NCBI GenBank assembly: GCA_902795275.1
Contig: CADBKQ010000003.1
Location: forward strand, 69,912-133,911
Reading direction: 5' to 3'
DNA: 64,000 nucleotides
Source of the DNA: an uncultured Eubacteriales bacterium
GTDB taxonomy: Bacteria; Bacillota; Clostridia; Christensenellales; Aristaeellaceae
Under the pieces are notes generated by a model. The model was not told the DNA's origin. It saw only the letters and a program-made list of their open reading frames with translations, and searched no databases. Numbering within the stretch: position 1 is the first letter of the stretch; each line of letters starts with the position of its first letter. Made by a program: the position numbers and the translations under genes. Shown here one piece after another: positions 1 to 64,000 of this stretch.

Positions 1-791
1 GGGCTTTTCATGGCGCGCCCGTTCAGGAAGAAATGCTCGTGGCTGCGGTTGCCCCGGCCCGCGTCGCCCACGCCCACGTAGCCGGACAGCATGACCCCGT
101 TCATAGTACCCTCGATTTTGGTGAGCAGCTTTAAAGTGTCCGTGCCGTACACGCTCATGACCGCGCTTTCCAGCCGCCCGTCCCCCGCGCTGAAATACAC
201 CAGCTTGCCGTCCGCCATGAAGCGGAAGGAGACGGTGGGGTGACTGAGGATCAGCCGGGCCATCAGCTCGCTGACGGCGGCGGTTTCCGTGGCGGGCTTT
301 TTCAGGAACTTGCGGCGCACCGGCGCGTTGTAAAACAGCTCCTTCACCGTGAAGGTGGTGCCCTCGGGGCAGGCGGAGTCCTGAATGTCCAGGATGTCGC
401 CGCCCTCGTTGCGCACGGTCAGGCCCATGTCCTGGCCCCTGGCGCGGGTCTGGCAGGTGACTTTCGATACCGCCGCGATGGAGGCCAGCGCCTCGCCCCG
501 GAAGCCCAAAGACCGCACGCCGTATAAATCCTCGGCGGTGCGGATCTTGCTGGTGGCGTGGCGGGCGAAAGCCAGGCGGATGTCGCTGGGCTGGATGCCG
601 CTGCCGTTGTCCACCACCCGGAAGGAGGAAAGGCCACCTTCCTTGATGTCCACCGTGATGGCGGTCGCTCCCGCGTCCATGCTGTTTTCCACCAATTCCT
701 TGATCGCCGCCGCGGGCCGCTCCACGACCTCTCCCGCCGCGATCTGCCCGATCACTTCCGGGGGAAGCTGGCGGATGTGGTTTGTTTCCAT
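1..791 (-). CDS. mutL: DNA mismatch repair protein MutL, N-terminal ATPase part (gene continues past the window start)
   Basis: My translation of the minus strand from the ATG at 791 gives METNHIRQLPPEVIGQIAAGEVVERPAAAIKELVENSMDAGATA..., the canonical MutL GHKL N-terminus. An AGGAG RBS lies upstream and the gene sits just downstream of mutS. Confidence 0.9.
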   Translation of the reverse strand, partial: METNHIRQLPPEVIGQIAAGEVVERPAAAIKELVENSMDAGATAITVDIKEGGLSSFRVVDNGSGIQPSDIRLAFARHATSKIRTAEDLYGVRSLGFRGEALASIAAVSKVTCQTRARGQDMGLTVRNEGGDILDIQDSACPEGTTFTVKELFYNAPVRRKFLKKPATETAAVSELMARLILSHPTVSFRFMADGKLVYFSAGDGRLESAVMSVYGTDTLKLLTKIEGTMNGVMLSGYVGVGDAGRGNRSHEHFFLNGRAMKS

Positions 792-813
792 ATCTTGCTC
801 CTGTCGTATCAAA

Positions 814-922
814 GTGAGTGTGAGAGTGCAGAGTACAGATCATATAGTGTCGTCAAGTACCGGATTCCGTTTATTGTTCAGGTAAATGAATCTGAACTCT
901 GCACTCTGTACTCTGCACTCTC
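814..922. repeat. Heptad-arm palindromic element, copy A (AGAGTRC class)
   Basis: Perfect 18-bp inverted repeat: gagagtgcagagtacaga (822-839) pairs with tctgtactctgcactctc (905-922). The arms are 7-nt periodic and the loop is 65 nt and AT-rich. The right arm abuts the mutS stop codon (923-925). Confidence 0.9.
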
Positions 923-3520
923 TTATAATTTCATCGCCTTTTCTTTCAGCAAAAACAACTGATTCAGCGCATCAATGGGCGTCATGGCCATGACATCCAG
1001 CTTGCGGACTTCTTCGATGAATTCGGTTTTGGGGTATTCCATTAAATCGACCTGCTCGTTTTTCTTCTTGTGGCCCGCGCCCAGGATGTTCTGGCCGATC
1101 TTGTTGTTGGTCATGTCGTTGACTTCCAGGCGCGCCATGATCTCCTGCGCCCTTGCCACCACGGGCCGGGGGACGCCCGCTAAATGCGCTACGTAAATGC
1201 CGAAGCTCTTGTCCGCGCCGCCGGGGACGATCTTGCGCAGGAAGATGACCTCTTCCCCGTGCTCCTTGACGGACACACAGAAATTGGAAACGCCGTCCAA
1301 ATGTCCTTCCAGCTCGGACAGCTCGTGGTAGTGGGTGGCGAACAGGGTCTTGGCCCCGGACTTCTTTTTGTCGGCCAGGTATTCCACCGCCGCCCAGGCG
1401 ATGGACAGGCCGTCGAAGGTGGAGGTGCCGCGCCCGATTTCGTCCAGAATCACCAGGGACTTGCTGGTGGCGTTGCGCAGGATGTACGCCATTTCGCTCA
1501 TTTCCACCATGAAGGTGCTCTGCCCCGTGGCCAAATCGTCCGACGCGCCGACGCGGGTATACACCCCGTCCACCAGGGAAATGGAAGCGGACTTGGCGGG
1601 GACGAAGGAACCCATGTGCGCCATCAGCGTGATCAGCGCCACCTGGCGCATATAGGTGCTCTTGCCCGCCATGTTGGGGCCGGTGATGATCTGCACCCGC
1701 TTTTCATCGGCGTCCAGGTGGGTGTCGTTGGGGATGAAGCCCTGATCCGGCATGGCGGCTTCCACCACCGGATGCCGCCCGTCCTCGATGTCGATCACGC
1801 CGTCGTCGGTAATTTGAGGCCGCACATAGTGGTTGATCAGCGCCACCCGGGCCAGGCTCAGCAGCGCGTCCAGGGTCTTGTAGGCCAGGGCGGTGGACTG
1901 CAAGCGGGCCATGTTCCGCCCGATTTCCTCCCGGATGCCGTCGAACAGGCCGATTTCCAGCCGGGCGGCCTTGTCCTGGGCGCCGGTCACCTTGCGCTCG
2001 ATCTTTTGCAGCTCTTCGGTGGTGAAGCGCTCGGAATTGGCCAAAGTCTGCCGGGCGATATAGCGCAGGGGCACCTTGTCCCAATTGGACTTGGTGACTT
2101 CGATATAATAGCCGAACACCCGGTTATAGCTGATGCGCAGGTTCTTGATGCCGGTTTCTTCCCGCTCCTTGGCTTCCAGCTCGGCGATCCACGCCTTGCC
2201 GTCGGCGGCGGCTTCCCGGTATTCGTCCAGCTCCTGGCTGTACCCGGCGCGGATGAAATTGCCGTCGGACAGCAGCAGCGGCGCGTCGGGCGAAATGCCC
2301 CGGCGCAATAGGTCGGCCAGCTCGGGCAGCGGGTCCAGCAATTCTTTCAGGAAAGAAAGCGCATCGTCCTCCACGCCCGACAGCAGGTTCAGCACCTCCG
2401 GGGCCTTTTCCAGCGAGCGCAGCAGGCTCAGGCAGTCCCGGGCGTTCAGGGTGTGGTAGCTCACCTTGGAAAGCAGCCGCTCCATGTCGTAAACCTGGGA
2501 CAATTGATCCCGAAGGTTTTCCGACAGCACATGCTGCTTGTACAGCGCTTCCACGGCGGAGAGCCGGGCTTCGATTTTTTCTTTATTCACCAGCGGCTTT
2601 TCCACCCAGGAGCGCAGCAGCCGCCCGCCCATGGCGGTCACGGTCTGATCCAGGATGGACAGCAGCGACCCCTTCGCCGTCCGGCCCCGGATGGTTTCGG
2701 TCAATTCCAGGTTGCGGCGGGTGGAGGCGTCCAGGGGCATCATATCGTTCTTTTCCAGCACCCGGACGCGGGAAATATGCTGCAAGGCGTTTTTCTGGGT
2801 TTCGCTCAGATACCGCATCAGCGCGCCTGCGGCCTGGGCCGCCACGGAAAGGGAAGCGTCCAGGCCCAGGGCGGTGAGGGAATGCACCTGGAAATGGGAC
2901 AGCAGCGTTTCCTTGGCGTTCGCGTTCTGGTACGCGGCGGCGGCATAGCCCCGGCATTTCAGCTGCGTGCAGGGCTGCACAGCCTCCGGGCTGTTGGTGA
3001 TGATTTCGCCGGGGTTCAGGGCGTCCAGCGCGCTCTTGATGGCGGAAGGTGTATTCTCCACCTGCTGCACGTAAAACTCGCCGGTGCTCACGTCGCAGGC
3101 GGCGACGCCCGCCCGCCTGCCGTTGACGCACACAGAGCAGAGGAAGTTGTTCCGCTTTTCCCCGATGACGCTGGAATCCGTCAGCGTGCCGGCGGTAACG
3201 ATGCGGATAATGTCCCGCTCCACAAGCCCCTTGGCCAGCGCCGGGTCCTGCATCTGCTCGCCGATGGCCACCCGGTAGCCCCGCTCCACCAGCCGCGCCA
3301 CGTAGGCGTCCACCGCGTGGTAAGGAACGCCGCACATGGGCGCGCGCTCCTCCAGGCCGCAGTCCTTGCCGGTGAGGGTCAATTCCAGCTCCCGGCTGGC
3401 GGTGATGGCGTCGTCAAAGAACATCTCGTAAAAATCCCCGACCCGAAAAAAAAGCAGGGTGTCGGGGTTCTGTTCTTTCAGCTTCATATACTGCTGCATC
3501 ATCGGGGACAGCGTAGCCAT
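923..3520 (-). CDS. mutS: DNA mismatch repair protein MutS
   Basis: 865-aa ORF starting MATLSPMMQQYMKLKEQNPDTLLFFRVGDFYEMFFDDA, with Walker A GPNMAGKST and full MutS domain order. Confidence 0.97.
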   Translation of the reverse strand: MATLSPMMQQYMKLKEQNPDTLLFFRVGDFYEMFFDDAITASRELELTLTGKDCGLEERAPMCGVPYHAVDAYVARLVERGYRVAIGEQMQDPALAKGLVERDIIRIVTAGTLTDSSVIGEKRNNFLCSVCVNGRRAGVAACDVSTGEFYVQQVENTPSAIKSALDALNPGEIITNSPEAVQPCTQLKCRGYAAAAYQNANAKETLLSHFQVHSLTALGLDASLSVAAQAAGALMRYLSETQKNALQHISRVRVLEKNDMMPLDASTRRNLELTETIRGRTAKGSLLSILDQTVTAMGGRLLRSWVEKPLVNKEKIEARLSAVEALYKQHVLSENLRDQLSQVYDMERLLSKVSYHTLNARDCLSLLRSLEKAPEVLNLLSGVEDDALSFLKELLDPLPELADLLRRGISPDAPLLLSDGNFIRAGYSQELDEYREAAADGKAWIAELEAKEREETGIKNLRISYNRVFGYYIEVTKSNWDKVPLRYIARQTLANSERFTTEELQKIERKVTGAQDKAARLEIGLFDGIREEIGRNMARLQSTALAYKTLDALLSLARVALINHYVRPQITDDGVIDIEDGRHPVVEAAMPDQGFIPNDTHLDADEKRVQIITGPNMAGKSTYMRQVALITLMAHMGSFVPAKSASISLVDGVYTRVGASDDLATGQSTFMVEMSEMAYILRNATSKSLVILDEIGRGTSTFDGLSIAWAAVEYLADKKKSGAKTLFATHYHELSELEGHLDGVSNFCVSVKEHGEEVIFLRKIVPGGADKSFGIYVAHLAGVPRPVVARAQEIMARLEVNDMTNNKIGQNILGAGHKKKNEQVDLMEYPKTEFIEEVRKLDVMAMTPIDALNQLFLLKEKAMKL

Positions 3521-3581
3521 AACGCGCTTGCTCCTTTATGAATCGATTTGAGAAAAAAAGCAGGAAGGACGAGAGATCAGC

Positions 3582-3694
3582 GTACAGAGTGCAGAGTACA
3601 GATTTATATTGTGTACAAATGATGGCTTCTTTCACCGCAAACGCAAAAAAATCTGCGCTCTGACCTCTGTACTCTGTTCTCTATGCTCTGCACG
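3582..3694. repeat. Heptad-arm palindromic element, copy B (AGAGTRC class, degenerate)
   Basis: gtacagagtgcagagtacagat (3582-3603) pairs with atctgcgctctgacctctgtac (3651-3672) at 18/22 positions. The TCTGNNC heptads continue to 3694, directly abutting the stop codon of the ylbF-like gene (3695-3697). Loop is 47 nt. Confidence 0.8.
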
Positions 3695-4090
3695 TCAGCC
3701 GCACCCGGAGCACGCGGCGCAGTTGCCACTGCATCCGCCCTGGCTGCCGCCGGGATTGAGGGTGGCGGACAGTTCGGCGTTCACCTGGCCCATCATGTCG
3801 GAAAAGCCCTTCCGCGCCTGCTGCAGGGCCTGGTACATGGGCTGGGCTTTGATCTGCTGCTGCACCGTATCCAGGTCGCGGGTGAGGGTGCCGATGCGGT
3901 CAAAGTTGGGTTCTTTTTTCAGGGTCTCGTCCTCCACGTCCCGGTGGATGCTGTCGTACTGTTTCAAAAGCTCCTGCAATGTTTCGTCCTGTCCCGCGGC
4001 GTCCTCGGTGGCCCGCATGGTGATGTACTCCGGCGACTGGGCGATGATGCTTGCCAATTCCTTGGCTTTGTCGATCACGGCTTGGCTCAT
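3695..4090 (-). CDS. YlbF/YmcA-family (UPF0342) regulatory protein with a Cys-rich C-terminal tail
   Basis: 131-aa ORF MSQAVIDKAKELASIIAQSPEYITMRATEDA... with a YlbF-like helical pattern. The tail is GGCSGNCAACSGCG. It sits between miaB and mutS, as is common in Firmicutes. Confidence 0.7.
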   Translation of the reverse strand: MSQAVIDKAKELASIIAQSPEYITMRATEDAAGQDETLQELLKQYDSIHRDVEDETLKKEPNFDRIGTLTRDLDTVQQQIKAQPMYQALQQARKGFSDMMGQVNAELSATLNPGGSQGGCSGNCAACSGCG

Positions 4091-4114
4091 GGTGGTTGCT
4101 CCTTTTCTTCAATA

Positions 4115-4231
4115 AGTTCTAAGTTCTTAGTTACAAGTTCTAAGCTGTTTTGTTTCCAAGTTCATTGCGCGGCAATTGACGTATTTCATCATCCGTCTTG
4201 GCTTAGAACTTAGAACTTGGAACTTAGAACT
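4115..4231. repeat. Heptad-arm palindromic element, copy C (AAGTTCT class)
   Basis: The left arm agttctaagttcttagttacaagttctaagc (4115-4145) matches the reverse complement of gcttagaacttagaacttggaacttagaact (4201-4231) at 27/31 positions. Loop is 55 nt. Confidence 0.85.
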
Positions 4232-4248
4232 AAACACTTGCTTTAGGC

Positions 4249-5652
4249 TCAGATTTCACCCTTTAATGTTGTCTTGCTCGCCGCGGTGATCCTGACCGGC
4301 ACGATCTTACCGATCATGTCGGGATTGCCCGCGAAGTTGACGCTGATGTTCCGGGATGTTTTGCCGGTGAACTGGCTTTCGTCCCGCTTGCTCTGGCCCG
4401 TGACCAGCACGCTTTCGGTTCTTCCGATCATTTCCGCGAAGCGCTTCTGGGTCATTTCCTCCTGCAAGGCGATGAGGCGTTCGATGCGCTCGGTGGCCAG
4501 GGAGGGGTCGATGCGGCCCGGCATTTCGGCGGCGCGGGTGCCGACGCGGGGAGAGTAAATGAAGGTGAAGGCGCTGTCGTAGCCCACCTGCCGCACCAGA
4601 TCCATGGTGTCCTCAAAGTCCCGGTCTGTTTCGCCGGGGAAGGCCACGATGATGTCCGTGGTCAGGCCCACGTCCGGGGCGGCCTTGCGGATTTTTTCGA
4701 CCTTCTCCAGATAGCTTTCCCGGGTGTACTTCCGGTTCATGGCCTGCAAAATCTGGTTGCTGCCGCTTTGCACGGGCAGGTGCAAGTGGCGGCACAGGCT
4801 GGGGTTATTCGCCATTTCCTCAATCAGCTCGTCGGACAAATCCTTGGGATGGCTGGTCATGAAGCGGACTCTCGGGATGCCCGTTTCCGTGACGCGGCGC
4901 AGCAATTGCGGGAAAGTGACGCCGCCGGGCACGTCGTTGCCGTAGGAATTCACATTCTGCCCCAGCAGCATGATTTCCTGGACGCCCTGCTGCTGCAATT
5001 GTTCCACTTCGCGCACAATATCATCCGCCGCCCGGCTGCGCTCCCGGCCCCGCACGTAGGGCACGATGCAGTAGGAACAGAAGTTGTTGCAGCCGTACAT
5101 GATGGTGACGTAGGACTGGAAGGGACTTTCCCTGCGGATGGGCAGGCCCTCGGCGATGGTGCTCTGCTCCTCCGGCACCGCCACCACCCGGCGGCGGGTT
5201 TGAGCGGCGCGATACAAAAGCTCCGGCAGCTGGTGGATGTTCCCGGGGCCGAAGGCCACGTCCACGAAGGGATACTGCCGCAGCAGCTTGTCCGCCATGC
5301 CGGGCTCCTGCACCATGCAGCCGCACACGCCGATGAGCAGGTTAGGCCGTTCCTTCTTGATTTCTTTCAGCCAGGTCACATTACCAAGGGCCTTGCGTTC
5401 GGCGTTGTCCCGGATGCAGCAGGTGTTATGCAGCACGAAGTCCGCTTCTTCCTTCGCCGGGGCGGGCGTCATGCCCATGCCCTCCAGCATCCCCGCCAGC
5501 TTCTCCGAATCGTGGGCGTTCATCTGGCAGCCATAAGTGACGATGTAATAGGTCTGCGGATGGTCGGGCAGGGCTTTGAATTCCTCCGCGAAGCGCCGCT
5601 GGGAAAGCAGTTCTTCTTCTGATACGTGAATGATTTGGTCACGTTTGTTCAT
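4249..5652 (-). CDS. miaB: tRNA (N6-isopentenyl-A37) 2-methylthiotransferase MiaB (radical SAM MTTase)
   Basis: 467-aa ORF with the UPF0004 N-domain (YIVTYGCQMN), the radical SAM motif CNNFCSYCIVP and a C-terminal TRAM region. Confidence 0.9.
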   Translation of the reverse strand: MNKRDQIIHVSEEELLSQRRFAEEFKALPDHPQTYYIVTYGCQMNAHDSEKLAGMLEGMGMTPAPAKEEADFVLHNTCCIRDNAERKALGNVTWLKEIKKERPNLLIGVCGCMVQEPGMADKLLRQYPFVDVAFGPGNIHQLPELLYRAAQTRRRVVAVPEEQSTIAEGLPIRRESPFQSYVTIMYGCNNFCSYCIVPYVRGRERSRAADDIVREVEQLQQQGVQEIMLLGQNVNSYGNDVPGGVTFPQLLRRVTETGIPRVRFMTSHPKDLSDELIEEMANNPSLCRHLHLPVQSGSNQILQAMNRKYTRESYLEKVEKIRKAAPDVGLTTDIIVAFPGETDRDFEDTMDLVRQVGYDSAFTFIYSPRVGTRAAEMPGRIDPSLATERIERLIALQEEMTQKRFAEMIGRTESVLVTGQSKRDESQFTGKTSRNISVNFAGNPDMIGKIVPVRITAASKTTLKGEI

Positions 5653-5662
5653 TCATGATACC

Positions 5663-6742
5663 TCATTGTACTTTTTTTCTCGTCATTTCCACCAGCCCCA
5701 GGGACGTGAAGCCATGCACTACAGCCTTGACGGGATCGTCTTTCAGGGCCGCTTCCAGGGCTTCCCGGACGGCGGCGCGGCTTTCCTCGGTCTGCATGTC
5801 CACAAAGTCGATGATGACGATGCCCCCGATATTGCGAAGCCGGAGCAGCCTGGCGATTTCCTTTGCCGCTTCCAGGTTGAGCTTTAAGAAGGTGTTCTCG
5901 GCGCCGGTTTTGTTCCCGGTGAATTTGCCGCTGTTCACGTCGATGACGGTCATGGCCTCAGTGGGGTCGATGATGAGATACCCGCCGCAGTCCAGCCAGA
6001 CCTTGCGGGCCAGGGATTTTTCCAGCTTCGCGGGGACGCTGTACACATCAAACGGCGCGGGGCAGGCGCGAACGGAAACGCTCACCCCGGCGATTTCCTC
6101 CGGCCGGTCGGTGAGGATCTCTTCGATTTCCCCGTGCTCATCCCGAAGAAGCCGAACGAGCGCGTCCTCCCGGCCTTTCAGCAGGCAGGGTTCGGATACC
6201 TGAGAACGCTTTTCCAGCACGTCTTCCCAGGATGCTTGCAGTGCTTCCACGTCGGAGGCAATGGCTTCTTCCTCCGCGTCCGCGCTTTCCGTGCGCATCA
6301 CCAGCCCCATGTCCGCCGGGGCAACGCGGGAAGCTAAATCGGAAAGCCTGTTTCGCGTTGCTTCGTCCTGGATTTTCTTGGACACGGCGAAGCGCAGGGT
6401 GAAGGGCGTCAGCAAGGCGAACCGCCCGGCTAAAGCAATATCCGCAGTCAGGTACGCCGCCTTTTCCCCGATGGGCGGCTTCTTCACCTGGACGATCATC
6501 AGGTCTCCGGAACGCGGTTTTTCCCTGCATTCGCTGAACGGCAGGAAGCCCATGGCGTCCCCGCCCAAGCGAACAAACGCCGCTTCCATGCCCTTGACAA
6601 TGCGATCCACCTTGCCCAGATAAATCTGTTCGGCGGCAATGCCCCCGCCCGCGTCCCGGACAAAAGCCAGCAGCCGCTTCCCTTCCAGCAGGGCAATTTC
6701 ACGTTGGCCGTCGGTGTGTCGAAGTAAAACTGTTTTGCTCAC
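5663..6742 (-). CDS. rng: Rne/Rng-family ribonuclease (RNase G-like), short form ending before the Zn-link
   Basis: 359-aa ORF with an S1 domain (IYLGKVDRIVKGMEAAFVRLG) and catalytic motifs DVNSG and IIDFVDM. It ends at GLVEMTRKKVQ. Confidence 0.85.
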   Translation of the reverse strand: MSKTVLLRHTDGQREIALLEGKRLLAFVRDAGGGIAAEQIYLGKVDRIVKGMEAAFVRLGGDAMGFLPFSECREKPRSGDLMIVQVKKPPIGEKAAYLTADIALAGRFALLTPFTLRFAVSKKIQDEATRNRLSDLASRVAPADMGLVMRTESADAEEEAIASDVEALQASWEDVLEKRSQVSEPCLLKGREDALVRLLRDEHGEIEEILTDRPEEIAGVSVSVRACPAPFDVYSVPAKLEKSLARKVWLDCGGYLIIDPTEAMTVIDVNSGKFTGNKTGAENTFLKLNLEAAKEIARLLRLRNIGGIVIIDFVDMQTEESRAAVREALEAALKDDPVKAVVHGFTSLGLVEMTRKKVQ

Positions 6743-7401
6743 ATTTCCTCCAGCGGATAAAACACCCCGTCCTTTTCTCCGAACATCTGGGTGCGGGTCA
6801 CGATCATGTGGGGACGCTCCAGCTTGGCGAAGTCAAAGAGGGTGGACAGCAGCAGTTCCGGCTTGCAGGTGGCCTTTTCGCACAGGGCCAGGGTCATGCG
6901 CAGGGCGTCGCCATTCAGCGATAGGTCATAGATCATGGGCCGGATGTCGCAGGGCTTCATGCCGGTTTTGGTCTTGCGGATGGCGGGGATTTCGCTTTGG
7001 GCCAGGAACGCGGGGATGGCCTCGGCCAAGCCCTCCGGCACCTCGTCCAGCTTCGCTTCGTACATGGCGGCGGCAAGCTGGGCCATGGGCGCGGGATGGC
7101 GGTCGTCCACCGCCCGGGCGCTGATGCACGGCAATTCCGGCGGCAGGGCGGGCCGAAGCTTTCCCAGAAACGCTTCCCCCGTCATTTCCCCCTCGATGGG
7201 TACCTCCATAATTTCCCGCTTGCCCGGCATCCCCACCGACAGCGGCGCGGCGAAGGTCAACAGGATATGGGGGTTAAAGCCCTGGGAATATTTCAGCGGC
7301 AGCCCGCTCCGCCGCAGCGCCCGCTGCATGGCTCGCATCAAATCCAAATGCCCGATGTGGCGCAGGCGCGACGTTTTTTCAAAGACGACGATCAGCTTCA
7401 T
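6739..7401 (-). CDS. TIGR03936-family radical SAM-associated protein (DUF2344)
   Basis: 220-aa ORF MKLIVVFEKTSRLRHIGHLDLMRAMQRALRRSGLPLKYSQGFNPH, a typical DUF2344 N-terminus. It has a 4-nt overlap with the downstream RNase G gene. Confidence 0.8.
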   Translation of the reverse strand: MKLIVVFEKTSRLRHIGHLDLMRAMQRALRRSGLPLKYSQGFNPHILLTFAAPLSVGMPGKREIMEVPIEGEMTGEAFLGKLRPALPPELPCISARAVDDRHPAPMAQLAAAMYEAKLDEVPEGLAEAIPAFLAQSEIPAIRKTKTGMKPCDIRPMIYDLSLNGDALRMTLALCEKATCKPELLLSTLFDFAKLERPHMIVTRTQMFGEKDGVFYPLEEM

Positions 7402-7430
7402 GGGAAGATATATCCTTTCGGGAATCAGTC

Positions 7431-7555
7431 GAGTGAGGAGTTAGGAGTGAGGAGTGAGGAGTGAGGAGTTAAATCTTGCTCTACCATTACCGTTCGGTCT
7501 TGCGTTTTTGCATCCATCTAACCAACTCCTAACTCCTCACTCCTAACTCCTCACT
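7431..7555. repeat. Heptad-arm palindromic element, copy D (GGAGTKA class)
   Basis: The left arm gagtgaggagttaggagtgaggagtgaggagtgaggagtt (7431-7470) is the inverted repeat of aactcctaactcctcactcctaactcctcact (7524-7555). Loop is about 53 nt. It ends 7 nt from the stop of the upstream radical SAM gene. Confidence 0.9.
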
Positions 7556-7561
7556 AAAAAT

Positions 7562-9463
7562 TTACTCCGCCAGCGGCGCACTGGTCTTTGCCTTGCCTTT
7601 CAGCGGCGGGTCTTTCACCCAGTCGCATACGCCCCAGGTGTGCAGGCCGCAGCCGTTGCAGCCGTGGCGGCAGTCGGGGGTGGTCTGGGTCTGCTTGGCC
7701 TTTTCGTTCTCGCGTTTCAGATAGGCCATGCTCACGCCCGCGTCGATGAATTCCCAGGGCAAAAGCTCGTCGTAGGGCCTCTCCCGGTGGGCGTAGAACG
7801 CGGGGTCCAGGCCGCAGTCTTCAAAGGCGCCCATCCACTGGTCGAACTTGAAATGCTCGTTCCAGCTGTCTAAGCGGCAGCCCCGCTTCCAGGCGGCGTA
7901 AATCACCTCGCCGATGCGCCGGTCGCCCCGGGAAATGCAGGCCTCCAGCATGGACAGCTCGCTTTCGTGCCAGTTGAAATGCACGTTTTTCAGCTTCAGA
8001 TACTGCCGCAGGGCCGCCTGCTTTTCGTGGACGGTGTCGATGGTGTCCTGGGCAGCCCATTGGAAAGGCGTGAAAGGCTTGGGCACGAACACGGACGCGC
8101 TGGCCGTCACCCGCACGCCGCTCTTGGCCCGCTGTTCCTTGGGCACGCGGTAGAAGGCGTCCACCACCTTCTTGGCCAAATCGCCGATGCCCCGCAAATC
8201 CTCGTCAGTTTCGGTGGGCAGGCCCATCATGAAGTACAGCTTCACGCTGCTCCACCCGCACTCAAAGGCGTCGGTGACGGAGCGGATCAAGTCTTCCTCC
8301 GTCACGCCCTTGTTGATGACATCGCGCAGCCGCTGTGTCCCCGCTTCGGGCGCCAGGGTGAGGCCGGACTTTTTCACCTGCTGAGTTTCTTCCAGGGATT
8401 GCTTCACGATGTTGTCGATGCGCATGCTGGGCAGGGACACGCTCACCCGCTTGTCCCGGTAGCGGTCCATCAATGCCTGAATCAATTGCGGCAGGCAGGT
8501 GTAATCCCCGCTGGACAGGGAGGACAGGCTCATTTCCTCATAGCCCGTGGACTGCTGCAATTTGTCCGCCAGCTCCAAAAGCCGTTCCATGCTGCGCTCC
8601 CGCACGGGCCGGTACAGCATTCCCGCCTGGCAGAAGCGGCAGCCCCGGGTGCAGCCCCGCATGATTTCCAGCACCATGCGGTCATGGACGATTTCGGTGT
8701 AGGGGACGGGGATGGACTCGGGATAAATCGCGTTGGACAAGTCCTTGACCACCCGCTTTTTCACCTTCGCGGGGGCCGCCGGGTCGTTGGGCTTGAAGGA
8801 TTTCAGGGTGCCGTCCCCGTTGTAGCTGACGTCGTAGAAAGCCGGAACATAAACCCCTTCCAGCTTCGCCAGGTTCCGCAGAATGTCGATGCGTTTCAGC
8901 CCTGCCACCCTGCCGTCCCGGATCACGTCGATCAGCTCGTGCATCACGTCCTCGCCGTCGCCGATCATAAAGGCGTCGATGAAGGGGGCCAGGGGTTCGG
9001 GGTTAAAGGCGCAGGGCCCGCCCGCCACCACGATGGGGTCGGCCTCGGCCCTCTCCTCCCTGCGAATCGGTACCCGGCCCAAATCCATCATTTCCAGGAT
9101 GTTGGTATAGCTCATTTCGTATTGCAGGGTGAAGCCGATGATGTCAAATTCATTCAGCGCCGCCCGGCTTTCCAGAGAGAACAGCGGCACGCCGGCCTCC
9201 CGCATCTTGTCCGCCATGTCGGCGTCGGGCATGAACAGCCGCTCGCACAGGGCGTCGGGGCGTTCGTTGATGAGATAATACAGAATCTTCATGCCCAGGT
9301 GGCTCATGCCGATTTCGTAGGTGTCCGCGAAGCAGAAGCCGAAGGTGCACTTCACGCTGTTCCAGTCCTTGCGCACCGCGTTCATTTCGCCGCCGGTATA
9401 GCGGGCGGGCCGCTGCACCGTTTCCAGCAGTTCTTCCAGCTTCCTGTTTTCCAGGTCGTTCAA
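7562..9463 (-). CDS. TIGR03960-family B12-binding-domain radical SAM protein
   Basis: The body matches this family (ARYTGGEMNAV..., radical SAM motif RGCTRGCRFCQAG). The 720-aa track ORF has an implausible N-terminus. I place the start at the TTG at 9463, preceded by a GGGGGA RBS, so the start is uncertain. Confidence 0.8.
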   Translation of the reverse strand: MNDLENRKLEELLETVQRPARYTGGEMNAVRKDWNSVKCTFGFCFADTYEIGMSHLGMKILYYLINERPDALCERLFMPDADMADKMREAGVPLFSLESRAALNEFDIIGFTLQYEMSYTNILEMMDLGRVPIRREERAEADPIVVAGGPCAFNPEPLAPFIDAFMIGDGEDVMHELIDVIRDGRVAGLKRIDILRNLAKLEGVYVPAFYDVSYNGDGTLKSFKPNDPAAPAKVKKRVVKDLSNAIYPESIPVPYTEIVHDRMVLEIMRGCTRGCRFCQAGMLYRPVRERSMERLLELADKLQQSTGYEEMSLSSLSSGDYTCLPQLIQALMDRYRDKRVSVSLPSMRIDNIVKQSLEETQQVKKSGLTLAPEAGTQRLRDVINKGVTEEDLIRSVTDAFECGWSSVKLYFMMGLPTETDEDLRGIGDLAKKVVDAFYRVPKEQRAKSGVRVTASASVFVPKPFTPFQWAAQDTIDTVHEKQAALRQYLKLKNVHFNWHESELSMLEACISRGDRRIGEVIYAAWKRGCRLDSWNEHFKFDQWMGAFEDCGLDPAFYAHRERPYDELLPWEFIDAGVSMAYLKRENEKAKQTQTTPDCRHGCNGCGLHTWGVCDWVKDPPLKGKAKTSAPLAE

Positions 9464-9639
9464 AAGGTCGTCCCCCCAACAATCAATCCATATAGAACCA
9501 ATGTATATTGTATCATTCTTTCCGCCGTTTGTCCATGTTTTCAGCGGAAAAACGAAGGCGGTTTTGGCTGTTGAACATTTGCTGCGGGGATGGTATACTG
9601 TATCCGTATCCACGCAAAGAAAAGATGTGAGGTTGACCC

Positions 9640-11046
9640 ATGGCGAAAGCAGCGGTAAACAAGAAAGAAATGTTTGAAACCATGCCTGTGCCCCAGGCGC
9701 TGGCGGCCATGGCGGTGCCGACAATCATCAGCCAATTGATCACGCTGATCTACAACATGGTGGACGCCTTCTTTATCGGCCAGACGGGCAATTCCTTCAT
9801 GGTGGCGGCGATCTCCCTGACGCTGACGCTGGTGATCATGCTCACCTCCCTGTCCAACCTGTTCGGCGTGGGCGGCGGCAGCCTGACCGCCCGGCTGATG
9901 GGCGTGAGCCAGGACGAGGAAGCCCGGCGCGTGAGCGCGTTCAGCGTGTATGGAGCTATCGCCGTGGCGCTGGCGTATTCCCTGCTCATCGGCTTGTTCA
10001 TGAATCCGCTGCTGTATTTCCTGGGCGCGTCGGAAGCGACCATTGCCTACGCCCGGCAGTATACCTTCCTGGTGATCGTGCTGGGCGGCGGGTTCAGCAT
10101 GGTGAGCATGACGGTTGCCCACCTGCTGCGAAACGCGGGATATTCTTCCCAGGCCAGCATGGGCCTGAGCCTGGGCGGCGTGCTGAACATGGCGCTGGAC
10201 CCGCTGTTCATGTTCGTGCTTTTGCCCCGGGGCAGCGAAGTGATCGGCGCGGCGCTGGCGACGCTGCTTTCCAATATGGTCTCCTGCGGCTATCTGCTGT
10301 TTTCCTATCGCAAAGCCGCCCGAACCGCGGCGCTCAGCCTGAGCCTGAACCAGGCGCGGAAGGTGAAGAAAGACAGTATAAAAAAGGTGTTCGCCGTGGG
10401 CGTGCCTTCCGCCATTCTGACGGGGCTGTTCGACCTGGCGAACGTATGCGTGAACATGCTGGCCTCCGCCCACAGCGACATGGCGCTGGCGGGCATGGGC
10501 ATCGTCATGAAGGTGGAGCGGGTGCCCAACGCCGTCAACATCGGCATCTGCCAGGGGGCCATGCCGATCATCTCCTACAACTATTCCTCCGGCAACCATG
10601 AGCGCATGAAAAAGACGATCCGCACCGCGCGGCTCTGGGGTCTGATCGTTTCCTTCGCGTCCATCGCCCTGTTCCAGCTTTTCGCCGGGCAGGTGACGCG
10701 GCTGTTCATGAGCACCAGCCGGGGCGACCTGGACAACGCCCTGCGCACCATCGCCTACGCCACCCTGTTCCTGCGCATCCGCTGCTGCGCGTCGCCCTTC
10801 CAGTTCCTCAACTACCACACCTCCTTCTCCATGCAGGCCATGGGCAACGGCAAGGCCACCATGCTGCACGCCTTCGTGCGGGAATTGGTGTTCTACATTC
10901 CCTTCATGTTTCTGCTGGATCGGCTGTTCGGCGAAACGGGCCTGGCCTGCGCCCTGATCGCGGGCGAGTTCTGCGGGGCCATGTTCGCCCTGTGGCTGAT
11001 GCGAAGGGCCATGAAGCAGGCAGGGGAACGGGGTGCGGGCGTATGA
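9640..11046 (+). CDS. MATE-family efflux transporter
   Basis: 468-aa polytopic ORF whose N-terminus (MPVPQALAAMAVPTIISQLITLIYNMVDAFFIGQ) is the MatE signature. Confidence 0.9.
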   Translation: MAKAAVNKKEMFETMPVPQALAAMAVPTIISQLITLIYNMVDAFFIGQTGNSFMVAAISLTLTLVIMLTSLSNLFGVGGGSLTARLMGVSQDEEARRVSAFSVYGAIAVALAYSLLIGLFMNPLLYFLGASEATIAYARQYTFLVIVLGGGFSMVSMTVAHLLRNAGYSSQASMGLSLGGVLNMALDPLFMFVLLPRGSEVIGAALATLLSNMVSCGYLLFSYRKAARTAALSLSLNQARKVKKDSIKKVFAVGVPSAILTGLFDLANVCVNMLASAHSDMALAGMGIVMKVERVPNAVNIGICQGAMPIISYNYSSGNHERMKKTIRTARLWGLIVSFASIALFQLFAGQVTRLFMSTSRGDLDNALRTIAYATLFLRIRCCASPFQFLNYHTSFSMQAMGNGKATMLHAFVRELVFYIPFMFLLDRLFGETGLACALIAGEFCGAMFALWLMRRAMKQAGERGAGV

Positions 11047-11960
11047 AAAAGCGCGTGATCGGCATCGTCGGGCCGACTGCCAGCGGGAAAACCGCCCTGT
11101 CGCTGCTGGCAGGGCAAAGGCTGGGCGGGGACATTCTGTGCATGGATTCCATGCAGATTTACAAAGGCATGGACATCGGCACCGCCAAGCCCACGAAGGA
11201 GGAGCAGGCGCTTGTTCCCCATCACCTGCACAGCTTCCTGGAACCGGCGGAGAGCTTTTCCGTGTCCCAGTACGCGGAGAAGGCGAGGGCCCTTATCGAG
11301 CAGGTCAACACGCCCATCCTGGTGGGCGGCACGGGCATGTACCTGCAATCCCTGTCCTTGCCGATGGATTACGGCGCGGTGGGTGGGGATGAAGAAATCC
11401 GCCGCAAGTATCACGAAATCGCCAACACCCGGGGCGTGGACGAACTGCATGCGATTTTAGAGCGGGTCGACCCGGTTTCCGCCGCCCGGCTGCATCCCAA
11501 CGACGTACGGCGGGTGGTGCGGGCGCTGGAGGTGTATGACCTGACCGGCGCGCCGCTATCCGCCCAGAAGATGCCAGGGCCGGAGGATTCGCCCTATAAT
11601 TTCCGGCTGTACGCCCTGGACCTGCCGAGGGACATCCTCTATCAGCGGGTCGATCAGCGGGTGGATGACATGATGAAAATGGGCCTGCTGGAGGAAGTGA
11701 AGCGACTAAAGGACAGCGGGATTCCCGCCGATGCCCAGTCCATGCAGGGCCTGGGGTACAAGGAACTGCTGCCCGTGCTGGACGGAGCGATGCCGCTCGC
11801 CGACGCGGTTTCGCTCATCAAGCTCCGCACCCGGCACTACGCCAAACGCCAGCTTACCTGGTTCAAGCGGGACGACAGGATCCGCTGGATTCCGTTCCTG
11901 CCGGGGCAGCGTTTGGAACCCATTGCTGATATGATTTGTGAAAACGATTGGAAGGAATGA
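11043..11960 (+). CDS. miaA: tRNA dimethylallyltransferase MiaA
   Basis: MKKRVIGIVGPTASGKTALS P-loop start at 11043, in an ATGA overlap with the MATE stop codon. IPPT-family body. The track ORF start at 10992 is an upstream extension. Confidence 0.9.
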   Translation: MKKRVIGIVGPTASGKTALSLLAGQRLGGDILCMDSMQIYKGMDIGTAKPTKEEQALVPHHLHSFLEPAESFSVSQYAEKARALIEQVNTPILVGGTGMYLQSLSLPMDYGAVGGDEEIRRKYHEIANTRGVDELHAILERVDPVSAARLHPNDVRRVVRALEVYDLTGAPLSAQKMPGPEDSPYNFRLYALDLPRDILYQRVDQRVDDMMKMGLLEEVKRLKDSGIPADAQSMQGLGYKELLPVLDGAMPLADAVSLIKLRTRHYAKRQLTWFKRDDRIRWIPFLPGQRLEPIADMICENDWKE

Positions 11961-11965
11961 TTCCC

Positions 11966-13198
11966 ATGAACATCGACGCTTTGATGGCCCAGGCCGAAAA
12001 GGACTGCCGGCCCGTATTCGCCGCGCTGGAAGAAAACGAAATCGTGAACACCCAGCGGGTGCTGGCCGCGTTCCAGGCGGAGGACATCGCCACCCGCCAC
12101 TTCTCCCCCACCACCGGCTACGGCTACGACGATATTGGCCGGGACGCCCTGGAACGGGTCTTTGCCCGGCTGTTCGGGGCAGAAAGCGCCATCGTACGGC
12201 CCGCCGTCGCCTGCGGCACCGCCGCACTTTCCCTGTGCCTGTTCGGGCTGCTGCTGCCCGGCGACCATCTGCTGTCCGCCACCGGCGCGCCCTACGACAC
12301 CATGGAAACGGTGATCGGGCTGAGCGGCAGCGCTCCGGGGAACCTGAAGGAAATGGGCGTGACCTATTCCCAGGTGGAAATGTGCGACGATCAAAAAAAG
12401 ATCGACGTGCCCGCCGTCCTGAAAGCGATTCAGCCCAGCACGAAGGTGGTGCTCATCCAGCGCAGCCGGGGCTATGCCTGGCGGGCGTCCCTGCGGCCCG
12501 AGGAAATGCGGGACGTGATCGAAGCCGTCCACGCGGCCCGGCCCGACATTTTCATCATGGTGGACAATTGCTACGGCGAGTTCATCACCGACAAGGAGCC
12601 GACCCACTTCGGCGCGGACGTGTGCGTGGGGTCGCTGATCAAGAATCCCGGCGGCGGGCTGGCCCCCACCGGGGCGTATCTGGTGGGCGCGAACCGGGCG
12701 ATTGAACGCATCGAAGCCCGGCTCACCGCGCCGGGTTTGGGCCGGGAGGTGGGCAGCTACGCGGCCAGCTACCAGCCCTTCTACCAGGGCTTGTTTATGG
12801 CCCCGCATACCGTGACCCAGGCGCTGAAAACGTCGATCTTGGCGGCAAGAACCTTTGAACTGCTGGGCATGAAAACCACCCCGGCCTTTGACGCGCCCCG
12901 GGCCGACATCATCCAGGCCATCGAAATGGGCGACCCGGACAAGCTGATCGCCTTCGTCCAGGGCATCCAGGCCGCCTCCCCCATCGACGGCAGCGCCGTG
13001 CCCGAGCCCTGGGACATGCCCGGCTATACCGACCAGGTGATCATGGCGGCGGGCACCTTCGTGGCGGGGGCCAGCATCGAGCTGTCCGCCGACGCGCCCA
13101 TGCGCGCCCCGTACACCGTGTATTTGCAGGGCGGGCTGACCTACGCCCACGGAAAGATCGCGCTGAAAACAGCGCTGGAAAAGATGGAAAAGCAATAA
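11966..13198 (+). CDS. PLP-dependent YnbB / 'aluminium resistance' family protein (Cys/Met-metabolism fold)
   Basis: MNIDALMAQAEKDCRPVFAALEENEIVNTQRVLAAFQ...TGYGYDDIGRD is typical of the family. Alternative starts are at 11948 and 11957. 11966 has the best RBS spacing (GGAAGGA). Confidence 0.75.
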   Translation: MNIDALMAQAEKDCRPVFAALEENEIVNTQRVLAAFQAEDIATRHFSPTTGYGYDDIGRDALERVFARLFGAESAIVRPAVACGTAALSLCLFGLLLPGDHLLSATGAPYDTMETVIGLSGSAPGNLKEMGVTYSQVEMCDDQKKIDVPAVLKAIQPSTKVVLIQRSRGYAWRASLRPEEMRDVIEAVHAARPDIFIMVDNCYGEFITDKEPTHFGADVCVGSLIKNPGGGLAPTGAYLVGANRAIERIEARLTAPGLGREVGSYAASYQPFYQGLFMAPHTVTQALKTSILAARTFELLGMKTTPAFDAPRADIIQAIEMGDPDKLIAFVQGIQAASPIDGSAVPEPWDMPGYTDQVIMAAGTFVAGASIELSADAPMRAPYTVYLQGGLTYAHGKIALKTALEKMEKQ

Positions 13199-13210
13199 AG
13201 GAGGCAAACC

Positions 13211-14227
13211 ATGAAAGCATTATTCATCGGCGGGACGGGCGTAATCAGCACGTCCATTTCCCAGCTGCTGGTCTCCCAGGGCTGGGACCTGACCCTGCTC
13301 AACCGGGGCAATCGGCAAAGCGACGTACCCGGCGCGAAGCAATTGATCCTGAACGTGAACGACGAAGCGGCGGTGGCAAAGGCCATCGAAAACGAACATT
13401 TCGACGTGGTAGCGGACTTCATCTGCTTCGTGCCCGCCCAGGCGGAGCGGGATATTCGGCTGTTCAAAGGAAAGACCGACCAGTACATTTTCATCAGCTC
13501 GGCCAGCGCCTACCAAAAGCCCTTGGCCCATCCCGTCATCCGGGAATCCACGCCGCTTTCCAACCCCTACTGGGAATACTCCCGGAATAAAATCGCCATT
13601 GAAGAGCTGCTCATGCGGGAATACCGGCAAAACGGCTTCCCCATCACCATCGTGCGCCCCAGCCACACCTTCTCCTGGCGCTCGCTGCCGGTTGCCATCC
13701 ACGGGGACAAAGGCCCCTGGCAGGTGGTAAAGCGCATGCGGGAAGGCAAGAAAGTGCTCATGCCCGGCGACGGCAGCAGCCTGTGGGCGGTGATGAACAG
13801 CGAAGACTTTGCCCCGGCGTTCGTGGGCCTAATGGGCAACATCCACGCCATCGGCCAGGCGGTGCAGATCACCGGCGAAGAGCTGCTTACCTGGAACCAG
13901 ATCATGGAAAGCATCGCCCGGGCCGCGGGCGGGGAATACAGGCCCTGCTATGTGCCCACCGATGTGCTCATGCAAACCAAGAAATACGACTTCACCGGCG
14001 CGCTGCTGGGCGACAAATCCAACACCGTAATTTTCGACAACTCCCTGCTGCATCGCCTGGTGCCGACGTTCCAACAGCGGCGCACCTTTGACCAGTGCGC
14101 GAGGGAGAGCGTTGCCTACTTCCTCTCCCATCCCGAAATGCAAACGGAAGACCCGGACTTTGACGCCTTCTCCGACGCCCTTGTGGACATCATGGAAGAC
14201 GCGGCGGAAAAGGTCAGGAGAATATAA
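13211..14227 (+). CDS. NAD-dependent epimerase/dehydratase-family (extended SDR) protein
   Basis: 338-aa ORF with the Rossmann motif MKALFIGGTGVIS. Confidence 0.75.
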   Translation: MKALFIGGTGVISTSISQLLVSQGWDLTLLNRGNRQSDVPGAKQLILNVNDEAAVAKAIENEHFDVVADFICFVPAQAERDIRLFKGKTDQYIFISSASAYQKPLAHPVIRESTPLSNPYWEYSRNKIAIEELLMREYRQNGFPITIVRPSHTFSWRSLPVAIHGDKGPWQVVKRMREGKKVLMPGDGSSLWAVMNSEDFAPAFVGLMGNIHAIGQAVQITGEELLTWNQIMESIARAAGGEYRPCYVPTDVLMQTKKYDFTGALLGDKSNTVIFDNSLLHRLVPTFQQRRTFDQCARESVAYFLSHPEMQTEDPDFDAFSDALVDIMEDAAEKVRRI

Positions 14228-14232
14228 GGGCA

Positions 14233-14279
14233 CGCCGGCAGACAGGCGTTTTGAATTTTCAAACGCCTGTCTGCCGGCG
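14233..14279. terminator. Bidirectional hairpin between convergent genes
   Basis: 19-bp perfect stem: cgccggcagacaggcgttt (14233-14251) pairs with aaacgcctgtctgccggcg (14261-14279). Confidence 0.75.
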
Positions 14280-14289
14280 ATTTCTTGGT

Positions 14290-15726
14290 TTAGCACACGC
14301 CTTCATTTTCCTTTGGCTCCGTCACATGCGTCAGGTTCTGAATCCACCTGCCGGATCTGACGAAGAAATAGCCGATTACGCATTTGATCAGGTTGGCCGC
14401 CTCCACAACGGCAAAGGTGACCACGATATCCGCCTGAACCACCTTGACCATCAGCAGCGCCAGAGGCACGGAAATCGCCCAGGTGTAGCCGCTGTCAAAC
14501 AGGAAGGTGATGATGGTCTTGCCGCCGGAGCGCAGGGTGAAATAAGAGCAGTGGGCGAAGGCGTAGAGCGGCATGGCGCAGGCGGTGACGATGAGCAGCC
14601 GGGACGCCATGTCGCGTACGTCCTGGGTGACGCCGCTGTAAGCGTTGGGAATCAGGGGCGCGAAGAGGATCAGCGGAATGCCCATGGCGATGGCGCCCGC
14701 CACGCCGAAGGCAATCAGCTTCCATACGTCGCCCCTGGCCTTCTCAAAGTCCCCCGCGCCCAGGGCCTGGCCCACCATGACCGCCACCGCCGTGCCCATG
14801 GACATGTACACGGAATTGAACAGGTTGGAGATGGTGAACGTGATGCTGAGCGCCGACACCACCACCAGCCCGCAGAGCGAATACACGGCGGTCAGCGCAC
14901 TCATGCCCACGGACCAGAGCACTTCGTTCAGCAGCAGCGGCGAGCCCATGCGCAGCACCTTCCTGAACAGCGCGGCGGGCACCTTCAGCGTGCGGTACGC
15001 TCCTTCGATAAAGACGAAGCGCTTGTGATGCTTATGCGTGAAGCCCATCACGATGCCCAGCTCCACATAGCGGCTGATCACCGTGGCCATCGCCGCGCCC
15101 ACCACTTCCAGGCGCGGAAAGCCGAATTTGCCGAAAATCAGCAGGTAGTTGAACACCGCGTTGGTGCAGACCGCCGCCACGCTGGCCAACATGGGCAGCC
15201 GGGTCTCCCCCATTTCCCTGAGCGTGCCGGCGTAGCACTGGCTGAGGGCGAAGGCGGGCAGGCCGAACAGCATCACCAGCAGGTAATCCCGCCCGTTCTT
15301 CAGCATCTGCTCCGCCAGCGCCGGGTCGCCGTCGCCCTGCAAGAACAGGGAAATCAGCGGCCGGTTGAACCCGATGAACGCCACAAACGCCACCGCCAGC
15401 AGCGCCAGCGATTCCAGCAGCTTGATGCGGAAGGTGTGCCGCACGCCCTCAATATTCCCGGCGCCGAAATACTGCGCGCCGAAAATGCCCGGCCCCGCCA
15501 GGCCGCCGAAGATGGCCAGGCTGAACACAAAATTCAATTGGTTGGCAATGGACACGCCGCTCATCTGCGCGTCGCCCAGCGCGCCGACCATCAGGTTGTC
15601 CAGAAAGTTGACGAAATTGGAAATACTGCTTTGGATGATCACGGGAATAATGATCGCCAGCACCGCGCGGTAAAAAGCGCGGTCGCCGATCAGGGTGCGC
15701 TTGGCCTTGGCAAGCATGGAAGCCAT
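14290..15726 (-). CDS. MATE-family efflux transporter
   Basis: 478-aa polytopic ORF. The motif VIIQSSISNFVNFLDNLMVGALG is MatE-like. Confidence 0.9.
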   Translation of the reverse strand: MASMLAKAKRTLIGDRAFYRAVLAIIIPVIIQSSISNFVNFLDNLMVGALGDAQMSGVSIANQLNFVFSLAIFGGLAGPGIFGAQYFGAGNIEGVRHTFRIKLLESLALLAVAFVAFIGFNRPLISLFLQGDGDPALAEQMLKNGRDYLLVMLFGLPAFALSQCYAGTLREMGETRLPMLASVAAVCTNAVFNYLLIFGKFGFPRLEVVGAAMATVISRYVELGIVMGFTHKHHKRFVFIEGAYRTLKVPAALFRKVLRMGSPLLLNEVLWSVGMSALTAVYSLCGLVVVSALSITFTISNLFNSVYMSMGTAVAVMVGQALGAGDFEKARGDVWKLIAFGVAGAIAMGIPLILFAPLIPNAYSGVTQDVRDMASRLLIVTACAMPLYAFAHCSYFTLRSGGKTIITFLFDSGYTWAISVPLALLMVKVVQADIVVTFAVVEAANLIKCVIGYFFVRSGRWIQNLTHVTEPKENEGVC

Positions 15727-15965
15727 CCGGGTTTCACCTCGTTGAATTCAGAAATCTTCATTTCCATTATAGGGCAAGTGAAGCGCTTGTCAAGCAGGGC
15801 GCGCTTCCAAATATTAAGATTGTTGGAAATTTTGCGGTTTTTGTTTGAAAAGGCTTTATTTTCGCGCCTTTTGTGGTATAATAGGAACGATATGTGTCCA
15901 TTGAGAAAGCGTATGATTCTATTTGTTTTTCTGTGATTTTACCATGCGGTTGCAGGAGTAGAACG

Positions 15966-17849
15966 ATGATCAAGTATCGCATCGCATTCTTTACGGCGGA
16001 CTGGAATTTTGAGCTGGTGGAAAGCACGCTGCACGGGCTGAAGCAGTACGTGGACGAGCATGAGGACATTCAGCTGTGTGTGTTTGACTGCTTCGGGAAA
16101 GACCTGGACAACGAAAAAGACAAAAGCGAGTACGCCATTTATCAGCTGGCCGACCTCAGCCAGTTCGACGGCCTGCTCATCCAGGGCAACCAAATCGTGC
16201 TCAAGCGCGTGCGGCAGGAGCTTGGCGAGCGGCTCAAGAACGCCGGTATGCCCGTGGTGGCCATCGACTGTCCCCTGCCGGGATGCTCCCTGGCGGGCGT
16301 CGACAACAAGAAAGCGCAGCACGACGTCACGGAGCACCTGATCCTCCGCCACGGCGCGCGGCGCATGGTGTACCTGACGGGCCTGCTGGACAACGGCTGT
16401 CCGGAGGCCCAGCAGCGCCTGGAGGGCTTCCGGCAGGCCTGCCGGGAAAACAACATCCCTCCGGAAAACACGGAAGTCATCGAATGCACCTGGCGCACCG
16501 CCGACGGCATCACAGTGGCCACCCAATGGGTGGAAAGCGGAAAGCCCCTGCCCGACGCTTTCGTCTGCGCCAACGACGATATGGCCCTGGGATTGATGGA
16601 AGCGCTGGAGGAGAAAGGCTTCCACGTTCCCCAGGAAGTGATGGTCACCGGCTTTGACGGGCTGACCAGCGCCGAGCTGTCCAGCCCCAGCCTGTCCACC
16701 GTGTTCCGGGACAACAAAATGCTGAATTACCGCGCCCTGGATTTTCTGATCCGCAAGATCAAAGGGACGGAACACGCGGATTCCATGGTCTTCCCCTTCG
16801 GCCTGTCCTTCACCGAATCCTGCGGCTGCGAAGAAACCGGCGTGCATTCCTTCCTCCGGAAAAAATACTTCAAGCAGGTGCGCTTCCTGAAAAACTTCTA
16901 CATCTTACAGGACGAGCTGGCGGAAGAACTGTTTGAAGCCAACGACCTGATGGATCTGATGGAGATCGTGGAGGACAACAAGGAAATCTTCGGCTGCGAC
17001 AACGCCTATATGTGCATCAACGATTACTACTTTGACAACTACGATAAAAAGAACTGGCACCGGGATTCCAAATCCTTCGGCGAAAATATGGTGCTGGCCT
17101 CCTGCGGACGCAGCTGGATCTCCAACGGGCAGGCCTACGCCCGCTTTCCCCGGAAAGACCTGCTGCCCAAGGATCTGATGGAGCGGGAGCGCTTTCTCAT
17201 TTTCTATCCGCTGCACTACAACACCTATTCCATCGGCTACCTGGCGCTGGACGGCATCAGCGAGGCAGCCAAGCTGAACCTGCATATGAGCATTTTCAGC
17301 TTCCTGGAAATCGCCATTGAAAACGTGCGCAAGAAGTGCCTGCTGCGGCAGTTCAACGATTTCCTGGATAACCTCTACGTCCACGACGCGCTGACCGGGC
17401 TGTACAACCGCTTCGGCTACGAGCGCTACGGCCAGCACACCTTCGACACCTTTCTTTTGCAGGACGGCGGCGCGCAGATTCTGTTCATCGACCTGGACTA
17501 CCTCAAGCAGATCAACGACCGGTTCGGCCACGAGATCGGCGACGAGGCCATCCGCGGCGCGGCAAAAACGATTCAGGCGGCGTGCGACGACCGCGATTTC
17601 ATGATGCGCTACGGCGGCGACGAATTCCTGGTGATCGCCTCGGTGCGGGAAAGCAGCCTGGAGGCCGGCATCCAGCAGGCTGTGGGCGCTTATAACGCGA
17701 CGAACAACGAGAACCCCTTCACCCTCAGCCTCAGCGTGGGCATCATCCGCGCCGACATCCGCGAAAACCGTTCGCTGGAGGAATACGTGCAGGCCGCCGA
17801 CGTGCTGATGTACGAGCAGAAAAGCAAGCGGAAGGCGCGGAAAAACTGA
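15966..17849 (+). CDS. Diguanylate cyclase (GGDEF) with an N-terminal LacI/PBP-type-I sugar-binding-like domain
   Basis: Starts MIKYRIAFFTADWN. The N-terminal ~280 aa resemble periplasmic-binding-protein type I, with no signal peptide. The C-terminus has DALTGLYNRF...RYGGDEFLV (GGDEF). Confidence 0.85.
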   Translation: MIKYRIAFFTADWNFELVESTLHGLKQYVDEHEDIQLCVFDCFGKDLDNEKDKSEYAIYQLADLSQFDGLLIQGNQIVLKRVRQELGERLKNAGMPVVAIDCPLPGCSLAGVDNKKAQHDVTEHLILRHGARRMVYLTGLLDNGCPEAQQRLEGFRQACRENNIPPENTEVIECTWRTADGITVATQWVESGKPLPDAFVCANDDMALGLMEALEEKGFHVPQEVMVTGFDGLTSAELSSPSLSTVFRDNKMLNYRALDFLIRKIKGTEHADSMVFPFGLSFTESCGCEETGVHSFLRKKYFKQVRFLKNFYILQDELAEELFEANDLMDLMEIVEDNKEIFGCDNAYMCINDYYFDNYDKKNWHRDSKSFGENMVLASCGRSWISNGQAYARFPRKDLLPKDLMERERFLIFYPLHYNTYSIGYLALDGISEAAKLNLHMSIFSFLEIAIENVRKKCLLRQFNDFLDNLYVHDALTGLYNRFGYERYGQHTFDTFLLQDGGAQILFIDLDYLKQINDRFGHEIGDEAIRGAAKTIQAACDDRDFMMRYGGDEFLVIASVRESSLEAGIQQAVGAYNATNNENPFTLSLSVGIIRADIRENRSLEEYVQAADVLMYEQKSKRKARKN

Positions 17850-17872
17850 TTGCATTGATCATGGTTTATACG

Positions 17873-17905
17873 AAAATGACCGTCCCTGAAAAGGGCGGTC
17901 ATTTT
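17873..17905. terminator. Bidirectional hairpin
   Basis: aaaatgaccgtccc...gggcggtcatttt has an A-run before and a T-run after. It lies between convergent genes and overlaps the stop of the M23 gene. Confidence 0.7.
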
Positions 17906-18474
17906 ATTGTGGATTCAGGCCAATCCATCGGGCGGGGAACGCCGTTTTCCAGCAGGGTCACGCAGATGTGCCCGGCGCCTTCATAGGGTACGCGCCCTCC
18001 GGCCCTTCCCAGCACAGCGCCTTTGCGCACCGTCTGGTCGGGCGACACATCGATTTGTTTCAAGCCCCGGTACAGGGTTTCCAGCCCATCCCCGTGATCG
18101 AGGCGCACGCAGCCTTCTTCGCAGGACACCACCATTCCCGCCAGCATGGCGTACACCCTGTCTCCCGCCACCGCCTCAAAGTCTGCGGCAGGATGAACGC
18201 GCCACATGCGGGAGGCGGGAAAGAACACGGGCGCATCACTGTACCCGCGAAGCAGCTTGCCTTCCGCCGGTCTGCCATAGTCTTTCTCCTCCGGCGGCGG
18301 CGTAACCTGGGAAAGCCTCTGGCTCTGGTCGGACAGCGCCTGACGCCCGCTGATTTCCCCGGCCCGCTGCTCCCGCGTCCAGGCCGCCGACAGCAGAATC
18401 ACCCCCGCGCACAGCAGCGCCAGCAAATAATGTCCCCAGCCCTCAAAGCCGCGGCGAAGACGTTTTAGCATCAT
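17899..18474 (-). CDS. M23/LytM-family peptidoglycan metalloendopeptidase, N-terminal membrane anchor
   Basis: 191-aa ORF with a TM helix (HYLLALLCAGVILLSAAW) and a LytM-like C-terminal domain (HPAADF...DHGDGLETLY...G...H). Confidence 0.75.
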   Translation of the reverse strand: MMLKRLRRGFEGWGHYLLALLCAGVILLSAAWTREQRAGEISGRQALSDQSQRLSQVTPPPEEKDYGRPAEGKLLRGYSDAPVFFPASRMWRVHPAADFEAVAGDRVYAMLAGMVVSCEEGCVRLDHGDGLETLYRGLKQIDVSPDQTVRKGAVLGRAGGRVPYEGAGHICVTLLENGVPRPMDWPESTIK

Positions 18475-18504
18475 GATACTCCTGGATTGGACACTATCAG
18501 TAAC

Positions 18505-18618
18505 GGAGGGATTAGGGAATAGGGATTAGGGATTAGTTATTTTGTTTTGCTATTTCGTTAGTTTCCAATCGTGTTGCACACGATCTTTACAAATCCCTAT
18601 TCCCTAATCCCTAATCCC
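18505..18618. repeat. Heptad-arm palindromic element, copy E (TAGGGAT class)
   Basis: The left arm ggagggattagggaatagggattagggattag (18505-18536) is the inverted repeat of aatccctattccctaatccctaatccc (18592-18618). Loop is about 55 nt. Confidence 0.9.
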
Positions 18619-18662
18619 TTTTTAACTTAAAGGTTCCTCTCAGCAACAAATCATTCCCCGTC

Positions 18663-19901
18663 TTACTGGTAAATCCTCCCCAGCGTGGTATTGTCCAGCG
18701 TGCGGTTCTGCAATCCGGGAATGGGGCTGGGGGCGACCTCGGCGCGGTAGTCCTTCCCGCGGCGGCGGATGGCCCGATCGATCACCTGATGGCTGGGCAC
18801 CGTGTCCACGTTGGCGTTCACCGCCTTCTGATACACAAAGAAATCATAGTCCTTGGGCAGCATGTTCACGGGCTTGAAGATTTCCTTTTCCGCCGTGAAA
18901 TCCACCATGTTCAGCGCGGCGCGGATATAGTCGATGTTGGATTCAAAATGGAAGGGCTCGGGGAATTCCCCGCCGGGAATCACCTGCTGCCAGTCCTTCT
19001 TTTCGTACTGCCTGAGCAGGTCGGCGGCCTTGTGCAGGTGGCTGACTTCCATCTGGAAGAAGTCCTCCCATACTTTCCGCACGTTCTGGTCGGTCTCGTC
19101 CTCCATGCAGGAGTAATAGAGATACGCCTCCACATACTGGTGCATCAGCAGCCCTTCCAGCCAGGAGCAGTTGGGGTCCAGGAGGCTTCCGTACTGGGTC
19201 ACGTGCTGCTCCTCGATCATGCCGATTTCCTGGTACAGCTTGCGGCCCAGGTCAGAGGTGTAGAAGCCGCACACGTTCATGTAATAGTTCATGGTCTGCT
19301 GCTCGGCGGCGGTAATGATCTGCACCGCCATCTTGTCAAACAGCGCGGCGTCGGGCTTGCCGGGCATGCACAGGGCGTCCATGGGGCAGCGGTGCTCGGA
19401 GATGGTGGGGCGGCCCGGCATGATTTCCGTGTATTCGCCCACGAACTTTTCCGCGTACTGGCCATGCTCCATTTCCATCAGGTCGGCGTAGCGGTACAGG
19501 TGGTCGAAGTCCTCCAGCAGCGCAAAGTCCAGGGCGGATTTCACGTTGGCGCAGGTGACGCGCTTCGCCAGCCCGGCGGTCAGATCGACAGCCAATTGCT
19601 CATAGCCGATGGTGTGCTCCAGCACGGTTTCGTCCATAGGCTTTAAGCACGCGATTTTCTTTTGCTGCTGCTGTTCCTGGCGGCGCATCATGGCCAGCTC
19701 CCGGCGCAGGTCGTTGTTGCTTTCGTGGCGGTGGAACTGGTGGGAATACCCGGCGGACTCAAACTCCGTGCCGTTCATCAGGATGACGCGCACCCGGGTG
19801 TAAGGGTCTGTTTCCATCTTGTCATAAGGGGCGGGATAGAGGCGCTGCCAGTCCATGAACTGGTCGGCTGTCTTTTCGGGTTTCAATTGAAACGGATTCA
19901 T
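18663..19901 (-). CDS. Ferritin-like/di-iron-carboxylate-like protein of unknown function
   Basis: The start MNPFQLKPEK at 19901 has an AGGAGG RBS. EXXH motifs are present (MEMEHGQ, IEEQHVTQ). No closer family recognised. The track ORF start at 20078 is an extension. Confidence 0.55.
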   Translation of the reverse strand: MNPFQLKPEKTADQFMDWQRLYPAPYDKMETDPYTRVRVILMNGTEFESAGYSHQFHRHESNNDLRRELAMMRRQEQQQQKKIACLKPMDETVLEHTIGYEQLAVDLTAGLAKRVTCANVKSALDFALLEDFDHLYRYADLMEMEHGQYAEKFVGEYTEIMPGRPTISEHRCPMDALCMPGKPDAALFDKMAVQIITAAEQQTMNYYMNVCGFYTSDLGRKLYQEIGMIEEQHVTQYGSLLDPNCSWLEGLLMHQYVEAYLYYSCMEDETDQNVRKVWEDFFQMEVSHLHKAADLLRQYEKKDWQQVIPGGEFPEPFHFESNIDYIRAALNMVDFTAEKEIFKPVNMLPKDYDFFVYQKAVNANVDTVPSHQVIDRAIRRRGKDYRAEVAPSPIPGLQNRTLDNTTLGRIYQ

Positions 19902-20083
19902 GCTTTTTCCTCCTTGCGGTTTCTCGCTGTTGTTATTCCCAGAAATGGGTAAAAGCATGCAGCCCTCGAGTTGTTTTTTTGTTCTTTCCGGCGGCGGGCG
20001 CATTTTCCCCTTGTTCCATCGGGTTTTGTCTGGTATAATGCTTTTCGTACCGCGGGGATACCAAACCACAGGGAGCACAACGA

Positions 20084-21214
20084 ATGAACACCACCATCCG
20101 GCGCGTTTCGCTGCCAGACCACCGGCGCATTCTGATGATCAGCGACATTCACGGCCATGCGGACGGACTGCGGGTCATCCTGGACAAAGCCCGGTTCACC
20201 CAGGACGACGTGCTGATCATCCTGGGCGACCTGATTGAGAAAGGCCCCCAAAGCCTGGACACCGTTCGCCTGGTGATGCGCCTGTGCGAGACGCACACAG
20301 TCTATCCGCTGATGGGCAACGTGGATCTGTGGCGCTGGGAGTTCTTCACCGAACAGCGCAGCGCCGACTGGCCCCGGATGGCGAACTACGCCTTCAACGC
20401 CAAGGGCTGGTGGGGCAGCAGCCTGCTCCACGAAATGTGCGACGAGATGGGCGAACCGCTGACAAGGGAAACCAATATCGACCAACTGCTACCCAGAATC
20501 CGGGAACGCTTCCAGGCGGAAATCAGCTTTCTGGGAACCCTGCCCACCATCCTGGAAACCCAGCGGATGATCTTCGTCCACGGCGGCATCCCCCACGAAC
20601 GGCTGGACGAACTGGAAGGGACGGACGCCTTTCCGATCCTGAAGTATGACGACTTCTACAGCGCGGGGCTGTCCTTCCAAAAGTATGTGGTGACCGGCCA
20701 CTGGCCCACCGTGCTGTACAGCAGAACCTATCCCGTCTATGAACCGATCATCGACCGGGCGCGGCACATCATCTGCCTGGACGGGGCCTGCGGGGTCAAG
20801 ACGGAGGGCCAGCTGAACCTGCTGATCCTGCCCGATTGGAGAAGCGATGATTATTCCCTGCTCACCTGGGACGATCTGCCGCTCATCACCGCCCTGGACA
20901 GCCAGGAAGGTTCGCCCAAAGAGGACGCCCGCTACATCCCCTGGAACGACCATGCGGTGGAACTGATCGAACGGGGCGAAGAAGTGAGCAGCGTGCTGTA
21001 CCACGGCAGGCCCATGACCGTGCCGACGAATTACATCTTTACCCATAACGGAGTGCTGAGCTGCATTGACACCACGGATTATGTGCTGCCCGTGTCGCCC
21101 GGCGACCGGCTTTCCCTGATCCTGAAACTGAATTACGGCTGCTTTGTGAAGAAGGACAGCATTTCCGGCTGGTACTTTGGACGATATAAAACGAACGAGG
21201 TGAACGAACCATGA
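20084..21214 (+). CDS. Calcineurin-like metallophosphoesterase (PPP-type) with a C-terminal extra domain
   Basis: Motifs ISDIHGH, GDLIEKG, GNVD and VHGG. The stop overlaps the argH start (ATGA). Confidence 0.8.
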   Translation: MNTTIRRVSLPDHRRILMISDIHGHADGLRVILDKARFTQDDVLIILGDLIEKGPQSLDTVRLVMRLCETHTVYPLMGNVDLWRWEFFTEQRSADWPRMANYAFNAKGWWGSSLLHEMCDEMGEPLTRETNIDQLLPRIRERFQAEISFLGTLPTILETQRMIFVHGGIPHERLDELEGTDAFPILKYDDFYSAGLSFQKYVVTGHWPTVLYSRTYPVYEPIIDRARHIICLDGACGVKTEGQLNLLILPDWRSDDYSLLTWDDLPLITALDSQEGSPKEDARYIPWNDHAVELIERGEEVSSVLYHGRPMTVPTNYIFTHNGVLSCIDTTDYVLPVSPGDRLSLILKLNYGCFVKKDSISGWYFGRYKTNEVNEP

Positions 21215-22590
21215 AGCTGTGGGGCGGACGATTCGAGAAAGAAACCAATCAGATGGTGGACGATTTCCATTCCTCCATTTCCTTTGACAAGCGGCTGTAT
21301 CCCCAGGACATCCGGGGCAGCATGGCCCACGCGAAAATGCTCTGCAAGCAGGGCATCATCAGCCAGGAGGACGAGGCCGCCATCCAGCAGGGCCTGGCGG
21401 GCATATTGGCCGACATGCAGGCGGGTAAGGTGGATTTCCCCGCCGAGAGCGAGGACATCCACATGCTGGTGGAGCAGATCTTGACGGCGCGCATCGGCGA
21501 CGCGGGCAAGAGATTGCACACCGGGCGCAGCCGCAACGACCAGGTGGCCACCGACATGCACCTGTACGCCATGGATACCTGCGGCCAGACAATGGCCATG
21601 CTGCTGGATCTGGAAAAGGTGATTCTTGACCTGGCGGAACAGCACGCCAGCGACGTGATGCCGGGCTACACCCATTTGCAGCGGGCGCAGCCCATCACCC
21701 TGGGCCACCATTTGATGGCGTACTTTGAGATGTTCAAGCGCGATTACCGCCGGGTAATGAACGCCAAACAGTCCGCCGACTGCTGCCCCCTGGGCTGCGG
21801 CGCGCTGGCGGGAACGACTTATCCCCTGGACCGGGAATTCACCGCGAAGGAGCTGGGCTTCTCCGCCGTGAGTCAGAACAGCCTGGACGGGGTATCCGAC
21901 CGGGATTTCCTGCTGGACTACCTCTCCGCCGCCTCCATCGGCATGATGCACCTTTCCCGTTTCTGCGAGGAACTGGTGCTGTGGAGCAGCCTGGAATTCG
22001 GTTTCCTGACCCTGGACGACGGCTTCGCCACCGGCTCCTCCATGATGCCGCAGAAGAAAAACCCCGACGTGGCCGAACTCATCCGTGGCAAGACGGGCCG
22101 GGTCTACGGCGACCTGACGGCGCTGCTGACGGTGATGAAGGGCCTGCCCCTGGCCTACAACAAGGACATGCAGGAGGACAAGGAAAACTATTTCGACGCC
22201 CGGGATACCTGGCTCAAGTGCATGCATGTATTCACCGAAATGCTGCGCACCGCCACGTTCCGGGTGGAGCGCATGGAAAAGAGCGCCAGCGCGGGCTTTG
22301 CCAATGCCACCGACTGCGCGGACTATCTGGTGAAGCGCGGCGTACCCTTCCGGGACGCCCACGCCGTGGCGGGCCGTTTGGTGGCCCACTGCCTGGAAAA
22401 GGGCTGCGCCCTGGACGACCTGAGCCTGGACGAGCTGCGCGCCTTCTCCCCTGCTTTCGCTGAAGATGTGTACGGCGCCATTTCCCTCCAATCTTGCGTC
22501 GCCGCCCGGAGCCTCATCGGCGGCCCGGCCCCGGAACGGGTGCTGGCGGCGGTCAAGGCCGGGAAAGAATGGCTGAAAGCCTGCGAATAA
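21211..22590 (+). CDS. argH: Argininosuccinate lyase
   Basis: MKLWGGRFEKETNQMVDDFHSSISFD start, with the fumarate-lyase signature GSSMMPQKKNPD. Confidence 0.97.
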   Translation: MKLWGGRFEKETNQMVDDFHSSISFDKRLYPQDIRGSMAHAKMLCKQGIISQEDEAAIQQGLAGILADMQAGKVDFPAESEDIHMLVEQILTARIGDAGKRLHTGRSRNDQVATDMHLYAMDTCGQTMAMLLDLEKVILDLAEQHASDVMPGYTHLQRAQPITLGHHLMAYFEMFKRDYRRVMNAKQSADCCPLGCGALAGTTYPLDREFTAKELGFSAVSQNSLDGVSDRDFLLDYLSAASIGMMHLSRFCEELVLWSSLEFGFLTLDDGFATGSSMMPQKKNPDVAELIRGKTGRVYGDLTALLTVMKGLPLAYNKDMQEDKENYFDARDTWLKCMHVFTEMLRTATFRVERMEKSASAGFANATDCADYLVKRGVPFRDAHAVAGRLVAHCLEKGCALDDLSLDELRAFSPAFAEDVYGAISLQSCVAARSLIGGPAPERVLAAVKAGKEWLKACE

Positions 22591-22623
22591 TCCCCCGTTC
22601 AGAGGAAGAGAGAGGGCAAAAAT

Positions 22624-23733
22624 ATGTTTGATTATCTGATTGTCGGGGCGGGGCTGTTCGGGGCCGTGTTCGCCCACGAAGCGAAGGCCGCGGGTAAAAC
22701 CGCGCTGGTCATCGACAAGCGGCCCCACGTGGCGGGCAATGTGTATACCCGGAACGTGGAAGGCATCAACGTGCACGAATACGGCGCGCATATCTTCCAC
22801 ACGAACAATAAAACCGTCTGGGACTATGTGCAGCGCTTCGCGGAATTCAACCGCTTCACCAACGCCCCCGTGGCGAATTACAGGGGCGAGCTGTTCAGCC
22901 TGCCCTTCAACATGTACACCTTCAACAAAATGTGGGGCGTGGTGACGCCGGAGCAGGCCGCGGCGAAGATCGCGGCGCAGCGGAAGGAAATCACCGGCGA
23001 ACCCCGCAACTTGGAGGAACAAGCCATTTCCCTGGTGGGCCGGGATATTTACGAAAAGCTCATCAAGGGCTACACCGAAAAGCAGTGGGGCCGCGACTGC
23101 CGCGACCTGCCCGCCTTCATCATCAAGCGCCTGCCGGTGCGCCTGACCTTTGATAACAATTATTTCAACGCGCTCTACCAGGGCATTCCCGTGGGCGGCT
23201 ATACCAGGATGGTGGAGAATATGCTTGCGGGCGCGGACGTGCGGCTGGGCGAGGATTATTTGGAAAACAAAGAGAAATGGGATGCCATGGCCCGCCGGGT
23301 CATTTACACCGGCCCCATCGACGCCTATTTCCATTATTCGCTGGGTACGCTGGCCTACCGTTCCGTGCGGTTTGAAACTGAGCTGCTGGACATGCCCAAC
23401 TTCCAGGGCAACGCCGCCGTCAACTACACCGACCGGGAAACGCCCTGGACGCGCATCATCGAGCACAAATGGTTTGAATTCGGCAAGGACGCGGAAGGCC
23501 GCGACCTGCCCAAGACCGTGATTTCCCGGGAGTATTCCTCGGAATGGAAGCCCGGCGACGAGCCCTATTATCCCGTCAACGACGAAAAGAACGGCAGCCT
23601 GTACGCCGCCTACAAAGCCCTGGCGGGCAAAGAGGAGCGCGTCGTTTTCGGCGGCCGCCTGGGCGAATACAAGTATTACGATATGGACCAGGTGATCGCC
23701 TCCGCCCTGCAATGCGCGAAGCGGGAACTGTAA
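22624..23733 (+). CDS. glf: UDP-galactopyranose mutase
   Basis: MFDYLIVGAGLFGAVFA FAD motif and a full-length Glf-like body (…IFHTNN…YTEKQWG…). Confidence 0.92.
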   Translation: MFDYLIVGAGLFGAVFAHEAKAAGKTALVIDKRPHVAGNVYTRNVEGINVHEYGAHIFHTNNKTVWDYVQRFAEFNRFTNAPVANYRGELFSLPFNMYTFNKMWGVVTPEQAAAKIAAQRKEITGEPRNLEEQAISLVGRDIYEKLIKGYTEKQWGRDCRDLPAFIIKRLPVRLTFDNNYFNALYQGIPVGGYTRMVENMLAGADVRLGEDYLENKEKWDAMARRVIYTGPIDAYFHYSLGTLAYRSVRFETELLDMPNFQGNAAVNYTDRETPWTRIIEHKWFEFGKDAEGRDLPKTVISREYSSEWKPGDEPYYPVNDEKNGSLYAAYKALAGKEERVVFGGRLGEYKYYDMDQVIASALQCAKREL

Positions 23734-23740
23734 TCCTCCC

Positions 23741-23787
23741 AAAAAACACGGGCGCTGCAGCATGTACCGCAGCGCCCGTGTTTTTTT
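23741..23787. terminator. Bidirectional intrinsic terminator
   Basis: aaaaaacacgggcgctgc...gcagcgcccgtgttttttt, between convergent glf and glyA. Confidence 0.85.
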
Positions 23788-23794
23788 CATTTAT

Positions 23795-25033
23795 TTATTG
23801 CTGATACAGCGGATAATGCTTCATCAGTTCTTCCACCTGGGCGCGCACCTGCGGCACGGCGGCTTCGCCTTCGCGGAGCACCTTGGCGATCCATCCGGCG
23901 ATCTTCACCATCTCCGGCTCTTTCAGGCCGCGGGTGGTGGCGGCGGGCGTGCCGACGCGGATGCCGCTGGTCACGAAGGGGCTGCGGGTCTCGTTGGGCA
24001 CGGTGTTTTTGTTGACCGTGATATTGGCGTCCTCCAGCAGCGCTTCCATCAGCTTGCCGGTCATCTCGGTGCCGGTAAAGTCCAGGAGCAGCAGGTGGTT
24101 GTCCGTGCCGCCGGACACCATGCGCACGCCCTCCGCCCGGAAAGCGTTCTCCAGCGCCTTGGCGTTTTTCACGATCTGCTTCTGGTAGGCCTTGAATTCG
24201 TCCTTCATCGCTTCGCCGAAGCACACCGCCTTGCCCGCGATGATATGCTCCAGCGGGCCGCCCTGGGTGCCGGGGAAGATGGCCTTGTCGATGGCCTTGG
24301 CGTACTGCTCGCGGCACAGGATCATGCCGCCCCGGGGCCCGCGCAGGGTCTTGTGGGTGGTGGTGGTCACGATATCGGCGTAAGGCACGGGGCTGGGATG
24401 CTCGCCCGCGGCCACCAGGCCCGCGATGTGCGCCATGTCCACCATCAGCAGGGAGCCCACTTCGTCGGCGATCTCCCGCAGCTTTTCAAAGTCGATCACC
24501 CGGGGATAGGCCGACGCGCCCGCCACGATCAGCTTGGGCTCGTGTTTGAGGGCCAGATGCCGCACCTCGTCGTAGTCGATGGTCTCGGTTTCCTTGTTCA
24601 CGCCGTAAGGCACAAAATTGAAATACGCCCCGCTCATGTTTACCGGGCTGCCGTGGGTCAGGTGGCCGCCGTTGCTCAGGCTCATGCCCATCACCGTGTC
24701 GCCGGGCTTGAGCAGCGCGAAATACACGGCCATGTTGGCCTGGGCGCCGCTGTGGGGCTGCACGTTGGCATGGTCGGCGCCGAAGAGCTCGCAGGCGCGC
24801 TTGCGGGCCAATTCTTCCACGATGTCCACATATTCGCAGCCGCCGTAATACCGCTTGCCCGGATAGCCCTCGGCATATTTGTTCGTCAGGCACGTGCCCA
24901 TCGCCGCCATCACCGCGGGGGAAACAAAGTTCTCGCTGGCAATCAGCTCAATGTGCGTGCGCTGGCGGTTCAGTTCCAGTTCTATCGCTTCCGCGACTTC
25001 GGGGTCCGCTGAGCGGATCAGTTCCAATTCCAT
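23795..25033 (-). CDS. glyA: Serine hydroxymethyltransferase
   Basis: The start [24 protein letters not shown] at 25033 has a GGAGGA RBS. PLP site [14 protein letters not shown]. The track ORF start at 25159 is an extension. Confidence 0.97.
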
Positions 25034-25238
25034 CTGGCGTGTCCTCCATGAAGTAGTATCGTTCACAGTATACCAGCACAGGAAAAGAACGGCAAGAGCG
25101 GATACAGAAAAAGTACCGTCCGGCCGTGCATCGCATTTCTGCCGGGGATTTCCCGCCATGCTTTACTTTTCGGGCGGCGTATGATATGATAGGAAAGAAA
25201 TCAACCGGTGAATACAAACGCGGAAAGGAGCAAAGCTC

Positions 25239-25910
25239 ATGAAAAAGAGTCTTTCCATCCTGCTGGCGGCGGTCCTTCTGTGCGCGGCGCTTCCCTGGGC
25301 GCAGGCGGAGACCTGGTACTGTCCCCAGTGCGGCAACAAGAATTTCTACAATTTCTGTCCCCAATGCGGCACGGCGAAGCCCGTCTACACCGCTCCCCAA
25401 TCCAGCGGATGGAGCGGATACTACACTGACTACGCTTACGTGCCTGCCACGCTCAACAGCCGCCTGGCTTCCCGCACCGGCCCCAGCACCACTTACGACG
25501 AGCCCGGCAGCTTCTTTTCTGCGGGAACCACCGTGAATGTGCTTTCCCGCGCTTATGACAACCGGAACAATATCTGGTGGGTGCAGGTGGAGTTTTTCTA
25601 CGGCGGCGCGGCGTACCGGGTGTATACGGGCGTGAAACGCTTTAGCAACCTGAACCTGAACGCCATTCCGGAAGAATACCAGATCGGTACGTGCACCCTG
25701 AGAGGCAGTGTGATCGGTCGTTATGGCCCCGGCAACGCCTATGCGGCGATCGGGCGCAGCCTGCCCGGCTACGCCGCCTGCAAGGTGTTTGCTTATGCGG
25801 ACGGCGGAAACGGCGACTATGTGCAGATCGAATGCTACGACAGCGGCCTGTCGCAATACCGCCGCGCCTGGGTGCCCGTTTCATCGGTCAGCGGCCTGAC
25901 CCTGTATTGA
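25239..25910 (+). CDS. Secreted or anchored protein: N-terminal hydrophobic segment, CxxC-x11-CxxC zinc-ribbon-like motif, SH3b-like repeats
   Basis: MKKSLSILLAAVLLCAALPWAQA|ETWYCPQCGNKNFYNFCPQCG, followed by two Trp/Tyr-rich beta-type modules. Confidence 0.6.
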   Translation: MKKSLSILLAAVLLCAALPWAQAETWYCPQCGNKNFYNFCPQCGTAKPVYTAPQSSGWSGYYTDYAYVPATLNSRLASRTGPSTTYDEPGSFFSAGTTVNVLSRAYDNRNNIWWVQVEFFYGGAAYRVYTGVKRFSNLNLNAIPEEYQIGTCTLRGSVIGRYGPGNAYAAIGRSLPGYAACKVFAYADGGNGDYVQIECYDSGLSQYRRAWVPVSSVSGLTLY

Positions 25911-26052
25911 ACGGAACAAATTTAGTACTTTTCTTTTGGACGGTTATTTGCTATACTTTTATTTTGAACCGGCGCAGGCGTCTGCCGGAAAAAACGATGA
26001 CAGGGAAATATTTCCCCGACATACAGAACAAGGATAAGCGAGGGAACCTTTC

Positions 26053-27768
26053 ATGAAGAAACTGATGATCGGCAACGAAGCGGTGGCCCGCGGGGCCTAC
26101 GAGGCCGGGGTGCGCGTGGTGTGCAGCTATCCCGGCACGCCCAGCACGGAGATCACCGAATTCTGCGCCAAGTATCCCGAAATGAACTGCCAGTGGGCTC
26201 CCAACGAAAAGGTGGCCGTGGAAACCAGCTTCGGCGCGTGCATGGTGGGCGCAAGGGCGCTTTCCTGTATGAAGCACGTGGGCGTGAACGTGGCGGCGGA
26301 TCCGCTGTTCACCGCGGCCTACACCGGCGTCAACGGCGGCCTGGTGATCGCGGCGGCGGACGACCCCTTCATGCACTCCAGCCAGAACGAGCAGGACACC
26401 CGCATGATCGCCCGCAGCAGCCACATCCCCACCCTGGAGCCGGCGGACAGCCAGGAATGCCTGGACTATACCAAGCTGGCCTATGAGATTTCCGAGCAGT
26501 ACGACACCCCGGTGTTCCTGCGCCTCACCACCCGTTTGGCCCATTCCCGGTCGCCGGTGGAAACGGGCGAGCGGGCCGACGTGCCGCTGAAAGATTACGA
26601 AAAGAACCCCGGCAAATACGTAATGATGCCCGGCATGGCCCGGAAGCGCCATCTGGTGGTGGAAAAACGGGAAAAGAAGCTGACGAAGGACGCCGACAGC
26701 CTGCCCATTAACCGCGTGGAAATGCGGGATACGAAGCTGGGCGTGGTCTGCGGCGGCGTGGTGTACCAGTACGTGCGGGAAGCGCTGCCCGACGCCAGCG
26801 TGCTGAAACTCGGCATGACCTATCCCCTGCCCGAAAACATGATCCGGGACTTCGCCGCGAAGGTGGAAAAGCTGGTTGTCATCGAGGAGCTTGAACCCGT
26901 GTTCGAGCGGGACATCCGCAACCTGGGCATCGAGGTTTCCGGCAAGGACAAGACCGGCCTGCAGGGCGAGCTGTCCGCCGCGAAGATTCGCCAATTGTTC
27001 GGCGACGGCGCGGAAGCGCCCCAGGAAGCCGCGCTGCCTGGACGGCCCCCGGTGCTGTGTCCCGGCTGTCCCCACCGGGCCACCTTCTTCGCTATGAAGA
27101 AGCTGGGCCTGACCGTGTTCGGCGACATCGGCTGCTACACCCTCTGCGCCCTGCCGCCCATCAACCTGATGGATTCCACCCTCTGCATGGGCGCGTCCGT
27201 CGGCATGGCCCACGGTGCTGAAAAGGCCCGGGGCAAGGAATTCTCTAAGAAAGCTGTGGCGGTGCTGGGCGATTCCACCTTCATCCACAGCGGCATCACG
27301 CCCCTGGTGGACGCGGTGTACGGCGGCGCTTCCACCACCACCGTGATCCTGGACAACCGCATCACCGGCATGACCGGCCACCAGCAGAACGCCGCTTCCG
27401 GCAAGAACATTTTAGGCGACCCCGCGCCGCAGCTGAACCTGGAAGCTCTGTGCGAAGCCATCGGGGCCACGGTGCGCGTGTGCGACCCGCATAATTTAAA
27501 GGAATTTACGCAAATATTAAAAGAAGAAACCGAAGCCGACCACGTGTCCGTGGTCATCGCCCGGCGTCCCTGCGCCCTGCTGGACAAGCGCAGGAAGGAG
27601 CCTTCCCACATTGAGAACTGCCGCAACTGCGGGGCTTGCATGAAGATCGGCTGCCCGGCGCTCATCAAGACCGACAAAGGCGTGGTCATCGACCATACCC
27701 TGTGCGTGGGCTGCGGCCTGTGCAAGCAGGTGTGTCCCTTCGGCGCCATTCAAGGAGGCGAGGAATGA
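26053..27768 (+). CDS. iorA: Indolepyruvate:ferredoxin oxidoreductase subunit alpha
   Basis: 571-aa ORF with a TPP-enzyme N-terminus (GNEAVARGAYEAGVRVVCSYPGTPSTEI) and a C-terminal 2x[4Fe-4S] motif (CRNCGACMKIGCP...CVGCGLCKQVCP). Confidence 0.9.
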   Translation: MKKLMIGNEAVARGAYEAGVRVVCSYPGTPSTEITEFCAKYPEMNCQWAPNEKVAVETSFGACMVGARALSCMKHVGVNVAADPLFTAAYTGVNGGLVIAAADDPFMHSSQNEQDTRMIARSSHIPTLEPADSQECLDYTKLAYEISEQYDTPVFLRLTTRLAHSRSPVETGERADVPLKDYEKNPGKYVMMPGMARKRHLVVEKREKKLTKDADSLPINRVEMRDTKLGVVCGGVVYQYVREALPDASVLKLGMTYPLPENMIRDFAAKVEKLVVIEELEPVFERDIRNLGIEVSGKDKTGLQGELSAAKIRQLFGDGAEAPQEAALPGRPPVLCPGCPHRATFFAMKKLGLTVFGDIGCYTLCALPPINLMDSTLCMGASVGMAHGAEKARGKEFSKKAVAVLGDSTFIHSGITPLVDAVYGGASTTTVILDNRITGMTGHQQNAASGKNILGDPAPQLNLEALCEAIGATVRVCDPHNLKEFTQILKEETEADHVSVVIARRPCALLDKRRKEPSHIENCRNCGACMKIGCPALIKTDKGVVIDHTLCVGCGLCKQVCPFGAIQGGEE

Positions 27769-28325
27769 TGAAGAACACCAATATCATCATCGTGGGCGTG
27801 GGCGGCCAGGGCATCCTGCTCACCAGCAAAATCCTGGGCTACCTGGCCCTGGACATGGGCGAGAACGTGAAGGTCAGCGAAGTCCACGGCATGAGCCAGC
27901 GGGGCGGCAGCGTGATCACCCACGTGCGCATCGGCCGGGACGTGCATTCCCCCCTGGTGGACCCGGGCGAAGCGGACTTCGTGCTGAGCTTTGAAAAGCT
28001 GGAAGCGCTGCGGGCGGAATATTTCCTGAAAAAGGACGGGGTGCTGATTTCCAACACGCAGGAGATCCTGCCCATGCCCGTGATCATGGGCAACACCCAA
28101 TACCCGCACATCGACCCCAAGCAGGAAAAGGCCGTGCTGCTGGACGCCCTGAAGCTGGCCGAGGACGCGGGCAGCGCCCGGGCCGTCAACATCGTGCTGC
28201 TTGGCGTGCTCTCCCGCTTCATGGACTGGCCCCGGGAAAAATGGGAATCCGCCATCGAAGCCTGCGTGCCGGCTAAGACGCTGGAGATCAATTTGAAAGC
28301 GTTCCGAGCTGGAGCAAAAGCGTGA
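27765..28325 (+). CDS. iorB: Indolepyruvate:ferredoxin oxidoreductase subunit beta
   Basis: MMKNTNIIIVGVGGQGILLTSKILG start, overlapping the iorA stop (ATGATG). The track ORF start at 27636 is an extension. Confidence 0.88.
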   Translation: MMKNTNIIIVGVGGQGILLTSKILGYLALDMGENVKVSEVHGMSQRGGSVITHVRIGRDVHSPLVDPGEADFVLSFEKLEALRAEYFLKKDGVLISNTQEILPMPVIMGNTQYPHIDPKQEKAVLLDALKLAEDAGSARAVNIVLLGVLSRFMDWPREKWESAIEACVPAKTLEINLKAFRAGAKA

Positions 28326-28367
28326 GGGCAAAACAAAGACGATTCAATGCAGCCAGTTTGGAAACGG

Positions 28368-28403
28368 GCCAAAAGCCTTCCACTTGAGGGGAAGGCTTTT
28401 GGC
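28368..28403 (+). terminator. Hairpin after iorB (no clear U-tract)
   Basis: gccaaaagccttcc (28368-28381) pairs with ggaaggcttttggc (28390-28403), a 14-bp stem. Confidence 0.5.
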
Positions 28404-28478
28404 TGGTTCCTCTCTCCTACCTGAAAAAACTTCTTTCCTCTTTTGTAATAATATGTTATAATGTTTATGGAGGCAGTT

Positions 28479-29591
28479 TTGCAGTATCGGGGAACGAACA
28501 TCCGGGTGGATTTGGGGGCAATCGCCGCGAACACGGCGGTTCTCCGGCGAGCGACCCTGCCCGCGCCCCACATGCTGGCGGTGGTGAAGGCCAACGCCTA
28601 CGGCCACGGGCTGGTACAAGTAGCGAAAACCGCGCTGCAAAACGGCGCGGACTGGCTGGGCGTGGCCATCCCCGAGGAAGGGGAGCGCCTGCGGGAAGCG
28701 GGCGTGGAAGCGCCCATCCTGGTGCTGGGCGCGGTGACGGAACGCGGCGCGGAAGCCAGCGTGCGGAACCGGCTGACCCAGGCGGTGTTCGACCCCGCGC
28801 GCGTGCGGATGCTGGAAGAAGCCGCGGCACGGCTGAATATGACTGCGGATATGCACCTCAAATGCGACACCGGCATGGGCCGCATCGGCGTGCGCACGGA
28901 ACATGAATTGCAAGCAGTGCTGGATGCGCTGAAAGCAGCGCCCCACGTGCGGCTCACCGGCGCGTTCACCCACTTCGCCGACGCGGACGGGGACAGCGAC
29001 GCCTATTCCCTCCGGCAGATCGACGCCTTCAACCGCCTGACCGCCCTGCTGCCCAAGGGCCTTCTCATTCACGCTGCGGCCAGCGCCGCCAGCCTGCGGT
29101 ATCCCCAGGCCCGGTACGGCATGACCCGGCAGGGCATTTCCCTCTACGGCTGCGCGCCGGTGCCGGAAGCGCCGGAGCTGAAACCCGCCCTTTCCTGGCA
29201 CACGGAAATCGTGTATGTGAAAGACCTGCCCGCCGGGGCCTGCGTCAGCTACGGCTGCACCTACAAAGCCGAAAAGGACATGCGGGTGGCGACCCTGCCC
29301 GTGGGCTACGGCGACGGCTACCACCGGGCCCTGTCCGGCAAGGCCTTCGTGCTCATCGGCGGGAAGCGCTGCCCGGTCATCGGCCGGGTGTGTATGGACC
29401 AGATCATGGCCGACGTGACCGACGTGCCGGAAGAAAAGCTATACTTAGGCGCGCCCGCGGTGCTGCTGGGGCGGCAGGAAAACGAGGAAATCACCGCCGA
29501 CGAGCTGGCCTCCTGGGCCGGCACCATCAGCTATGAAATGCTCCTGGCCGCCACGGCAAGAGTGCCGATCCTCTATGACGGAGATATTTAG
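28479..29591 (+). CDS. alr: Alanine racemase
   Basis: PLP-Lys motif AVVKANAYGHG. The -10 box TGtTATAAT (28454-28462) overlaps the track ATG at 28461, so I prefer the TTG at 28479, which follows GGAGG (28469-28473). Confidence 0.88.
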   Translation: MQYRGTNIRVDLGAIAANTAVLRRATLPAPHMLAVVKANAYGHGLVQVAKTALQNGADWLGVAIPEEGERLREAGVEAPILVLGAVTERGAEASVRNRLTQAVFDPARVRMLEEAAARLNMTADMHLKCDTGMGRIGVRTEHELQAVLDALKAAPHVRLTGAFTHFADADGDSDAYSLRQIDAFNRLTALLPKGLLIHAAASAASLRYPQARYGMTRQGISLYGCAPVPEAPELKPALSWHTEIVYVKDLPAGACVSYGCTYKAEKDMRVATLPVGYGDGYHRALSGKAFVLIGGKRCPVIGRVCMDQIMADVTDVPEEKLYLGAPAVLLGRQENEEITADELASWAGTISYEMLLAATARVPILYDGDI

Positions 29592-29606
29592 GAAAACCGC
29601 AGAAAC

Positions 29607-29720
29607 GAGAGTTCAGAGCACAGAGTTCAGAGTACAGATCATATCGCAATACCGCTTTGAATTCTTTGAATGAGCAGACCATATCAATCTGGACTCTGCA
29701 CTCTGTACTCTGTACTCTGA
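29607..29720. repeat. Heptad-arm palindromic element, copy G (AGAGTRC class)
   Basis: The left arm gagagttcagagcacagagttcagagtacagatc (29607-29640) is the inverted repeat of tctggactctgcactctgtactctgtactctga (29688-29720). Loop is 47 nt. It begins 16 nt after the alr stop. Confidence 0.9.
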
Positions 29721-29736
29721 CGAAAGGGTTTCGTTT

Positions 29737-30552
29737 ATGCAGACTCAATCCAAAAACGCGAAGAACAAAACGAAGCTGGTTTACAAGCCCTATCTGAAGG
29801 GCAACCTGATCGACGGCGCGGCGGTGAAGCGGGGCGTGCGCCTGATGGCGTATTACCTCATGTTCGTGTTTCTCTATCTCATCCTGGGCAGTGCCTTGCA
29901 GTTCGGTAACTTCGCGGTGCGTACGATCATGAATCTGCTGATCGTGCTCATCTGCGCTTTGATCGTGTACATGGACGGTTCCCGGCTGGGCGAAAACGAA
30001 GTGGCCTTCGGCGAAATCGCCTATTCCCGGCAGGAAACGGGAAAGCCCGTGGACGAAAAAGACCGGCAGCGCTGCTTCCATCCCGGCAAGGGCTGGATGA
30101 TCGCCCTGATCGGCGCCATCCCCGTGATCCTGATCACCCTTCCCCACGCCCTGACCGCCACGAAGCAGGTGTACATCCTGCAATCCCTGCCCCGCTGGGT
30201 GAGCGGCTACAGCAGCCAGGAGGAGATCACCGCGCCGCTGTCCTATTATACCCGGGATGCGGGCCTGGGCGCGATGGACGTGCTGCGCATGGTGTCCCGC
30301 GTGCTAATTTTCCCCTTCGCCAACATCGCCACCACCGACCGGCCCGACATGCTGCTGCTCTTTGACCGGCTCAGTCCCCTGCTGGCCGCCCTGCCGCTGC
30401 TGGGCTTCCCCATCGGCTATCTGACCGGCCCCCGCAGCCGCGCCATGATTCACGGCGGCATCTCCAGCAGCAACAAGCGCGCCCAGCGGAAAAGGAAGAA
30501 GGCCCTCAAGGCCCGCCAGGCGCGGACAGCCAAAAACAATCAGATCATTTAA
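29737..30552 (+). CDS. Integral membrane protein of unknown function with a basic C-terminal tail
   Basis: 271-aa ORF with 4-5 predicted TM helices and a KR-rich tail (NKRAQRKRKKALKARQARTAKNN). No family recognised. Confidence 0.5.
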   Translation: MQTQSKNAKNKTKLVYKPYLKGNLIDGAAVKRGVRLMAYYLMFVFLYLILGSALQFGNFAVRTIMNLLIVLICALIVYMDGSRLGENEVAFGEIAYSRQETGKPVDEKDRQRCFHPGKGWMIALIGAIPVILITLPHALTATKQVYILQSLPRWVSGYSSQEEITAPLSYYTRDAGLGAMDVLRMVSRVLIFPFANIATTDRPDMLLLFDRLSPLLAALPLLGFPIGYLTGPRSRAMIHGGISSSNKRAQRKRKKALKARQARTAKNNQII

Positions 30553-30555
30553 GCC

Positions 30556-31125
30556 ATGCGGATCATTGCAGGAGAGATGCGCTCCCGGAAGCTGAAAGCG
30601 CCCGAGGGCATGGACACCCGCCCCACCGCCGACCGGGTGAAGGAAGCGCTGTTTTCCATCCTGGGCAGCCGGGTATACGGCGCGCGGGTGCTGGACTTGT
30701 ACGGCGGCAGCGGCGCGCTGGCCCTGGAAGCTCTGAGCCGCGGCGCGGACAGCGCCGTGATCTGCGACCTGAGCGCCAAGGCCTGCGCGGTGATTCAGGA
30801 GAACATTGACACCTTGAACTGCGGCGACAGGGCGAAGCTCCTTCGCATGAAGGACACGGCGGCCCTCAGCGCCCTGCAAAAGAAGGGCGACAAATTCGAC
30901 CTGATTTTCCTTGACCCGCCCTACCGCTTGTCCACCATACCCATTTGCCAGGCTATTGTGGAAAGCGGCTTGCTGAAACCGGAAGGCATGATCGTCGTCG
31001 AGCATGACCGCAATACGCCGCCGGACATCCTGCCGCCGCTGGCCATGACCGATCATCGGGAGTATGGCGCGGCGGGCCTGAGCTTTTACCAGTTGCAGAA
31101 CGGGGAGGAGAGCCATGAGCTGTAA
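30556..31125 (+). CDS. rsmD: 16S rRNA (guanine966-N2)-methyltransferase RsmD
   Basis: MRIIAGEMRSRKLKAPEGMDTRPTADRVKEALFSIL...DLIFLDPPY is the classic RsmD pattern. Confidence 0.9.
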   Translation: MRIIAGEMRSRKLKAPEGMDTRPTADRVKEALFSILGSRVYGARVLDLYGGSGALALEALSRGADSAVICDLSAKACAVIQENIDTLNCGDRAKLLRMKDTAALSALQKKGDKFDLIFLDPPYRLSTIPICQAIVESGLLKPEGMIVVEHDRNTPPDILPPLAMTDHREYGAAGLSFYQLQNGEESHEL

Positions 31126-31615
31126 ATACGGCGACCATTGCTGCCTCTATCCCGGCAGCTTCGACCCCGTGACCCTGGGCCACCTGGACATCATCCGCCG
31201 GGCCGCCGCGATCTTTGACACCGTGGTGGTGGGCGTGCTGCACAACCCGGACAAGCAGGGCCTTTTCTCCGTGGGGCAGCGGGTGGACATGCTGGAAAGA
31301 GCCTGCGCGGAGATTCCCAACGTGAAGATCATCGCCTGGCCCGGCCTGCTGGCCGACCTCACCCGGGAAACCGGCATCCGCGCGGTGGTGCGGGGCGTGC
31401 GGAATGCCGCCGACCTGGACAGCGAAAGCACCATGGCCCACATCAACGGCCGGCTTGACCCCGGCCTGGAAACCCTGTTCCTGCCCGCGTCGCCCGAGCG
31501 CGCGGACGTGAGCGCCAGCATGGTGCGCCAATTAGCCTCCTTCGGTGCGGACATTTCATCCTTCGTTCCCTCTCAGGTTTTGCCGGATATTCTGGCAGCC
31601 TTTTCAAAATCATGA
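31115..31615 (+). CDS. coaD: Pantetheine-phosphate adenylyltransferase
   Basis: YPGSFDPVTLGHLDIIRRA (H/TxGH) motif. It follows rsmD in the conserved order. Confidence 0.93.
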   Translation: MSCKYGDHCCLYPGSFDPVTLGHLDIIRRAAAIFDTVVVGVLHNPDKQGLFSVGQRVDMLERACAEIPNVKIIAWPGLLADLTRETGIRAVVRGVRNAADLDSESTMAHINGRLDPGLETLFLPASPERADVSASMVRQLASFGADISSFVPSQVLPDILAAFSKS

Positions 31616-31639
31616 ACCATAAAAAAGGAGGATTTAACC

Positions 31640-32266
31640 ATGTCTACCAATCGCCTGATGACCTTTGAACTGCTGGACCGTATGGAGCAGCTCCTTTCGG
31701 AAGCCTGGGCCGTTCCCCTGACCAAGAAATTCATGCTGGACAAGGAAGAATTCTCCAGCCTGATGCGCCGCCTGGAAGAAAGCATTCCCGTGGACGTGCA
31801 GAACGCCAAGACCATCATCGACCAGGAAGAAAACATCATCAACGAAAGCAACCGCATCGCCGAGGAAACCACCCGCACCGCCAGCGCCGAAGCGCAGGCG
31901 ACGGTGGACAACGCCAAGCAGGAAGCCAACGCCATGGTGAACGACGCCCAGGCCCGCGCCGCCGAAACCCTGCGCACCTCCACCGACCAGGCCAACGCCA
32001 TGGTCGCCGACGCTCAGACCCGCGCCAACGCGCTGGTGGCTGACGCCCAGGCCCGCGCCGCCCAGATGGTGGCCGACAGCGAAATTGTGGCCCGCGCCCA
32101 GGCCCAGGCCCAGGAAATGCTGGAAAGCGCCCACCGGGACTGCGAAGCCTACACCGCCCGGGTGCACGACTCCATCAACCAGCTCATGGAGCAGCTGGAC
32201 ATCAGCGTGAACCAGCAGGCCGAGGCCGTCCGCGCCCTGCGGCAGCAGTACGCCAACCCGCAGTGA
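31640..32266 (+). CDS. Ala/Gln-rich coiled-coil protein, function unknown
   Basis: 208-aa ORF with internal repeats (ANAMVNDAQARAA / ANAMVADAQTRAN / ALVADAQARAA). GGAGG RBS at 31625-31629. Confidence 0.6.
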   Translation: MSTNRLMTFELLDRMEQLLSEAWAVPLTKKFMLDKEEFSSLMRRLEESIPVDVQNAKTIIDQEENIINESNRIAEETTRTASAEAQATVDNAKQEANAMVNDAQARAAETLRTSTDQANAMVADAQTRANALVADAQARAAQMVADSEIVARAQAQAQEMLESAHRDCEAYTARVHDSINQLMEQLDISVNQQAEAVRALRQQYANPQ

Positions 32267-32275
32267 GACAAGACA

Positions 32276-32603
32276 ATAGGGATTAGGGATTAGGGATTAG
32301 GGATTTGTTATAGAGTACAGAGTTATATGGTCGATCAATTCTGGATTCCGCAGCATGTTCACTCTATCATCTGATACTATTCTCAAATCAAACAAGCTAA
32401 TCAGAATCATTCAGGTAACGTTGTCATTCTTGTCATCCTGAGCGCGCTCGGCCGCGAAGGACCTCCCTCGTTTATGACCCCAGAAGCAGGGGAGGTCCTT
32501 CGACTCCGCTTCGCTCCGCTCAGGATGACAGCGAAGCGCGGATGACAGAACTGTTCCCTCGTATTTGCTGTATGAACTCTGCACTCTGTACTCTGTACTC
32601 TTC
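32276..32603. repeat. Composite repeat locus F: orphan TAGGGAT array plus an AGAGTRC-class element with an expanded loop
   Basis: aatagggattagggattagggattagggattt (32276-32306) has no inverted partner. It is followed by the short arm agagtacagagtt (32312-32324). The matching far arm is gaactctgcactctgtactctgtactcttc (32574-32603). Confidence 0.85.
32432..32529. repeat. Nested palindrome (GTCATCCTGAGCG...CGCTCAGGATGAC) inside the loop of locus F
   Basis: Outer 13-bp inverted repeat at 32432-32444 and 32517-32529. Inner 12-bp inverted repeat gaaggacctccc (32456-32467) pairs with gggaggtccttc (32490-32501). Confidence 0.85.
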
Positions 32604-32647
32604 TCTCCGCCATAGGCGCTGATGATTGATTTTTTTGTGAAAATCCC

Positions 32648-32676
32648 TTGACATCCGGCGGCCTGATGGATATACT
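32648..32676 (+). promoter_or_regulatory. Sigma-A-type promoter of rpmH
   Basis: TTGACA (32648-32653), a 17-nt spacer, then TATACT (32671-32676). Confidence 0.7.
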
Positions 32677-32763
32677 ATAATGGCTGTTTTGTGGTGTATT
32701 GCCTCATTACGCGCAGAATAATGCCATCTGGCATTTCGGATTTTAAAAGGAGTTGTTGTTGTC

Positions 32764-32898
32764 ATGAAACGTACCTATCAGCCCAAGAAACGCCAGCGCA
32801 ATAAGGTGCATGGTTTCCGTGCCCGCATGAGCACCAAAAACGGCCGCAAGGTGCTGGCCCGCCGCCGCAATCGTGGCCGCAAGGAGCTGACGGTCTGA
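32764..32898 (+). CDS. rpmH: 50S ribosomal protein L34
   Basis: My translation gives [44 protein letters not shown] (44 aa). It is below the ORF-track length cut-off. AAGGAG RBS. Confidence 0.97.
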
Positions 32899-33043
32899 TC
32901 CGCCGCTCCCCTCTTTCTTGCATGGCTTGGCCCGCCCCGCGCTTGCCAGAGAGCATGGATTCGTGGGGCGGGTTTGCTGTTATGCCCGGAAATCTCCGCG
33001 GCGCGGCGGCAAACGATTATTGATTCGATTCGGCTGGGCAGAT

Positions 33044-33382
33044 ATGGAAAAGCAGTATCGTCTGAGGAAGAACGGGCAGTTTCGCTACGTCTATAAAAAA
33101 GGCAAGGGCGGGGCGTGCCGCGAAATGTCGGTGGGATTTGCGAAGGGATCAAAGCTGCTGGTCGGCTTTTCCGTGAGCAAAAAGATCGGCAACGCCGTGA
33201 CCCGCAACAAGGTCAGGCGGCGGCTGCGGGAAGCGTTCCGGGCGGAATTGCCTTCTCTTCGGACGGGCCTGTACGTGGTCACGGCGCGGGAGCCGGCCGC
33301 GGAGGCTGATTTTGCCCGCATTTCCCAGTCGCTTCGCTATTTGCTGCGCAAGCAGGGCCTGTATCGGGATGGCATCAAATGA
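33044..33382 (+). CDS. rnpA: Ribonuclease P protein component
   Basis: [21 protein letters not shown]... with the RNR motif ([19 protein letters not shown]). The track start at 32918 is an extension. Confidence 0.9.
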
Positions 33383-33627
33383 AACGTGTCTTGCTTTCCG
33401 TCATCCGTTTTTACCGGCGCAGGGTGAGTCCCGGGCTTCCCCGCGCCTGCCGGTTCTATCCCACCTGTTCCGAATACGCCGAGGAAGCGATCCGGCGCTT
33501 CGGCGCGGTCCGGGGCGGACAGCTGGCCGCAAGGCGGATCCTTCGCTGCCATCCTTTCGCCAGAGGCGGGTATGACCCCGTGCCCGAGGCGCCCAGTGCT
33601 ATCATTAGGAGGGACGAAAATCCTTGA
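33379..33627 (+). CDS. yidD: Membrane protein insertion efficiency factor YidD
   Basis: [34 protein letters not shown] signature. Confidence 0.92.
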
Positions 33628-34676
33628 ACGCGATTGAGCAATTCCTGTACGACGTCCTGGCGGGCATCAACAGCCTGGTGGGAAATTATGGCGTATCCAT
33701 CATCATCTTCACGATGCTGATGCGTATCCTGATCATGCCCTTCGACTACAAGAGCCGCAAGGGGATGCGCAAAATGGCGCTGATCCAGCCCAAGATCAAC
33801 GAACTGCAGAAGAAGTACGCCAACGACCAGCAGAAGCTGCAGCAGAAGCAGGCCGAGCTGATGAAGAAGGAAGGGTACAATCCCCTGTCCGGCTGCCTGC
33901 CGCTGCTGCTCACCTGGCCCATTATGTTCGCCATGTTCGCCGCTATGCGCGGCATCGCCAACGAACAGATGGCCCTGCAGGCCTTCCGCTACCTGGCGGG
34001 AGAGACCAACATCATCGCCGCCGCCGATCGGTTCCTGTGGGTGAAAAACATCTGGATGCCGGACTCTCTGTTCGCTTCCATCGCCCCCAACGCCCAGGCG
34101 CTGAACATGATTCCCGCCAACATGTGGCAGCGCGCGCTTGAAACCCTGTCCGAAGGCCAGCTGGCGGCCGTCACCCAGAGCATCGCCGCCGTGAGTGAAA
34201 CCGCCCTGGATTTCAGCACCAACGACGCCGTGAAGACCAGCGTGGCCACCATCCTCACCGCCCTGGGCCAGATGCCCGGCTACGTGGAAGCCGTGGCCAC
34301 CGTACCCGGCTGGGCCAACATCAATTTCTTCCTGTTCTCCATCACCCTGTTCAAGCAGTACAACGGTCTGCTGATCCTGCCCGTGCTGGCGGGCGTGAGC
34401 CAGGTGCTCCAGTACAAGTTCAACCCGGCCATGAACGAGAACCAGCAGGCCCAGGCGAACGGCAGCAGCCAGGCAAACGGGATGAACACCTTCATGAAGT
34501 ACTTCTTCCCCGTCCTGTCCGTGTTCTGGTGCCTCACCTCCAACGCGGGCTTCGCCGTGTACTGGGTCACCTCCACCATCGCCATGTGGATTCAGAGCGT
34601 GATCATCACCAAAATCCTTGAGAAAAAAGACGCGCAGAAAGCGCAGATTGCATCCGGAGAGGGGTCCATCAAATAA
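33624..34676 (+). CDS. yidC: Membrane insertase YidC/Oxa1 family
   Basis: 350-aa polytopic ORF with a non-ATG (TTG) start. Motifs [18 protein letters not shown] and [11 protein letters not shown]. Confidence 0.88.
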
Positions 34677-35629
34677 TGAAAGTATATGAATACTCCGCCC
34701 GCACCATCCAGGAAGCCATCGACCAGGGACTGGAGGAGCTGGGCGTAGCGATCAGCGACGTCACTGTGGACGTGCTGGAAGAAGGCAGCAAGGGCCTGTT
34801 CGGGCTGTTCGGCTCCCGCCCCGCCAAAGTCCGCCTCACCATGAAAGAGGATGAGGCCTCCGGCGACGTGGCCCGCTCTATCCTGGCGGACGCCATGAAA
34901 CCCGCGGACGTCAAGGAATCCAAGCCCCGCAAGCAGGAAAAGGCCGCCGCGCCCAAGGCTGAAAAAACCGCGGCGGAACAGACGGTAAAAGAAGAAAAGG
35001 CAGAAAAGCCCGCGCCCAAGCCCCGCAAGCCCCGGACGCCCAAAGAGGACGCCAAGCCTGAAGCCGACAAGGAAGAGGCGCCCAAGAAGGAAAGCAAGCC
35101 CCGGGCTCCCCGCGCGCCCAAAGCGCCCAAGGAACCCAAAGAACCCAAAGTGATCGTTCCCGCTGAGCAGGCCGACCGCGCCACCGCCGCCGGCCGCGCC
35201 CAGGAATTCCTCCAGGAAGTGACCAAGCTGATGGGCGTGAACGTGTCCGTGGCCGTGGCCAACGACGAAGAAGGCAACGTGCGCGTGAACATGGAAGGCG
35301 ACACCCTGGGCATCCTCATCGGACGCCGGGGCGAAACCCTGGACGCCCTGCAATACCTCACCAGCCTGCAGGTCAACAAGGGCCAGGAGGATTACACCCG
35401 CGTCACCCTGGACACCGAGGGCTACCGCGCCAAGCGGGAAGAAGCGCTGGTGCGCCTGGCCAACCGCATGGCGAACCGCGCCCAGAAGACGGGCCGCAAG
35501 GTGAGCCTGGAGCCCATGAACCCCTACGAGCGCCGCATTCTGCACAGCGCCCTCCAGGATCATCCCGCCGTCACCACCCACTCCGAGGGCGAAGAACCCA
35601 ACCGGCACGTGGTCATTACCCTGAAATAA
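34676..35629 (+). CDS. khpB: RNA-binding protein Jag/KhpB (Jag_N, KH, R3H) with a long Lys/Pro/Glu-rich linker
   Basis: N-terminus [24 protein letters not shown]-terminal R3H motif (EPMNPYERRILHSALQD). Conserved position after yidC. Confidence 0.88.
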   Translation: MKVYEYSARTIQEAIDQGLEELGVAISDVTVDVLEEGSKGLFGLFGSRPAKVRLTMKEDEASGDVARSILADAMKPADVKESKPRKQEKAAAPKAEKTAAEQTVKEEKAEKPAPKPRKPRTPKEDAKPEADKEEAPKKESKPRAPRAPKAPKEPKEPKVIVPAEQADRATAAGRAQEFLQEVTKLMGVNVSVAVANDEEGNVRVNMEGDTLGILIGRRGETLDALQYLTSLQVNKGQEDYTRVTLDTEGYRAKREEALVRLANRMANRAQKTGRKVSLEPMNPYERRILHSALQDHPAVTTHSEGEEPNRHVVITLK

Positions 35630-35636
35630 TCAGATG

Positions 35637-35672
35637 AAAAGCAGCCTGAACCGGGCTGCTTTTTTTCTTTTT
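35637..35672 (+). terminator. Intrinsic terminator after jag
   Basis: gcagcc-tgaaccg-ggctgc followed by tttttttcttttt. Confidence 0.8.
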
Positions 35673-35705
35673 GATAAAACGTCAAAAAATCAGACAGAAA
35701 CCGCA

Positions 35706-35734
35706 TTGACAACGAACGAAAAAACGGTTATACT
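35706..35734 (+). promoter_or_regulatory. Sigma-A-type promoter of the uracil permease leader
   Basis: TTGACA (35706-35711), a 17-nt spacer, then TATACT (35729-35734). Confidence 0.7.
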
Positions 35735-35744
35735 CTCCACGGTT

Positions 35745-35851
35745 CATCTTTAAGGCGGTACAGAGAGACCGGCAAGAGACGATGGAACGCTTTTGCTTGC
35801 GCGGAGAAACGCGCGTTCATGGTCTGCCTGTGCCGGGCAGGCTTTTCTTTT
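35745..35851 (+). promoter_or_regulatory. PyrR-binding attenuator (PyrR binding loop plus terminator)
   Basis: cTTTAAGGCGGTACAGAGAGACCGGCAAGAG resembles the PyrR binding-loop consensus as I recall it (UUUAA..CAGAGAGGC..AAG). It is followed by gcctg-tgccggg-caggc plus ttttctttt (35826-35851) upstream of a uracil permease gene. Confidence 0.7.
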
Positions 35852-35927
35852 ATCCCGGAGATGGACAAGGGCTGCATATTAACGCGCACAGCGTTGATAT
35901 AAATTCTTGATAGGGGGATATAAACCA

Positions 35928-37256
35928 ATGAAACTGGTGTACGACATTGCCGACAAACCGCCCATCAGAAAAAACCTGATCTACGCCTTCCAGCAGCTGC
36001 TGGCGATCATGGCCGCCACCCTGCTGGTGCCCATCCTGGTGGACGGCACCGGGACATACATGAGCCAGCCTGCCGCCCTGTGCGGCGCGGGTTTCGGCAC
36101 GCTGTTCTATCTCTTTATCGCCACCAAGAAAAAGAGCCCCGTGTTCCTGGGTTCTTCCTTCGCCTTCATCAGCCCGCTGGCGGGCGCCGTGGCCTTCGGC
36201 TTCCTGGGCATCTTCCTGGGCGCCGTGTTCGCGGGCCTGGTGTACGTGATCATCGCGCTGATCATTAAAAAGACCGGCTCCGAATGGGTCAACAAGCTGC
36301 TGCCCCCCGTGGTCATCGGCCCCACCGTGGCCCTGATCGGATTGTCCCTGTGCGGTAGCGCGGTGAACAACATCAACAACACCGCCGCCGGCAGCTACAA
36401 CCTGGTGGCCATCCTGGTGGGCGTGATCGCCTTCATCATCACCGTGTTCGCCTCCACCAAGGGCGGCAAGGGCATGAAGATGATCCCCTTCATCATCGGT
36501 ATCCTGGGCGCTTACATCGTGGCCCTGACCTTCACCTTCATCGGCAACGCCGCCAACATCGACGCCCTGAAGCTGGTGAACCTGGCTGCCTTTGACAACA
36601 TGCAGATCTTCAAGGTGCCGCGCTTCACGTTCCTTGGCATCTTCGGCGCGTATCCCGAAGCCACCAACGCCATCGGCTCCTTCGCCGACGTGATCAGCAT
36701 CCTGGTGCTGTTCGCCCCCGTGGCCTTCGTCACCCTGGCCGAACACATCGCCGACCATAAGAACCTGAGCACCATCATCAACCGCGACCTGATCACCGAC
36801 CCGGGCCTGGACAAGACCCTCATCGGCGACGGCGTGGGCTCCATCGTGGGCTCCTTCTTCGGCGGCTGCCCCAACACCACCTACGGCGAATCCGTCGGCT
36901 GCGTGGCCATCACCGGCAACGCCTCCATCAGCACCATCGCCATCGCCGCGGTGTACTGCATCATCCTCAGCTTCTTCGATCCCTTCGTGTGCTTCGTGAA
37001 CTCCATTCCCTCCTGCATCGTGGGCGGCGTGTGCATCGCCCTGTACGGCTTCATCGCCGTGAGCGGCCTCAAGATGCTCCAGCCCGTTGACCTGAACGAC
37101 AACCGCAACCTGTTCGTCGTGGCGGCCATCCTGGTGCCCGGCATCGGCGGCCTGACGCTGAACTTCTCCCACATCACCATCTCCTCCATCGCCACCGGCC
37201 TCATCCTGGGCATCCTCATCAACGTGATCTTCAATAAACGCGAAGCCGCTAAATAA
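35928..37256 (+). CDS. pyrP: Uracil permease (NCS2/SLC23 family)
   Basis: MKLVYDIADKPPIRKNLIYAFQQLLAIMAATLLVP start with a GGGGGA RBS. Polytopic, xanthine/uracil permease-like, with a PyrR leader upstream. Confidence 0.85.
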   Translation: MKLVYDIADKPPIRKNLIYAFQQLLAIMAATLLVPILVDGTGTYMSQPAALCGAGFGTLFYLFIATKKKSPVFLGSSFAFISPLAGAVAFGFLGIFLGAVFAGLVYVIIALIIKKTGSEWVNKLLPPVVIGPTVALIGLSLCGSAVNNINNTAAGSYNLVAILVGVIAFIITVFASTKGGKGMKMIPFIIGILGAYIVALTFTFIGNAANIDALKLVNLAAFDNMQIFKVPRFTFLGIFGAYPEATNAIGSFADVISILVLFAPVAFVTLAEHIADHKNLSTIINRDLITDPGLDKTLIGDGVGSIVGSFFGGCPNTTYGESVGCVAITGNASISTIAIAAVYCIILSFFDPFVCFVNSIPSCIVGGVCIALYGFIAVSGLKMLQPVDLNDNRNLFVVAAILVPGIGGLTLNFSHITISSIATGLILGILINVIFNKREAAK

Positions 37257-37272
37257 TAGATTGTACAGTAGC

Positions 37273-37306
37273 AAGCCCGCCGGCTGACCCGGCGGGCTTG
37301 TTGTTG
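37273..37306 (+). terminator. Terminator after pyrP
   Basis: aagcccgccgg-ctgac-ccggcgggctt (an 11-bp stem) followed by gttgttgt. Confidence 0.7.
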
Positions 37307-37339
37307 TCTGGATGTGTTTACAGGCATTTTGTAAGCGTT

Positions 37340-37785
37340 TAATATTTTACAAAGGGTTACGTTGGGGCCTCCGCGGCCCCAAACCCGCGCCAGGACGGTG
37401 ACCGCCCTGGACCCACATTTGCGGATGTTGCTTGCATTGCTGACTGAGCATGGTTCCCGCTGCTGCGCGGAGGAACGAGGAAGATTGGATTGGTCGCGTT
37501 GTGCTTCTGGCCCGGCGGACGAACCGCCGATGACCGCCAGTGGCGGGAATCTCATCGGCGGTGAGATCAGGCGAAACGAGCAATGTCCGCTGTGCAGCAT
37601 CCGGGAAAGCCTGGGAATAATCCCCGGGGAAAAGCGAGCTTTTCCCCATGGGATTTTCCCGGCTTTCTTGGGCCAGAAGCCCTCAAACTTTCGTAAACCC
37701 CAGCGCGGCAGGCGGAGGCTGTCGGTTTCTTCCAACGGCGCAATATCGCCAGGTGCGGGTCCAGGGTACTCAGTACCCTGGTGGG
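37340..37785 (-). other. Heavily base-paired non-coding region, a candidate unclassified structured RNA (strand tentative)
   Basis: It lies between convergent genes and no frame is plausibly coding. Perfect local hairpins occur at 37364-37380, 37513-37529, 37525-37560 (nested), 37626-37647 and 37761-37781. A 10-bp long-range pair joins gcttctggcc (37503-37512) with ggccagaagc (37671-37680). The stem at 37390-37410 has a G-U pair only on the minus strand. Confidence 0.3.
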
Positions 37786-37827
37786 GTGCGGGGCAAAGCC
37801 CCGCCGGTCCCTTTACCCTTCACAGGA

Positions 37828-38904
37828 CTACATCACAACCTTGTCCCGGCCGGTGATCTTGCCCATATACAGCTTTTTATCGGCAAGAGCGAGGATATCC
37901 TCCATCGGGGAACGGAAATCGTTTTCCTCGATCCCGATGGTAATCGTAATGGAAAACTCATTTTCTTCATATTTGAGGGGCATTTTTTTCACGGCGCTGT
38001 TCAGGTCAAACATGACGTTCCAGGCCTGGTCGATATTTTTCCCCGGCAGGAAGAAGCAAAACTCCTCGCCGCCCCAGCGGCACACGATGTAATCCTGGCC
38101 CGCGTTTTTGCGGAACAGCTCGGCCAGGGTTTTCAGCGTATAGTCGCCGCAGTTGTGGCCGTAGGTATCATTGACTTTCTTGAAGAAGTCAATGTCCGCG
38201 ATGGCAACGCAGAAAGGCTCCTCCGGATTGGTTTTCCGAAACTGTTCTATCGTGTTGATCATGGCGCGGCGGTTCGGCAGCTGGGTCAGCGGATCGGTGC
38301 CCGCTTCCTTATGCAGTTCCTGATTATCCAGGCGCAGCTTGCGTTCCGTATCCTGAATGCTGGAGCTGAACAGGATGGCGTCTGCCGCCAGGATACCGAA
38401 CAGGGTGATGCTGTTGACCGTCTGGGCCACAATGCCCGCCGTATGCCCCAGAGTATAAACCGGCACGGCGTTCATCGAGCGCGAGAACAGCACCATCCGG
38501 AACGCGAAGAGCGCGGCGCACATGGCGATTTTGAACCAGGGCGGATTAAAGATATTGAAGAACACCAGCAGCACAACCGGCAGCAGCAGCAGATGGCCGC
38601 TGTAATGCCAGCCCAAAAACTCATTGTGCCACCAGCACCAGGCAATGCTGATTGCGGCGTAAGCGACGCTGTTGATCCGGGCGTTCATCTTGTGCCCGTT
38701 CAGCAGGACAACAATCGTGACCACGAAAAAGGCGACCGGCTCCCAATCCCACTGATGGGCCGAAATGCCGATCAGCGCAAAGCACACAACAAAATAAAAG
38801 CTCAGCAGCATTTCATTGAAAGCCAGCGCATTGCGGTAATACGCAGGCATTTCCGTGCCGGACGCAGGTGTCTTTTGATGTAAGAATGCAAGAAATTGCT
38901 TCAC
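37828..38904 (-). CDS. Membrane-anchored diguanylate cyclase (GGDEF)
   Basis: 358-aa ORF with an N-terminal block of about 6 TM helices, then DPLTQLPNRR...RWGGEEFCFF (GGEEF). Confidence 0.88.
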   Translation of the reverse strand: MKQFLAFLHQKTPASGTEMPAYYRNALAFNEMLLSFYFVVCFALIGISAHQWDWEPVAFFVVTIVVLLNGHKMNARINSVAYAAISIAWCWWHNEFLGWHYSGHLLLLPVVLLVFFNIFNPPWFKIAMCAALFAFRMVLFSRSMNAVPVYTLGHTAGIVAQTVNSITLFGILAADAILFSSSIQDTERKLRLDNQELHKEAGTDPLTQLPNRRAMINTIEQFRKTNPEEPFCVAIADIDFFKKVNDTYGHNCGDYTLKTLAELFRKNAGQDYIVCRWGGEEFCFFLPGKNIDQAWNVMFDLNSAVKKMPLKYEENEFSITITIGIEENDFRSPMEDILALADKKLYMGKITGRDKVVM

Positions 38905-39047
38905 GCCGTTCCCATCTTTCTGTTCAGCAAATCACGACTGTGGAGGATGCATTTCAATTCTTATCCATTATATCAAAAAAAGGCACGGGGGGCAAGTAGG
39001 AAATGCTTCCGCACGCCCGAAATCAAGCTGAAATCTGTAAAAATCAC

Positions 39048-39059
39048 TGAAACGTTTCA
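39048..39059. promoter_or_regulatory. Perfect LacI/CcpA-type palindromic operator
   Basis: TGAAACGTTTCA lies about 100 nt upstream of the LacI-family gene. Confidence 0.55.
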
Positions 39060-39157
39060 CCCGGTTCAACCTCGCGTAATGCTTGATTTGCAATCATGAA
39101 AAAAAGAATTGTTTTTCTTTCATACATCTGGTAATATACAGTGGAGGAGGCGATGGC

Positions 39158-40183
39158 ATGGCAGCCACGATGAAAGACATTGCCCGGGAAACGGGGCTGG
39201 GATTGGCGACCATTTCCAAATATTTTAACGGCGGCACGGTGAAAGAAAACAACCGCCTGCTGATCGAGGCGGCGGTGAAGAAGCTGCATTACGTGCCCAA
39301 CGAAATGGCCCGCAGCCTGAAAACCAAGCAATCCCGCGTGATCGGCGTGGTGATCCCGGAGCTGAGCAACGCCTTTATCACGTCCATCATTTCCGCCATG
39401 GAGGACATTCTTCGCAAGAAGGACTACGCCATCGTGGTCTGCGACTGCCGCAGCGACCCCAGGCACGAAAAGGAAGCGGTGGAATTTCTGCTGCACCGGC
39501 GGGTGGACGGCCTGATCAACATGGCCACCGACCCCACGGGCAGGCACCTGAAAGCCGCCCTGGACGCCGACATCCCCATCCTGCTGGTGGACAGGCTGAT
39601 CGACTCCCTGCGGGGCAGAACCAGCGCCGTGGTGATCGACAACGCCCACGCCGCGGGCCAGGCGGTCCGGAAGCTGACCGGCCTGGGCCACCGGAAAATC
39701 GGCCTGGTGCTGGGCAGCCCGCATTTGTATACCACGAACTGCCGCCTGACCGGGTACCTGGACGCGCTGAAGGAAGCGGGCATCGTGCCCTCCGAAGGCT
39801 TTATCCGCTACGGGGACTACACCCTGGACGGGGGCTACCAGGCCGTTCAAAGCCTGATGGCCATGGAGGATCGGCCCACGGCCCTGTTCGTGACCAACTT
39901 TGAAATGACCCTGGGCGCCATGCTGGCCCTGAACCAGGGCGGCGTCCGGGTGCCGGAGGATTTGTCGGTCATCGGCTTTGACAAGCTGGAGCTGTTCGGC
40001 GCCATCTTTCCCGACCTGACCCTCATCCGCCAGCCGCAATTGAGCATCGGCCGGGAGAGCGCCAACCTGATGCTGGATCTATTGAACAACCGGGACAGCG
40101 CCAGCCACCGCATCGTGACCCTGAGCACCGAGCTGACGGAAGGGAAATCCGTCCGCGCTTTCACGGAGCAGGCGACGGTGTGA
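39158..40183 (+). CDS. LacI-family transcriptional regulator
   Basis: MAATMKDIARETGLGLATISKYFNGG HTH with a GGAGGAGG RBS and a PBP-type-I effector domain. The track start at 39083 is an extension. Confidence 0.9.
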   Translation: MAATMKDIARETGLGLATISKYFNGGTVKENNRLLIEAAVKKLHYVPNEMARSLKTKQSRVIGVVIPELSNAFITSIISAMEDILRKKDYAIVVCDCRSDPRHEKEAVEFLLHRRVDGLINMATDPTGRHLKAALDADIPILLVDRLIDSLRGRTSAVVIDNAHAAGQAVRKLTGLGHRKIGLVLGSPHLYTTNCRLTGYLDALKEAGIVPSEGFIRYGDYTLDGGYQAVQSLMAMEDRPTALFVTNFEMTLGAMLALNQGGVRVPEDLSVIGFDKLELFGAIFPDLTLIRQPQLSIGRESANLMLDLLNNRDSASHRIVTLSTELTEGKSVRAFTEQATV

Positions 40184-40201
40184 CAAGCGCGCCCGCTGCT
40201 T

Positions 40202-40627
40202 TTATACGACGCCTTTCTTGATGATCACATTGGCATACAGCGCCTTTTCGCCGGTGGCGACGCAGGCGTAGCATTTCGCGCCGCGGGGATAGAATTCCGT
40301 CTTTTGCACGGCCATTTCCCGCAGGCCGTTTTTTTCGTGCTTTTGCCCGATCTCCCGGTAGGTGTCCCAGATTTCCGGCTTGTAGGGATCGTCCGGCAGC
40401 ACGGCCATCAGGATGGTGGGATGCTCCACATAAGGGTCCAGGGGGAAGAATTGCAGGATGGCGTCAAGGATTTCCGGGATGCCGTGGCCGTCCAGGCGCA
40501 CGCAGCGCTCCGGGCAGCCGAATTTGGGATAGTTGCCGTCGCAGAGAAGCAACTCGTCCCCGTGGCCCATTTCCATCAGGATTTTCAGCAGTTCGGGCGA
40601 CAGAACAGCGGGAATCCCTTTCAGCAT
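40202..40627 (-). CDS. RbsD/FucU-family sugar mutarotase
   Basis: MLKGIPAVLSPELLKILMEMGHGDELLLCDGNYP signature. The start at 40627 overlaps the end of the upstream AKR gene. Confidence 0.85.
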   Translation of the reverse strand: MLKGIPAVLSPELLKILMEMGHGDELLLCDGNYPKFGCPERCVRLDGHGIPEILDAILQFFPLDPYVEHPTILMAVLPDDPYKPEIWDTYREIGQKHEKNGLREMAVQKTEFYPRGAKCYACVATGEKALYANVIIKKGVV

Positions 40628-41643
40628 GTTTTGTTTCCTCCCTTCACGATCACGCCGTCCTCGTCCCACAGGTCATGCCAGGAAGCGGCCCCCGGCCACA
40701 GGAACACCTGGCCCTTGATGAGGCGGCAGTTCTTGTCCACGCCTTTTAAGATCGCCATTTCTTCCGGGGTTAGCGGGTCTTTCACCGTGCATTCCAGGTT
40801 CGCCGCGTAATTGTGGATGGAGAAGGGAATCGGCACCTGGCCCCGCTGCACGGCCCACTTGATGCAGACCACCGCGGGATGCACGCCGTGAGCCCGGGCG
40901 ATTTCCATCACCTCCGGCACCTGAGTGTCCGCGATGTCCTCGGGGGTGGTGTCGCGCTCGGGCCGGTTGGGGCTGCCCACGGGACAGTAGCCAATGGGCA
41001 GGATGCCGTGGGCCACCGCGTAGTCATACAGTTCCGGCTGCTGGAAGCAGGGATGCAGTTCGATTTCCAGCACGGCGGGCTGAATGCGGCACAGGGGCAG
41101 CACGGCTTCCAGCTTCGGGATGGTCATGTTGCTCATGCCCAAATTCCTTACCAGGCCCATGTCGTGCAGCCGTTCCATCTGCCGCCAGGTGGCCATGAAC
41201 TCGTCCACGGAGAAGGGCTTGCTGTCGGGGTTGCGGCTGTCGCCGTCGCAGCCCGGGGCGTGGTAGTTTGGGAAGGGCCAGTGGACGAAGTAGAAGTCCA
41301 GGTAGGAAAGCCGCAGGTCTTTCAGCGTCCTGGCGCAGGAGAGCAGCACGTCGCCTTCGCCGTGCATGTCGTTCCACACCTTGGACGTGACGAACAGCTC
41401 TTCCCGCTTGACCACGCCTTCCTTCATCGCCTGCTCAAACACTTCGCCGATCAGGTCTTCGTTGCCGTACACCGACGCGCAGTCGAACAGCCGGTAGCCG
41501 CACCGGATGGCCCCGGCCACCGCCCGGCTCACCTGCTCGGGGCTGAAATGGTCGCTGCCGAAGGTGCCCATGCCGATGCACGGGATCTCCTGCCCGTTCG
41601 CCAGCTTCCGCTTCGGCACCAGCTTCGGGTCAATGAATGCCAT
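40621..41643 (-). CDS. Aldo/keto reductase
   Basis: 340-aa ORF with AKR motifs (GMGTFGSD, DCASVYGNE, LDFYFVHWP). Confidence 0.88.
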   Translation of the reverse strand: MAFIDPKLVPKRKLANGQEIPCIGMGTFGSDHFSPEQVSRAVAGAIRCGYRLFDCASVYGNEDLIGEVFEQAMKEGVVKREELFVTSKVWNDMHGEGDVLLSCARTLKDLRLSYLDFYFVHWPFPNYHAPGCDGDSRNPDSKPFSVDEFMATWRQMERLHDMGLVRNLGMSNMTIPKLEAVLPLCRIQPAVLEIELHPCFQQPELYDYAVAHGILPIGYCPVGSPNRPERDTTPEDIADTQVPEVMEIARAHGVHPAVVCIKWAVQRGQVPIPFSIHNYAANLECTVKDPLTPEEMAILKGVDKNCRLIKGQVFLWPGAASWHDLWDEDGVIVKGGNKTC

Positions 41644-41679
41644 GTTCCTGCCTCCTTTTGTTTGAAATGGAAAAGCGTA

Positions 41680-42729
41680 TTATTCCTCATTGATCAGCAT
41701 AATCTTCCCATGCACGTCCCGGGGATGCTTATAGAGCGCAAAGGCTTCGGCGGCCCGGCTGAGGGGGAATTTGCGGAAGATCATGGAGGGGTCGAATTTC
41801 AGCTGGCCGGTGGCGAAGCAGTGGGCGGTCAGCTGCCATTCTTTGCCGGGGAAGGGCGCGGAATAGCTCATCCAGGAGCCGGTCAAATAAAACTCCTTGC
41901 GGTTCATGTTTTCCCACTGGGCGGGGGTAAAGGTGAGATCGGTGTGCGGCGTGCCGATGAAGCACACCCGCGCCTTGTTGGCGGCCAGGTCAAAGGCCAT
42001 GCGCATGGTGACGGGATTGCCCGCGGTTTCAAACACGTTCTCGTATCCCTTGCCGCCCGTCAGCGCCTTGGCGTCCCGCATGAAATCCTCTTTCAGGGTG
42101 TTCACCGTTTCGTCCGCGCCCAGCCTGCGGGCCAGGGCCAGGCGTCCGTCGTCGATGTCGAAGGCCACGATCTTCTTCGCCCCGAAGATTTTCGCCCATT
42201 GCAGGGTGAAGATGCCGATGGTGCCGCAGCCCAGGATGGCCACGGTCTCGCCGCCCCTGTAGCCCGCCTGTAATAAGCCGTGCACCGCCACGGTGGATGG
42301 CTCGAACATGGCAGCCTGCTCGTAGGGAATGGAAGGGTCGTATTGAATAGCGTTCTGTGCGGGGATGACCACGTACTGGGCGAAGCTGCCCTGCTCCCGG
42401 CTGCCGATAAAGCTGTAATGGCGGCAGAGGGAGAAGTTGCCCAGCTGGCAGTCGTCGCACTTCATGCAGGGCACCAGCGGCGCGCCGCTGACGGTGTCGC
42501 CGACCTTGACATTTTCCACGCCCTCGCCCACTTCCACCACGTCGCCGCTGAACTCATGGCCCAGCACGATGGGATAGAAGTGCGCCCCGTTGTGCAGCAC
42601 CCGCGGCACGTCGCTGCCGCAGATGCCGGTGGCCCGCACCCGCACCTTCACCGTGCCGGGCTTCACCGCGGGCGTTTCCCAGTCCGCGTAGCGGATGTCC
42701 TCATTGCCGTATAACACAGCCGCTTTCAT
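41680..42729 (-). CDS. Zn-dependent alcohol/polyol dehydrogenase (MDR family)
   Basis: GICGSDVP, GHEFSGDVVEVGEGV and the structural Zn Cys cluster CMKCDDCQLGNFSLC. Confidence 0.88.
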   Translation of the reverse strand: MKAAVLYGNEDIRYADWETPAVKPGTVKVRVRATGICGSDVPRVLHNGAHFYPIVLGHEFSGDVVEVGEGVENVKVGDTVSGAPLVPCMKCDDCQLGNFSLCRHYSFIGSREQGSFAQYVVIPAQNAIQYDPSIPYEQAAMFEPSTVAVHGLLQAGYRGGETVAILGCGTIGIFTLQWAKIFGAKKIVAFDIDDGRLALARRLGADETVNTLKEDFMRDAKALTGGKGYENVFETAGNPVTMRMAFDLAANKARVCFIGTPHTDLTFTPAQWENMNRKEFYLTGSWMSYSAPFPGKEWQLTAHCFATGQLKFDPSMIFRKFPLSRAAEAFALYKHPRDVHGKIMLINEE

Positions 42730-42745
42730 GATCGGTTCCTTCCTT

Positions 42746-44218
42746 TCACATCAGGTCTTTCAGATGTTCATATAACTGGCGATAGGTTCGATAACCCTGA
42801 TCGTAAATTTCTTTCTTAGCAATATCCGGTTCATACGTCCGCTTCACGCTGACGGTCTGCTTTGCCGCGTCCTCAAAGGAGGGATAGACGCCCGCGCCGA
42901 CCCCTGCCAGGATGGCCGCGCCTAAGGTCGTGGCCGTGTCGCTGGCGGGGACTTCGATGCCGCAGCCCGTCACGTCGGCCTTGATCTGCGTCCAGACCGG
43001 ACTGTTGGCGCTGCCGCCCATGGCGCGGAGGGTTCCGGCTTTGGCTCCGGCAGCTTCCGCCACTTCCAGATTGTGCCGCAGGGCGTAGGCCACGCCCTCC
43101 ATGCAGGCGCGAATCATCTGCGCCCGACTCACGCCGAACCGCATGCCGAAGAACACGCCACAGGCGTTGGGGTTCCAGATGGGGCTGCGCTCCCCGGCCA
43201 TGTAGGGCAGGAAAGCCACGCCGCCGCTGCCCGCGGGCACGGTGTCGGCCAGGGCGCTCATGTCCGCAAAGCTGAGTTCCGGGCAAATCGTTTCCCGCAG
43301 CCATTTCAGCGCGCCGCCGCCGCCGGTGGTGCCGCCCTGCAAAAGCCACCGGCCCGGCACCACATGGAAGCCCAAAATCAGCCGCGGATCGGCGGCGTAT
43401 TGGTCAACGCAGATGCTCATGCCGCCCGCCTGTCCGCCCTGCTCCTGGGTCTGGCCCGGGGATACCACGCCCGCGCCTAAGGTGCCGCAGGCCGCGTCCA
43501 GGCCGCCCGCGACCACGGGAATGCCGGGAATCAGGCCGCACTGTTCCGCCGCTTCCCGGGTCAGCTTCCCCACCACCTGATGGCAGGGAACGAGGGGCGG
43601 CAGCAGCTTGAAGGGGATGCCCAGGCGTTCACATATTTCCTTGTCCCACTGGCCCCGTCGCATATCGAAGCAGGCCAGGCCGTAACCCTGGGACAGATCC
43701 TGGGTGATTTCCCCTGTCATGCGGTACACGATGAAGCTGTTGGATTGCAGGATTTTTTCGGTCTTTGCGAATACCTCAGGCCGGTGTTTCTGATACCACA
43801 ATATTTTCGGCCAGGTGTAGCCAGGCTGCACCGGGTTGCCGCAAACGGCAAACAGTTCTTCTTCGGGAAGATGATCTTTTACGTCCCGGCAAATGTCCCC
43901 GCAGCGGGTGTCCGTCCAGATGGGCGTGGGGCAGAGGACGTTTCCCTGCCCGTCCAGGGTGATGGCGGACCAGCTCTGGCCGTCCACGCCGATGCCCGCA
44001 ATGTCCGCCGGGCTGACGCCGCTCTCCCCCATCATGTCCCGGATGGCCCTGCACACGCCGCTCCACCACTGATCCGGCGCCTGCTCGGCCCAGCCGCGCC
44101 GGGGATAAGCGACGGGATAATCGCTCCCGCCCCGGGCCAGTGCTTTGCCGCCCGCATCGAACAGCGCCGTCTTGCAGGAGGACGTGCCGATGTCCACCCC
44201 AAGCAAACAGGTCTTCAT
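42746..44218 (-). CDS. FGGY-family carbohydrate kinase (xylulokinase-like)
   Basis: MKTCLLGVDIGTSSCKTALFD N-terminus and a C-terminal FGGY domain (GGSANSPVWTQIKADV). Confidence 0.88.
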   Translation of the reverse strand: MKTCLLGVDIGTSSCKTALFDAGGKALARGGSDYPVAYPRRGWAEQAPDQWWSGVCRAIRDMMGESGVSPADIAGIGVDGQSWSAITLDGQGNVLCPTPIWTDTRCGDICRDVKDHLPEEELFAVCGNPVQPGYTWPKILWYQKHRPEVFAKTEKILQSNSFIVYRMTGEITQDLSQGYGLACFDMRRGQWDKEICERLGIPFKLLPPLVPCHQVVGKLTREAAEQCGLIPGIPVVAGGLDAACGTLGAGVVSPGQTQEQGGQAGGMSICVDQYAADPRLILGFHVVPGRWLLQGGTTGGGGALKWLRETICPELSFADMSALADTVPAGSGGVAFLPYMAGERSPIWNPNACGVFFGMRFGVSRAQMIRACMEGVAYALRHNLEVAEAAGAKAGTLRAMGGSANSPVWTQIKADVTGCGIEVPASDTATTLGAAILAGVGAGVYPSFEDAAKQTVSVKRTYEPDIAKKEIYDQGYRTYRQLYEHLKDLM

Positions 44219-44221
44219 GGC

Positions 44222-45061
44222 TTACGCCTTTCCGTCGCTGCCGCACAGGCGGATGAGCTCCCGCACCCGTTCCGTCACCGCCGCCCGGGCGGGAGCCAGG
44301 AATTTCTTGGGGTCATAGGCGCCGGGCTGGTCGGCGATGGCCTGCTTCACCGCGTTGGTGAAGGTGATGCGCAGGTCGGTGGCGTAGTTCACCTTGCAGA
44401 TGCCCCGGCGGATGCACTCCTTCACCTGCTCCACCGGTACGCCGGAGGTGCCGTGCAGCACCAGGGGAATATCCACCCGCGCCCGGACTCCGCTCAGGCG
44501 GTTCAAGTCCAGCTTGGGTTCGCCCTTGTACACGCCGTGGGCCGTACCGATGGCGACGGCGAAGCTGGAAATGCCCGTCAGCCGCACGAATTCCGCCGCC
44601 TCGTCGGGGTCGGTGTACTGGGCCTGGGCTTCGTGGGTGTCCTCTTTGCCGCCCACCGTGCCCAGCTCGGCTTCCACCGGCAGATCGCCCGCCATGTCCA
44701 CCACCTGCTTGGTAAGCGTAACGTTTCCGCCAAAAGGCAGCAGGGAGCCGTCGATCATCAGGGAGGTATAGCCCTCCCGCTTGCACTTTGCCGCCAGATC
44801 GAAGCTGTTGCCGTGATCCAGGTGCAGCGCCACCGGCACCTTCGCGTCCCGGGCCAGGCGGCTCACCAGTCCGGCGAAGCACTCCGGCCCGGCGTATTTC
44901 AGCGTTCCGGGCGTGGTCTGGATAATGACCGGCGCGTTTTCCGCTTCCGCCGCGGCCACGATTGCCTGGGCCATTTCCATGTTTTCGGCGTTGAACGCGC
45001 CGATGGCGTACACGCCCTCCTGGGCCTTCCTGAACATCTCCTTCGTGGTCACAAACGGCAT
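44222..45061 (-). CDS. Class II (metal-dependent) ketose-bisphosphate aldolase (FBA/tagatose-bisphosphate aldolase family)
   Basis: MPFVTTKEMFRKAQEGVYAIGAFNAENMEMAQAIV start with a GAAGGA RBS, plus HLDHG and HGTSGVP motifs. The track start at 45235 is an extension. Confidence 0.88.
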   Translation of the reverse strand: MPFVTTKEMFRKAQEGVYAIGAFNAENMEMAQAIVAAAEAENAPVIIQTTPGTLKYAGPECFAGLVSRLARDAKVPVALHLDHGNSFDLAAKCKREGYTSLMIDGSLLPFGGNVTLTKQVVDMAGDLPVEAELGTVGGKEDTHEAQAQYTDPDEAAEFVRLTGISSFAVAIGTAHGVYKGEPKLDLNRLSGVRARVDIPLVLHGTSGVPVEQVKECIRRGICKVNYATDLRITFTNAVKQAIADQPGAYDPKKFLAPARAAVTERVRELIRLCGSDGKA

Positions 45062-45088
45062 ATACATTTCCTTCTTTCTGTGAAGTAA

Positions 45089-45142
45089 AGCGAAACGATT
45101 CGCTTTTTTCTCATTATAATGCATCTGCCCCCGCTTTGTCAA
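45089..45142 (-). promoter_or_regulatory. Promoter and LacI-type operator of the aldolase operon
   Basis: On the minus strand: TTGACA (45142-45137), an 18-nt spacer, then TATAAT (45118-45113). The near-palindrome agcgaaacgattcgct (45089-45104) lies just downstream of the -10 box. Confidence 0.6.
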
Positions 45143-45229
45143 TGACCTCGTCAGAAAAAGGGAGCTCCTTCTTTCCGCAGCGAAGCGCAAAAGATTTTCT
45201 CCCATTGCCCGATTGATGAAAAATAAGGC

Positions 45230-45258
45230 TTGCATTTTTCGGGCGCTTATGCTATAAT
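45230..45258 (+). promoter_or_regulatory. Promoter of tRNA-Val
   Basis: TTGCAT (45230-45235), a 17-nt spacer, then TATAAT (45253-45258), 17 nt before the tRNA 5' end. Confidence 0.65.
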
Positions 45259-45275
45259 TATCCTGTTCCCTGTGA

Positions 45276-45349
45276 GGGATTATAGCTCAGTTGGTTAGAG
45301 CGCCACGTTGACATCGTGGAGGTCATAGGTTCGAGCCCTACTAATCCCA
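45276..45349 (+). tRNA. tRNA-Val (anticodon GAC), CCA not encoded
   Basis: Manual cloverleaf: acceptor gggatta/taatccc, D-arm gctc-agttggtta-gagc, anticodon stem ccacg/cgtgg with loop ttGACat, T-arm atagg-ttcgagc-cctac. Confidence 0.93.
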
Positions 45350-45354
45350 CTTTC

Positions 45355-45390
45355 CCGAAACCGTTGTGCGGCAATGGTTTCGGTTTTTTT
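45355..45390 (+). terminator. Intrinsic terminator after tRNA-Val
   Basis: ccgaaaccgttg-tgcgg-caatggtttcgg followed by ttttttt. Confidence 0.8.
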
Positions 45391-45553
45391 GTTTAGGAAT
45401 CAAAAAGAGTGATATGCAAGGCTGCGCGATCAATCGCGGCTTCGGGTTCTGTGATTCTTTCCTGGATGACGGATTCTTTTGCGGATTGCCTGGCGAAGCG
45501 ATTCAATTCTGGAAATAACGAACATAGCAAAATTCAGCGGAACCGGATGCAGC

Positions 45554-46546
45554 CTAAAACTTCAGCCTGCTTTGGAAAAAGACCATGCCCCAATAGGGCA
45601 GGTACGCGGTGCGGCGCATGAGGCGGAGAAGCGTTCCGGTATGTCCCGCGTTTTCGGAGAAGCGGTAGACATCCCCGGAAAGGGCGCGGATCGTTTTGTC
45701 CAGGTCTTTGATTTGCCGCAGGCTTTTCCGGCAGACGGGCAGGAGCAGCATGAAATGAACAGTGCCGGCGTGGTATTCGCTGACGCGCTTCCGGATGATG
45801 GGATAATTGGGATTGTTGATCTGGCCCGCGCAGTATTCCGCCAGGCGCACGTCCAGGCGGACCATCTCCGGGCAGTGCTTCGCGATGGACTGTCTGGACA
45901 TGCTCTGCCCGTCGCGGCCCATGCGGTAGCAGTACACGGAAAAATCAAAATACTGCATGGTTTTCGCCGCGGACAGGGGATAGGAAACCACCAGCGCGTC
46001 CGTGTACAAAGTATGCTCAGGCAGGTTCAGGCGGCAGGCCCGCAGCACTTCCGTGCGGAAGGTCATGGCCCACATGCCGAAATCGCTCTTCGCGGTGAAG
46101 CGGGACAGGTCTTTCACATCGCCGCCTTCCTCGGCGTAATAGTCGCGGAGGGTCAGGTGTTCCGGGTCGGGGCCGGTCTGGTAGTTGGTCATCACGATGT
46201 CCGCGCCGGTCTTTTCCAGGACTTCAACCAGCTTGACCAGTCCGTCGGAATCGAACCAGTCATCCCCGTCCAGCAGCTTGAAAAAAGCGCCGGTGGCGTG
46301 GGCCAGGCTGTAATTGACCGTAGAGCCGTAGCCGCCGTTTTCCTTGTGCACGGGAAACACGGAGGCCGGATAGCGCTCCGCGAACCGTCGCGCGATGTCC
46401 AGCGTGCCATCCGTGCCGCCGTCGTCCACCACGAAGATTTCCAGCCGGTCAATGATTTCCGGAACGCACACGGAAGAAAGCGCCTGTTCAATGAACGCTT
46501 CCACATTGTACGCGGCGATCGAGATCGTCAAAAGCTTGCCGGTCAC
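45554..46546 (-). CDS. Family 2 glycosyltransferase
   Basis: LTISIAAYNVEAFIEQALSSV...VVDDGGTDGT (GT-A DxD region). Confidence 0.85.
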   Translation of the reverse strand: MTGKLLTISIAAYNVEAFIEQALSSVCVPEIIDRLEIFVVDDGGTDGTLDIARRFAERYPASVFPVHKENGGYGSTVNYSLAHATGAFFKLLDGDDWFDSDGLVKLVEVLEKTGADIVMTNYQTGPDPEHLTLRDYYAEEGGDVKDLSRFTAKSDFGMWAMTFRTEVLRACRLNLPEHTLYTDALVVSYPLSAAKTMQYFDFSVYCYRMGRDGQSMSRQSIAKHCPEMVRLDVRLAEYCAGQINNPNYPIIRKRVSEYHAGTVHFMLLLPVCRKSLRQIKDLDKTIRALSGDVYRFSENAGHTGTLLRLMRRTAYLPYWGMVFFQSRLKF

Positions 46547-46565
46547 TGTCTCCCCCGCTTTCCGC

Positions 46566-47579
46566 TCAGCGAATCTTATTGTACAAAGCCCAGCTCTGAT
46601 AAAACGCGAAATATCCCAGCCCCAGCAGCCGGATGGCCAGCTTGTCGCGCTTCGGCGCGCGCGGGTCGGCGCAGACCGCCGGGCCGCTGTTCAGCACGGC
46701 TGTGCGTAGTTCGTCCCTCAGGCCCCGGTATGCCGACGGGCAATGCTCCATATATCGCAGCACGCTCAGCCGCGCGTGGGTCAGGCGGCGTTCGCAGGCG
46801 GGCTTCAGATCAGGATACGCCCGAAGGGCGGTATCCGCCAGCCGTTCCACGGCTTCAATAAATTGCGTGGTCTGGTCGGAAAAGCCCCGGTTCACAAGGG
46901 AGCCTTCCCGCTGCACATAATGGTATTGGGGCTGTCCGCCGTACACGTACACAGGCGTGGACAGCAGCACGTCCCCGAAAATCCAGGTATCCTCGTACAG
47001 CCTGCCTTTGGGATACCGCAGCGTATCGAACACGGAGCGATGGCAGAGCTTGCCCCACCCGCTCACGTCCACCCGGTCATGGTACAGCGCCGCTTCAAAG
47101 GCTTCACGGGTGGAAAACGCCCGGGTTTCTTCCGGGTATTCCGGGCGGCTTTTCCCGTTTCGCTCCACAAAGTGGTTCGCCTGGCTCACCTTGCAGCCCG
47201 GCGCGCTTTGCAGGAGGAACAAAAGATAACTGAGATAAGCCGGCTCCACGTAATCGTCCGCGTCAATGAAGGAAAGGTACTCGCCCCGCGCCGCGCCGAT
47301 GCCCGCGTTGCGCGCGTCGGACAGGCCGCCGTTTTCCTTGCGGATGTACCGAACGCGGCTGTCCGCTTCCGCATACTGTTGGCAAATCGCGCCGCAGCCG
47401 TCCGGGGAGCCGTCGTCCACCAGGATCAATTCATAATCCTCCATGTCCTGCGCCAGGATGGAATGCACGCACTTTTTCAGGTACGCTTCCACCCGGTAGA
47501 CCGGCACGATCACGGAAATCAGGGGCTTCTTTTCCTGCGTCAATTCTTTTTCCATTTTCTCAGCATGTTCTTCATCCAT
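46566..47579 (-). CDS. Family 2 glycosyltransferase
   Basis: ISVIVPVYRVEAYLKKCVHSIL...LVDDGSPDGCG. I place the start at MDEEH (47579), with 47555 as an alternative. The track start at 47795 runs into the flippase gene. Confidence 0.82.
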   Translation of the reverse strand: MDEEHAEKMEKELTQEKKPLISVIVPVYRVEAYLKKCVHSILAQDMEDYELILVDDGSPDGCGAICQQYAEADSRVRYIRKENGGLSDARNAGIGAARGEYLSFIDADDYVEPAYLSYLLFLLQSAPGCKVSQANHFVERNGKSRPEYPEETRAFSTREAFEAALYHDRVDVSGWGKLCHRSVFDTLRYPKGRLYEDTWIFGDVLLSTPVYVYGGQPQYHYVQREGSLVNRGFSDQTTQFIEAVERLADTALRAYPDLKPACERRLTHARLSVLRYMEHCPSAYRGLRDELRTAVLNSGPAVCADPRAPKRDKLAIRLLGLGYFAFYQSWALYNKIR

Positions 47580-49000
47580 GCGGCCACCTCCAGCGCCAGC
47601 GGTTCCCGCATCAGCAGCAGCGCGCCGCCGTAAGCGCCGAAGAACAGCGCCGCCGCCAGCGCCAGGATAACGACCGCATGCCAGCGAAGCAGGGTGAGCC
47701 AAAAAGAGCAAAGCGCCGCGGGGAGCAGGGCAAGCAGCATTTTCCCATACGGAATGCCGGAAAACACCTGCTGCGCCTCCTTTCGCAGAAACCACAATTG
47801 CATCAGCAGCACGGCGGCTTCCGCCGCCAGGGTGCCGACGGCGGCGCCCACCGCCGAATACGCCGGGATCAGCAGGGCGTTGAGAATGAGGTCCACCAGC
47901 GCTCCCGCCGCCACGGAATACAGCACGCAGCGCTCCCGGTCGGTGGGCACCATGATTTCAATGCCCAGGATGTTGGTGCAGCCGATCAGCAGCAGCGTGG
48001 GCATCAGCATGCGCATGGGCGCGACGGCAGGCAAAAATTCCGGGCCGGAGAGCAGCAGGATAGTCGGCCCGGCAAATATCAGGAAGAACGCCATGCAGGG
48101 CAGGGCGGCCAGGAACACAAAGCGCAGCGCCTTGCGGCTCATGCGCAGGAAATCGTCCATCCGCCCGTAATGGACGTAATAAGACGCCCGGGGCAGCATC
48201 ACCGTGCCCAGGGACGTGATCACGCCCACCAGCAGGGACTTGACCCGCACCGAGGCGTTGTAGATGCCCACATCCGCTTCGCTGCGCATGAAGCCCAGCA
48301 TCAGCACATCCAGGTTGGTATACACCGTGGTGGCGCAGGCCATGGCAAAAAAGACCAGCACCGGCTTCATATGGCGAAGCAGGCTGTACCCGCCCACGGG
48401 ACGGAAGCCGATGTATTTCCGGGCAAAAACCAGGTTGACCACGCTGGACGCGGAGGCCGCCGCGACGGACAGCGCGCCGTAAACCACGTAATCCGATTCT
48501 TCCTTCACCAGCAGGAACACCAGCGCCAGGGCAATGACCTTGCAGATCAGTGTCCGAACGGCGATATAGGCGTACTGCTCCAGGCCCTTGTACAGCCATT
48601 CCATGCCCAGGGAGGTGAGCAGGATGGAAACGCTCATGAGGATGTAGAGCTTCTTTTCCCCTTGCAGCCGCGGCACCGCCGACAGCGCCAGGAAGAAAAC
48701 CAGGTAAACGGCGGCGTTCATGATCAGGTTGATCATGAGCAATTCATGGGCCGTCCGCGTCAGTTCCTCCCGGCTGTCCCGCGCCTTGGCCGCGGCCCGC
48801 ACGCCGTACTCCGGAATGCCCAATTGCGCGAACATGGAAAACCAGGCGATCAGCGACGCGGCGAAGGTAAACTTTCCCATGCCCTTCGGCAGCAGGATGC
48901 GCGCGGCGTACAGATACGTGACCACCGGGAACAGCGCGTTGGACAGCGACACGAGGACATTCATGATGAAATTTTTCTTGATGGAAATCTGTTTCCTCAC
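47540..49000 (-). CDS. Wzx-like oligosaccharide flippase (MOP superfamily)
   Basis: 486-aa ORF with about 12-14 TM helices and a Polysacc_synt-type N-terminus (NFIMNVLVSLSNALFPVVTYLYAARIL). Confidence 0.85.
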   Translation of the reverse strand: MRKQISIKKNFIMNVLVSLSNALFPVVTYLYAARILLPKGMGKFTFAASLIAWFSMFAQLGIPEYGVRAAAKARDSREELTRTAHELLMINLIMNAAVYLVFFLALSAVPRLQGEKKLYILMSVSILLTSLGMEWLYKGLEQYAYIAVRTLICKVIALALVFLLVKEESDYVVYGALSVAAASASSVVNLVFARKYIGFRPVGGYSLLRHMKPVLVFFAMACATTVYTNLDVLMLGFMRSEADVGIYNASVRVKSLLVGVITSLGTVMLPRASYYVHYGRMDDFLRMSRKALRFVFLAALPCMAFFLIFAGPTILLLSGPEFLPAVAPMRMLMPTLLLIGCTNILGIEIMVPTDRERCVLYSVAAGALVDLILNALLIPAYSAVGAAVGTLAAEAAVLLMQLWFLRKEAQQVFSGIPYGKMLLALLPAALCSFWLTLLRWHAVVILALAAALFFGAYGGALLLMREPLALEVAAWMKNMLRKWKKN

Positions 49001-49728
49001 GTTTTCGACCCTCGTATTTTCCGAAGGAGAAAGCCGCCGCCCTTGACGAGCCAGTTTTCCTTTTCCGTGCGGTACACCTTGAGCTCCTTGTACGGCATGT
49101 TTTCCGTCTCGATCCAGGCGTCCAGCAGCCGCTCCGCCAGATACCCCATCATCCGCGGCGCGGGAGGGTTCAGGCGCTTTTCCGTTTCAAACAGGATGCT
49201 GAACAGCCAGGCGCAGTAAGCGTCCAGCTCCTTCCGCCGCATGATCATCATGTTGAAGCGGTGCCCGGCGGTTCTTCCCATGCTGCGGTCAAAGGCGGGC
49301 AGATACGCGGGATACAGATCGTTCAGCGCGCCGCGCAGGGCGTCCAGGCTTTCCCGCCCGTGGGCGTGGACAAACTGGCTTTCTCCCGTTTCGATATAAT
49401 AGTTCCGCTTTTCCGGCAGGATGACCGGCGTTTCGTTCAGCAGCCTTTGCAGCGTTTCTTCCCGCGCCGGTTCGTTTTTGCCCGGCTCCCGGAAATAACG
49501 GCGGTAGTGGCACAGGCCCAGGGCGTCCGCGTCCAGGTTTTTCCAGACCCAGTACAGCGCCGTCATCTCGCAGTAAACGCCGTTCTTTTCGCTGATGTTT
49601 TCGCCCGCGTCGTCCCCCTGGCAGGCCATGCGCTCATGGCACGCGGCCCCCGCCTGCACGGGCAGGTACATGGAGCCCCCGGGCATGGGATAGGGTTTGT
49701 GGGTGGCAACCACGATTTTGATGTTCAT
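48997..49728 (-). CDS. DUF4422-family polysaccharide biosynthesis protein (putative glycosyltransferase)
   Basis: MNIKIVVATHKPYPMP...ENISEKNGVYCEMTALYWVWKN...LCHYRRYF. The track N-terminus (MYTIFPNPYSLIPNPS) is a translation of repeat H. Confidence 0.8.
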   Translation of the reverse strand: MNIKIVVATHKPYPMPGGSMYLPVQAGAACHERMACQGDDAGENISEKNGVYCEMTALYWVWKNLDADALGLCHYRRYFREPGKNEPAREETLQRLLNETPVILPEKRNYYIETGESQFVHAHGRESLDALRGALNDLYPAYLPAFDRSMGRTAGHRFNMMIMRRKELDAYCAWLFSILFETEKRLNPPAPRMMGYLAERLLDAWIETENMPYKELKVYRTEKENWLVKGGGFLLRKIRGSKT

Positions 49729-49755
49729 TTCTTTTTCCAGCCCTTTCGGGTAACA

Positions 49756-49865
49756 GGAGGGATTAGGGATTAGGGAATAGGGATTAGGGAAGATAGTGTA
49801 CAATACGATTGGAAGTAAACGAAAGAGTAAAACAAAATGACTAATCCCTATTCCCTAATCCCTCC
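49756..49865. repeat. Heptad-arm palindromic element, copy H (TAGGGAT class)
   Basis: The left arm ggagggattagggattagggaatagggattaggga (49756-49790) is the inverted repeat of taatccctattccctaatccctcc (49842-49865). Loop is 51 nt and matches the reverse complement of the copy E loop. Confidence 0.9.
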
Positions 49866-49905
49866 TTCGTTACATAAATCGCCCCTCCAAGCCGTCCTCG
49901 CCCAA

Positions 49906-51096
49906 TCAAATCACTCGCAGATACTTCCGGTTCAGGCGTCCTTCTTTTCCCAGGGCGATGAGGCGGGCATAGCGCTCCACGGCCTTTTCCATGATGCCGT
50001 CCCAGGGGATGGGAATGGTTTCCCTGGCGCTGTCGCCCACAGCCTTCAACCGTTCCGGCTGATCAAGCGCGGCGGCAATGACCCGCGCCAGATCCAGCGC
50101 TTCATTTTCGCACAGGAATCCGTTCTGCCCGTCGCGGATGATTTCGGCGGCGGTGCTGCCCCGCACCATCACGGACGGCGTGCCCATCACGGCGGCCTCC
50201 CGCACCACCATGGGCGCGGCGTCGTACAGGGACGGGAAGCAGAACAGCGTCGCCCGGCTGTACAGGGCGTCCAGCAGGCTCATGTCCGTGATGTGGCCCG
50301 CCAGATGCGTGCGGTCATGCAGGTTCAGCCCGTTGATCTTCATTTCGATTTCCCGCATGTCCGGCCCCTGGCCCGCCAGCACCAATTGGAATTTCCGGCC
50401 TTGCGCTTTCAGGGCGGCGCAGGCCTCCAGCACGGTGAGGATATTCTTTTTCCAGTTCATCTGCCCGACGAACAGCAGTACCGGGTCCTTTTTCAGCCCC
50501 CAGCGGCGGTTGGCCTCCTCCACCGCTTTGGGGTCCACATCCCGCAGGGACACCCCGTTGGGCATCACCTGAATATCCCCGTCGTAGCCGTACTCATGCA
50601 GCACGTCAGCGGTGTTTTTCCCCACCGCCCACACTTCGTCGCAGCGGTTGTAGAAATCCACCACAAACTTGACCCCCGCTTTCGCCAGGGTTTCGGACTT
50701 GGTGACTTTCAGGAAGTCGTCGTAATACTTGGAATGGAACGTGGCTACCAGCGGAATCTTCCGCAGCACCGCCAGGCGCAGCGCTTCGCTGCCCGCGGTG
50801 AAGGGGCTGTGGGCGTGAACGATGTCCAGTGGAATCATGCGCATCCGCTTGCGATAATGGGGATCCCAGGGGGCTTCGCCGGTCTTGTACTGCCCCATGC
50901 CCGGCACCTTCCGGGCGGAAAAATCCACCAGCTCAAAGGGATACCCGCCCCGATACCCCGTGTCGTACATGGGCGCGACCACCGTCACCTGGTGGCCCAG
51001 CTTGCATAAGGTTTCCGAGTAAGCCAGCGCCACCCGGCCCACGCCGTCCACAATGGGCAGAAATGTATCTGTAAATTGACCGATCCTCAATGTCAT
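49906..51096 (-). CDS. Family 4 (GT-B) glycosyltransferase
   Basis: MTLRIGQFTDTFLPIVDGVGRV start with a C-terminal EAAVMGTPSVMV motif. The track start at 51153 is an extension. Confidence 0.85.
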   Translation of the reverse strand: MTLRIGQFTDTFLPIVDGVGRVALAYSETLCKLGHQVTVVAPMYDTGYRGGYPFELVDFSARKVPGMGQYKTGEAPWDPHYRKRMRMIPLDIVHAHSPFTAGSEALRLAVLRKIPLVATFHSKYYDDFLKVTKSETLAKAGVKFVVDFYNRCDEVWAVGKNTADVLHEYGYDGDIQVMPNGVSLRDVDPKAVEEANRRWGLKKDPVLLFVGQMNWKKNILTVLEACAALKAQGRKFQLVLAGQGPDMREIEMKINGLNLHDRTHLAGHITDMSLLDALYSRATLFCFPSLYDAAPMVVREAAVMGTPSVMVRGSTAAEIIRDGQNGFLCENEALDLARVIAAALDQPERLKAVGDSARETIPIPWDGIMEKAVERYARLIALGKEGRLNRKYLRVI

Positions 51097-51277
51097 TTTT
51101 CTTTCTCCAAGTAAATCATGGTTCAGGGATTGCGGTACGCTCGGCGGCTTCATTTCCGATTTTTCCAGCCGTCCTTGGACGTCCGTGTCCCATTATAGCA
51201 TAGAATCAGCTTTGAAGAAACAGTTTTTTCAAATCTTTCGATGATCGTGTTTTTCTTCAAAAAAATAGCATCACATC

Positions 51278-51318
51278 ACAAAAAGCCCGCAAGGCCGAAG
51301 AAGGGCCTTACGGGCTTT
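51278..51318 (-). terminator. Intrinsic terminator after the SH3b-domain gene
   Basis: On the minus strand: aaagcccgtaaggcc-cttcttc-ggccttgcgggcttt followed by ttttgtg. Confidence 0.75.
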
Positions 51319-51339
51319 GCTTTTCCCTTTGGAACAGGA

Positions 51340-52455
51340 TCACTTTTTCACAGGCACAAAATCAACGTCCGTCAGGAAGTCGACGCACATCTGAATCTGG
51401 GCTTCGGAAAGGGTCTGGTTCTTCGCTTTGGGATTGGGCGTCATGTTGAACTCGACGAAATACCCTTTATAGATTCCCAGAATATCCACGAAATCGGTAT
51501 CCGAACCGGTTTCTTTGGCAACGAGCAGCTTGGTGCCGTAACCGGTCTCCCGGTAGGAAATCTCGACTTCGTTCATATCCGTAAAGGTATTTTCCAGCAG
51601 CGCCAGTTCTTCATTCGACAAATCGTTCATCCGTTCCACGCTGCTGTACGTATCGTCATAGGCGATGCTCAGATAGAGCTGCGGCTTGTTCACATCGTCG
51701 GACAGGACGGAGGCGATGATCTTTTCCCCGCGCATATTCACCGTCTGGAGATTGTAGCCCTCAGGCAGCTTGCAAGTCAGGTCGAATTCCCCGTTCACGT
51801 TCAGTGTTCCTAGCTTCAGCACGCCGCCGTTCGTTTCCTTCTCGACAACATACTTTTTCTTCATCTTCGCCGCATAGGACTTGCTGAGATAGCCCACCTT
51901 GTTCGTTTCCGGATCCCGGGCCTTGTACCAGCTGGTGGTTTCGCCCAGCACGACCAGTTCTTTTCCGTCCGGGAAAGAGGTGATCCGTTCAGTGGATGCT
52001 GAAGGGCCGGTGCGGAAATTCACCCAGCCGGAAACGCGGGTGGGGCGGACGGCGATGTAATAGGGCTCCGCCACAGCCTTTTCGCTTTTCAGCTCTTTGT
52101 CCAGCTTTGCCTTCTCTGCCGTTTCTCCTTCCTTCTTTTCCTCTTTGTGGGGCGTCGGCGCGGGGCCGGGCTTGTAGTCCACCAGGAAGTTGCTCATGAC
52201 GTAGGCGCTGCCCCAGCTTCCCCAGAAAATCCTGGACCATCCGTCATTTCCCGCATAGGACCAGTCCACCACGACGCTGTCCCCGTAGGCCAGCGAGCCG
52301 ATGATGTTGTCGGCCTTTTCGGGCGAACTGCGCACGTTGAGCGATTTGCCGTTGCTGGTTTTGACATACATCACGCTGCTTCCATCAGCAAACGCTTCGC
52401 AAACGGAAGCCGTCAGCAGCAGGAGAATCAGCGCCGCCGCAAGAAATCTCTTCAT
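51340..52455 (-). CDS. Secreted protein with two SH3b-like domains and an uncharacterised C-terminal domain
   Basis: Signal peptide MKRFLAAALILLLLTASVCEAFA. SH3b-like segments (YVKTSNGKSLNVRSSP..., VSGWVNFRTGPSAS...). Lys/Glu-rich linker. Confidence 0.65.
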   Translation of the reverse strand: MKRFLAAALILLLLTASVCEAFADGSSVMYVKTSNGKSLNVRSSPEKADNIIGSLAYGDSVVVDWSYAGNDGWSRIFWGSWGSAYVMSNFLVDYKPGPAPTPHKEEKKEGETAEKAKLDKELKSEKAVAEPYYIAVRPTRVSGWVNFRTGPSASTERITSFPDGKELVVLGETTSWYKARDPETNKVGYLSKSYAAKMKKKYVVEKETNGGVLKLGTLNVNGEFDLTCKLPEGYNLQTVNMRGEKIIASVLSDDVNKPQLYLSIAYDDTYSSVERMNDLSNEELALLENTFTDMNEVEISYRETGYGTKLLVAKETGSDTDFVDILGIYKGYFVEFNMTPNPKAKNQTLSEAQIQMCVDFLTDVDFVPVKK

Positions 52456-52501
52456 ATTTTTCCCTCCGTTACAGCCGTTGTTTTTGTTTCAGGGACGGGC
52501 C

Positions 52502-53101
52502 TTATTTTTGAGGTTCCATCTTTTTGACGATAATCAGCTCCGCCTGCGTTCCGCGGATGGCGACCTTCACATCGTCCGCCACGTGGGTGACGACGGATTT
52601 TTCCAGCTCATCCCACATTTCCCGGGCCTTCTCGTCTCTGACGGCCTGGACGCGCAGTTCATCCTGGTACGACGCCATGGACCAATCCCAGTTCAGGGTG
52701 GTGCCGGTGGTTTCGGCCATCATTTCGCTGTGGTACAGCGGAAGCCCGGGCACGTCCGCGCCCTGGTCGAAGAAGTCCCGCAGCCGGCCCATCAGGCCCC
52801 GGGCCGCTTCATTCTTGCCGGAGGTAGACGCCGCCAGCAGGTGTTCCCGCTTGTCCACGTTCATCCGCGTGCTGACGCGCAGATGCAGCTGAAACACGCC
52901 GCCGTCGTCCTCAATCCAGAATTTACCTTCCTTTTCCCCGGTGATGGAGCGCATCATGCCCATCATTTCTTCCGTCAGCAGGCGCAGATGCAGCGCGTTC
53001 TTTCCGGTCAGGCCCTTGTAAGCCGCCACCTTCTCCGCCTGTGCCAGCGCCGTTTCAATCTGGTTTCCGTTGCTTGACACCACAATCACGTCTGTTTTCA
53101 T
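52502..53101 (-). CDS. Hypothetical protein co-transcribed with the STAS-domain protein
   Basis: 199-aa ORF from MKTDVIVVSS. An alternative GTG start at 53113 overlaps the STAS stop. No family recognised. Confidence 0.5.
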   Translation of the reverse strand: MKTDVIVVSSNGNQIETALAQAEKVAAYKGLTGKNALHLRLLTEEMMGMMRSITGEKEGKFWIEDDGGVFQLHLRVSTRMNVDKREHLLAASTSGKNEAARGLMGRLRDFFDQGADVPGLPLYHSEMMAETTGTTLNWDWSMASYQDELRVQAVRDEKAREMWDELEKSVVTHVADDVKVAIRGTQAELIIVKKMEPQK

Positions 53102-53109
53102 GCTGTCCC

Positions 53110-53406
53110 TCACGCAATATCAAGGATATCGGCGAAGCCCGTCACTTCAAACACTTCCGCCACAATTTCGTTGACGTTCGTCACCTTCATGCCGCCCTTG
53201 GCGACCATCATCTTGTGCGCGGACAGAAGCACCCGCAGCCCGGCGGAAGAAATGTAGTCCAGCTTGCTGAAATCCAGGATCAGGCGCTCCGCGCCGTCCA
53301 GGGATTCCTTCAGTTCTTTTTCAAGTTCGGGCGCCGTCACGGTGTCCAGCCGCCCTTCCAGGGCCAGGGTCAGTTCCGTTCCATTCACGGTTTTGCTGAT
53401 CGTCAT
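53110..53406 (-). CDS. STAS-domain anti-sigma-factor antagonist (SpoIIAA-like)
   Basis: 98-aa ORF MTISKTVNGTELTLALEGRLDTVTAPELEKEL...LDYISSAGLRVLL, which includes the conserved Ser-containing DxISSAGL motif. Confidence 0.85.
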   Translation of the reverse strand: MTISKTVNGTELTLALEGRLDTVTAPELEKELKESLDGAERLILDFSKLDYISSAGLRVLLSAHKMMVAKGGMKVTNVNEIVAEVFEVTGFADILDIA

Positions 53407-53611
53407 GATCGTTTCCTCCTGTCATCATTGTGTTTATTCAAGCGCAAAAGCGCATGTCAACCATGTACAAATGATTATACCACAGCCTGTCCAGCAGATG
53501 TCCAGCAAAAAGTTTTCCGTACGCTTATTTTGTGTCCATGATGATTATACCATTTTTTTACGCTCATGGCAAGTAAGAGATCAGCCCATTTGTCCGCCCC
53601 CCGCAATTTAT

Positions 53612-53685
53612 TTTTTCGACTTTCGGTCGAAAAACTCTTGACAGCCCTTCGCCGCTGTGATAGGATAATAACCGACCGATGGTCG
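53612..53685 (+). promoter_or_regulatory. Promoter of the TetR gene flanked by two related palindromic operators
   Basis: IR1: tttttcgac-tttcg-gtcgaaaaa (53612-53634). TTGACA lies at 53638-53643. IR2: cgacc-gat-ggtcg followed by aaaaa (53673-53690). Both share the GGTCGAAAAA half-site. Confidence 0.55.
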
Positions 53686-53702
53686 AAAAAAGGAGGCCGA
53701 GG

Positions 53703-54293
53703 ATGAAAAAAGGCGAGCGAAGAAAGCGGGAGCTGCTGGAAATCGCGTACAGGATGTTCATTGCCCGGGGATACGAAAACACCAGCGTGGACGACATTAT
53801 CGCGGAAGCGGGCATCGCCAAGGGCACGTATTACTATCACTTTGAGAGCAAGGAACAGACGCTGGAGGAAGTGATCGGCATGATGATCGAGCAGGAAACC
53901 GAAGCGGCAAAGCAGGTCTTGCAGGCGGACATCCCGGTGCCCCAGAAGATCGTTGGCATCATCGCGTCCCTCCGCCCCCGGCAGGAGGAGCAGCCCATCG
54001 AAGGCGCGCTGATGCGGCCCGAGAATCTCATCATGCACAGCAAAATCAAGCGCAGGCTGATAGAGACTGTGGTGCCGCTTTTGTCGGAAGCGGTGGAACA
54101 GGGCATCGCGCAGGGCATTTTTTCCTGCGACTGCATCCCGGAGCGGGTCAGGATGCTGATGACCGTCAGCAGCGAAACCTTCGACGAGGGGCGCTTTTCC
54201 CAGCGGGACGTGGCGGTGTTCATCGACATGACCGAAAAGCTGCTGGGCGCGAAGCCGGGTACCATGGGCTTTATCCGGGAACTGATTCGCTGA
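53703..54293 (+). CDS. TetR/AcrR-family transcriptional regulator
   Basis: MKKGERRKRELLEIAYRMFIARGYENTSVDDIIAEAGIAKGTYYYHF with an AGGAGG RBS. The track start at 53679 is an extension. Confidence 0.9.
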   Translation: MKKGERRKRELLEIAYRMFIARGYENTSVDDIIAEAGIAKGTYYYHFESKEQTLEEVIGMMIEQETEAAKQVLQADIPVPQKIVGIIASLRPRQEEQPIEGALMRPENLIMHSKIKRRLIETVVPLLSEAVEQGIAQGIFSCDCIPERVRMLMTVSSETFDEGRFSQRDVAVFIDMTEKLLGAKPGTMGFIRELIR

Positions 54294-54306
54294 AAGGAAA
54301 GGAACG

Positions 54307-55539
54307 ATGAAAAGCAACTTTAAAAAATTCCTGCTCCTGTGGACGGGGGAACTGATTTCCTCCATCGGCGGCGGGCTGACCAGCTTCGGGCTGGGCGTGT
54401 ACATCTTCCAGCAGACGGGCAGCGCGGCCAGCATGGCGCTGGTGACGCTGCTGGGCTTCCTGCCGACGCTGCTGCTGTCAGTGCCCGCCGGGGTGTTAGC
54501 CGACCGCTACGACCGGCGGCTGCTCATGATGATCGGGGACGGCTGCTCGGCCTTAGGCATCATCTACATCCTCATCTGCATGATGAACGGCGGCGCGTCC
54601 CTGGCGCAGATCTGCGTCGGCGTGTTCGTCAGCGCGGTGTTCTCGGCGCTGCTGGAGCCTTCCTTCCGCGCCACCATCACCGATTTGCTGACCAAGGAGG
54701 AATACTCCAAGGCCAGTGGCCTGGTGTCCCTGGCGGGCAGCGCCCGGTACCTATTCTCCCCCATCATCGCGGGCTTCCTGCTCACGGTCAGCGATGTAAA
54801 GCTGCTACTCCTCATCGACATCTGCACTTTCTTCCTGACCGTCATCAGCGCCGCCGTCGTTCGCAGGGGCATCGGGGCGAAAGCGGCGGAAAAGAAAGAA
54901 GCCTTCCTGCAGAGCATGAAGGAAGGCTGGAAGGTGCTTTGCGCAAAGAAGGGCGTGCTGATGCTCGTGGCGGTGTCCTCCGGCATCACGCTGTTTCTGG
55001 GCATGTTCCAAATCCTGGCGGAACCGCTGGTACTCTCCTTCGCGGACGCGAAAACCTTAGGCGTCACGGAAACGGTCTGCGCCTGCGGGATGCTGGTGAG
55101 CGGCCTCATTCTGGGCGTCAAAGGTCTGAAAGGGCATTACGTGGACATCATGGGCGCGGCGCTGATCGGGGCCGGGCTGTTCATGGCGGGCTTCGGGCTG
55201 TTTGAAAACATCGTGCCCATCTGCGTGTTCGGGCTGCTGTTCTTCGCGGCGCTGCCCTTCGCCAACAACTGCCTGGATTACCTGATCCGCACCAACATCC
55301 CCGATGAGGCCCAGGGCCGGGTCTGGGGCCTCATCGGCTTCCTGTCCCAGAGTGGATACGTAGTAGCCTACGCCGTTTCCGGCGCGGCGGCGGACGCGCT
55401 GGGCAAAATCAGCGGACGCGGCGTCGGGCGGGGCGCGGCCCTGGTGGTCATCATCGCGGGCCTGTGCCTTTCGGCGACGGCGCTGCTGATACTGGTTTCA
55501 AAGAGCATCAAAGCATTGGAATACAATCAGGAGGCGTGA
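54307..55539 (+). CDS. MFS transporter (drug/macrolide-efflux-like)
   Basis: 410-aa ORF with 12 TM helices and the motif GVLADRYDRRLLMMIGD. Confidence 0.85.
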   Translation: MKSNFKKFLLLWTGELISSIGGGLTSFGLGVYIFQQTGSAASMALVTLLGFLPTLLLSVPAGVLADRYDRRLLMMIGDGCSALGIIYILICMMNGGASLAQICVGVFVSAVFSALLEPSFRATITDLLTKEEYSKASGLVSLAGSARYLFSPIIAGFLLTVSDVKLLLLIDICTFFLTVISAAVVRRGIGAKAAEKKEAFLQSMKEGWKVLCAKKGVLMLVAVSSGITLFLGMFQILAEPLVLSFADAKTLGVTETVCACGMLVSGLILGVKGLKGHYVDIMGAALIGAGLFMAGFGLFENIVPICVFGLLFFAALPFANNCLDYLIRTNIPDEAQGRVWGLIGFLSQSGYVVAYAVSGAAADALGKISGRGVGRGAALVVIIAGLCLSATALLILVSKSIKALEYNQEA

Positions 55540-55579
55540 AAAAACGAGCAAGGCAAAAGAAACCTACAAATACAGGCCG

Positions 55580-56401
55580 GTGCTGTTCTTTGCCCTGGCG
55601 TATCTGTTCACCTGGATCTTCTGGGTCCCGGCGATCTTCGTATCGGAGGATGTGGGCGCGGGACTCATGGTCATCGGGCTCATCGCCCCGGCCGTCGTGT
55701 CCACGGTGTTTGTGCTGGTGTCCGGGTCGGATGTTTTAAAACAGGATCTGAAAAACAAGCTCATCGGGTTCTACAAGGTCAAATGGCGGAACGTTTTCTG
55801 GGCTGTGATCATCTTCGCGGGGATTGTTGTCTGCTCCATCCTGCTGTCCCTCGCCTTCGGCCAGTCGCTGGATCAGTTTTCCTTTGCCGAGGATTTCTCC
55901 TTCACCGGCGTGGGCGTCGGCAGCGCGCTGATCACCATCACGCTGGCCTCCATCATTGAGGAAGTCGGCTGGAAGGGCTACTGCGAGGACTCCATCGGCA
56001 ACTACATGAACTGGTTCTGGGAGTCCATGGTGTTCGGCACGCTGTGGTCGTTCTGGCATTTCCCGCTGATTTTCATCAAAGGCACCTACCAAGCCGGGCT
56101 GATGGTGAATTCCCTGTACGTGGTCAACTTCTTTATCAGCGGCATTCCCCTGGGCTTCATTATCACCTGGGTGTACCTGGTCAGCGACCGTTCCATCCTG
56201 GCCTGCATGATCTTCCATCTGTTCGTCAACTTCATGCAGGAGAAAATCGCCATGACGCCGGAAACGAAGTGCGTGGAAACCATCGTCGTGACCGTGGCTG
56301 CCGCGGTCATCGTGCTGGCCAACAAGGATCTGTTCTTTGAAACCCGGCACGTGGGCAGGCTGCTGGAAACGCTCTCCGGCGGGCAGGAAGAAAGAAGCTG
56401 A
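55580..56401 (+). CDS. CPBP-family intramembrane glutamic endopeptidase (CAAX protease/Abi-like); start uncertain
   Basis: Motifs EEVGWKGY and FHLFVNF. The frame is open from 55490 with no canonical start before the GTG at 55580 (see finding). Confidence 0.75.
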   Translation: MLFFALAYLFTWIFWVPAIFVSEDVGAGLMVIGLIAPAVVSTVFVLVSGSDVLKQDLKNKLIGFYKVKWRNVFWAVIIFAGIVVCSILLSLAFGQSLDQFSFAEDFSFTGVGVGSALITITLASIIEEVGWKGYCEDSIGNYMNWFWESMVFGTLWSFWHFPLIFIKGTYQAGLMVNSLYVVNFFISGIPLGFIITWVYLVSDRSILACMIFHLFVNFMQEKIAMTPETKCVETIVVTVAAAVIVLANKDLFFETRHVGRLLETLSGGQEERS

Positions 56402-56421
56402 TTCCCGAAAGCGTCCCGGCG

Positions 56422-57219
56422 TTACAGCACAAACGCCAGCATGTTCAGCACGTCCATATAGTCGTCCGCCTCATACGCGATCTCGTAAGGCCCCGTCTGC
56501 TTTACGCCGGGATAGGCGGCGGCGAGGCGGGCGGAGGGATGCTTTTTGAAGCTGATCTCCACCCGGAAATGGTCGGGCAGGGGGAACATGCAGTCCTTGG
56601 CGTCCTTGCGCATGGCGCGTTCGGCGGCTTCGCGGATGAGGCGCAGGGCTTTGTTGGGATGGATGGAAATGGAGCCTCTCCCCCGGCCTTCGCTGACGGC
56701 CACGGTTTCGATGTTGGGATTCATCCCTTTCATCCAGTCGCACAGCCCCTTGTCCCCTGTCACCAGGCGCACAGGCACGCCCATGTACGCGGCGGTCAGG
56801 CTGTTGATCATCAGCTCGGGCGCAATCACGCCATTGATGCGCACAAAATTGTTGTTTAAATTCATCGTGTGGGAAAGCGGATTGGTGTCCATGCCGGCGG
56901 CGGAGTGGTAGCCGGTGAAGAACACGCCGTCATACCCCGGCTCCAGCCCGCTCATCATGCTGAACACGTCGCTGCCCCAGCCCCGGAACAGGCGCGTTTC
57001 CTCCGGCAGCAGGGAGGGAATCAGGTTGCAGGCGCTGTCGTGCGCGTCTTTGATCAGGATGTCGTCAGCCCCCGCGGCCATGGCCCCTTCGCAGGCAGCC
57101 TTCACTTCTTTGGTCATCTGCTCGGCAAAGTAAGGATACCGGGAATGCCCGTTCTCCGTTTCGTCCCACAGGGTGATGCCCGTCGTGCCTTCGATGTCGG
57201 CGGAAATAAACAGCTTCAT
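56422..57219 (-). CDS. M55-family D-aminopeptidase (DppA-like)
   Basis: MKLFISADIEGTTGI start and length typical of peptidase M55. Confidence 0.85.
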   Translation of the reverse strand: MKLFISADIEGTTGITLWDETENGHSRYPYFAEQMTKEVKAACEGAMAAGADDILIKDAHDSACNLIPSLLPEETRLFRGWGSDVFSMMSGLEPGYDGVFFTGYHSAAGMDTNPLSHTMNLNNNFVRINGVIAPELMINSLTAAYMGVPVRLVTGDKGLCDWMKGMNPNIETVAVSEGRGRGSISIHPNKALRLIREAAERAMRKDAKDCMFPLPDHFRVEISFKKHPSARLAAAYPGVKQTGPYEIAYEADDYMDVLNMLAFVL

Positions 57220-57237
57220 AGCGTCCCTTCCTTTCTG

Positions 57238-57888
57238 TTACGCCAGAACCAATTCCACAATTTCATCCGGCTCAATGACCAGGCGCCTCGCTCCGTTGGC
57301 GATCAGTTCTTCCCGCGGGCGGTAGCCCCAGAGCACGCCGATGGTTTCCATCCCGGCGGCGTTGCCGCACTTCATATCCGTGCTGGTATCGCCCACGTAC
57401 CAGCAGCCGCCGGGCTCCATGCCCAGCTGCGCCGCAATCAGCAAGGCCGCAGCTGGGTCGGGCTTGAGGGGCACGCCCTCTGTGCGCCCGCGGATGACGG
57501 AAAAACGCACGTCCGGGAAATAATGCCCCAGCACCCGTTCGGCGTCGGCCTGGTCCTTGTTGGTGAGCACGCACACGTCCACGCCGTTTTCGCACAGGGT
57601 TTTCAGCATTTCCGGCACGCCCCGGAACACCCTGCTGTTCACCTGGTTGTTCACGGAATAATCAGCCTTGTACGCTTCCAGCACCTGCTGATAAAGCTCC
57701 GTATGTTCTCCGACGCAGCGCTCGGTCAGCTTCAATACGCCGTTTCCGACCTTGTATTTATACGCGCTTTCCTCAAACGTCGGCAGGCCGAACTTTTTCA
57801 GCGAACGGTTCATGGCCGCGGCAATGTCCGGCAAGGAATGAATCAGCGTACCGTCCAGATCAAAGATGACGCATCTTTTCATGTTCAT
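57238..57888 (-). CDS. HAD-superfamily hydrolase (phosphoglycolate phosphatase-like)
   Basis: MNMKRCVIFDLDGTLIHS with a GGAAGGAG RBS and a later VGDTSTDMKCGNAAG motif. The 430-aa track ORF is an extension. Confidence 0.85.
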   Translation of the reverse strand: MNMKRCVIFDLDGTLIHSLPDIAAAMNRSLKKFGLPTFEESAYKYKVGNGVLKLTERCVGEHTELYQQVLEAYKADYSVNNQVNSRVFRGVPEMLKTLCENGVDVCVLTNKDQADAERVLGHYFPDVRFSVIRGRTEGVPLKPDPAAALLIAAQLGMEPGGCWYVGDTSTDMKCGNAAGMETIGVLWGYRPREELIANGARRLVIEPDEIVELVLA

Positions 57889-57969
57889 TGCTCCTTCCTC
57901 TTCCCCTGAATTGTAGCACAGGAATGCTTTTTGCGCAAGGCGGGCATGATAGGCAGGGGAGGAATGAAC

Positions 57970-58533
57970 ATGAAAAGACTGAAAAAAACCGGTTCCCTGC
58001 ACGGCTTTCTGCTCACCGTCTGCGCCGTGGCGCTGGCGGTGGGCCTGATGACGGAAACCGCGAAAGCGCCGGAGCTGGAAGCGCCGACACTGAGCGCCAC
58101 ACAGCCGCCCGCTGTCGGCGCGGCGGAGCAGGGCGCGAAAGTCGCCGCGGCCTGCGAAATCATCCAGACCATGGCCTTTACCCGCTGCGGCCACAGCGTG
58201 ACCCGCCGCGTCCAAGCCCCGGAAGCCCTGGCCGGGGCGGACTTTGCGGCGGTGCAGGATTACTACAGCCTGTGGCAGATCGAAAGCTTCGCCCCGGAGC
58301 GCATCGATATGCGCCGGGAAATCCCGCTTTTCTGCCCCATCCATACGGTGGCGGGCGTGAACGAAGCGGGAGACGTGGTGCTGCTGCGCAACATGTACGG
58401 CGACGGCATGGCCGTGGTGAAGGATCTGGGGCGCTCCCTGGACGGCTTTGCCCCGGAAGCCCGCGAAGCGCTTCTGCTGGGCGTGGGCTTTGACACCGAA
58501 CAGGACGCGGAAGCCTGGCTGCGGGAGCATTGA
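57970..58533 (+). CDS. Secreted protein, possibly BofC C-terminal-domain-like
   Basis: MKRLKKTGSLHGFLLTVCAVALAVGL signal/anchor. The C-terminal part (GVNEAGDVVLLRNMYGDGMAVVKDLG...LLLGVGFDTEQDAEAWLREH) resembles the BofC_C pattern as I remember it. The functional call is tentative. Confidence 0.5.
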   Translation: MKRLKKTGSLHGFLLTVCAVALAVGLMTETAKAPELEAPTLSATQPPAVGAAEQGAKVAAACEIIQTMAFTRCGHSVTRRVQAPEALAGADFAAVQDYYSLWQIESFAPERIDMRREIPLFCPIHTVAGVNEAGDVVLLRNMYGDGMAVVKDLGRSLDGFAPEAREALLLGVGFDTEQDAEAWLREH

Positions 58534-58592
58534 CAGGAGCGGAAAAAGCCGATATAATTTCCCTGTGAATCATTGATCCCAGGGAGGCTGCC

Positions 58593-59681
58593 ATGCCGCA
58601 GAACCGAACTTACAGTCGGCGGAACCGCCGCTCTCCATACGTATTCATCGCGTTGCTGCTGATATTGCTCACCGCGGCGCTGATCCTCGGCGCACGGGCC
58701 ATGAACGCCTGGAAGGTGTATGAGGCGGAAGCCGCCGTGACCCCTGTCCCCACCGCCACCGTGGCGCCTATCAGCGTGACGCCCGACCCCTTCCGCGTAA
58801 CGCCCGCGCCCACGTCCCCGCCTACGCCCGCGCCCTCCCCCACGCCGGGGCTGCTGAACAGCGGCTCCAAGGGAGACGAGGTGCGGCGGCTGCAAGTGCG
58901 CTTGCAGGACCTGGGCTACTATCACGGCAGCATTGACGGGGATTACGGCACCGGCACCAAGACCGCCGTGCAGACCTTTCAGAAAATCAACGGCCTGGAT
59001 GCCGACGGCATCGCCGGGCAATTGACCCAGACCCTGCTGTTCTCCGACCAGGCGCTGCCCGCGCCCGGGCCGGTGGACGTGCTGGAAGGGGACATCCCGC
59101 TGCTGGTCAACAGCGCCAACGCCCTGCCCGACGGCTTTGAGCCCGCCGACCTGGTGAAGGTCAAGGACGTTGTCGGCAGCCTGATGACCTACGAAAGCAA
59201 CAGCGCCCAGGCTGTGCGGGAAGCCGCCGAAGCGCTGAAGGCCATGATCCAGGCCGCGGTCAACGACGGCTATAAGCCCTGGAAGCTGCGGGAAGCCTAC
59301 CGCACCATCGCCGACCAGAAGCGCATTTTCAACAACCGGGTGAACAAATACATGGACGAAAGCAATCTCACCCGCGCCCAGGCCACCGCCCGCGCCCGCC
59401 AGTCCGTGGCCGACCCCGGCTGCAGCGAGCACCACACCGGCCTGGCCTTCGACCTGAACGTGCCCGGGGAAGCCTTCGGCGATACCGCGCAATACCTCTG
59501 GCTCAAGCAGCACTGCTGGGACTACGGGTTCATCATGCGCTATACCGATGAAAAGTCCGACATCACCGGCATTACCGGCGAGGAATGGCACGTGCGCTAC
59601 GTGGGCGTGGAGCACAGCCGGAAGATGCGGGATCTGGACTACTGCCTGGAAGAATATGTGGAATGGCTGAAGAAGCAGTGA
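58593..59681 (+). CDS. M15B/VanY-family D-Ala-D-Ala carboxypeptidase with a PG_binding_1 domain
   Basis: N-terminal TM helix, Pro/Thr-rich linker, PG-binding repeat (GDEVRRLQVRLQDLGYYHGSIDGDYGTGTKTAVQTFQ) and VanY motifs SEHHTGLAFD and EEWHVRYVG. Confidence 0.85.
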   Translation: MPQNRTYSRRNRRSPYVFIALLLILLTAALILGARAMNAWKVYEAEAAVTPVPTATVAPISVTPDPFRVTPAPTSPPTPAPSPTPGLLNSGSKGDEVRRLQVRLQDLGYYHGSIDGDYGTGTKTAVQTFQKINGLDADGIAGQLTQTLLFSDQALPAPGPVDVLEGDIPLLVNSANALPDGFEPADLVKVKDVVGSLMTYESNSAQAVREAAEALKAMIQAAVNDGYKPWKLREAYRTIADQKRIFNNRVNKYMDESNLTRAQATARARQSVADPGCSEHHTGLAFDLNVPGEAFGDTAQYLWLKQHCWDYGFIMRYTDEKSDITGITGEEWHVRYVGVEHSRKMRDLDYCLEEYVEWLKKQ

Positions 59682-59694
59682 GCGGAGGTACGAA

Positions 59695-60969
59695 ATGGAT
59701 CAAAAAAAGTGGGCTTTGGACGCGCGGCAGGCGTCATATCAGTTAGCGGTCTTATCCCCGGAAGAGAGGAACGCGGCGCTGCGGGGAATAAAGGACGCCC
59801 TGAAAAAGCACAGGGAAACCATCTTCGCCCAGAACGCTCTGGACATGGCCCAGGCGGAAGAAGAACACCTGGCTATGCCGCTGCTCAAGCGCCTGAAATT
59901 TGACGAAGCGAAGCTGGCGGACGTGCTCTCCGGCTTAGATTCTTTGATCGCCCTGCCGGACCCGCTGGGCAGAATCACCCTGGCCCGGGAGCTGACGCCG
60001 GGGCTGAACCTGTACCGCGTCGCCTGCCCCATCGGGGTCATCGGCGTGGTGTTCGAGTCCCGGCCCGACGCGCTGGTGCAGATCGCCGGGCTGTGCCTGA
60101 AAAGCGGCAACGCCGCGCTGCTCAAGGGCGGGCGGGAAGCCCTGCGCACCAACCGGGCTTTGATGGCAGCCATGCAGGAGGGCGCGAAGGACATCCTGCC
60201 GCCCGGCTGGGCCGCGCTGCTGGAGACCCGGGACGACGTAAACGACATGCTGTCCCAGGACGAATCCATCGACCTGATCATTCCCCGGGGCAGCAACGCC
60301 TTTGTGAAGTACATCATGGAGCACACCGCCATCCCCGTGATGGGCCACGCGGAAGGCCTGTGCCACACCTACGTGGACGCCTCCGCCGACGTGGACATGG
60401 CGGTGAAGGTGGCCGTGGACGCCAAGACCCAGGCCCTGGCCGTCTGCAACGCCACGGAAACCCTGCTGGTGCATCAGGACATTGCCGCAGCCTTCCTGCC
60501 CCCATGCGCCGAGGCGCTCAAGGCCAGGGGCGTGGAGCTGCGCGGCGACGAACGGACGCGGGCCATCATTCCCTGCCAGCCCGCCACCGACGCGGACTGG
60601 GACACCGAATACCTGGATGCCATTCTGTCCATCAAGATTGTGGATTCTATCGAAGAAGCCATCGCCCACATCAACCGCCACGGCTCCCACCACACCGACG
60701 CGATTTTAGCCCAGGACGAACAGGCGCAGCGGCGCTTTCTCTCCGGCGTGGACAGCGCCGGGGTGTACGTGAACTGCTCCACCCGCTTTGCCGACGGCTT
60801 CCGCTACGGCTTCGGGGCCGAGGTGGGCATCGCCACCGGCAAGCTCCACGCCCGCGGCCCGGTGGGCGTGGAAGGGCTGTGCACCTATAAGTATCAGCTC
60901 ATCGGCTCCGGCCAGACCGTGGCGGAAACCGTCAACGGCACGATTACTTATACACACAAAGATTTATAA
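59695..60969 (+). CDS. proA: Glutamate-5-semialdehyde dehydrogenase
   Basis: 424-aa ORF, ALDH-type, with ESRPDALVQI, CNATETLLVH and GVYVNCSTRFADGF. Confidence 0.95.
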   Translation: MDQKKWALDARQASYQLAVLSPEERNAALRGIKDALKKHRETIFAQNALDMAQAEEEHLAMPLLKRLKFDEAKLADVLSGLDSLIALPDPLGRITLARELTPGLNLYRVACPIGVIGVVFESRPDALVQIAGLCLKSGNAALLKGGREALRTNRALMAAMQEGAKDILPPGWAALLETRDDVNDMLSQDESIDLIIPRGSNAFVKYIMEHTAIPVMGHAEGLCHTYVDASADVDMAVKVAVDAKTQALAVCNATETLLVHQDIAAAFLPPCAEALKARGVELRGDERTRAIIPCQPATDADWDTEYLDAILSIKIVDSIEEAIAHINRHGSHHTDAILAQDEQAQRRFLSGVDSAGVYVNCSTRFADGFRYGFGAEVGIATGKLHARGPVGVEGLCTYKYQLIGSGQTVAETVNGTITYTHKDL

Positions 60970-60975
60970 TTTCAT

Positions 60976-61012
60976 AAAAAAGCGGCTGCCCCAAAGCGGG
61001 ACAGCCGTTTTT
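60976..61012. terminator. Bidirectional terminator between proA and the PAP2 gene
   Basis: aaaaaagcggctgcc-ccaaagc-gggacagccgttttt. Confidence 0.75.
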
Positions 61013-61024
61013 GCATGTCATGGA

Positions 61025-61675
61025 TTACTTGCTGTCGCACTTCTCCAGCATCGCGGAGAAGGCCAGCAGCAGGGCGGAGCTGAGGAGCACGCCGCCGCAG
61101 ATGTCCGTCAGCCAATGCACGCCGGAGCCCAGGCGGAACGCCGTACCCAGGATGATGAGCACCGCGCACACCACGCGAACCAGCAGCGCCCGCTGGGGAT
61201 TCTTGATATACCGCCCGGCCATCATTGCCGCGCTGCCCAGGATGGTAAAGAACAGCAGGGTATGGGTGGAGGGGAACGAAGCCTCCGGCCCGGTTTTGTC
61301 GGGCAGGATGATGGGCCGGTAGTTCACGATGAATGTTTCAAACAGCACATACAGCACCGCCACCGCCGCGTACAGCCCGGCCAGCAGCAAGATGGCTTTA
61401 TCCACCTTTTTCAGGCTCCTGCGCTGAATCAGCTGCACAAGGCCGAACAGGCCGAAGCCCGCCGCCAGCAGCAGCGTCAAATATCCCAAATATTTTGTAA
61501 TTTTGTACAGCCCCATGTTCACGCCCACCGCATTATGCACGGCCTGGTTCAGATGGGACAAGCCGATCTTGGTTCCCTCCGGCCCGATGGCCGCCACGTC
61601 CACAGTGCTGACCACGACGATCAGCGCGATAAAAAGCATAAAGCACAGAGCGGATAACGCCAGTTTCTTTTTCAT
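61025..61675 (-). CDS. PAP2-family membrane phosphatase
   Basis: MKKKLALSALCFMLF start with motifs PSTHT and SGVHWLTD. The track start at 61750 is an extension. Confidence 0.8.
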   Translation of the reverse strand: MKKKLALSALCFMLFIALIVVVSTVDVAAIGPEGTKIGLSHLNQAVHNAVGVNMGLYKITKYLGYLTLLLAAGFGLFGLVQLIQRRSLKKVDKAILLLAGLYAAVAVLYVLFETFIVNYRPIILPDKTGPEASFPSTHTLLFFTILGSAAMMAGRYIKNPQRALLVRVVCAVLIILGTAFRLGSGVHWLTDICGGVLLSSALLLAFSAMLEKCDSK

Positions 61676-61754
61676 CCGGTTTTCTTCCTCGCTTTCCGTT
61701 TGCCGCGCCAGCGGCCCGTCTATTATACTACCAAACATTGCCAGATGCAAGAGG

Positions 61755-62624
61755 TCATTCTCCCGCCAGCGCGCTGAAGCCTTCGCCCAGGGTTTCGTGG
61801 GTGTCGGTGATGAACATGAACGCCTTTTCGTCCTCCTGCCGCACGATCTTTTTCAGCGGAATGACCTCCCGCTGGGACACGACGCTGATGAGCAGGGTGC
61901 GCTCCCGGCCGCTGTACGCGCCGGTGCCGTTGACGACGGTGGCGCCGCGGTCCAGTTCCGCCATGATGCGCCGGGCAATATCCACCGCCCGGTTGGTGAT
62001 GATGAAGCACGCCTTGGCCGATCCGAAGCCCGCCAGCACCAGGTCCACGGCTTTCGCGTTGACGAAAATGCAGATCAGCGCGTACAGGGCGGCCCGGGCG
62101 CTCATGGTGAACGCGGCGCAGAGGATCACCGCGCAGTCGATCATAAACAGGAAAGCGCCCACCGTCACAACGGGGAATTTCTTGTGCACCATCCGGGCCG
62201 CCATGTCCGACCCGCCGGTGGTGGCCCCGCCGCGCATGATCAGGCCCAGGCCCACGCCCAGCACCAGCGCGCCGTACACGGTGCCCAGCAGGATGTCGTC
62301 GGTCAGCGGCGGCAGCTGGATCAGGTCGATGCAGGCGGAGAAGAGCAGCGTCGCCACTAAGGAACGGAACGCGAACACCCGGCCCATGGCCTTATATCCG
62401 ATCACGAACAAAGGCAGGTTCAGCGCCATGCTGGTCACGCCCACGGGCCAGCCCCAGAGATAATTAAAAATCGTGGCAATGCCCGTCAGCCCGCCCGGGG
62501 CGATGTTGTTGGGCACCAGGAACAGCGGGTACGCCGCGCCGCCAATCACGCAGCCCAGCGCGATTTCAAGATATGCCACCAATCGCTCGTTTTTTAACCG
62601 CGCTCCGATCAAAGACAGCTTCAA
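61755..62624 (-). CDS. YitT-family membrane protein (DUF2179 C-terminal domain)
   Basis: 289-aa ORF with LFLVPNNIAPGGLTGIA, typical of YitT. Confidence 0.85.
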   Translation of the reverse strand: MKLSLIGARLKNERLVAYLEIALGCVIGGAAYPLFLVPNNIAPGGLTGIATIFNYLWGWPVGVTSMALNLPLFVIGYKAMGRVFAFRSLVATLLFSACIDLIQLPPLTDDILLGTVYGALVLGVGLGLIMRGGATTGGSDMAARMVHKKFPVVTVGAFLFMIDCAVILCAAFTMSARAALYALICIFVNAKAVDLVLAGFGSAKACFIITNRAVDIARRIMAELDRGATVVNGTGAYSGRERTLLISVVSQREVIPLKKIVRQEDEKAFMFITDTHETLGEGFSALAGE

Positions 62625-62706
62625 AAAAATTCCCCTCCAAAAAGTGTGGTTTCATTGTATTCTTCCAGGCCGGCCGAAATTCCTGCCTGCGGGCAGAAAA
62701 AGGGGG

Positions 62707-63099
62707 CTACTGCTCCTGTCTTGCTTTCAAATCTTCATAGGCCCGCAGCTTTTCGGAAAAGAAGTTCAGCTTCCAGGTGACCTTCTCTAAGTATTTCTGC
62801 ATTTCGTTCATCCGCTGGATCACGCTCTCCCGGTGCTCCCGCAAAAGTTCCACCCGCTCCCTGAGAGTTTCGTCGCCCTGGCGGGTCAGCCGCACGAAGC
62901 GGGTGATCTCCTGGAGCGACATGCCCGTGTTTTTCAGGCAGCAAATCAGTCCCAGGGCTTCCAGGTCCTCATCCGTATACTGGCGGAAGCCGCCGGGGGT
63001 GCGGCTCACGGGCGAAAGCAGGCCTTCCTTTTCATAGTACCGCAGCGTGTGGGTGGACAGGCCGGTTCTGCCGCTCACGTCCTGAATGGAATACATCAA
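62707..63099 (-). CDS. MerR-family transcriptional regulator
   Basis: MMYSIQDVSGRTGLSTHTLRYYEKEGLL HTH followed by a coiled-coil. Confidence 0.9.
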   Translation of the reverse strand: MMYSIQDVSGRTGLSTHTLRYYEKEGLLSPVSRTPGGFRQYTDEDLEALGLICCLKNTGMSLQEITRFVRLTRQGDETLRERVELLREHRESVIQRMNEMQKYLEKVTWKLNFFSEKLRAYEDLKARQEQ

Positions 63100-63118
63100 A
63101 TTTTCCTCCTGTCGACTA

Positions 63119-63149
63119 TTGACTTAGAGTAAACTTTAAGGTTTACAAT
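63119..63149 (+). promoter_or_regulatory. MerR-type promoter with a 19-bp spacer and internal dyad
   Basis: TTGACT (63119-63124), a 19-nt spacer containing gtaaacttt/aaggtttac, then TACAAT (63144-63149). It is divergent from the MerR gene. Confidence 0.65.
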
Positions 63150-63208
63150 GATTATACAAAAAAAGAAATCCCCTGTCAACCGGTATTTTACGATCAAGGG
63201 AGGAACAG

Positions 63209-64000
63209 ATGATGAGTGAACTGGAACACCGCCGCGGCACGGCAAGCCTGCGCATCCTGAACCCGGACGGCACGCCCGCGGCGCACCGCGCGGTGCGCGT
63301 CGACCAGGTATCCCACCGGTTTTTGTTCGGCTGCGGCGCGTTCGACGCCATCGCGATGAACTTCGTGAAGGAAGCGGACAAGAAAGCGGCGCTGGCCCGG
63401 CGCATGGAAAAATGGCTGGGCCTGTTCAACTACGGCACCCTTCCCTTCTACTGGGGCCGGTATGAGCCCGTGGAAGGGAAAACCGCCTACGCCGAAACCA
63501 TGGCAGCGGCGAAATGGCTGCGGGAAAAGGGCGTACAGGTGAAGGGCCATCCCCTGTGCTGGCACACGGTCTGCGCGCCCTGGCTGATGCAGTACAGCAA
63601 CGAAGAAATCCTGCGCCGTCAAATCGAGCGCATCCACCGGGACGTGAGCGCCTACAAAGGCGTGGTGGATATGTGGGACGTGATCAACGAAGTGGTGATC
63701 ATGCCGGTGTTCGATAAGTACGACAACGCGATCACCCGCATCTGCAAGGATGTGGGCCGCATCAAACTGGTCAGGGAAGTGTTCGCCGCGGCGAAGGAGA
63801 GCAACCCGGACGCCGTGCTGCTCATCAACGATTTCAACACCAGCGTGTCCTATGAAATTCTATTGGAAGGGCTGCTGGAAGCGGGCGTGCCCATCAGCGC
63901 CATCGGCATCCAGAGCCACCAGCACCAGGGCTATTGGGGCCTGGACAAGCTTAACGACGTGCTGGAACGCTTCTCCCGCTTCGGCCTGCCCCTCCACTTT
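63209..64000 (+). CDS. Glycoside hydrolase family 10 (xylanase-like), N-terminal part, no signal peptide; continues past the window end
   Basis: My translation gives MMSELEHRRGTASLRILNPDG...FGCGAFDA...GHPLCWH...WDVINEVV...INDFN..., a GH10-like pattern that includes the WDV(V/I)NE acid/base region. GGGAGGA RBS. Confidence 0.75.
   Translation, partial: MMSELEHRRGTASLRILNPDGTPAAHRAVRVDQVSHRFLFGCGAFDAIAMNFVKEADKKAALARRMEKWLGLFNYGTLPFYWGRYEPVEGKTAYAETMAAAKWLREKGVQVKGHPLCWHTVCAPWLMQYSNEEILRRQIERIHRDVSAYKGVVDMWDVINEVVIMPVFDKYDNAITRICKDVGRIKLVREVFAAAKESNPDAVLLINDFNTSVSYEILLEGLLEAGVPISAIGIQSHQHQGYWGLDKLNDVLERFSRFGLPLHF

Follow-up and report, generated by a model that had tools for sequence, protein, structure and literature searches.

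Eight intergenic loci in the window (the whole stretch of DNA analysed, 64 kb from an uncultured rumen Clostridia genome of the Christensenellales) share a single layout of ~115 bp, in which a tandem array of n heptamers is followed by an AT-rich loop and the reverse-complement array. On balance, we regard these loci as ORF-less members of a dispersed, fast-turnover, IVS-like foldback family with inverted heptamer arms that persists as selfish or neutral DNA. An earlier note on this DNA had placed all eight in one architectural family; each was located again to within a few bases, and the coordinates, TRF output, arm complementarity and predicted folds agree with that grouping. The hairpin elements are given below without strand.

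As had been claimed, the sizeable spacers in the rSAM...mutL operon are occupied by elements. Element A (AGAGTRC type, 814..922; arms 814-839 and 891-922, loop 840-890) separates the mutS stop (923) from the mutL start (792), both genes being on the minus strand, and has arms complementary over 18 nt at 100% (RNA fold -41.8 kcal/mol, z -5.9). Element B (AGAGTRC type with a degenerate right arm, 3578..3694; arms 3578-3602 and 3665-3694) lies between a ylbF-like stop (3695) and the mutS start (3520), with 25 nt of arm complementary at 80% (-47.5 kcal/mol, z -4.1). Element C (AAGTTCT type, 4113..4233; arms 4113-4145 and 4201-4233, loop 4146-4200) falls between a MiaB-like stop (4249) and the ylbF-like start (4090; 31 nt at 87%, -43.3 kcal/mol, z -6.4), and element D (GGAGTKA type, 7431..7555; arms 7431-7470 and 7524-7555, loop 7471-7523) between a B12/radical-SAM stop (7562) and the DUF2344 start (7401; 31 nt at 97%, -68.5 kcal/mol, z -8.9). 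Element E (TAGGGAT type, 18505..18620; arms 18505-18536 and 18591-18620) separates the stop of an unknown gene (18663) from an M23 peptidase start (18474; 21 nt at 100%, -52.9 kcal/mol, z -9.6), and element H (TAGGGAT type, 49756..49866; arms 49756-49790 and 49841-49866) a GT4 glycosyltransferase stop (49906) from a DUF4422 start (49737; 23 nt at 100%, -43.7 kcal/mol, z -6.5). Element G (AGAGTNC type, 29607..29720; arms 29607-29638 and 29688-29720) follows the alr stop (29591) and precedes the next gene's start (29737) on the plus strand; its variable position is mismatched in every unit (-40.7 kcal/mol, z -4.0). Heptamer variants are mirrored between the two arms of A, D, E and H and unmirrored in G and B, where the stem is mismatched roughly every 7 bp. 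Locus F, previously counted as a single copy, stands only in part: an AGAGTRC-type element is present (32311..32603; short left arm ~32311-32323, right arm 32573-32603) between a stop at 32266 and the rpmH/rnpA promoter region, and the TAGGGAT part is a separate, adjoining solo array of four units (32276..32305, plus strand; 100% matches, TRF score 58) without an inverted partner. The loop of F, of about 250 nt, is homologous in its 5' part to the element A loop (F aligned with the A family) and holds a nested GC-rich palindrome (~32430-32545) unrelated to the heptamer arms.

TRF returned 16 period-7 rows in the 64 kb, 15 of them inside the eight loci and the last (27558-27580) weak, gapped and in a coding region. 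Our own scan of the window, at a threshold of at least 19/21 self-matches, gave nine regions at period 7 and zero at periods 3-6 or 8-12; period 7 is the sole enriched short period in the window. RNA folds of the seven simple elements range from -41 to -69 kcal/mol (z = -4.0 to -9.6), and for each of them 0/200 shuffles matched the native fold energy. In co-directional operons the elements sit between a stop codon and the RBS of the next gene, and that native RBS stays intact: the distance from upstream stop to arm is 0 nt for A, 0-3 for B, 15 for C, 6 for D, 42 for E, 15 for G, 9 for F and 39 for H, and that from distal arm to next start codon is 16-57 nt for all elements except F. The arms here have a uniform purine-rich-5' polarity, which is opposite in Planktothrix and Pseudanabaena. 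Intrinsic terminators were rejected, in line with the earlier note, on the grounds of long stems, loops of 47-65 nt and the absence of a U-tract 3' of the stems at all eight loci; CRISPR arrays, also dismissed there, and known Rfam RNA families were rejected as well.

The 64-kb window itself contains neither a transposase, RAYT or reverse transcriptase gene nor a PF05635 gene. PF05635 is the 23S rRNA intervening-sequence protein, a small Avd-like four-helix bundle. Inverted heptamer arrays bracket 13 of 14 plasmid-borne PF05635 genes from five phyla, 8/8 in metagenome or genome contexts and 9/18 on viral contigs, where the other half are without arms; in the control, 4 of 2496 ORFs were bracketed. 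We found no report of such bracketing in the searchable literature. In L074, GGAGTGT arms enclose a 125-aa ORF with a PF05635 match (E = 1e-28), and this unit begins 1-2 nt past the mutS stop, in the spacer where element A sits. The arm unit of element D, GGAGTKA, flanks a PF05635 gene in the same phase in L207-L216, on plasmids of Planktothrix, Nostoc and others PF05635 genes are enclosed by CCCCAAT (the classical STRR unit) and further units, and a TAACTGA-like unit flanks the PF05635 gene of Chondrinema; inverted period-7 arrays also surround PF05635 genes in L087, L091, L196, the P0145 and P0136 sites, L238 and L239. In a PF05635-bearing element the arms are predicted to pair across the ORF (-154.7 kcal/mol, z -6.6), in a manner resembling the Coxiella IVS, whose 28-bp stem is cut by RNase III (PMC4990558). 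At the level of sequence architecture, these cases demonstrate full-size versions with matching layout, and once with a matching arm unit, that carry a PF05635 gene in the loop. When the loops of ORF-less elements were compared with PF05635 ORFs and with their leaders and trailers, no significant match emerged, so that descent from ORF-bearing elements is offered only as a proposal; PF05635 genes might instead be cargo that landed in pre-existing hairpin loops.

We ran a period-7 hairpin detector on the scaffold containing the window (L001) and on the MutS loci of relatives. It identified 25 distinct elements, all of them in the window scaffold, in nine close relatives whose MutS shows an identity of at least 84%, or in a single distant Christensenellales MAG, and none in about 70 other MutS loci (~1.3 Mb); a ninth copy, of TAGGGAA type, lies just beyond the window on the same scaffold (L001:19398-19520). 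The elements are lineage-restricted among the MutS loci scanned. Nor are they artefacts: the earlier note held that absence from relatives would point to misassembly, and independent assemblies of related rumen Christensenellales MAGs from other studies carry such elements. Genes flanking the elements are collinear in relatives at 82-94% nucleotide identity, with the alignment breaking exactly at the elements, and orthologous operon spacers without an element measure 13-57 nt in L003, L004, L005 and L007. The A site is empty in L003, L005, L007 and L008 (spacer 13-16 nt), and the D site is empty in L007 and L003 and occupied by the AGAGTRC type in L008 and L010. The B site carries the AGAGTRC type also in L006 and a GGAGTKA-type element in L010, while the C site has AAGTTCT in L006, AGAGTRC in L008 and L010, TAGGCAR in L005 and no element in L007. 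The elements of other arm types at the C and D sites of L010, L008 and L005 also have unrelated loops. Some 'empty' sites keep one arm-like unit, such as GGAACT at the C site of L007, and such retention is compatible alike with insertion, deletion or in-situ growth from a seed. The presence/absence polymorphism that the earlier note had suggested looking for was thus found; target-site duplications, also suggested, were not seen between orthologous filled and empty spacers, nor was a conserved target motif. At least 12 arm unit types occur in the relatives and no di- or trinucleotide is universal to them, so the AGT said to be shared at one phase of the heptamer is not a general feature.

These comparisons bear on a rather unlikely alternative, that the elements are not selfish but are host-selected cis-regulatory RNA hairpins setting differential mRNA stability, RNase III/RNase Y processing or the translational coupling of cistrons. 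The strict stop-RBS placement would fit such a role, as would the maintenance of stable stems through sequence turnover and the similar lengths (about 145-180 nt) of the spacers that L001 and L010 have at the same junction despite unrelated sequences. For Anabaena, Jackman and Mulligan (1995) reportedly described the regions between nif genes as 'variable but structured'. Against host regulation, however, the identical junctions are empty in relatives with proteins 89-94% identical, and the junctions that are occupied vary by genome (L006 and L010 carry elements at DUF2344/rng and rng/miaB, where the window has none). Element orientation is also random, and the loops accept nested insertions and a cargo gene.

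Elements E and H have opposite orientations and 31 kb between them; once H is reverse-complemented, the two match at 90% identity through the arms, the loop and a few adjoining bases. The A family has five copies at three different operon junctions, with paralogues of element A in L008 and L010, whose D-site copies are in opposite orientation, and L012 combines an identical arm unit with different loops and an identical loop with different arms. The E/H pair and the A family show that elements have been copied whole, the arms together with the asymmetric loop, to sites unrelated to one another and in both orientations. Among samples encoding an identical IVP protein, the 5' arm has about 3, 5 or 7 GGAGTKA units, and this change in unit number is consistent with slippage. 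Such polymorphism could suggest purely local simple-sequence evolution, in which slippage from a spacer seed and quasi-palindrome template switching generate inverted pairs with no movement between sites. The rSAM gene ends in GGAGTAA or GGAGTGA beside GGAGTKA arms, the GGAACT of L007 could be such a seed, and heptamer SSRs are reported to be over-represented in bacteria and ascribed to polymerase slippage (Mrazek 2007, cited in PMC4692102). We nevertheless consider a purely local origin unlikely, given homologous asymmetric loops at unrelated loci, the shuffled arm/loop combinations of L012 and the way arrays closely bracket PF05635 genes across five phyla, which slippage leaves unaccounted for.

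Conventional non-autonomous elements, either MITEs moved by an IS transposase or REPIN-like doublets moved by a RAYT (Y1/HUH) encoded elsewhere, would likewise be ~110-125 bp long with inverted repeats at their ends, scattered through intergenic regions and polymorphic for presence or absence; they are highly unlikely, as the 'terminal inverted repeats' here have a wholly different sequence from copy to copy (at least 12 unit types) and vary in length, which is incompatible with one sequence-specific transposase, and neither target-site duplications nor, within the window, a transposase was found. Scarcely credible is a role as dsDNA protein-binding arrays or non-B DNA (cruciforms, or G-quadruplexes for GGG units) acting on replication, nucleoid structure or transcription, since, even though four TAGGGAT units fit the G3N4 quadruplex pattern and GGGAATC repeats form G4 in vitro (Rehm et al. 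2015, PMC4692102), most units here (AGAGTRC, AAGTTCT, GGAGTKA) are incapable of G4 and there is no common sequence for a single protein to recognise.

Under the foldback reading that we prefer, an element within a polycistronic mRNA would pair with itself to form a double-stranded stem of 18-40 bp, so that the stop codon and the following RBS stay close together in space. By analogy with the inverted-repeat stems of 23S IVS, this stem is a putative RNase III substrate, so that insertion would be largely harmless to the host operon and elements would be tolerated in stop-to-RBS spacers. Replication slippage would reshape the arms, as would template switching or recombination within an element, which would also flip the loop, and the elements would persist without serving as host regulators.

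Hairpin-forming intergenic repeats of ~100 bp are familiar in operon spacers as REP/BIME, REPIN-RAYT and MITEs, and Drosophila FB elements have long inverted arms of short tandem repeats, variable in length and with optional loop cargo; compared with all of these, the window elements have a strict 7-nt period and no conserved terminus, target-site duplication or transposase was seen. The kind of repeat is not new. The earlier note knew of no described family with heptad-periodic inverted arms, but Xanthomonas GGGAATC pairs, cyanobacterial STRRs and TAACTGA repeats, all of the same class, precede it, and there is therefore a partial match to named families, extending to the Xanthomonas/cyanobacterial class and not to a known Rfam RNA. 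X. campestris and X. axonopodis have 70-75 convergent inverted GGGAATC-type pairs per genome, in arrays of 2 to about 26 tandem heptamers (mode near 4) that are 89-93% intergenic, mostly between co-oriented ORFs and on average 28 nt past the upstream ORF; paired arrays are always convergent, G-rich strand 5' on both strands, stem-loop capable, and differ in length and sequence among close relatives (Rehm et al. 2015, PLoS One, PMC4692102). The likeness thus covers tandem heptamers, convergent pairing, intergenic position near the upstream ORF and variability among relatives. Xanthomonas, however, belongs to the Gammaproteobacteria and the window host to the Bacillota, one dominant unit there contrasts with at least four in 64 kb and at least 12 in the clade here, and that study centred on G-quadruplexes and reports no loop homology, orientation flips or PF05635 link. 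STRRs (short tandemly repeated repetitive heptanucleotides; Mazel et al. 1990, cited in PMC4692102) similarly have several heptamer units per genome, intergenic operon spacers and fast divergence among close strains, but are from another phylum and mostly described as direct arrays and fingerprinting targets; cyanobacterial arm polarity can also be opposite to that of the window (L233). TAACTGA repeats of Beggiatoaceae, cyanobacteria and Bacteroidetes are likewise intergenic, with 2-6 tandem heptamers and a patchy phylogeny, but are nearly always direct (a single inverted set) and lie a few nt upstream of start codons (MacGregor 2015, PMC4679880), whereas ours are inverted and follow stops. 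Finally, 23S rRNA IVS with an S23p/PF05635 ORF are known from Coxiella and Leptospira, have terminal inverted repeats forming a ~28 bp stem and are excised by RNase III with the host RNA left unharmed, and the Coxiella IVS contains two to three tandem GACAGAT heptamers in strain-variable copy number (PMC4990558). The window elements differ from these in being without an ORF, in occupying mRNA spacers rather than 23S rRNA helices 25 or 45, and in that RNase III cutting is here only proposed; they resemble them in the long inverted-repeat stem and the tandem heptamers, and the ORF family of the IVS is the one that occurs in the heptamer-armed hairpins described above.

The eight heptamer-armed hairpin loci of the window (A to H) show the layout described for them in the earlier note: each interval, when read, contains three to six heptamers, an AT-rich stretch and a run of the reverse-complement unit. 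That observation is confirmed, and the interpretation placed on it was right in part. Tandem Repeats Finder returned 16 period-7 rows in the 64 kb, 15 of them arrays inside the eight loci (3.3-5.6 copies), the remaining row (27558-27580) being weak, gapped and within coding sequence. A self-match scan of the window at a threshold of at least 19/21 detected nine regions with a period of 7, and the other periods from 3 to 12 returned no region. The inverted-repeat search gave arms of 18-31 nt with 80-100% complementarity and 49-65 nt between them. Seven of the eight loci are simple inverted pairs, convergent and capable of forming a stem-loop, for which RNA folding gave -41 to -69 kcal/mol and z scores of -4.0 to -9.6; for none of these seven elements was the folding matched by any of 200 shuffles. 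The eighth locus, F, consists of a pair plus a solo array. Mirroring of variant units between the two arms is seen in A, D, E and H and is absent from G and B. A ninth copy is present on the same scaffold just beyond the window (L001:19398-19520).

All eight elements are intergenic, lie between co-directional genes and are nearer to the upstream ORF, with the arm starting 0-42 nt downstream of a stop codon at every locus, in agreement with the reported proximity to upstream stops. Elements A-D occupy an operon on the minus strand that reads B12/radical-SAM (rSAM), D, DUF2344 - RNase G - MiaB-like, C, YlbF-like, B, MutS, A, MutL. The rest of the window contains ordinary housekeeping and cell-envelope genes (e.g. 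alr, rsmD, coaD, rnpA-yidC-jag, SHMT, argininosuccinate lyase and glycosyltransferases), and no gene for a transposase, RAYT, reverse transcriptase or PF05635 protein (the family of 23S rRNA intervening-sequence proteins) was found within these 64 kb; a tblastn search likewise detected no PF05635 relative in the window, where the loops measure 47-65 nt. An Rfam scan of the whole window at gathering scores yielded no family for the elements and no rRNA gene, a tRNA-Val being the sole pass, and a permissive scan of 600-7800 matched sub-threshold miRNA-precursor models alone, as is expected of generic long hairpins; identity with an Rfam family was rejected on these two scans. The tRNA-Val (GAC) at 45276-45350 is also the only ARAGORN match in the window. 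The previous argument that these are not intrinsic terminators is upheld, as stems are 18-40 bp, loops are 47-65 nt, elements lie inside operons and the T-run is absent, with no U-tract 3' of the stem at any of the eight loci. Elsewhere in the window, a 21-nt inverted repeat of 95% identity (57874-57894 / 57958-57978) has no heptamer periodicity and corresponds to a ribosome-binding site and ATGAACATGAAAAGA start common to two divergent genes; the minus-strand member encodes a HAD-family hydrolase, and the plus-strand member is an unknown gene.

Locus F had been described as a single element and is a composite, in which a TAGGGAT x4 array standing alone adjoins an element with AGAGTRC arms. 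The solo array (32276-32305) is made up of perfect repeats without an inverted partner, and may have been left behind by recombination, or by a nested insertion, involving two elements. The loop of F spans about 250 nt and holds an unrelated GC-rich palindromic repeat (GTCATCCTGAGCG...GGGAGGTCC...CGCTCAGGATGAC) at 32430-32545. This palindrome recurs in relatives (L005:1494-1759, L006:15196-15463 and L002:3343-3848), once within another heptamer-armed element, and looks like a second, unrelated family of small repeats that lands in hairpin loops. Directly upstream of F, the gene at 31640-32266, which has no Pfam match, carries an in-frame 33-nt tandem repeat of 2.1-2.4 copies (31991-32077).

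The MutS protein of the window is encoded on a 107-kb scaffold of a rumen metagenome, and ruminant gut studies supplied the MAGs with its closest relatives, labelled 'Clostridia / Clostridiales / Christensenellaceae bacterium'. We compared the mutS neighbourhoods of five metagenome relatives (L002-L006) and 80 GTDB species representatives (L007-L086) using a detector set to accept arms only if they are complementary over at least 16 nt and have 7 as their strongest internal period. This approach detected 25 distinct elements across the mutS loci, limited to the window's scaffold, nine close relatives (MutS identity of at least 84%) and one distant Christensenellales MAG (L081, MutS 57%), and zero in approximately 70 other mutS loci (~1.3 Mb) that include some relatives at 84-89%. 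This pattern indicates that the elements are real, lineage-restricted and patchy. There are at least 12 unit types: AGAGTRC, AAGTTCT, GGAGTKA, TAGGGAT, TAGGCAR, GGAGGTA, GAGAGTT, GGAGTGT, GGGAACA, GGAATTA, GGGGAAT and GAATTCG. On either strand, every element of the Christensenellales clade has its G/purine-rich arm on the 5' side; arms of the AAGTTCT type are close to neutral.

BLASTN of the window operon against L010 (94% nucleotide identity) and against L008, L007 and L005 (82-89%) demonstrated collinear coding sequence that breaks exactly at the elements, and the genes on either side of the elements are core genes that keep their synteny in relatives without elements. The comparison of orthologous spacers proposed in the earlier note revealed the anticipated presence/absence polymorphism among close relatives at the A, D and C sites. 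The A site (mutS/mutL) is filled in the window alone and is reduced to TAA, 13-16 nt and ATG in L005, L007, L008 and L003. The D site holds a GGAGTKA element in the window, an AGAGTRC element in L008 and L010, and just 13-22 nt in L007 and L003. The C site contains AAGTTCT in the window and L006, AGAGTRC in L008 and L010, and TAGGCAR in L005, and is empty in L007. Elements occur at the junctions of DUF2344 with the RNase G gene (rng) and of rng with the MiaB-like gene in L006 and L010, and are absent from both in the window. The native ribosome-binding site is kept 3' of every element. The same filled and empty sites showed no visible target-site duplication, and no target motif emerged; the microhomology seen at the A site, ACAGAT, is too short to count. 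A single GGAACT unit is retained at the empty C site of L007, and next to GGAGTKA arms the rSAM gene terminates with GGAGTAA or GGAGTGA; an in-situ origin or a deletion may therefore apply at some sites.

Whole elements are also dispersed. The reverse complement of E matches H at 90% identity over the arms, the asymmetric loop and a few flanking bases, and these copies, separated by 31 kb, point in opposite directions with respect to host genes of equal orientation. Homologues of A occur at three different junctions, namely the left part of F, the D site of L008 and L010 (in opposite orientation to each other) and the DUF2344/rng junction of L010, and the 3' part of the A loop is found with GGAGGTA arms in L012. 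These copies indicate that arms and loop move together, that loops can flip, which recombination between inverted arms would be expected to cause, and that arms and loops reassort. An all-against-all comparison found no loop similarity outside E/H and the A family; a motif noticed by eye (ATATnGTGT... / ...AAAACAAAAnA) was not upheld beyond these small families. The elements form a dispersed, fast-turnover foldback family with heptamer-array arms; its members occupy stop-to-RBS spacers exclusively, vary in unit number and show polymorphism between close relatives.

In one relative (L074, MutS 84% identical) a GGAGTGT-armed element starts 1-2 nt past the mutS stop, in the same spacer as A, and its loop is a 125-aa ORF matching PF05635 ('23S rRNA intervening sequence protein', E = 1e-28), for which the closest solved relative is the five-chain entry PDB 2RLD. 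This family is Avd-like (PMC10053308). Searching the collected loci with this ORF by tblastn produced three more genes (L087, L091 and L196; GC 31-50%), each between inverted heptamer arrays. Further samples of PF05635 genes (close homologues, ABC-gene sites, plasmids and viral contigs) were picked without regard to heptamers. Most close PF05635 homologues lie on contigs of 0.5-3 kb, an expected outcome if the repeats break assemblies. At two orthologous ABC/ABC sites (P0145 and P0136) the gene lies between GGAGTKA arms in one, matching element D in both unit and phase, and AGAGTGR arms in the other. Three versions of the GGAGTKA site (L207, L210 and L216) encode an identical protein and have approximately 7, 3 and 5 units in the 5' arm, which changes in two-unit steps, and a constant 3' arm, indicating that arms change length independently. 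The same arrangement was observed at a gyrB/gyrA site and upstream of dtd.

We scored a PF05635 gene as bracketed when period-7 arrays occurred within 260 nt on both sides with consensus units that are mutual reverse complements. This was true for 13 of 14 plasmid-borne homologues fetched from Cyanobacteriota, Bacteroidota, Spirochaetota, Chloroflexota and Bacillota, a result with which a second detector concurs, and for 9 of 18 homologues on viral contigs. The control set comprised 2496 similarly sized mechanical ORFs from the MutS loci, of which 4 passed, one being the L074 gene itself and three lying between two adjacent elements in L010. The bracketing units include the classical STRR1 unit CCCCAAT (Planktothrix), GGAGGTC (Nostoc) and a TAACTGA-like unit (Chondrinema). 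The arms of an ORF-bearing element are predicted to pair across the ORF (-154.7 kcal/mol, z -6.6), resembling the Coxiella 23S rRNA intervening sequence (IVS), in which a terminal stem surrounds an S23p ORF; that stem is 28 bp long and cut by RNase III, and two or three GACAGAT heptamers, depending on the strain, stand in tandem ahead of the ORF (PMC4990558). The Coxiella study was the sole literature tie of PF05635, TIGR02436 or S23p to heptamer repeats that we encountered, with subscription journals mostly outside reach, and we found no earlier description in the searchable literature of PF05635 genes bracketed by inverted heptamer arrays.

Two of the sampled loci, from a Planktothrix agardhii plasmid (L233) and Pseudanabaena (L234), have reversed polarity, in that the C-rich CCCCAAT arm comes first (5') and is followed by the G-rich arm on the 3' side, unlike all Christensenellales elements and the 'always convergent' Xanthomonas pairs; the period in L234 is a 35-nt composite. 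Heptamer-armed PF05635 genes also lie by defence genes in L232 (Anabaena cylindrica pANACY.01), L234, L224, L236 and L237, at positions between cas2 and cas1, beside cas1, at hsdS/hsdR and at DUF1156/Swt1-HEPN. 'Associations' of PF05635 with CRISPR or defence loci, such as that in a figure legend of PMC10910872, may reflect element insertion in operon spacers, and heptamer elements can yield false associations of this kind.

The window elements and those carrying a PF05635 gene are architecturally identical, and the ORF-less and ORF-bearing forms have a common insertion site beside mutS, along with a common arm unit in one instance. We infer that such elements persist because a self-folding insertion would leave the stop codon and the next ribosome-binding site adjacent. 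By likeness to rRNA IVSs, RNase III probably removes or cuts the element, and slippage and intra-element template switching may remodel the arms. A tentative extension, which we regard as rather unlikely, is that the heptamer-armed hairpins are the non-autonomous form of a widespread, undescribed 'inverted heptamer arms + PF05635 gene' element, that its protein would be an Avd-like pentameric four-helix bundle, and that the STRRs of cyanobacteria, the Xanthomonas GGGAATC pairs and the eight window loci might all belong to it. If this were true, classical ORF-bearing 23S rRNA IVSs would be an instance of the element having landed in rRNA, the small protein would act on the arms to copy or maintain the element, for example through binding of repeat RNA/DNA or, like Avd in DGRs, through recruitment of a polymerase or reverse transcriptase, and the 7-nt periodicity would gain a mechanistic cause.

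Several other ideas about loops and units were rejected. Loops as deletion derivatives of PF05635 cassettes aligned to six full elements no better than shuffles, and the same was true of local alignments to the leader and trailer of a further locus (L238). A common AG or NAG-N4 periodicity, as for HutP/TRAP-like protein binding, is missing from the GGGGAAT and GAATTCG units, and an explanation of the units by three-frame stop codons holds for TAGGGAT, TAAGTTC and GGAGTKA and fails for AGAGTRC and GGAGGTC.

Bacterial tandem heptanucleotide repeats have been known since 1990, are used in strain typing and are statistically over-represented; to our knowledge, their origin, their function and the reason for a unit of seven are without explanation. 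The window brings this class into gut and rumen Bacillota and offers a clean natural experiment, as one core operon, compared across MAGs diverging by 6-18%, either lacks the element, holds it or holds a different one. The bracketing of PF05635 genes across five phyla ties heptamer repeats to 23S rRNA IVSs and the Avd protein family, and thereby makes the question testable. In practical terms, heptamer repeats break short-read assemblies and generate spurious repetitive ORFs. The chief worth of the window elements is as a clean comparative system and an entry to the PF05635/IVS connection, which, if upheld genome-wide, could turn the long-standing STRR puzzle into an experimentally tractable one.

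IVSs have the long terminal inverted repeats (a stem of ~20-30 bp) that are present in the window and, in the same layout, around PF05635 genes. Unlike IVSs, the window elements lie in mRNA spacers, outside helix 25 or 45 of 23S rRNA, and no rRNA gene is present in the window; unlike S23p-bearing IVSs, their loops have no PF05635 ORF, such ORFs being present in relatives (L074 and L207-L223). An IS-derived MITE was rejected since filled and empty sites differ by no target-site duplication, arms differ between copies and the window contains no transposase. With regard to REP/REPIN-RAYT systems, the 64-kb window has neither a conserved REP-like core nor a RAYT gene. CRISPR, already dismissed previously, and integron attC arrays are excluded by the 7-nt unit, the absence of spacers and the syntenic core-gene flanks in element-free relatives.

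The belief that no inverted repeat with heptad arms had been described is wrong, as shown by the Xanthomonas GGGAATC pairs (Rehm et al. 2015, PMC4692102), by TAACTGA direct repeats (MacGregor 2015, PMC4679880) and by our scan of public metagenomes with AGAGTNC x3, which returned at least 120 stretches from very diverse habitats, with period-7 hairpins in 32 loci among the matches listed. Xanthomonas genomes each carry ~185 GGGAATC-type heptamer arrays and 70-75 convergent, stem-loop-capable inverted pairs of these; the arrays are 89-93% intergenic, mostly between co-oriented ORFs, at a mean distance of 28 nt past the upstream ORF, and have lengths and sequences that differ from X. campestris to X. 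axonopodis (PMC4692102). Calothrix STRR heptamers and the over-representation of heptameric SSRs are both cited in the same paper. The window elements share with the STRR and GGGAATC repeats the head-to-tail heptamers (at least 2-3 units), the two convergent arrays close together that can form a stem-loop, the intergenic location between co-oriented ORFs nearer to the upstream one, and the variation in length and sequence among close relatives. They are therefore members of this STRR-type, GGGAATC-type inverted heptamer class, here in rumen Christensenellales, and the new points are the host lineage and the diversity of units within one genome.

Follow-up and report, generated by a model that had tools for sequence, protein, structure and literature searches.

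Two look-alike hairpins, E and H, in a 64,000-nucleotide stretch of DNA from an uncultured Eubacteriales bacterium (contig CADBKQ010000003.1; this whole stretch is called the window below) are probably old, partly eroded copies of a TAGGGAT-armed subfamily of a non-autonomous foldback MITE with IS66-type (ISBst12-group) ends. The MITE family occupies intergenic spacers of this bacterium of about 60% G+C, which to judge by its gene content and the sample labels is probably a Clostridia-like organism of the rumen. It is dispersed, inserted in either orientation, present or absent from strain to strain, flanked by an 8-bp duplication and bounded by termini matching those of IS66. An intact member is 165–180 bp long and consists of four parts: 14-nt termini of the pattern GTATC/GTAAC-NN-TTCAGYC, an outer segment of 10–35 nt, three to six tandem heptamers per side, which form a stem of 20–35 bp with the G- or purine-rich version 5' on both strands, and an A/T-rich loop of 40–60 nt with its own polarity. 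What began as a puzzling pair of similar hairpins becomes a mobile-element family for which the ends, the target duplication and a candidate family of transposases can be named.

Structure of E and H

The E loop (18539–18586, plus strand) and the reverse complement of the H loop (49791–49838) are identical at 40 of 48 positions in an ungapped alignment, which reproduces exactly a manual count in an earlier note on this DNA. The best ungapped match of the two loops in the same orientation is 20, and 2000 shuffled versions of the H string gave at most 27 matches to the E loop. By blastn-short the loops share 41 of 49 positions (E-value of 0.002 in a 0.95-Mb database), and their Smith-Waterman score lies at z=15.7 against shuffles. 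The arms of both elements are tandem TAGGGAT/TAGGGAA heptamers in inverted orientation, with perfect inverted pairing over 21–23 bp.

Element E, including outer segments, heptamer arms and loop, covers 177 nt (18489–18665) on the minus strand, strands being assigned by the 5' to 3' reading of the motif at the arm-loop junction, here AGATCGTGT. The limits of 18505 and 18618 given previously were too narrow: the inverted repeat extends to 18489–18537 and 18589–18637, the outer segments are conserved in the family alignment, in which similarity spans 18489–18665, and the outer end at 18665 is a strain breakpoint. The left arm (18505–18536) has four and a half TAGGGAT/TAGGGAA heptamers and is G-rich on the plus strand, with four G3 tracts. 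It is followed by the loop (18537–18591; 32–33% G+C), which contains the palindrome ATCGTGT-TGC-ACACGAT at 18565–18581, and by the right arm of complementary ATCCCTA heptamers (18592–18620). The end beside the start codon of the M23 gene is truncated or overwritten; the opposite end retains a degenerate terminus, CTTAC (18661–18665). Element H (49749–49875, plus strand) runs from GTAAC to GTTAC around its arms, its outer segments being eroded. It has a left arm of TAGGGAT/TAGGGAA heptamers with five G3 tracts (49757–49790), a loop (49791–49842) of which the first 48 nt are the part matched to E, and a right arm (49843–49864). Its junction motif, AGATAGTGT, reads on the plus strand, and thus the H loop is inverted relative to that of E.

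Both elements lie between minus-strand genes and their loops nevertheless point in opposite directions, as had been proposed; gene calls and junction motifs bear this out. H is placed between genes for DUF4422 (48997–49728) and GT4 (49906–51096). E is placed between an M23 peptidase gene (17899–18474), in agreement with the earlier annotation, and an unannotated gene of 412 aa (18663–19901); the latter had been called ferritin-like, an assignment that fell away because its product has no ferritin-like or other match in Pfam or NCBIfam. Neither E nor H retains the intact 14-nt termini, only degenerate ends being kept, and no target duplication is recognisable around them. No empty allele of either site was found among the compared strains. 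Since E and H have neither a duplication of their own nor an empty allele, we infer their insertion from membership of the family.

The RNA of E is predicted to fold at −56 and −59 kcal/mol (z about −7.7) and that of H at −47 and −53 kcal/mol. At the gathering threshold, Rfam recognised only a tRNA-Val in the whole window, and E-value scans of E and H gave best scores of 18–28 bits, against thresholds of 52–135, to eukaryotic miRNA hairpin models only. Scans around both elements revealed no promoter or terminator consensus inside them, and in-operon copies have no U-tract on the transcribed strand.

Heptamer-armed hairpins in the window

The window holds at least eight heptamer-armed hairpins (A–H), seven intact and one composite, with a single shared architecture and four arm units (CAGAGTA, TAAGTTC, GAGTGAG and TAGGGAT). 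Members of the family are 110–182 bp long, with A/T-rich loops of 40–60 nt that are too short for a gene. The density is about one element per 8 kb (eight in 64 kb), and further members are found in sister strains. Element A (817–924, plus strand; CAGAGTA/CAGAGTG arms) begins directly after the stop codon of MutS in the MutS/MutL spacer, and in an 87%-identical lineage this site is empty, with a spacer of 31 nt. Element B (3572–3694, plus strand; CAGAGTA arms) lies between YlbF and MutS, where a related lineage has two genes (GT2 and GtrA) instead. Element C (4113–4238, minus strand; TAAGTTC arms) is located between MiaB and YlbF, and a radical-SAM gene and DUF2344 flank element D (7428–7555; GAGTGAG/GAGTTAG arms); in the related lineage each of these two sites holds a CAGAGTA-armed element. 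Site H is likewise occupied by an element of a different class there, the lineage compared being 87% identical for sites C and D and 88.6% identical for site H. In the sister lineage L186, a classical GTAG-tagged REP doublet, which is a different element, is found at the RNaseG|MiaB site. Element F (29608–29719, plus strand; CAGAGTA arms) has alanine racemase on one side and a gene of 271 aa on the other, both on the plus strand. The composite G (32277–32601, plus strand) is made up of a solo array of four TAGGGAT units (32277–32305), a partial CAGAGTA element (32306–32385), an unrelated GC-rich palindrome (32433–32528) and a solo array of CAGAGTA complements (32576–32601). Another inverted repeat, at 57874–57978, was rejected as an element, as it reflects the likeness of the ribosome-binding sites and start regions in a pair of divergent genes.

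G3 tracts are limited to the TAGGGAT class and are missing in the other arm classes. When all the loops in the window were compared pairwise, the E/H pair alone was significant, the match between A and G being weak, and a single loop consensus for all arm classes was rejected on this ground. All that appears to recur across classes is a short motif at the junction (CATATNGT) and the richness in A of the far end of the loop.

Dispersed copies and strain comparisons

A metagenome scan with the loop pattern found the whole arms-plus-loop unit on six contigs representing five sites, the other 59 of the 65 matches being due to chance. At these five sites the loops are about 90% identical, the flanking genes are unrelated to those of the window, and both orientations occur, so that the proposal of a discrete duplicated unit of arms plus loop has gained five further cases. 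Including E and H, seven distinct sites of this type are known. The loop is directed opposite to the flanking genes at four of them and in the same direction at two, and one lies between divergent genes; this mixture agrees with the suggestion that insertion takes place irrespective of the direction of transcription. In viral contigs, all six matches to the loop pattern were chance matches in coding DNA, and no match was found to a terminus combined with a TAAGTTC array. BLAST searches of PLSDB plasmids with E and with a 167-bp MITE described below gave no match. A scan of a genome collection by arm pattern detected arrays from many phyla, none of them with the E/H loop, so that the arms by themselves do not identify the family.

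At site E, seven other spanning strain contigs (L190, L193, L200–L203 and L002) have the element at the same place and in the same orientation with an identical loop. These strains show 96.6–99.5% ANI where measured, and L002 comes from another sample. Their arms differ by one heptamer or one base. The homology of L203 to the window stops exactly at 18665, the outer terminus of E, so that such elements mark rearrangement breakpoints, the synteny of this strain ending at the terminus. At site H, the orientation is kept in L194, L198 and L199, where the arms are shorter by as many as two heptamers and the loop shows one substitution. Between 95%-identical lineages, the spacer at site H has 5 differences in 163 nt, and the loop 1 in 51, compared with about 10% at flanking third codon positions. 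This low divergence hints at constraint or recent recombination, unlike what would be predicted for pure junk DNA. Length polymorphisms at the strain level make these elements useful as markers and a nuisance for short-read assembly.

Filled and empty sites and IS66-type termini

Evidence for mobility comes from sister elements. A 167-bp element in L193 (16700–16866) is missing in both the window and strain L190, these strains being 96.6–98% identical. It begins with GTATCTGTTCAGTC, ends with GACTGAATAGTTAC and is flanked by a perfect 8-bp duplication, CACAAATC. A 182-bp element in L190 (19362–19543), with the ends GTATATGTTCAGCC and GACTGACCTGTTAC, is absent from the window and is flanked by AATTGGTT and AATTGGCT, a duplication matching at 7 of 8 positions. 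The target duplication is thus seen in the sister elements and not in E or H themselves, while a TAGGGAT-class copy of the E/H type, L125, retains one intact terminus, GTAACAGTTCAGTC. Placing the left boundary of the 167-bp element 5 nt further in gives a 13-bp duplication with one mismatch. This 13-bp version was dropped after comparison with an insertion sequence on the Geobacillus kaustophilus plasmid pHTA426; the 8-bp version has no mismatch and yields the same GTATC/GTAAC asymmetry as the pHTA426 element, and is preferred for these two reasons.

The pHTA426 insertion sequence (14107–15741) has the ends GTATCTATTCAGCC and GGCTGAATAGTTAC and an 8-bp duplication, GACGAGTT, and its single ORF encodes an IS66-family transposase (PF03050, 1.9e-64; NF033517, 1.5e-99); it is one of the single-ORF IS66 elements of the ISBst12 group. 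It shares with the MITE a common 14-nt terminal pattern, including GTATC at the left end and GTAAC at the right end: GTATCTATTCAGCC and GTAACTATTCAGCC in pHTA426 correspond to GTATCTGTTCAGTC and GTAACTATTCAGTC in the MITE, with 12–13 of the first 14 nt identical. ISDge4 of Deinococcus geothermalis, also of the IS66 family and ISBst12 group, has the inverted repeats GTGACTACTCAGCA and GTAACTGCTCAGCA and an 8-bp direct repeat (PMC12898284), and the 8-bp target-site duplication is common to the MITE, the pHTA426 element and ISDge4. The elements described here differ from an IS66 insertion sequence in that they are 110–180 bp long and non-coding and have an internal heptamer foldback that is missing from the IS. 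They thus combine the features of a MITE (small non-coding units, terminal inverted repeats, target duplication at filled/empty sites and dispersed copies) with those of the ISBst12 group of IS66 (an inverted-repeat start of GTAA/GTAWC, the terminal pattern, and an 8-bp duplication, perfect in one case and 7/8 in the other). The preference for a MITE-like element over an oriented cis-regulatory RNA, expressed in the earlier note, is accordingly strengthened by dispersal, presence/absence, terminal repeats, duplication and IS66 termini.

The same note had suggested looking for a transposase or recombinase gene with these arms at its ends. With the pHTA426 transposase as tblastn query, neither the window nor the compared loci, about 1.5 Mb that included about 200 kb of this lineage, yielded an IS66-family transposase gene, and a search of all compared loci for paired IS66-like termini 0.1–3.5 kb apart yielded no convincing full-length parent element. 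The sequence shared with an IS proved to be the 14-nt outer terminus, not the heptamer arms. Because the transposase gene was not found, we infer a trans-acting enzyme only from the termini and the target duplication. IS66-like termini were not found beside heptamer arrays of other phyla, and the MITE explanation is therefore not extended to those arrays.

Proposed origin and fate of the elements

The copies would owe their movement to a DDE transposase of the IS66 family, acting in trans from a gene elsewhere in the genome. As a MITE can insert either way, the loops of E and H would come to be opposite relative to their genes. After insertion each copy would be inherited vertically; replication slippage would add or remove one heptamer at a time in the arms, and the outer ends would decay or be overwritten by signals of the adjoining genes. 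In read-through operon transcripts the element might form a hairpin of −47 to −59 kcal/mol, which might act as a substrate of RNase III, a barrier to exonucleases or a pause site for RNA polymerase. An effect of this sort at the RNA level would presumably be a by-product of selfish mobile DNA and not the reason why the sequence exists. With about one element per 8 kb between cistrons, the family is likely to shape the processing of operon transcripts in an abundant uncultured lineage of the gut or rumen. For annotation, such spacers should be masked as MITEs instead of being mined for riboswitch or sRNA candidates.

Whether the arms are of TAGGGAT, TAAGTTC or CAGAGTA, the termini and the layout of the loop are the same, and the G- or purine-rich arm always comes first. 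It counts against the MITE explanation that different heptamers on related frameworks need a concerted change of both arms. Hairpin-templated conversion combined with slippage seeded by the transposon end is a candidate mechanism. The CAGAGTA arms begin with GTGAGAG-TTCAGAG-TACAGAG, a hint of end-seeded slippage. If the heptamer stem evolves in concert on both sides of a conserved framework by a general mechanism, many heptanucleotide pairs in bacteria might be arms or relics of foldback MITEs; we regard this as a speculative extension with a low chance of being correct. If it is true, the stem would be more than a passive feature, and the pairs concerned would include many from the commonest class of long simple repeats, the STRRs of cyanobacteria and the G4 repeats of Xanthomonas.

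Alternative explanations

The arms could be heptanucleotide simple-sequence repeats (SSRs) that arose by slippage in place, the inverted pairs being kept as useful hairpins or G-quadruplexes and the likeness of E and H being due to local duplication or gene conversion; the host would use them as terminators, mRNA stabilisers or structural elements, in line with a proposal made for Xanthomonas and its GGGAATC arrays. Heptamer arrays of the TAGGGAT type are indeed present in many phyla, an inverted partner lies no more than 200 nt away in 16 of the 98 arrays that could be assessed, always with the G-rich arm first (16/16), and paired arrays often follow directly after a stop codon, sometimes with a T-run thereafter. 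Xanthomonas has 70–75 convergent pairs per genome (PMC4692102), arm lengths vary between our strains by whole heptamers, and the arms of E and H have three to five G3 tracts; the left arms of E (four tracts) and H (five) show the tandem series of at least four G3 tracts with 7-nt spacing that is typical of the putative quadruplex-forming heptamer SSRs of the GGGNATC type. However, G tracts are missing in the other arm classes, and the in-operon copies have no U-tract on the transcribed strand. Slippage also leaves unexplained the identity of about 90% among 50-nt loops at seven unrelated sites, the conserved outer segments and 14-nt termini, and the clean insertions of 167–182 bp with target duplications between near-identical strains. 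The filled and empty sites largely refute an SSR origin in this lineage, and we consider it unlikely. It is still less likely that the element is an oriented functional RNA (a cis-regulatory leader, an intercistronic processing signal or an sRNA gene) in which the loop sequence matters. The loop is well conserved between copies and strains and includes a 7-bp palindrome, the predicted hairpin is very stable, and the elements lie in transcribed spacers of operon-like gene rows, all of which such an RNA would lead one to expect. However, substitutions in the palindrome of H, L132 and L171 are uncompensated, the loops of E and H point opposite ways between genes transcribed in one direction and orientation is mixed across sites, no Rfam family or promoter or terminator consensus was detected, the adjoining genes are functionally unrelated, and sister elements come and go between strains.

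Two further explanations concern the mode of movement. In size, extragenic position and layout of two inverted arms plus a spacer, E and H fit REPINs (PMC3116915), that is, doublets that a RAYT (Y1/HUH) transposase mobilises in the form of single-stranded hairpins, and the REP doublet of the sister lineage would be compatible with their presence. Movement of the RAYT/IS200 type, however, proceeds by single-strand peel-and-paste chemistry, gives no target duplication and can do without inverted repeats at the ends; the present family has both an 8-bp duplication and termini of the IS66 type. Its arms are heptamer arrays that lack internal dyad symmetry, not palindromic REPs, and the GTAG/CGTC tag is missing at the arm feet of E and H. 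This origin appears highly improbable. The least probable of the explanations considered is that the loop is an invertible segment flipped by recombination between the arms, E and H representing the two states of a switch. The perfect inverted arms could support flipping, and the 88.6%-identical lineage does have a related loop at site H in the opposite direction; yet this allele has CAGAGTA arms and hence is a different element, not a flipped one. No flip was observed at E in the seven other spanning strain contigs or at H in the three other strain sequences, and no recombinase gene is adjacent.

Relation to known repeats

Bacterial MITEs such as Correia of Neisseria, RUP of pneumococcus and Nezha of cyanobacteria are small, non-coding elements with terminal inverted repeats and a target duplication, and they form many dispersed intergenic copies in either orientation with presence or absence from strain to strain. 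The family described here shares these traits of size, terminal repeats, duplication, dispersal and polymorphism. Unlike other MITEs, its stem consists mostly of a 7-nt tandem array that is specific to each subfamily (TAGGGAT, TAAGTTC, CAGAGTA, GAGTGAG or GAGGTAG), while the outer ends and the loop layout are shared. Eukaryotic foldback (FB) transposons are kilobase-scale elements in which long inverted arms of short tandem repeats surround a middle segment; the likeness to the present elements is architectural only, and the transposases are unrelated.

Rehm et al. (2015; PMC4692102) treated the convergent GGGAATC heptamer pairs of Xanthomonas as simple-sequence repeats that may form quadruplexes. 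These pairs resemble the present elements in having G3 heptamers, a preference for about four units, the G-rich strand first, an intergenic position near the upstream stop codon and length variation between genomes, but no conserved loop, terminal repeats or target duplication, all present here, have been reported for them. REPINs and BIMEs (Bertels and Rainey, 2011; PMC3116915) are similar as long-lived, non-autonomous extragenic hairpins of about 100–150 nt with two inverted arms and a spacer. Their arms, however, are palindromic REPs with a GTAG/CGTC tag, moved by RAYT with no duplication, in place of heptamer arrays with IS66-type termini and an 8-bp duplication. The STRRs of cyanobacteria and the TAACTGA repeats of Beggiatoaceae (MacGregor, 2015; PMC4679880) are also intergenic 7-nt tandems of two to six copies with a scattered phylogeny, but they are mostly solo direct arrays beside start codons, outside any defined transposable unit, with only one inverted case of TAACTGA in the BOGUAY genome. 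The present family joins two separate literatures, that on bacterial heptanucleotide arrays, which continue to be described as of unknown origin and function, and that on MITEs. The rule that the G-rich arm comes first, followed by all 16 inverted heptamer pairs from unrelated phyla, holds in Xanthomonas as well.

The heptamer-armed hairpins

Elements E and H, two hairpins with arms of tandem TAGGGAT heptamers, belong to a family of non-coding foldback elements that is dispersed and varies between strains, with IS66-type termini and duplications of 8 bp. Members of this family occur in either orientation, and their arms vary in length by whole heptamers. In E, a left arm at 18505-18536 (GAGGGATTAGGGAATAGGGATTAGGGATTAG) and a right arm of complementary heptamers at 18592-18620 enclose a 55-nt loop, and H shows the same arm-loop-arm layout at 49757-49864. 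The earlier note had counted 40 identities in 48 loop positions; this count holds exactly, without a gap, between E 18539-18586 and the reverse complement of 49791-49838, while the best ungapped match of the two loop strings in the same orientation is 20. None of 2000 shuffles exceeded 27 matches, blastn-short aligned 41 of 49 positions (E=0.002), and Smith-Waterman alignment with shuffles gave z=15.7. RNA folding of E and H yields hairpins of -47 to -59 kcal/mol (z -6.3 to -7.8). Both lie, as noted before, between minus-strand genes, those for an M23 peptidase and a 412-aa protein in the case of E and those for DUF4422 and a GT4 glycosyltransferase in the case of H. The label "ferritin-like" for the gene upstream of E has no Pfam or NCBIfam support. 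Its 412-aa product (18663-19901, minus strand) is conserved in every strain, matches no Pfam or NCBIfam family, and has a top match at E=0.17.

The 64-kb window (~60% G+C) contains seven intact hairpins of this design and one composite, each hairpin consisting of three to six tandem heptamers, a loop of 40-65 nt (30-44% G+C) and complementary heptamers. The arms are built of CAGAGTA in A (817-924), B (3572-3694), F (29608-29719) and the composite G (32277-32601), of TAAGTTC in C (4113-4238), of GAGTGAG/GAGTTAG in D (7428-7555), and of TAGGGAT in E (18489-18665) and H (49749-49875). All eight are housed in short spacers flanked by co-directional genes, several of them immediately after the upstream stop codon. 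The 5' arm is G-rich or purine-rich on either strand, except in the compositionally neutral TAAGTTC class. Gene content (YlbF/YmcA, CdaA-YbbR and rnpA-yidC-jag) and sample labels point to a probable Firmicute-like lineage.

Repeats pile up at 32267-32640, between a 208-aa gene and rpmH with its promoter (TTGACA..TATACT near 32650-32680; ATG at 32766). This stretch holds a solo TAGGGAT x4 array immediately 3' of the stop codon, a partial CAGAGTA element, its loop matching one in the metagenome contig L132 at 87% identity, a 96-nt GC-rich palindrome (32433-32528, GTCATCCTGAGCG...CGCTCAGGATGAC) and a solo CAGAGTA-complement array. The 208-aa gene has no family match, and its coding sequence includes a 33-nt tandem repeat at 31991-32077 (2.1-2.4 copies, 75-83% matches). 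A 21-nt inverted repeat reported by a repeat finder at 57874-57978 was set aside as the near-identical ribosome-binding-site and start regions of two divergent genes (GGAGSAATGAACATGAAAAG).

Copies elsewhere and their orientation

A degenerate loop pattern had 65 matches in metagenome contigs, of which six (L125, L126, L128, L132, L142 and L171) are complete E/H units at five distinct sites; the remainder were dismissed as chance. L128 and L132 represent a single site seen in two samples, with a one-heptamer difference between them. The loops of these copies are ~90% identical to that of E, AGGGATTAGGGAATAGGGATTAG is preserved as the core of the arms, and similarity extends past the arms, where an outer inverted repeat follows (consensus GGACACTTTAAGTTATAAAA / TTTTATAACTTAAAGTGTCC). 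The neighbouring genes, which bear no relation to those of the window, are gmk, UDG/dut, NYN/DeoR, metN and a uridine-kinase-like gene. Across seven sites, a small sample, the direction of the loop relative to the flanking genes is mixed, being opposite at four, the same at two and between divergent genes at one, and therefore no strict orientation exists.

Ends, target duplication and the IS66 link

Three TAAGTTC-armed elements missing from the window were found in the strain contigs L193, L190 or L200. The cleanest polymorphic insertion is a 167-bp unit at L193 16700-16866. The empty allele in the window and L190 reads TTTT-CACAAATC-ATATC and the filled allele TTTT-CACAAATC-(GTATCTGTTCAGTC...GACTGAATAGTTAC)-CACAAATC-ATATC, the unit having terminal inverted repeats and a perfect 8-bp target-site duplication around it. 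A second insertion, of 182 bp (L190 19362-19543), has ends GTATATGTTCAGCC...GACTGACCTGTTAC and flanks AATTGGTT/AATTGGCT; the window allele at this site is not pristine and may carry an excision footprint. The terminus GTAAC-NN-(G/T)TCAGTC occurs four times in ~250 kb of lineage DNA, and every occurrence marks the outer limit of a heptamer-armed element. It is present in the TAGGGAT-class copy of L125 as GTAACAGTTCAGTCATTGC-TTAAAGGACACTTTAAG-TAACGGA-arms and degenerate in E (CTTAC, last base 18665). Homology between the strain contig L203 and the window ends exactly at 18665, which independently marks the boundary of E. Past this outer terminus, L203 1-138 is unrelated to the window from 18666 onward, and the break comes either from rearrangement at the end of the element or from an assembly join made at a repeat.

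ISDge4 of Deinococcus geothermalis, an IS66-family member of the ISBst12 group, has inverted repeats GTGACTACTCAGCA / GTAACTGCTCAGCA and an 8-bp direct repeat (PMC12898284). An IS66-like element on the Geobacillus kaustophilus plasmid pHTA426 (14107-15741) has ends GTATCTATTCAGCC...GGCTGAATAGTTAC and a perfect 8-bp duplication, GACGAGTT; its sole ORF, of 485 aa, encodes an IS66-family transposase (PF03050 1.9e-64, zf-IS66, NF033517 1.5e-99). The 167-bp element matches the pHTA426 ends at 12-13 of 14 positions and shares with it the asymmetry of GTATC (left) and GTAAC (right) as well as the duplication length of 8 bp. On these grounds the family is filed as MITEs with IS66 (ISBst12-group) ends. 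CAGAGTA-class arms start GTGAGAG-TTCAGAG-TACAGAG, where the core of the terminal repeat seems to have multiplied by increments of 7 nt. A look for a trans-acting transposase or recombinase had been suggested as well; neither an IS66 transposase gene nor a full-length partner element is present in the window or in any locus analysed, and E and the 167-bp element have no match in PLSDB or IMG/VR.

Strain comparison

Syntenic contigs from other samples, 87%-99.5% identical to the window in nucleotide sequence, were reached via protein-cluster members of window genes. Seven other strain contigs cross the whole loop at site E (L190, L193 and, like these at 96.7-99.5% identity, L200-L203, plus L002 from another sample), and every one of them has the element in the same orientation with an identical loop; differences in its arms are limited to one heptamer or one base, and three more contigs reach only the M23-side arm. 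At site H, L194 (98%) has the window's element, L198 and L199 (locally ~95%) have it shortened by two heptamers and with a single substitution in the loop, and L195-L197 (88.6%) have half a CAGAGTA-armed element with a related loop start in reversed direction. In the lineage at 87% identity (L186-L189), nothing but a 31-nt MutS-MutL spacer is left at the empty site A, site B has two genes in place of the element, and sites C and D have CAGAGTA-armed elements with different loops. Two spacers empty in the window are filled in this lineage, one by a heptamer element and the other by a classical GTAG-tagged REP doublet. The elements thus persist through a few percent of divergence and have turned over once it reaches about 10%.

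In L186, GT2 and GtrA-like genes lie between YlbF and MutS (8799-9984); they are absent from the window (3538-3694), where element B occupies the gap and so coincides with a 1.2-kb difference in gene content. At sites C (4113-4238), D (7428-7555) and H (49749-49875), comparison with L186 and L195 shows elements of another heptamer class, whose loops are either different or inverted. These class swaps in 87-89% lineages suggest post-stop-codon insertion hot spots or inter-copy conversion. Synteny with the 98%-identical L194 ends at ~45307, adjoining tRNA-Val (45276-45350). Past this point, which may be the edge of a tRNA-associated island, L194 continues instead with an HD-domain gene, several small ORFs and a DnaG_N-like gene.

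Origin and working of the elements

The earlier note favoured a MITE-like element over an oriented cis-regulatory RNA. This reading gains support and specificity from the IS66-type ends, 8-bp duplications, dispersal, strain polymorphism and occurrence in either orientation. An invertible switch would show a flipped loop within otherwise identical arms; no such allele occurs among the compared strains, which argues against it. Slightly at odds with pure neutrality, the H spacer of the locally ~95% lineages differs at 5 of 163 nt (loop, 1 of 51) and is more similar than the flanking genes, whose third codon positions differ by ~10%, which hints weakly at constraint or at recombination in the recent past.

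As MITEs, intact copies would be moved by an IS66-family DDE transposase from elsewhere in the genome, and E and H would be old insertions with decayed or overwritten outer ends. The M23-side end of E merges into the M23 ribosome-binding site, and the outer remains of H are only GTAAC...GTTAC around the arms. Their opposite loop directions would record the direction of insertion. The foldback may bring the two ends together for the transposase, and the stem (21-30 bp) in read-through transcripts is a candidate substrate for double-strand-specific RNases or a possible exonuclease barrier.

Relation to known repeats

MITEs as a kind are already known. A variant that combines IS66-type ends and a subfamily-specific heptamer foldback stem has no earlier description in the literature searched; here it is densely placed between the cistrons of an uncultured high-G+C Firmicute-like lineage. 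Among the long simple repeats of bacteria, heptanucleotide arrays are the most frequent, as quoted in a later paper (Mrazek 2007, via PMC4679880). GGGAATC arrays of Xanthomonas form 70-75 convergent inverted pairs per genome, lie near the upstream stop codon, prefer four units and are quadruplex-capable, and no function was found for them (PMC4692102). When the TAGGGAT arm pattern was scanned against one genome per species, arrays of this type were matched in Acidobacteria, Planctomycetes, Cyanobacteria, Bacteroidetes, Chloroflexi, Firmicutes and others. An inverted partner lies within 200 nt in 16 of 98 assessable arrays (loci L004-L101, many phyla), most of these pairs being short-looped and some terminator-like. 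The G-rich arm comes first on both strands in all 16 and the C-rich arm in none, the same rule as in the Xanthomonas pairs. The arrays from other phyla have no IS66-like termini and are therefore not claimed as MITEs.

In shape, REPINs come closest among bacterial elements, but the identity fails on two defining features, since the heptamer-armed elements have arms that do not consist of REPs and do have a target duplication. In the RNaseG/MiaB spacer of L186 (6724-6850), two inverted GTAG-tagged palindrome copies (GTAGGGGCGGATATGATCCGCCC) lie ~60 nt apart as a classical REP doublet or REPIN-like structure, absent from the window, where RNaseG and MiaB abut. This doublet hints at an additional, RAYT-type system in the group.

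Follow-up and report, generated by a model that had tools for sequence, protein, structure and literature searches.

The sequence between the coaD operon and rpmH in the genome of an uncultured Eubacteriales bacterium raises the question how a lone TAGGGAT array, the two arms of an AGAGTRC element and the 250 nt between these arms came to stand side by side. The window analysed here is the whole stretch of 64,000 nucleotides, C3:69912-133911 of a metagenome-assembled genome (MAG) of 3.12 Mb with 58% GC in 58 contigs. A stretch of about 330 bases 5' of rpmH consists of three stacked non-coding repeats. This variable zone is limited on the left by the 3' end of a gene for a 208-aa protein and on the right by the rpmH promoter region. 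The features are, in positions of the window:

31640 to 32266, plus strand: gene of the 208-aa repeat-rich protein, the final gene of the upstream (coaD) operon, taken from the list of open reading frames; stop codon TGA at 32264-32266
32277 to 32304, plus strand: TAGGGAT x4, a perfect, one-sided heptamer array which begins 10 nt past the stop of the 208-aa gene
32305 to 32311, plus strand: 7-nt linker TTGTTAT (TCGCTAT in the sister species G017)
32312 to 32324, plus strand: shortened left arm of the AGAGTRC element (AGAGTAC AGAGTT), the final 6 nt of which are also the start of the core
32319 to 32372, plus strand: AGAGTRC core of the subfamily core-alpha, 54 nt, complete, including ggattccg (32343-32350)
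32374 to 32573, plus strand: inserted copy of the repeat MITE-3, 200 nt, including ttcaggtaa (32410-32418)
32432 to 32529, no strand: interior palindrome of MITE-3, 98 nt, made of inverted GTCATCCTGAGCG...GAAGGACC hairpin modules
32574 to 32601, minus strand: right arm of the AGAGTRC element, 4 units (GAACTCT GCACTCT GTACTCT GTACTCT), orthologous to the right arm of G017, G023 and G013
32648 to 32676, plus strand: rpmH promoter TTGACA-17-TATACT, kept in all relatives including those without a heptamer element
32764 to 32898, plus strand: rpmH (ribosomal protein L34), followed by rnpA, yidD and yidC

The two-unit patterns TAGGGATTAGGGAT and AGAGTRCAGAGTRC occur 13 and 14 times in the window, where 0.01 and 0.04 matches are expected, respectively. 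None of the three ORFs of at least 57 aa inside or overlapping the locus has a Pfam match, and no Pfam family was found for the 208-aa protein. We regard it as highly probable that three unrelated non-coding repeats have piled up here, within the one part of the gap that is dispensable. That part would extend from the stop codon of the 208-aa gene to about 45 nt upstream of the -35 box of rpmH.

The genome is rich in hairpin repeats with arms of tandem 7-nt units and cores of 45-65 nt. Counted over the genome, convergent pairs number about 115 for TAGGGAW, 44 for AAGTTCT, 35 for AGAGTRC (with spacers of typically 50-57 nt), 27 for AGGAGGT and 12 for GGAGTKA. Since the cores are conserved within each unit class, the classes behave as element families. 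One-sided arrays, defined as those with no convergent partner within 600 nt, account for 37 of the 214 TAGGGAW arrays that have four or more units (17%). Seven of 98 AGAGTRC arrays have a TAGGGAW or TAGGCAW array as immediate outer neighbour. At two composite loci, C15:92400-92875 and C6:1850-2055, both outer TAGGGAW arms surround an AGAGTRC half-element, and a recurrent linker, TAGGAGAACG, joins the TAGGGAW and AGAGTRC arrays. A common 7-nt register of the TAGGGAT and AGAGTRC arrays, as it would result from one growing array, was considered and rejected, because the register is not constant: the linker has 7 nt at the rpmH locus and 10 nt (TAGGAGAACG) or 1 nt at other composite loci.

The orthologous gap from the 208-aa gene to rpmH was recovered from congeners. 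The 208-aa gene lies upstream of the locus in all relatives compared, and the promoter-proximal AAAATCCCTTGACA is common to all congeners compared. In G017, the flanks of which are about 93% identical to the window, one TAGGCAT and TCGCTAT precede a plain AGAGTRC element, the arms of which have 4 units each and the core 52 nt. G023 and G013 (flanks about 89% and 87% identical, respectively) contain an AGAGTRC element that agrees with that of G017 in arm units, core length and core type, but no TAGGGAT, and their right arm is followed by T7. A different heptamer class occupies the site in G004. In G024 and G005 the site contains GC hairpins with U-tracts behind them in place of a heptamer element, and G006 and G011 are also devoid of heptamer elements. 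The comparison of this region, from the coaD-side gene to rpmH, had been suggested by the initial annotation, and it revealed the plain AGAGTRC element in three sister species. An AGAGTRC foldback with arms of tandem 7-nt units would accordingly have been present at the site before the split from G017, G023 and G013.

The core of the element has a different history than its position, a point absent from the initial annotation. Positions 32319-32372 are about 85% identical to the paralogs C32:5423 and C8:57512 (alignment z of at least 11) and 86-89% identical to at least eight copies in G017. The likeness to the orthologous G017 core is weak (z of about 4), while the cores of G017, G023 and G013 give z of about 5 against one another. 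In these alignments the core differs from the orthologous core yet matches the paralogs, which points to its replacement by the core of another subfamily. The core ends in the canonical ...ATCATCT, after which every other copy begins its right arm, and relative to the core-alpha paralogs 7 nt (CAGATTT) are absent at the junction of left arm and core. The lineage of this strain would thus have exchanged its 54-nt core for core-alpha, a subfamily that is currently multi-copy. The most likely route of the exchange would be recombination that uses the repetitive arms or the flanks as homology.

The 200 nt that separate this core from the right arm belong to a dispersed repeat. MITE-3 occurs 9 to 11 times in the genome, in surroundings that are unrelated to one another, and copies homologous to that at the locus along its length were found at C1:223866, C1:146454, C34:17209, C24:19160, C13:63593, C4:67814, C4:264963 and C20:40685. 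The family carries terminal inverted repeats, ATACTATTCTCAAATAAAACA on the left and its complement ATTTGCGAATAGGAT on the right. The copy at the locus has ATACTATTCTCAAATCAAACAAGC as its left inverted end, and its right end reads ...TTTGCTGT/AT and is internally short by about 17 nt, for which a second event is needed. The interior of the family is a variable stack of GTCATCCTGAGCG-type hairpins. The boundary of the insert is ambiguous by one G (32373 or 32574). This single G is all that could be taken for a target-site duplication, and the flanks of the other copies show no consistent duplication either. Deletion of 32374-32573 restores a canonical AGAGTRC element, ...CACTCTATCATCT being joined directly to GAACTCTGCACTCT, as it is seen in paralogs and in the copies of G017. 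MITE-3 is absent from the site in G017, G023 and G013, and also from two of the haplotypes described below (C and D).

The initial annotation had assumed an insertion of one element into another, and this assumption is borne out by an interior that is homologous to at least eight dispersed copies and is missing from the sister species and haplotype C. Relatives in which the 250-nt interior is ancestral, which would have spoken against an insertion, were not encountered. The annotated palindrome at 32432-32529 is real; it is the interior of MITE-3 and requires no separate insertion. On the comparisons made here, the 200-nt interior is an insertion of a dispersed repeat that relatives lack. MITE-3, 200 nt long and with inverted ends, is inserted exactly at the junction of core and right arm and pushes the arms 250 nt apart. 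For the RNA of the whole stretch a fold of -133 kcal/mol (z = -4.8) was calculated, in which the short left arm pairs with the right arm across the insert. From the distribution of its copies we infer that it moved by transposition.

No donor locus with core-alpha joined to MITE-3 was found elsewhere in this genome. The conspecific contigs contain neither a haplotype with core-alpha and without MITE-3 nor a clean empty site, and in the JGI metagenome contigs there were no matches to core-alpha joined directly to the right arm, the expected empty site, nor to the TAGGGAT/AGAGTAC junction. The order in which we describe the core swap and the MITE-3 insertion is not meant as an order of events; a joint arrival would be compatible as well.

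Several further observations concern MITE-3. Another copy, at C1:146416-146729, splits the left arm of an AGAGTRC element, and in G016 a related element follows ...ATTATCATCT, with a junction sequence identical to that at the rpmH locus. These shared junctions may reflect a target preference. An autonomous element with MITE-3 ends was not found in this genome, and none of the 7 matches in a scan of 185,579 species genomes revealed a transposase with such ends. In that scan a single pair of MITE-3 ends lies 5 kb apart, with MerR and ABC-transporter genes in between, and in some genomes the end motif coincides partly with a promoter -10-like sequence. Elements of about 190 nt with MITE-3 inverted ends and a wholly different interior of stacked GC hairpins are present in a sheep-rumen Oscillospiraceae MAG (L051 and L052), and in L052 the element end overlaps a promoter-like site, TTGACA-17-TATACT. 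A fourth repeat (ATTGCTCCACCAATTTAATCGTGAATT...) lies inside the right end of the MITE-3 copies at C4:67618-67814, C20:40675-41000 and C4:264700-264979 and is a further layer of nesting.

Conspecific contigs from independent rumen metagenomes, recognized by an identical 208-aa protein or RnpA and with flanks 98.8-100% identical to the window, show how much the site varies within the species. Haplotype A comprises the window, L023 and L026 and has four TAGGGAT units, a left arm of 2 units, core-alpha, MITE-3 and a right arm of 4 units; L026, which ends inside the TAGGGAT array and shows four units only, was assigned to it on that basis. Haplotype B (L022, L025, L042) has three TAGGGAT units, a left arm of 4 units as in G017, G023 and G013, core-alpha, MITE-3 and a right arm of 3 units. 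L029 has five TAGGGAT units, a left arm of 4 units and the junction of core-alpha and MITE-3, and the contig ends inside MITE-3. Haplotype C (L021) combines four TAGGGAT units and arms of 2 (left) and 4 (right) units with a G017-type core and no MITE-3. In haplotype D (L024, L027, L030, L041, L044) no TAGGGAT is present and a GGAGTKA-class foldback with a variable number of units is found instead, although the flanks are 98.8% identical to the window. In L044 this foldback has an extra symmetric outer pair of arms.

Sister species and haplotypes together indicate that the plain AGAGTRC element is ancestral for the species. Judged by this comparison, three changes are derived and recent: the exchange of the core, the insertion of MITE-3 and the replacement of the element in haplotype D. 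The suggestion that the repeats were recently active holds, as conspecific strains differ at the site. Haplotype B, which has its interior in common with A, shares with C a T-to-A difference in the T-run between right arm and promoter, which G017 lacks; this hints at recombination between haplotypes. The TAGGGAT array and both AGAGTRC arms differ by whole units between strains, and slippage or unequal exchange would be the probable cause of this drift.

Within flanks that diverge by at most 1.2%, the changes of small bacterial repeats can be followed at one orthologous site with unusual clarity, as in a natural time series. Growth of an array, shortening and lengthening of arms, replacement of a core, a mobile insertion and the wholesale replacement of one class by another are all visible there. 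The repeats are currently dynamic in rumen populations, and the site is useful for strain typing.

Most likely, the composite is neutral or selfish DNA with a single plausible physiological side-effect: the long hairpins would take the place of the intrinsic terminator of more distant relatives. It could also be argued that the composite is a selected terminator or insulator, or an RNA-processing site, which separates the coaD operon from rpmH, either through long double-stranded RNA stems as targets of RNase III, in the manner of rRNA intervening sequences, or through a G-quadruplex of UAGGGAU x4. Distant relatives (G024, G005) indeed have a GC hairpin and a U-run at this position, the species with foldbacks have no other terminator, and in G023 and G013 the right arm is directly followed by T7. 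For the hairpin of G023 a folding energy of -49 kcal/mol (z = -7.9) was obtained. Moreover, a TAGGGAW-armed element elsewhere in the genome carries a gene for a 23S-rRNA-IVS protein, the intervening sequence of Coxiella has variable GACAGAT heptamers at an RNase III site (PMC4990558), and TAGGGAT x4 would, by sequence only, fit the G3-N4 quadruplex pattern of GGGAATC repeats (PMC4692102). However, with flanks that are at least 98.8% identical the site exists in four structurally different versions, including one of a different heptamer class. In this genome no T-run comes after the right arm, and a simple scan for terminators called no site within 32150-32800. A search of 31500-33500 against Rfam gave no credible match, as no family reached an E-value below 0.39. 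A selected function of this kind is therefore quite unlikely. A terminator or processing role as such is only a possibility, suggested by the terminator at this position in distant relatives and by the T7 after the foldbacks of G023 and G013.

A further thought is that the heptamer-armed foldbacks of these rumen Clostridia are gene-less relatives of S23p IVS-like cassettes, which home to terminator hairpins at the ends of genes, take over the role of terminator or RNase III processing site and swap their cores via arm homology, with the site upstream of rpmH as a natural exchange hotspot. We consider this unlikely. If true, the site would be a hotspot of cassette exchange and not a passive dump for repeats.

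In contrast to a pile-up of separate repeats, the initial annotation had proposed that the loop of the AGAGTRC element grew from about 60 to about 250 nt with its landmarks kept, and that the TAGGGAT array is what remains of a full foldback after the loss of its partner arm. This is very unlikely to be the case. The loop did not expand, as the 54-nt core is intact and contiguous and the insert sits at the junction of core and right arm. Two strings had been taken as landmarks kept from the loop of another element, copy A, in which ggattccg is found at 862-869 and ttcaggtaa at 877-885. The first of them reflects true homology of the cores. The second lies inside MITE-3 and matches copy A by coincidence, since it owes its form to a private A-to-G change in this MITE-3 copy; at that site in the left end, six of the eight other genomic copies read CATTCAAGTAACG. 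By a rough estimate about 0.05 such 9-mer matches are expected by chance between stretches of 57 nt and 250 nt.

As annotated, the TAGGGAT array has no inverted partner. No ATCCCTA array is present between 18620 and 49757 of the window, so that the array is truly one-sided. It could be regarded as a remnant because 83% of the TAGGGAW arrays with at least four units are paired, because the linker TTGTTAT shares 6 of 7 bases with TAGTTAT, the usual first 7 nt of TAGGGAW cores, and because composites with both outer TAGGGAW arms do exist (C15 and C6, see above). The loss of a partner arm, however, finds no counterpart in any relative: none of the five conspecific haplotypes and none of four congeners, G017, G023 and G013 among them, has a partner. 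The array is a length polymorphism. Alignment of the left junction shows a pure length difference of 0, 1, 3, 4 or 5 units with the rest alignable; conspecific strains have 3, 4 or 5 TAGGGAT units, G017 has a single TAGGCAT, and G023 and G013 have no TAGGGAT, with a unit-like AAGGGTT at this position in G023. The sequence AATCCCT beside the -35 box of rpmH (about 32643-32649) was considered as the lost partner arm and rejected, because AAAATCCCTTGACA is conserved in relatives without any heptamer element. AAAATCCC, directly 5' of the rpmH promoter, is likewise conserved promoter-proximal sequence and not a TAGGGAT remnant.

Within the pile-up of three repeats, the TAGGGAT array would be a one-sided heptamer microsatellite. 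It may have grown in situ from a single TAGGCAT- or AAGGGTT-like unit, or it may have been patched in from a TAGGGAW element; the likeness of TTGTTAT to the core start fits a partial TAGGGAW element equally well as growth in situ. Single ("orphan") arrays hence need not be decayed hairpins.

An assembly artefact, i.e. a chimeric join of repeats in a MAG of 58 contigs in which repeats are prone to mis-assembly, can practically be dismissed, since the arrangement is base-for-base identical in the independent assembly L023 and near-identical in at least four further samples (L022, L025, L042, L029), and both unique flanks are attached in independent assemblies.

The pile-up has parallels in known systems. 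Short non-coding elements with inverted ends that are dispersed, vary in presence between strains and insert into one another are familiar from bacteria as Correia/NEMIS, RUP and BOX elements, and the FB foldback elements of Drosophila have arms of tandem short repeats. Unlike for nested MITEs and foldbacks, no transposase partner and no clear target duplication were found for either of the two elements at the rpmH locus, and the arms are made of 7-nt units.

The closest likeness in arm structure is to the GGGAATC heptamers of Xanthomonas campestris and X. axonopodis, which form inverted pairs and single arrays (Rehm et al. 2015, PMC4692102). There, 70-75 pairs plus single arrays were counted, with lengths that differ between species, and the same study gives GGGGA(T/C)T as the heptamer of Nostoc. 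The AGAGTRC element shares with the Xanthomonas repeats the convergent arms of tandem 7-nt units around a short spacer and the dispersed, mostly intergenic copies, and a single array such as TAGGGAT is also a state known from Xanthomonas. The G-rich unit of Xanthomonas is one base off the TAGGGAA variant found here. In both systems the number of units varies between related genomes (here 1, 3, 4 or 5 for TAGGGAT, 2 or 4 for the left arm and 3 or 4 for the right arm). Unlike in Xanthomonas, the repeat type is not always kept at the site, as haplotype D and G004 have other classes; at least five unit classes occur (TAGGGAW, AGAGTRC, AAGTTCT, GGAGTKA, AGGAGGT), each with its own 45-65-nt core; and in this host, a rumen Clostridia MAG, one element is interrupted by another repeat.

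A second likeness is to the S23p (PF05635) type of intervening sequence in 23S rRNA, a long-stem hairpin with strain-variable tandem heptamers in the stem, as described for the GACAGAT heptamers at the RNase III site of the Coxiella burnetii 23S rRNA IVS (PMC4990558). About 41 kb upstream of the locus and outside of the window, at C3:28421-28846, a PF05635 gene of the 23S-rRNA-IVS/S23p type (about 117 aa, 139 bits) takes up all the space that separates a TAGGGAW x5 arm from its inverted counterpart. This element is a gene-carrying version of the heptamer-armed hairpins and a lead for the heptamer family, not for the rpmH locus. Unlike the S23p intervening sequences, the rpmH locus lies outside of rRNA and contains no S23p gene, and RNase III processing is hypothetical there. 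The locus is an ordinary, though well-documented, hotspot of selfish-repeat turnover with no sign of a new kind of system, and nothing fundamental is altered, as nested selfish repeats and variable heptamer arrays are already known.

The hairpins inside MITE-3 point to one more group. The motif GTCATYCTGAGC occurs 70 times in the genome, compared to about 0.7 occurrences expected by our calculation. Ssn-related motif (SRM)/NTS hairpins were described to bracket small GIY-YIG single-strand nucleases (Chenal et al. 2025, PMC11893778). The interior palindrome of MITE-3 resembles them in that it consists of two GTCAT-led hairpins in inverted orientation. At C14:39880-40331 and C14:46790-47281 the genome contains two small GIY-YIG ORFs, each of about 97-100 aa and with a single domain. 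The first, an ORF of about 97 aa with a PF01541 match at C14:40014-40232, is bracketed in an Ssn-like arrangement by inverted GTCATCCCGA hairpin motifs at 39880 and 40322, which are of one type with those in the MITE-3 palindrome; its membership in the Ssn subfamily is putative. Unlike the published hairpins, the pair at the rpmH locus is gene-less and embedded in a MITE with inverted ends of its own, and the published degenerate SRM pattern (HGTCWY N0-2 YYVSBRH N0-5 WNVSBRG N0-2 RNCYNB) has no match in 32251-32660. Genome-wide, 25 matches to this pattern compare to 31-45 in shuffled genomes and thus indicate no enrichment.

Two minor features flank the variable zone. The 208-aa gene contains an in-frame tandem repeat of 33 nt (11 aa) at 31991-32077 of the window. 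At 32720-32745, just 5' of the ribosome-binding site of rpmH, a hairpin AATGCCATCTGGCATT is followed by a U-rich run. This leader hairpin has no match in Rfam, is kept genus-wide and is scored as terminator-like by the scan in G024 (L006); a role as leader or attenuator for L34 is conceivable.
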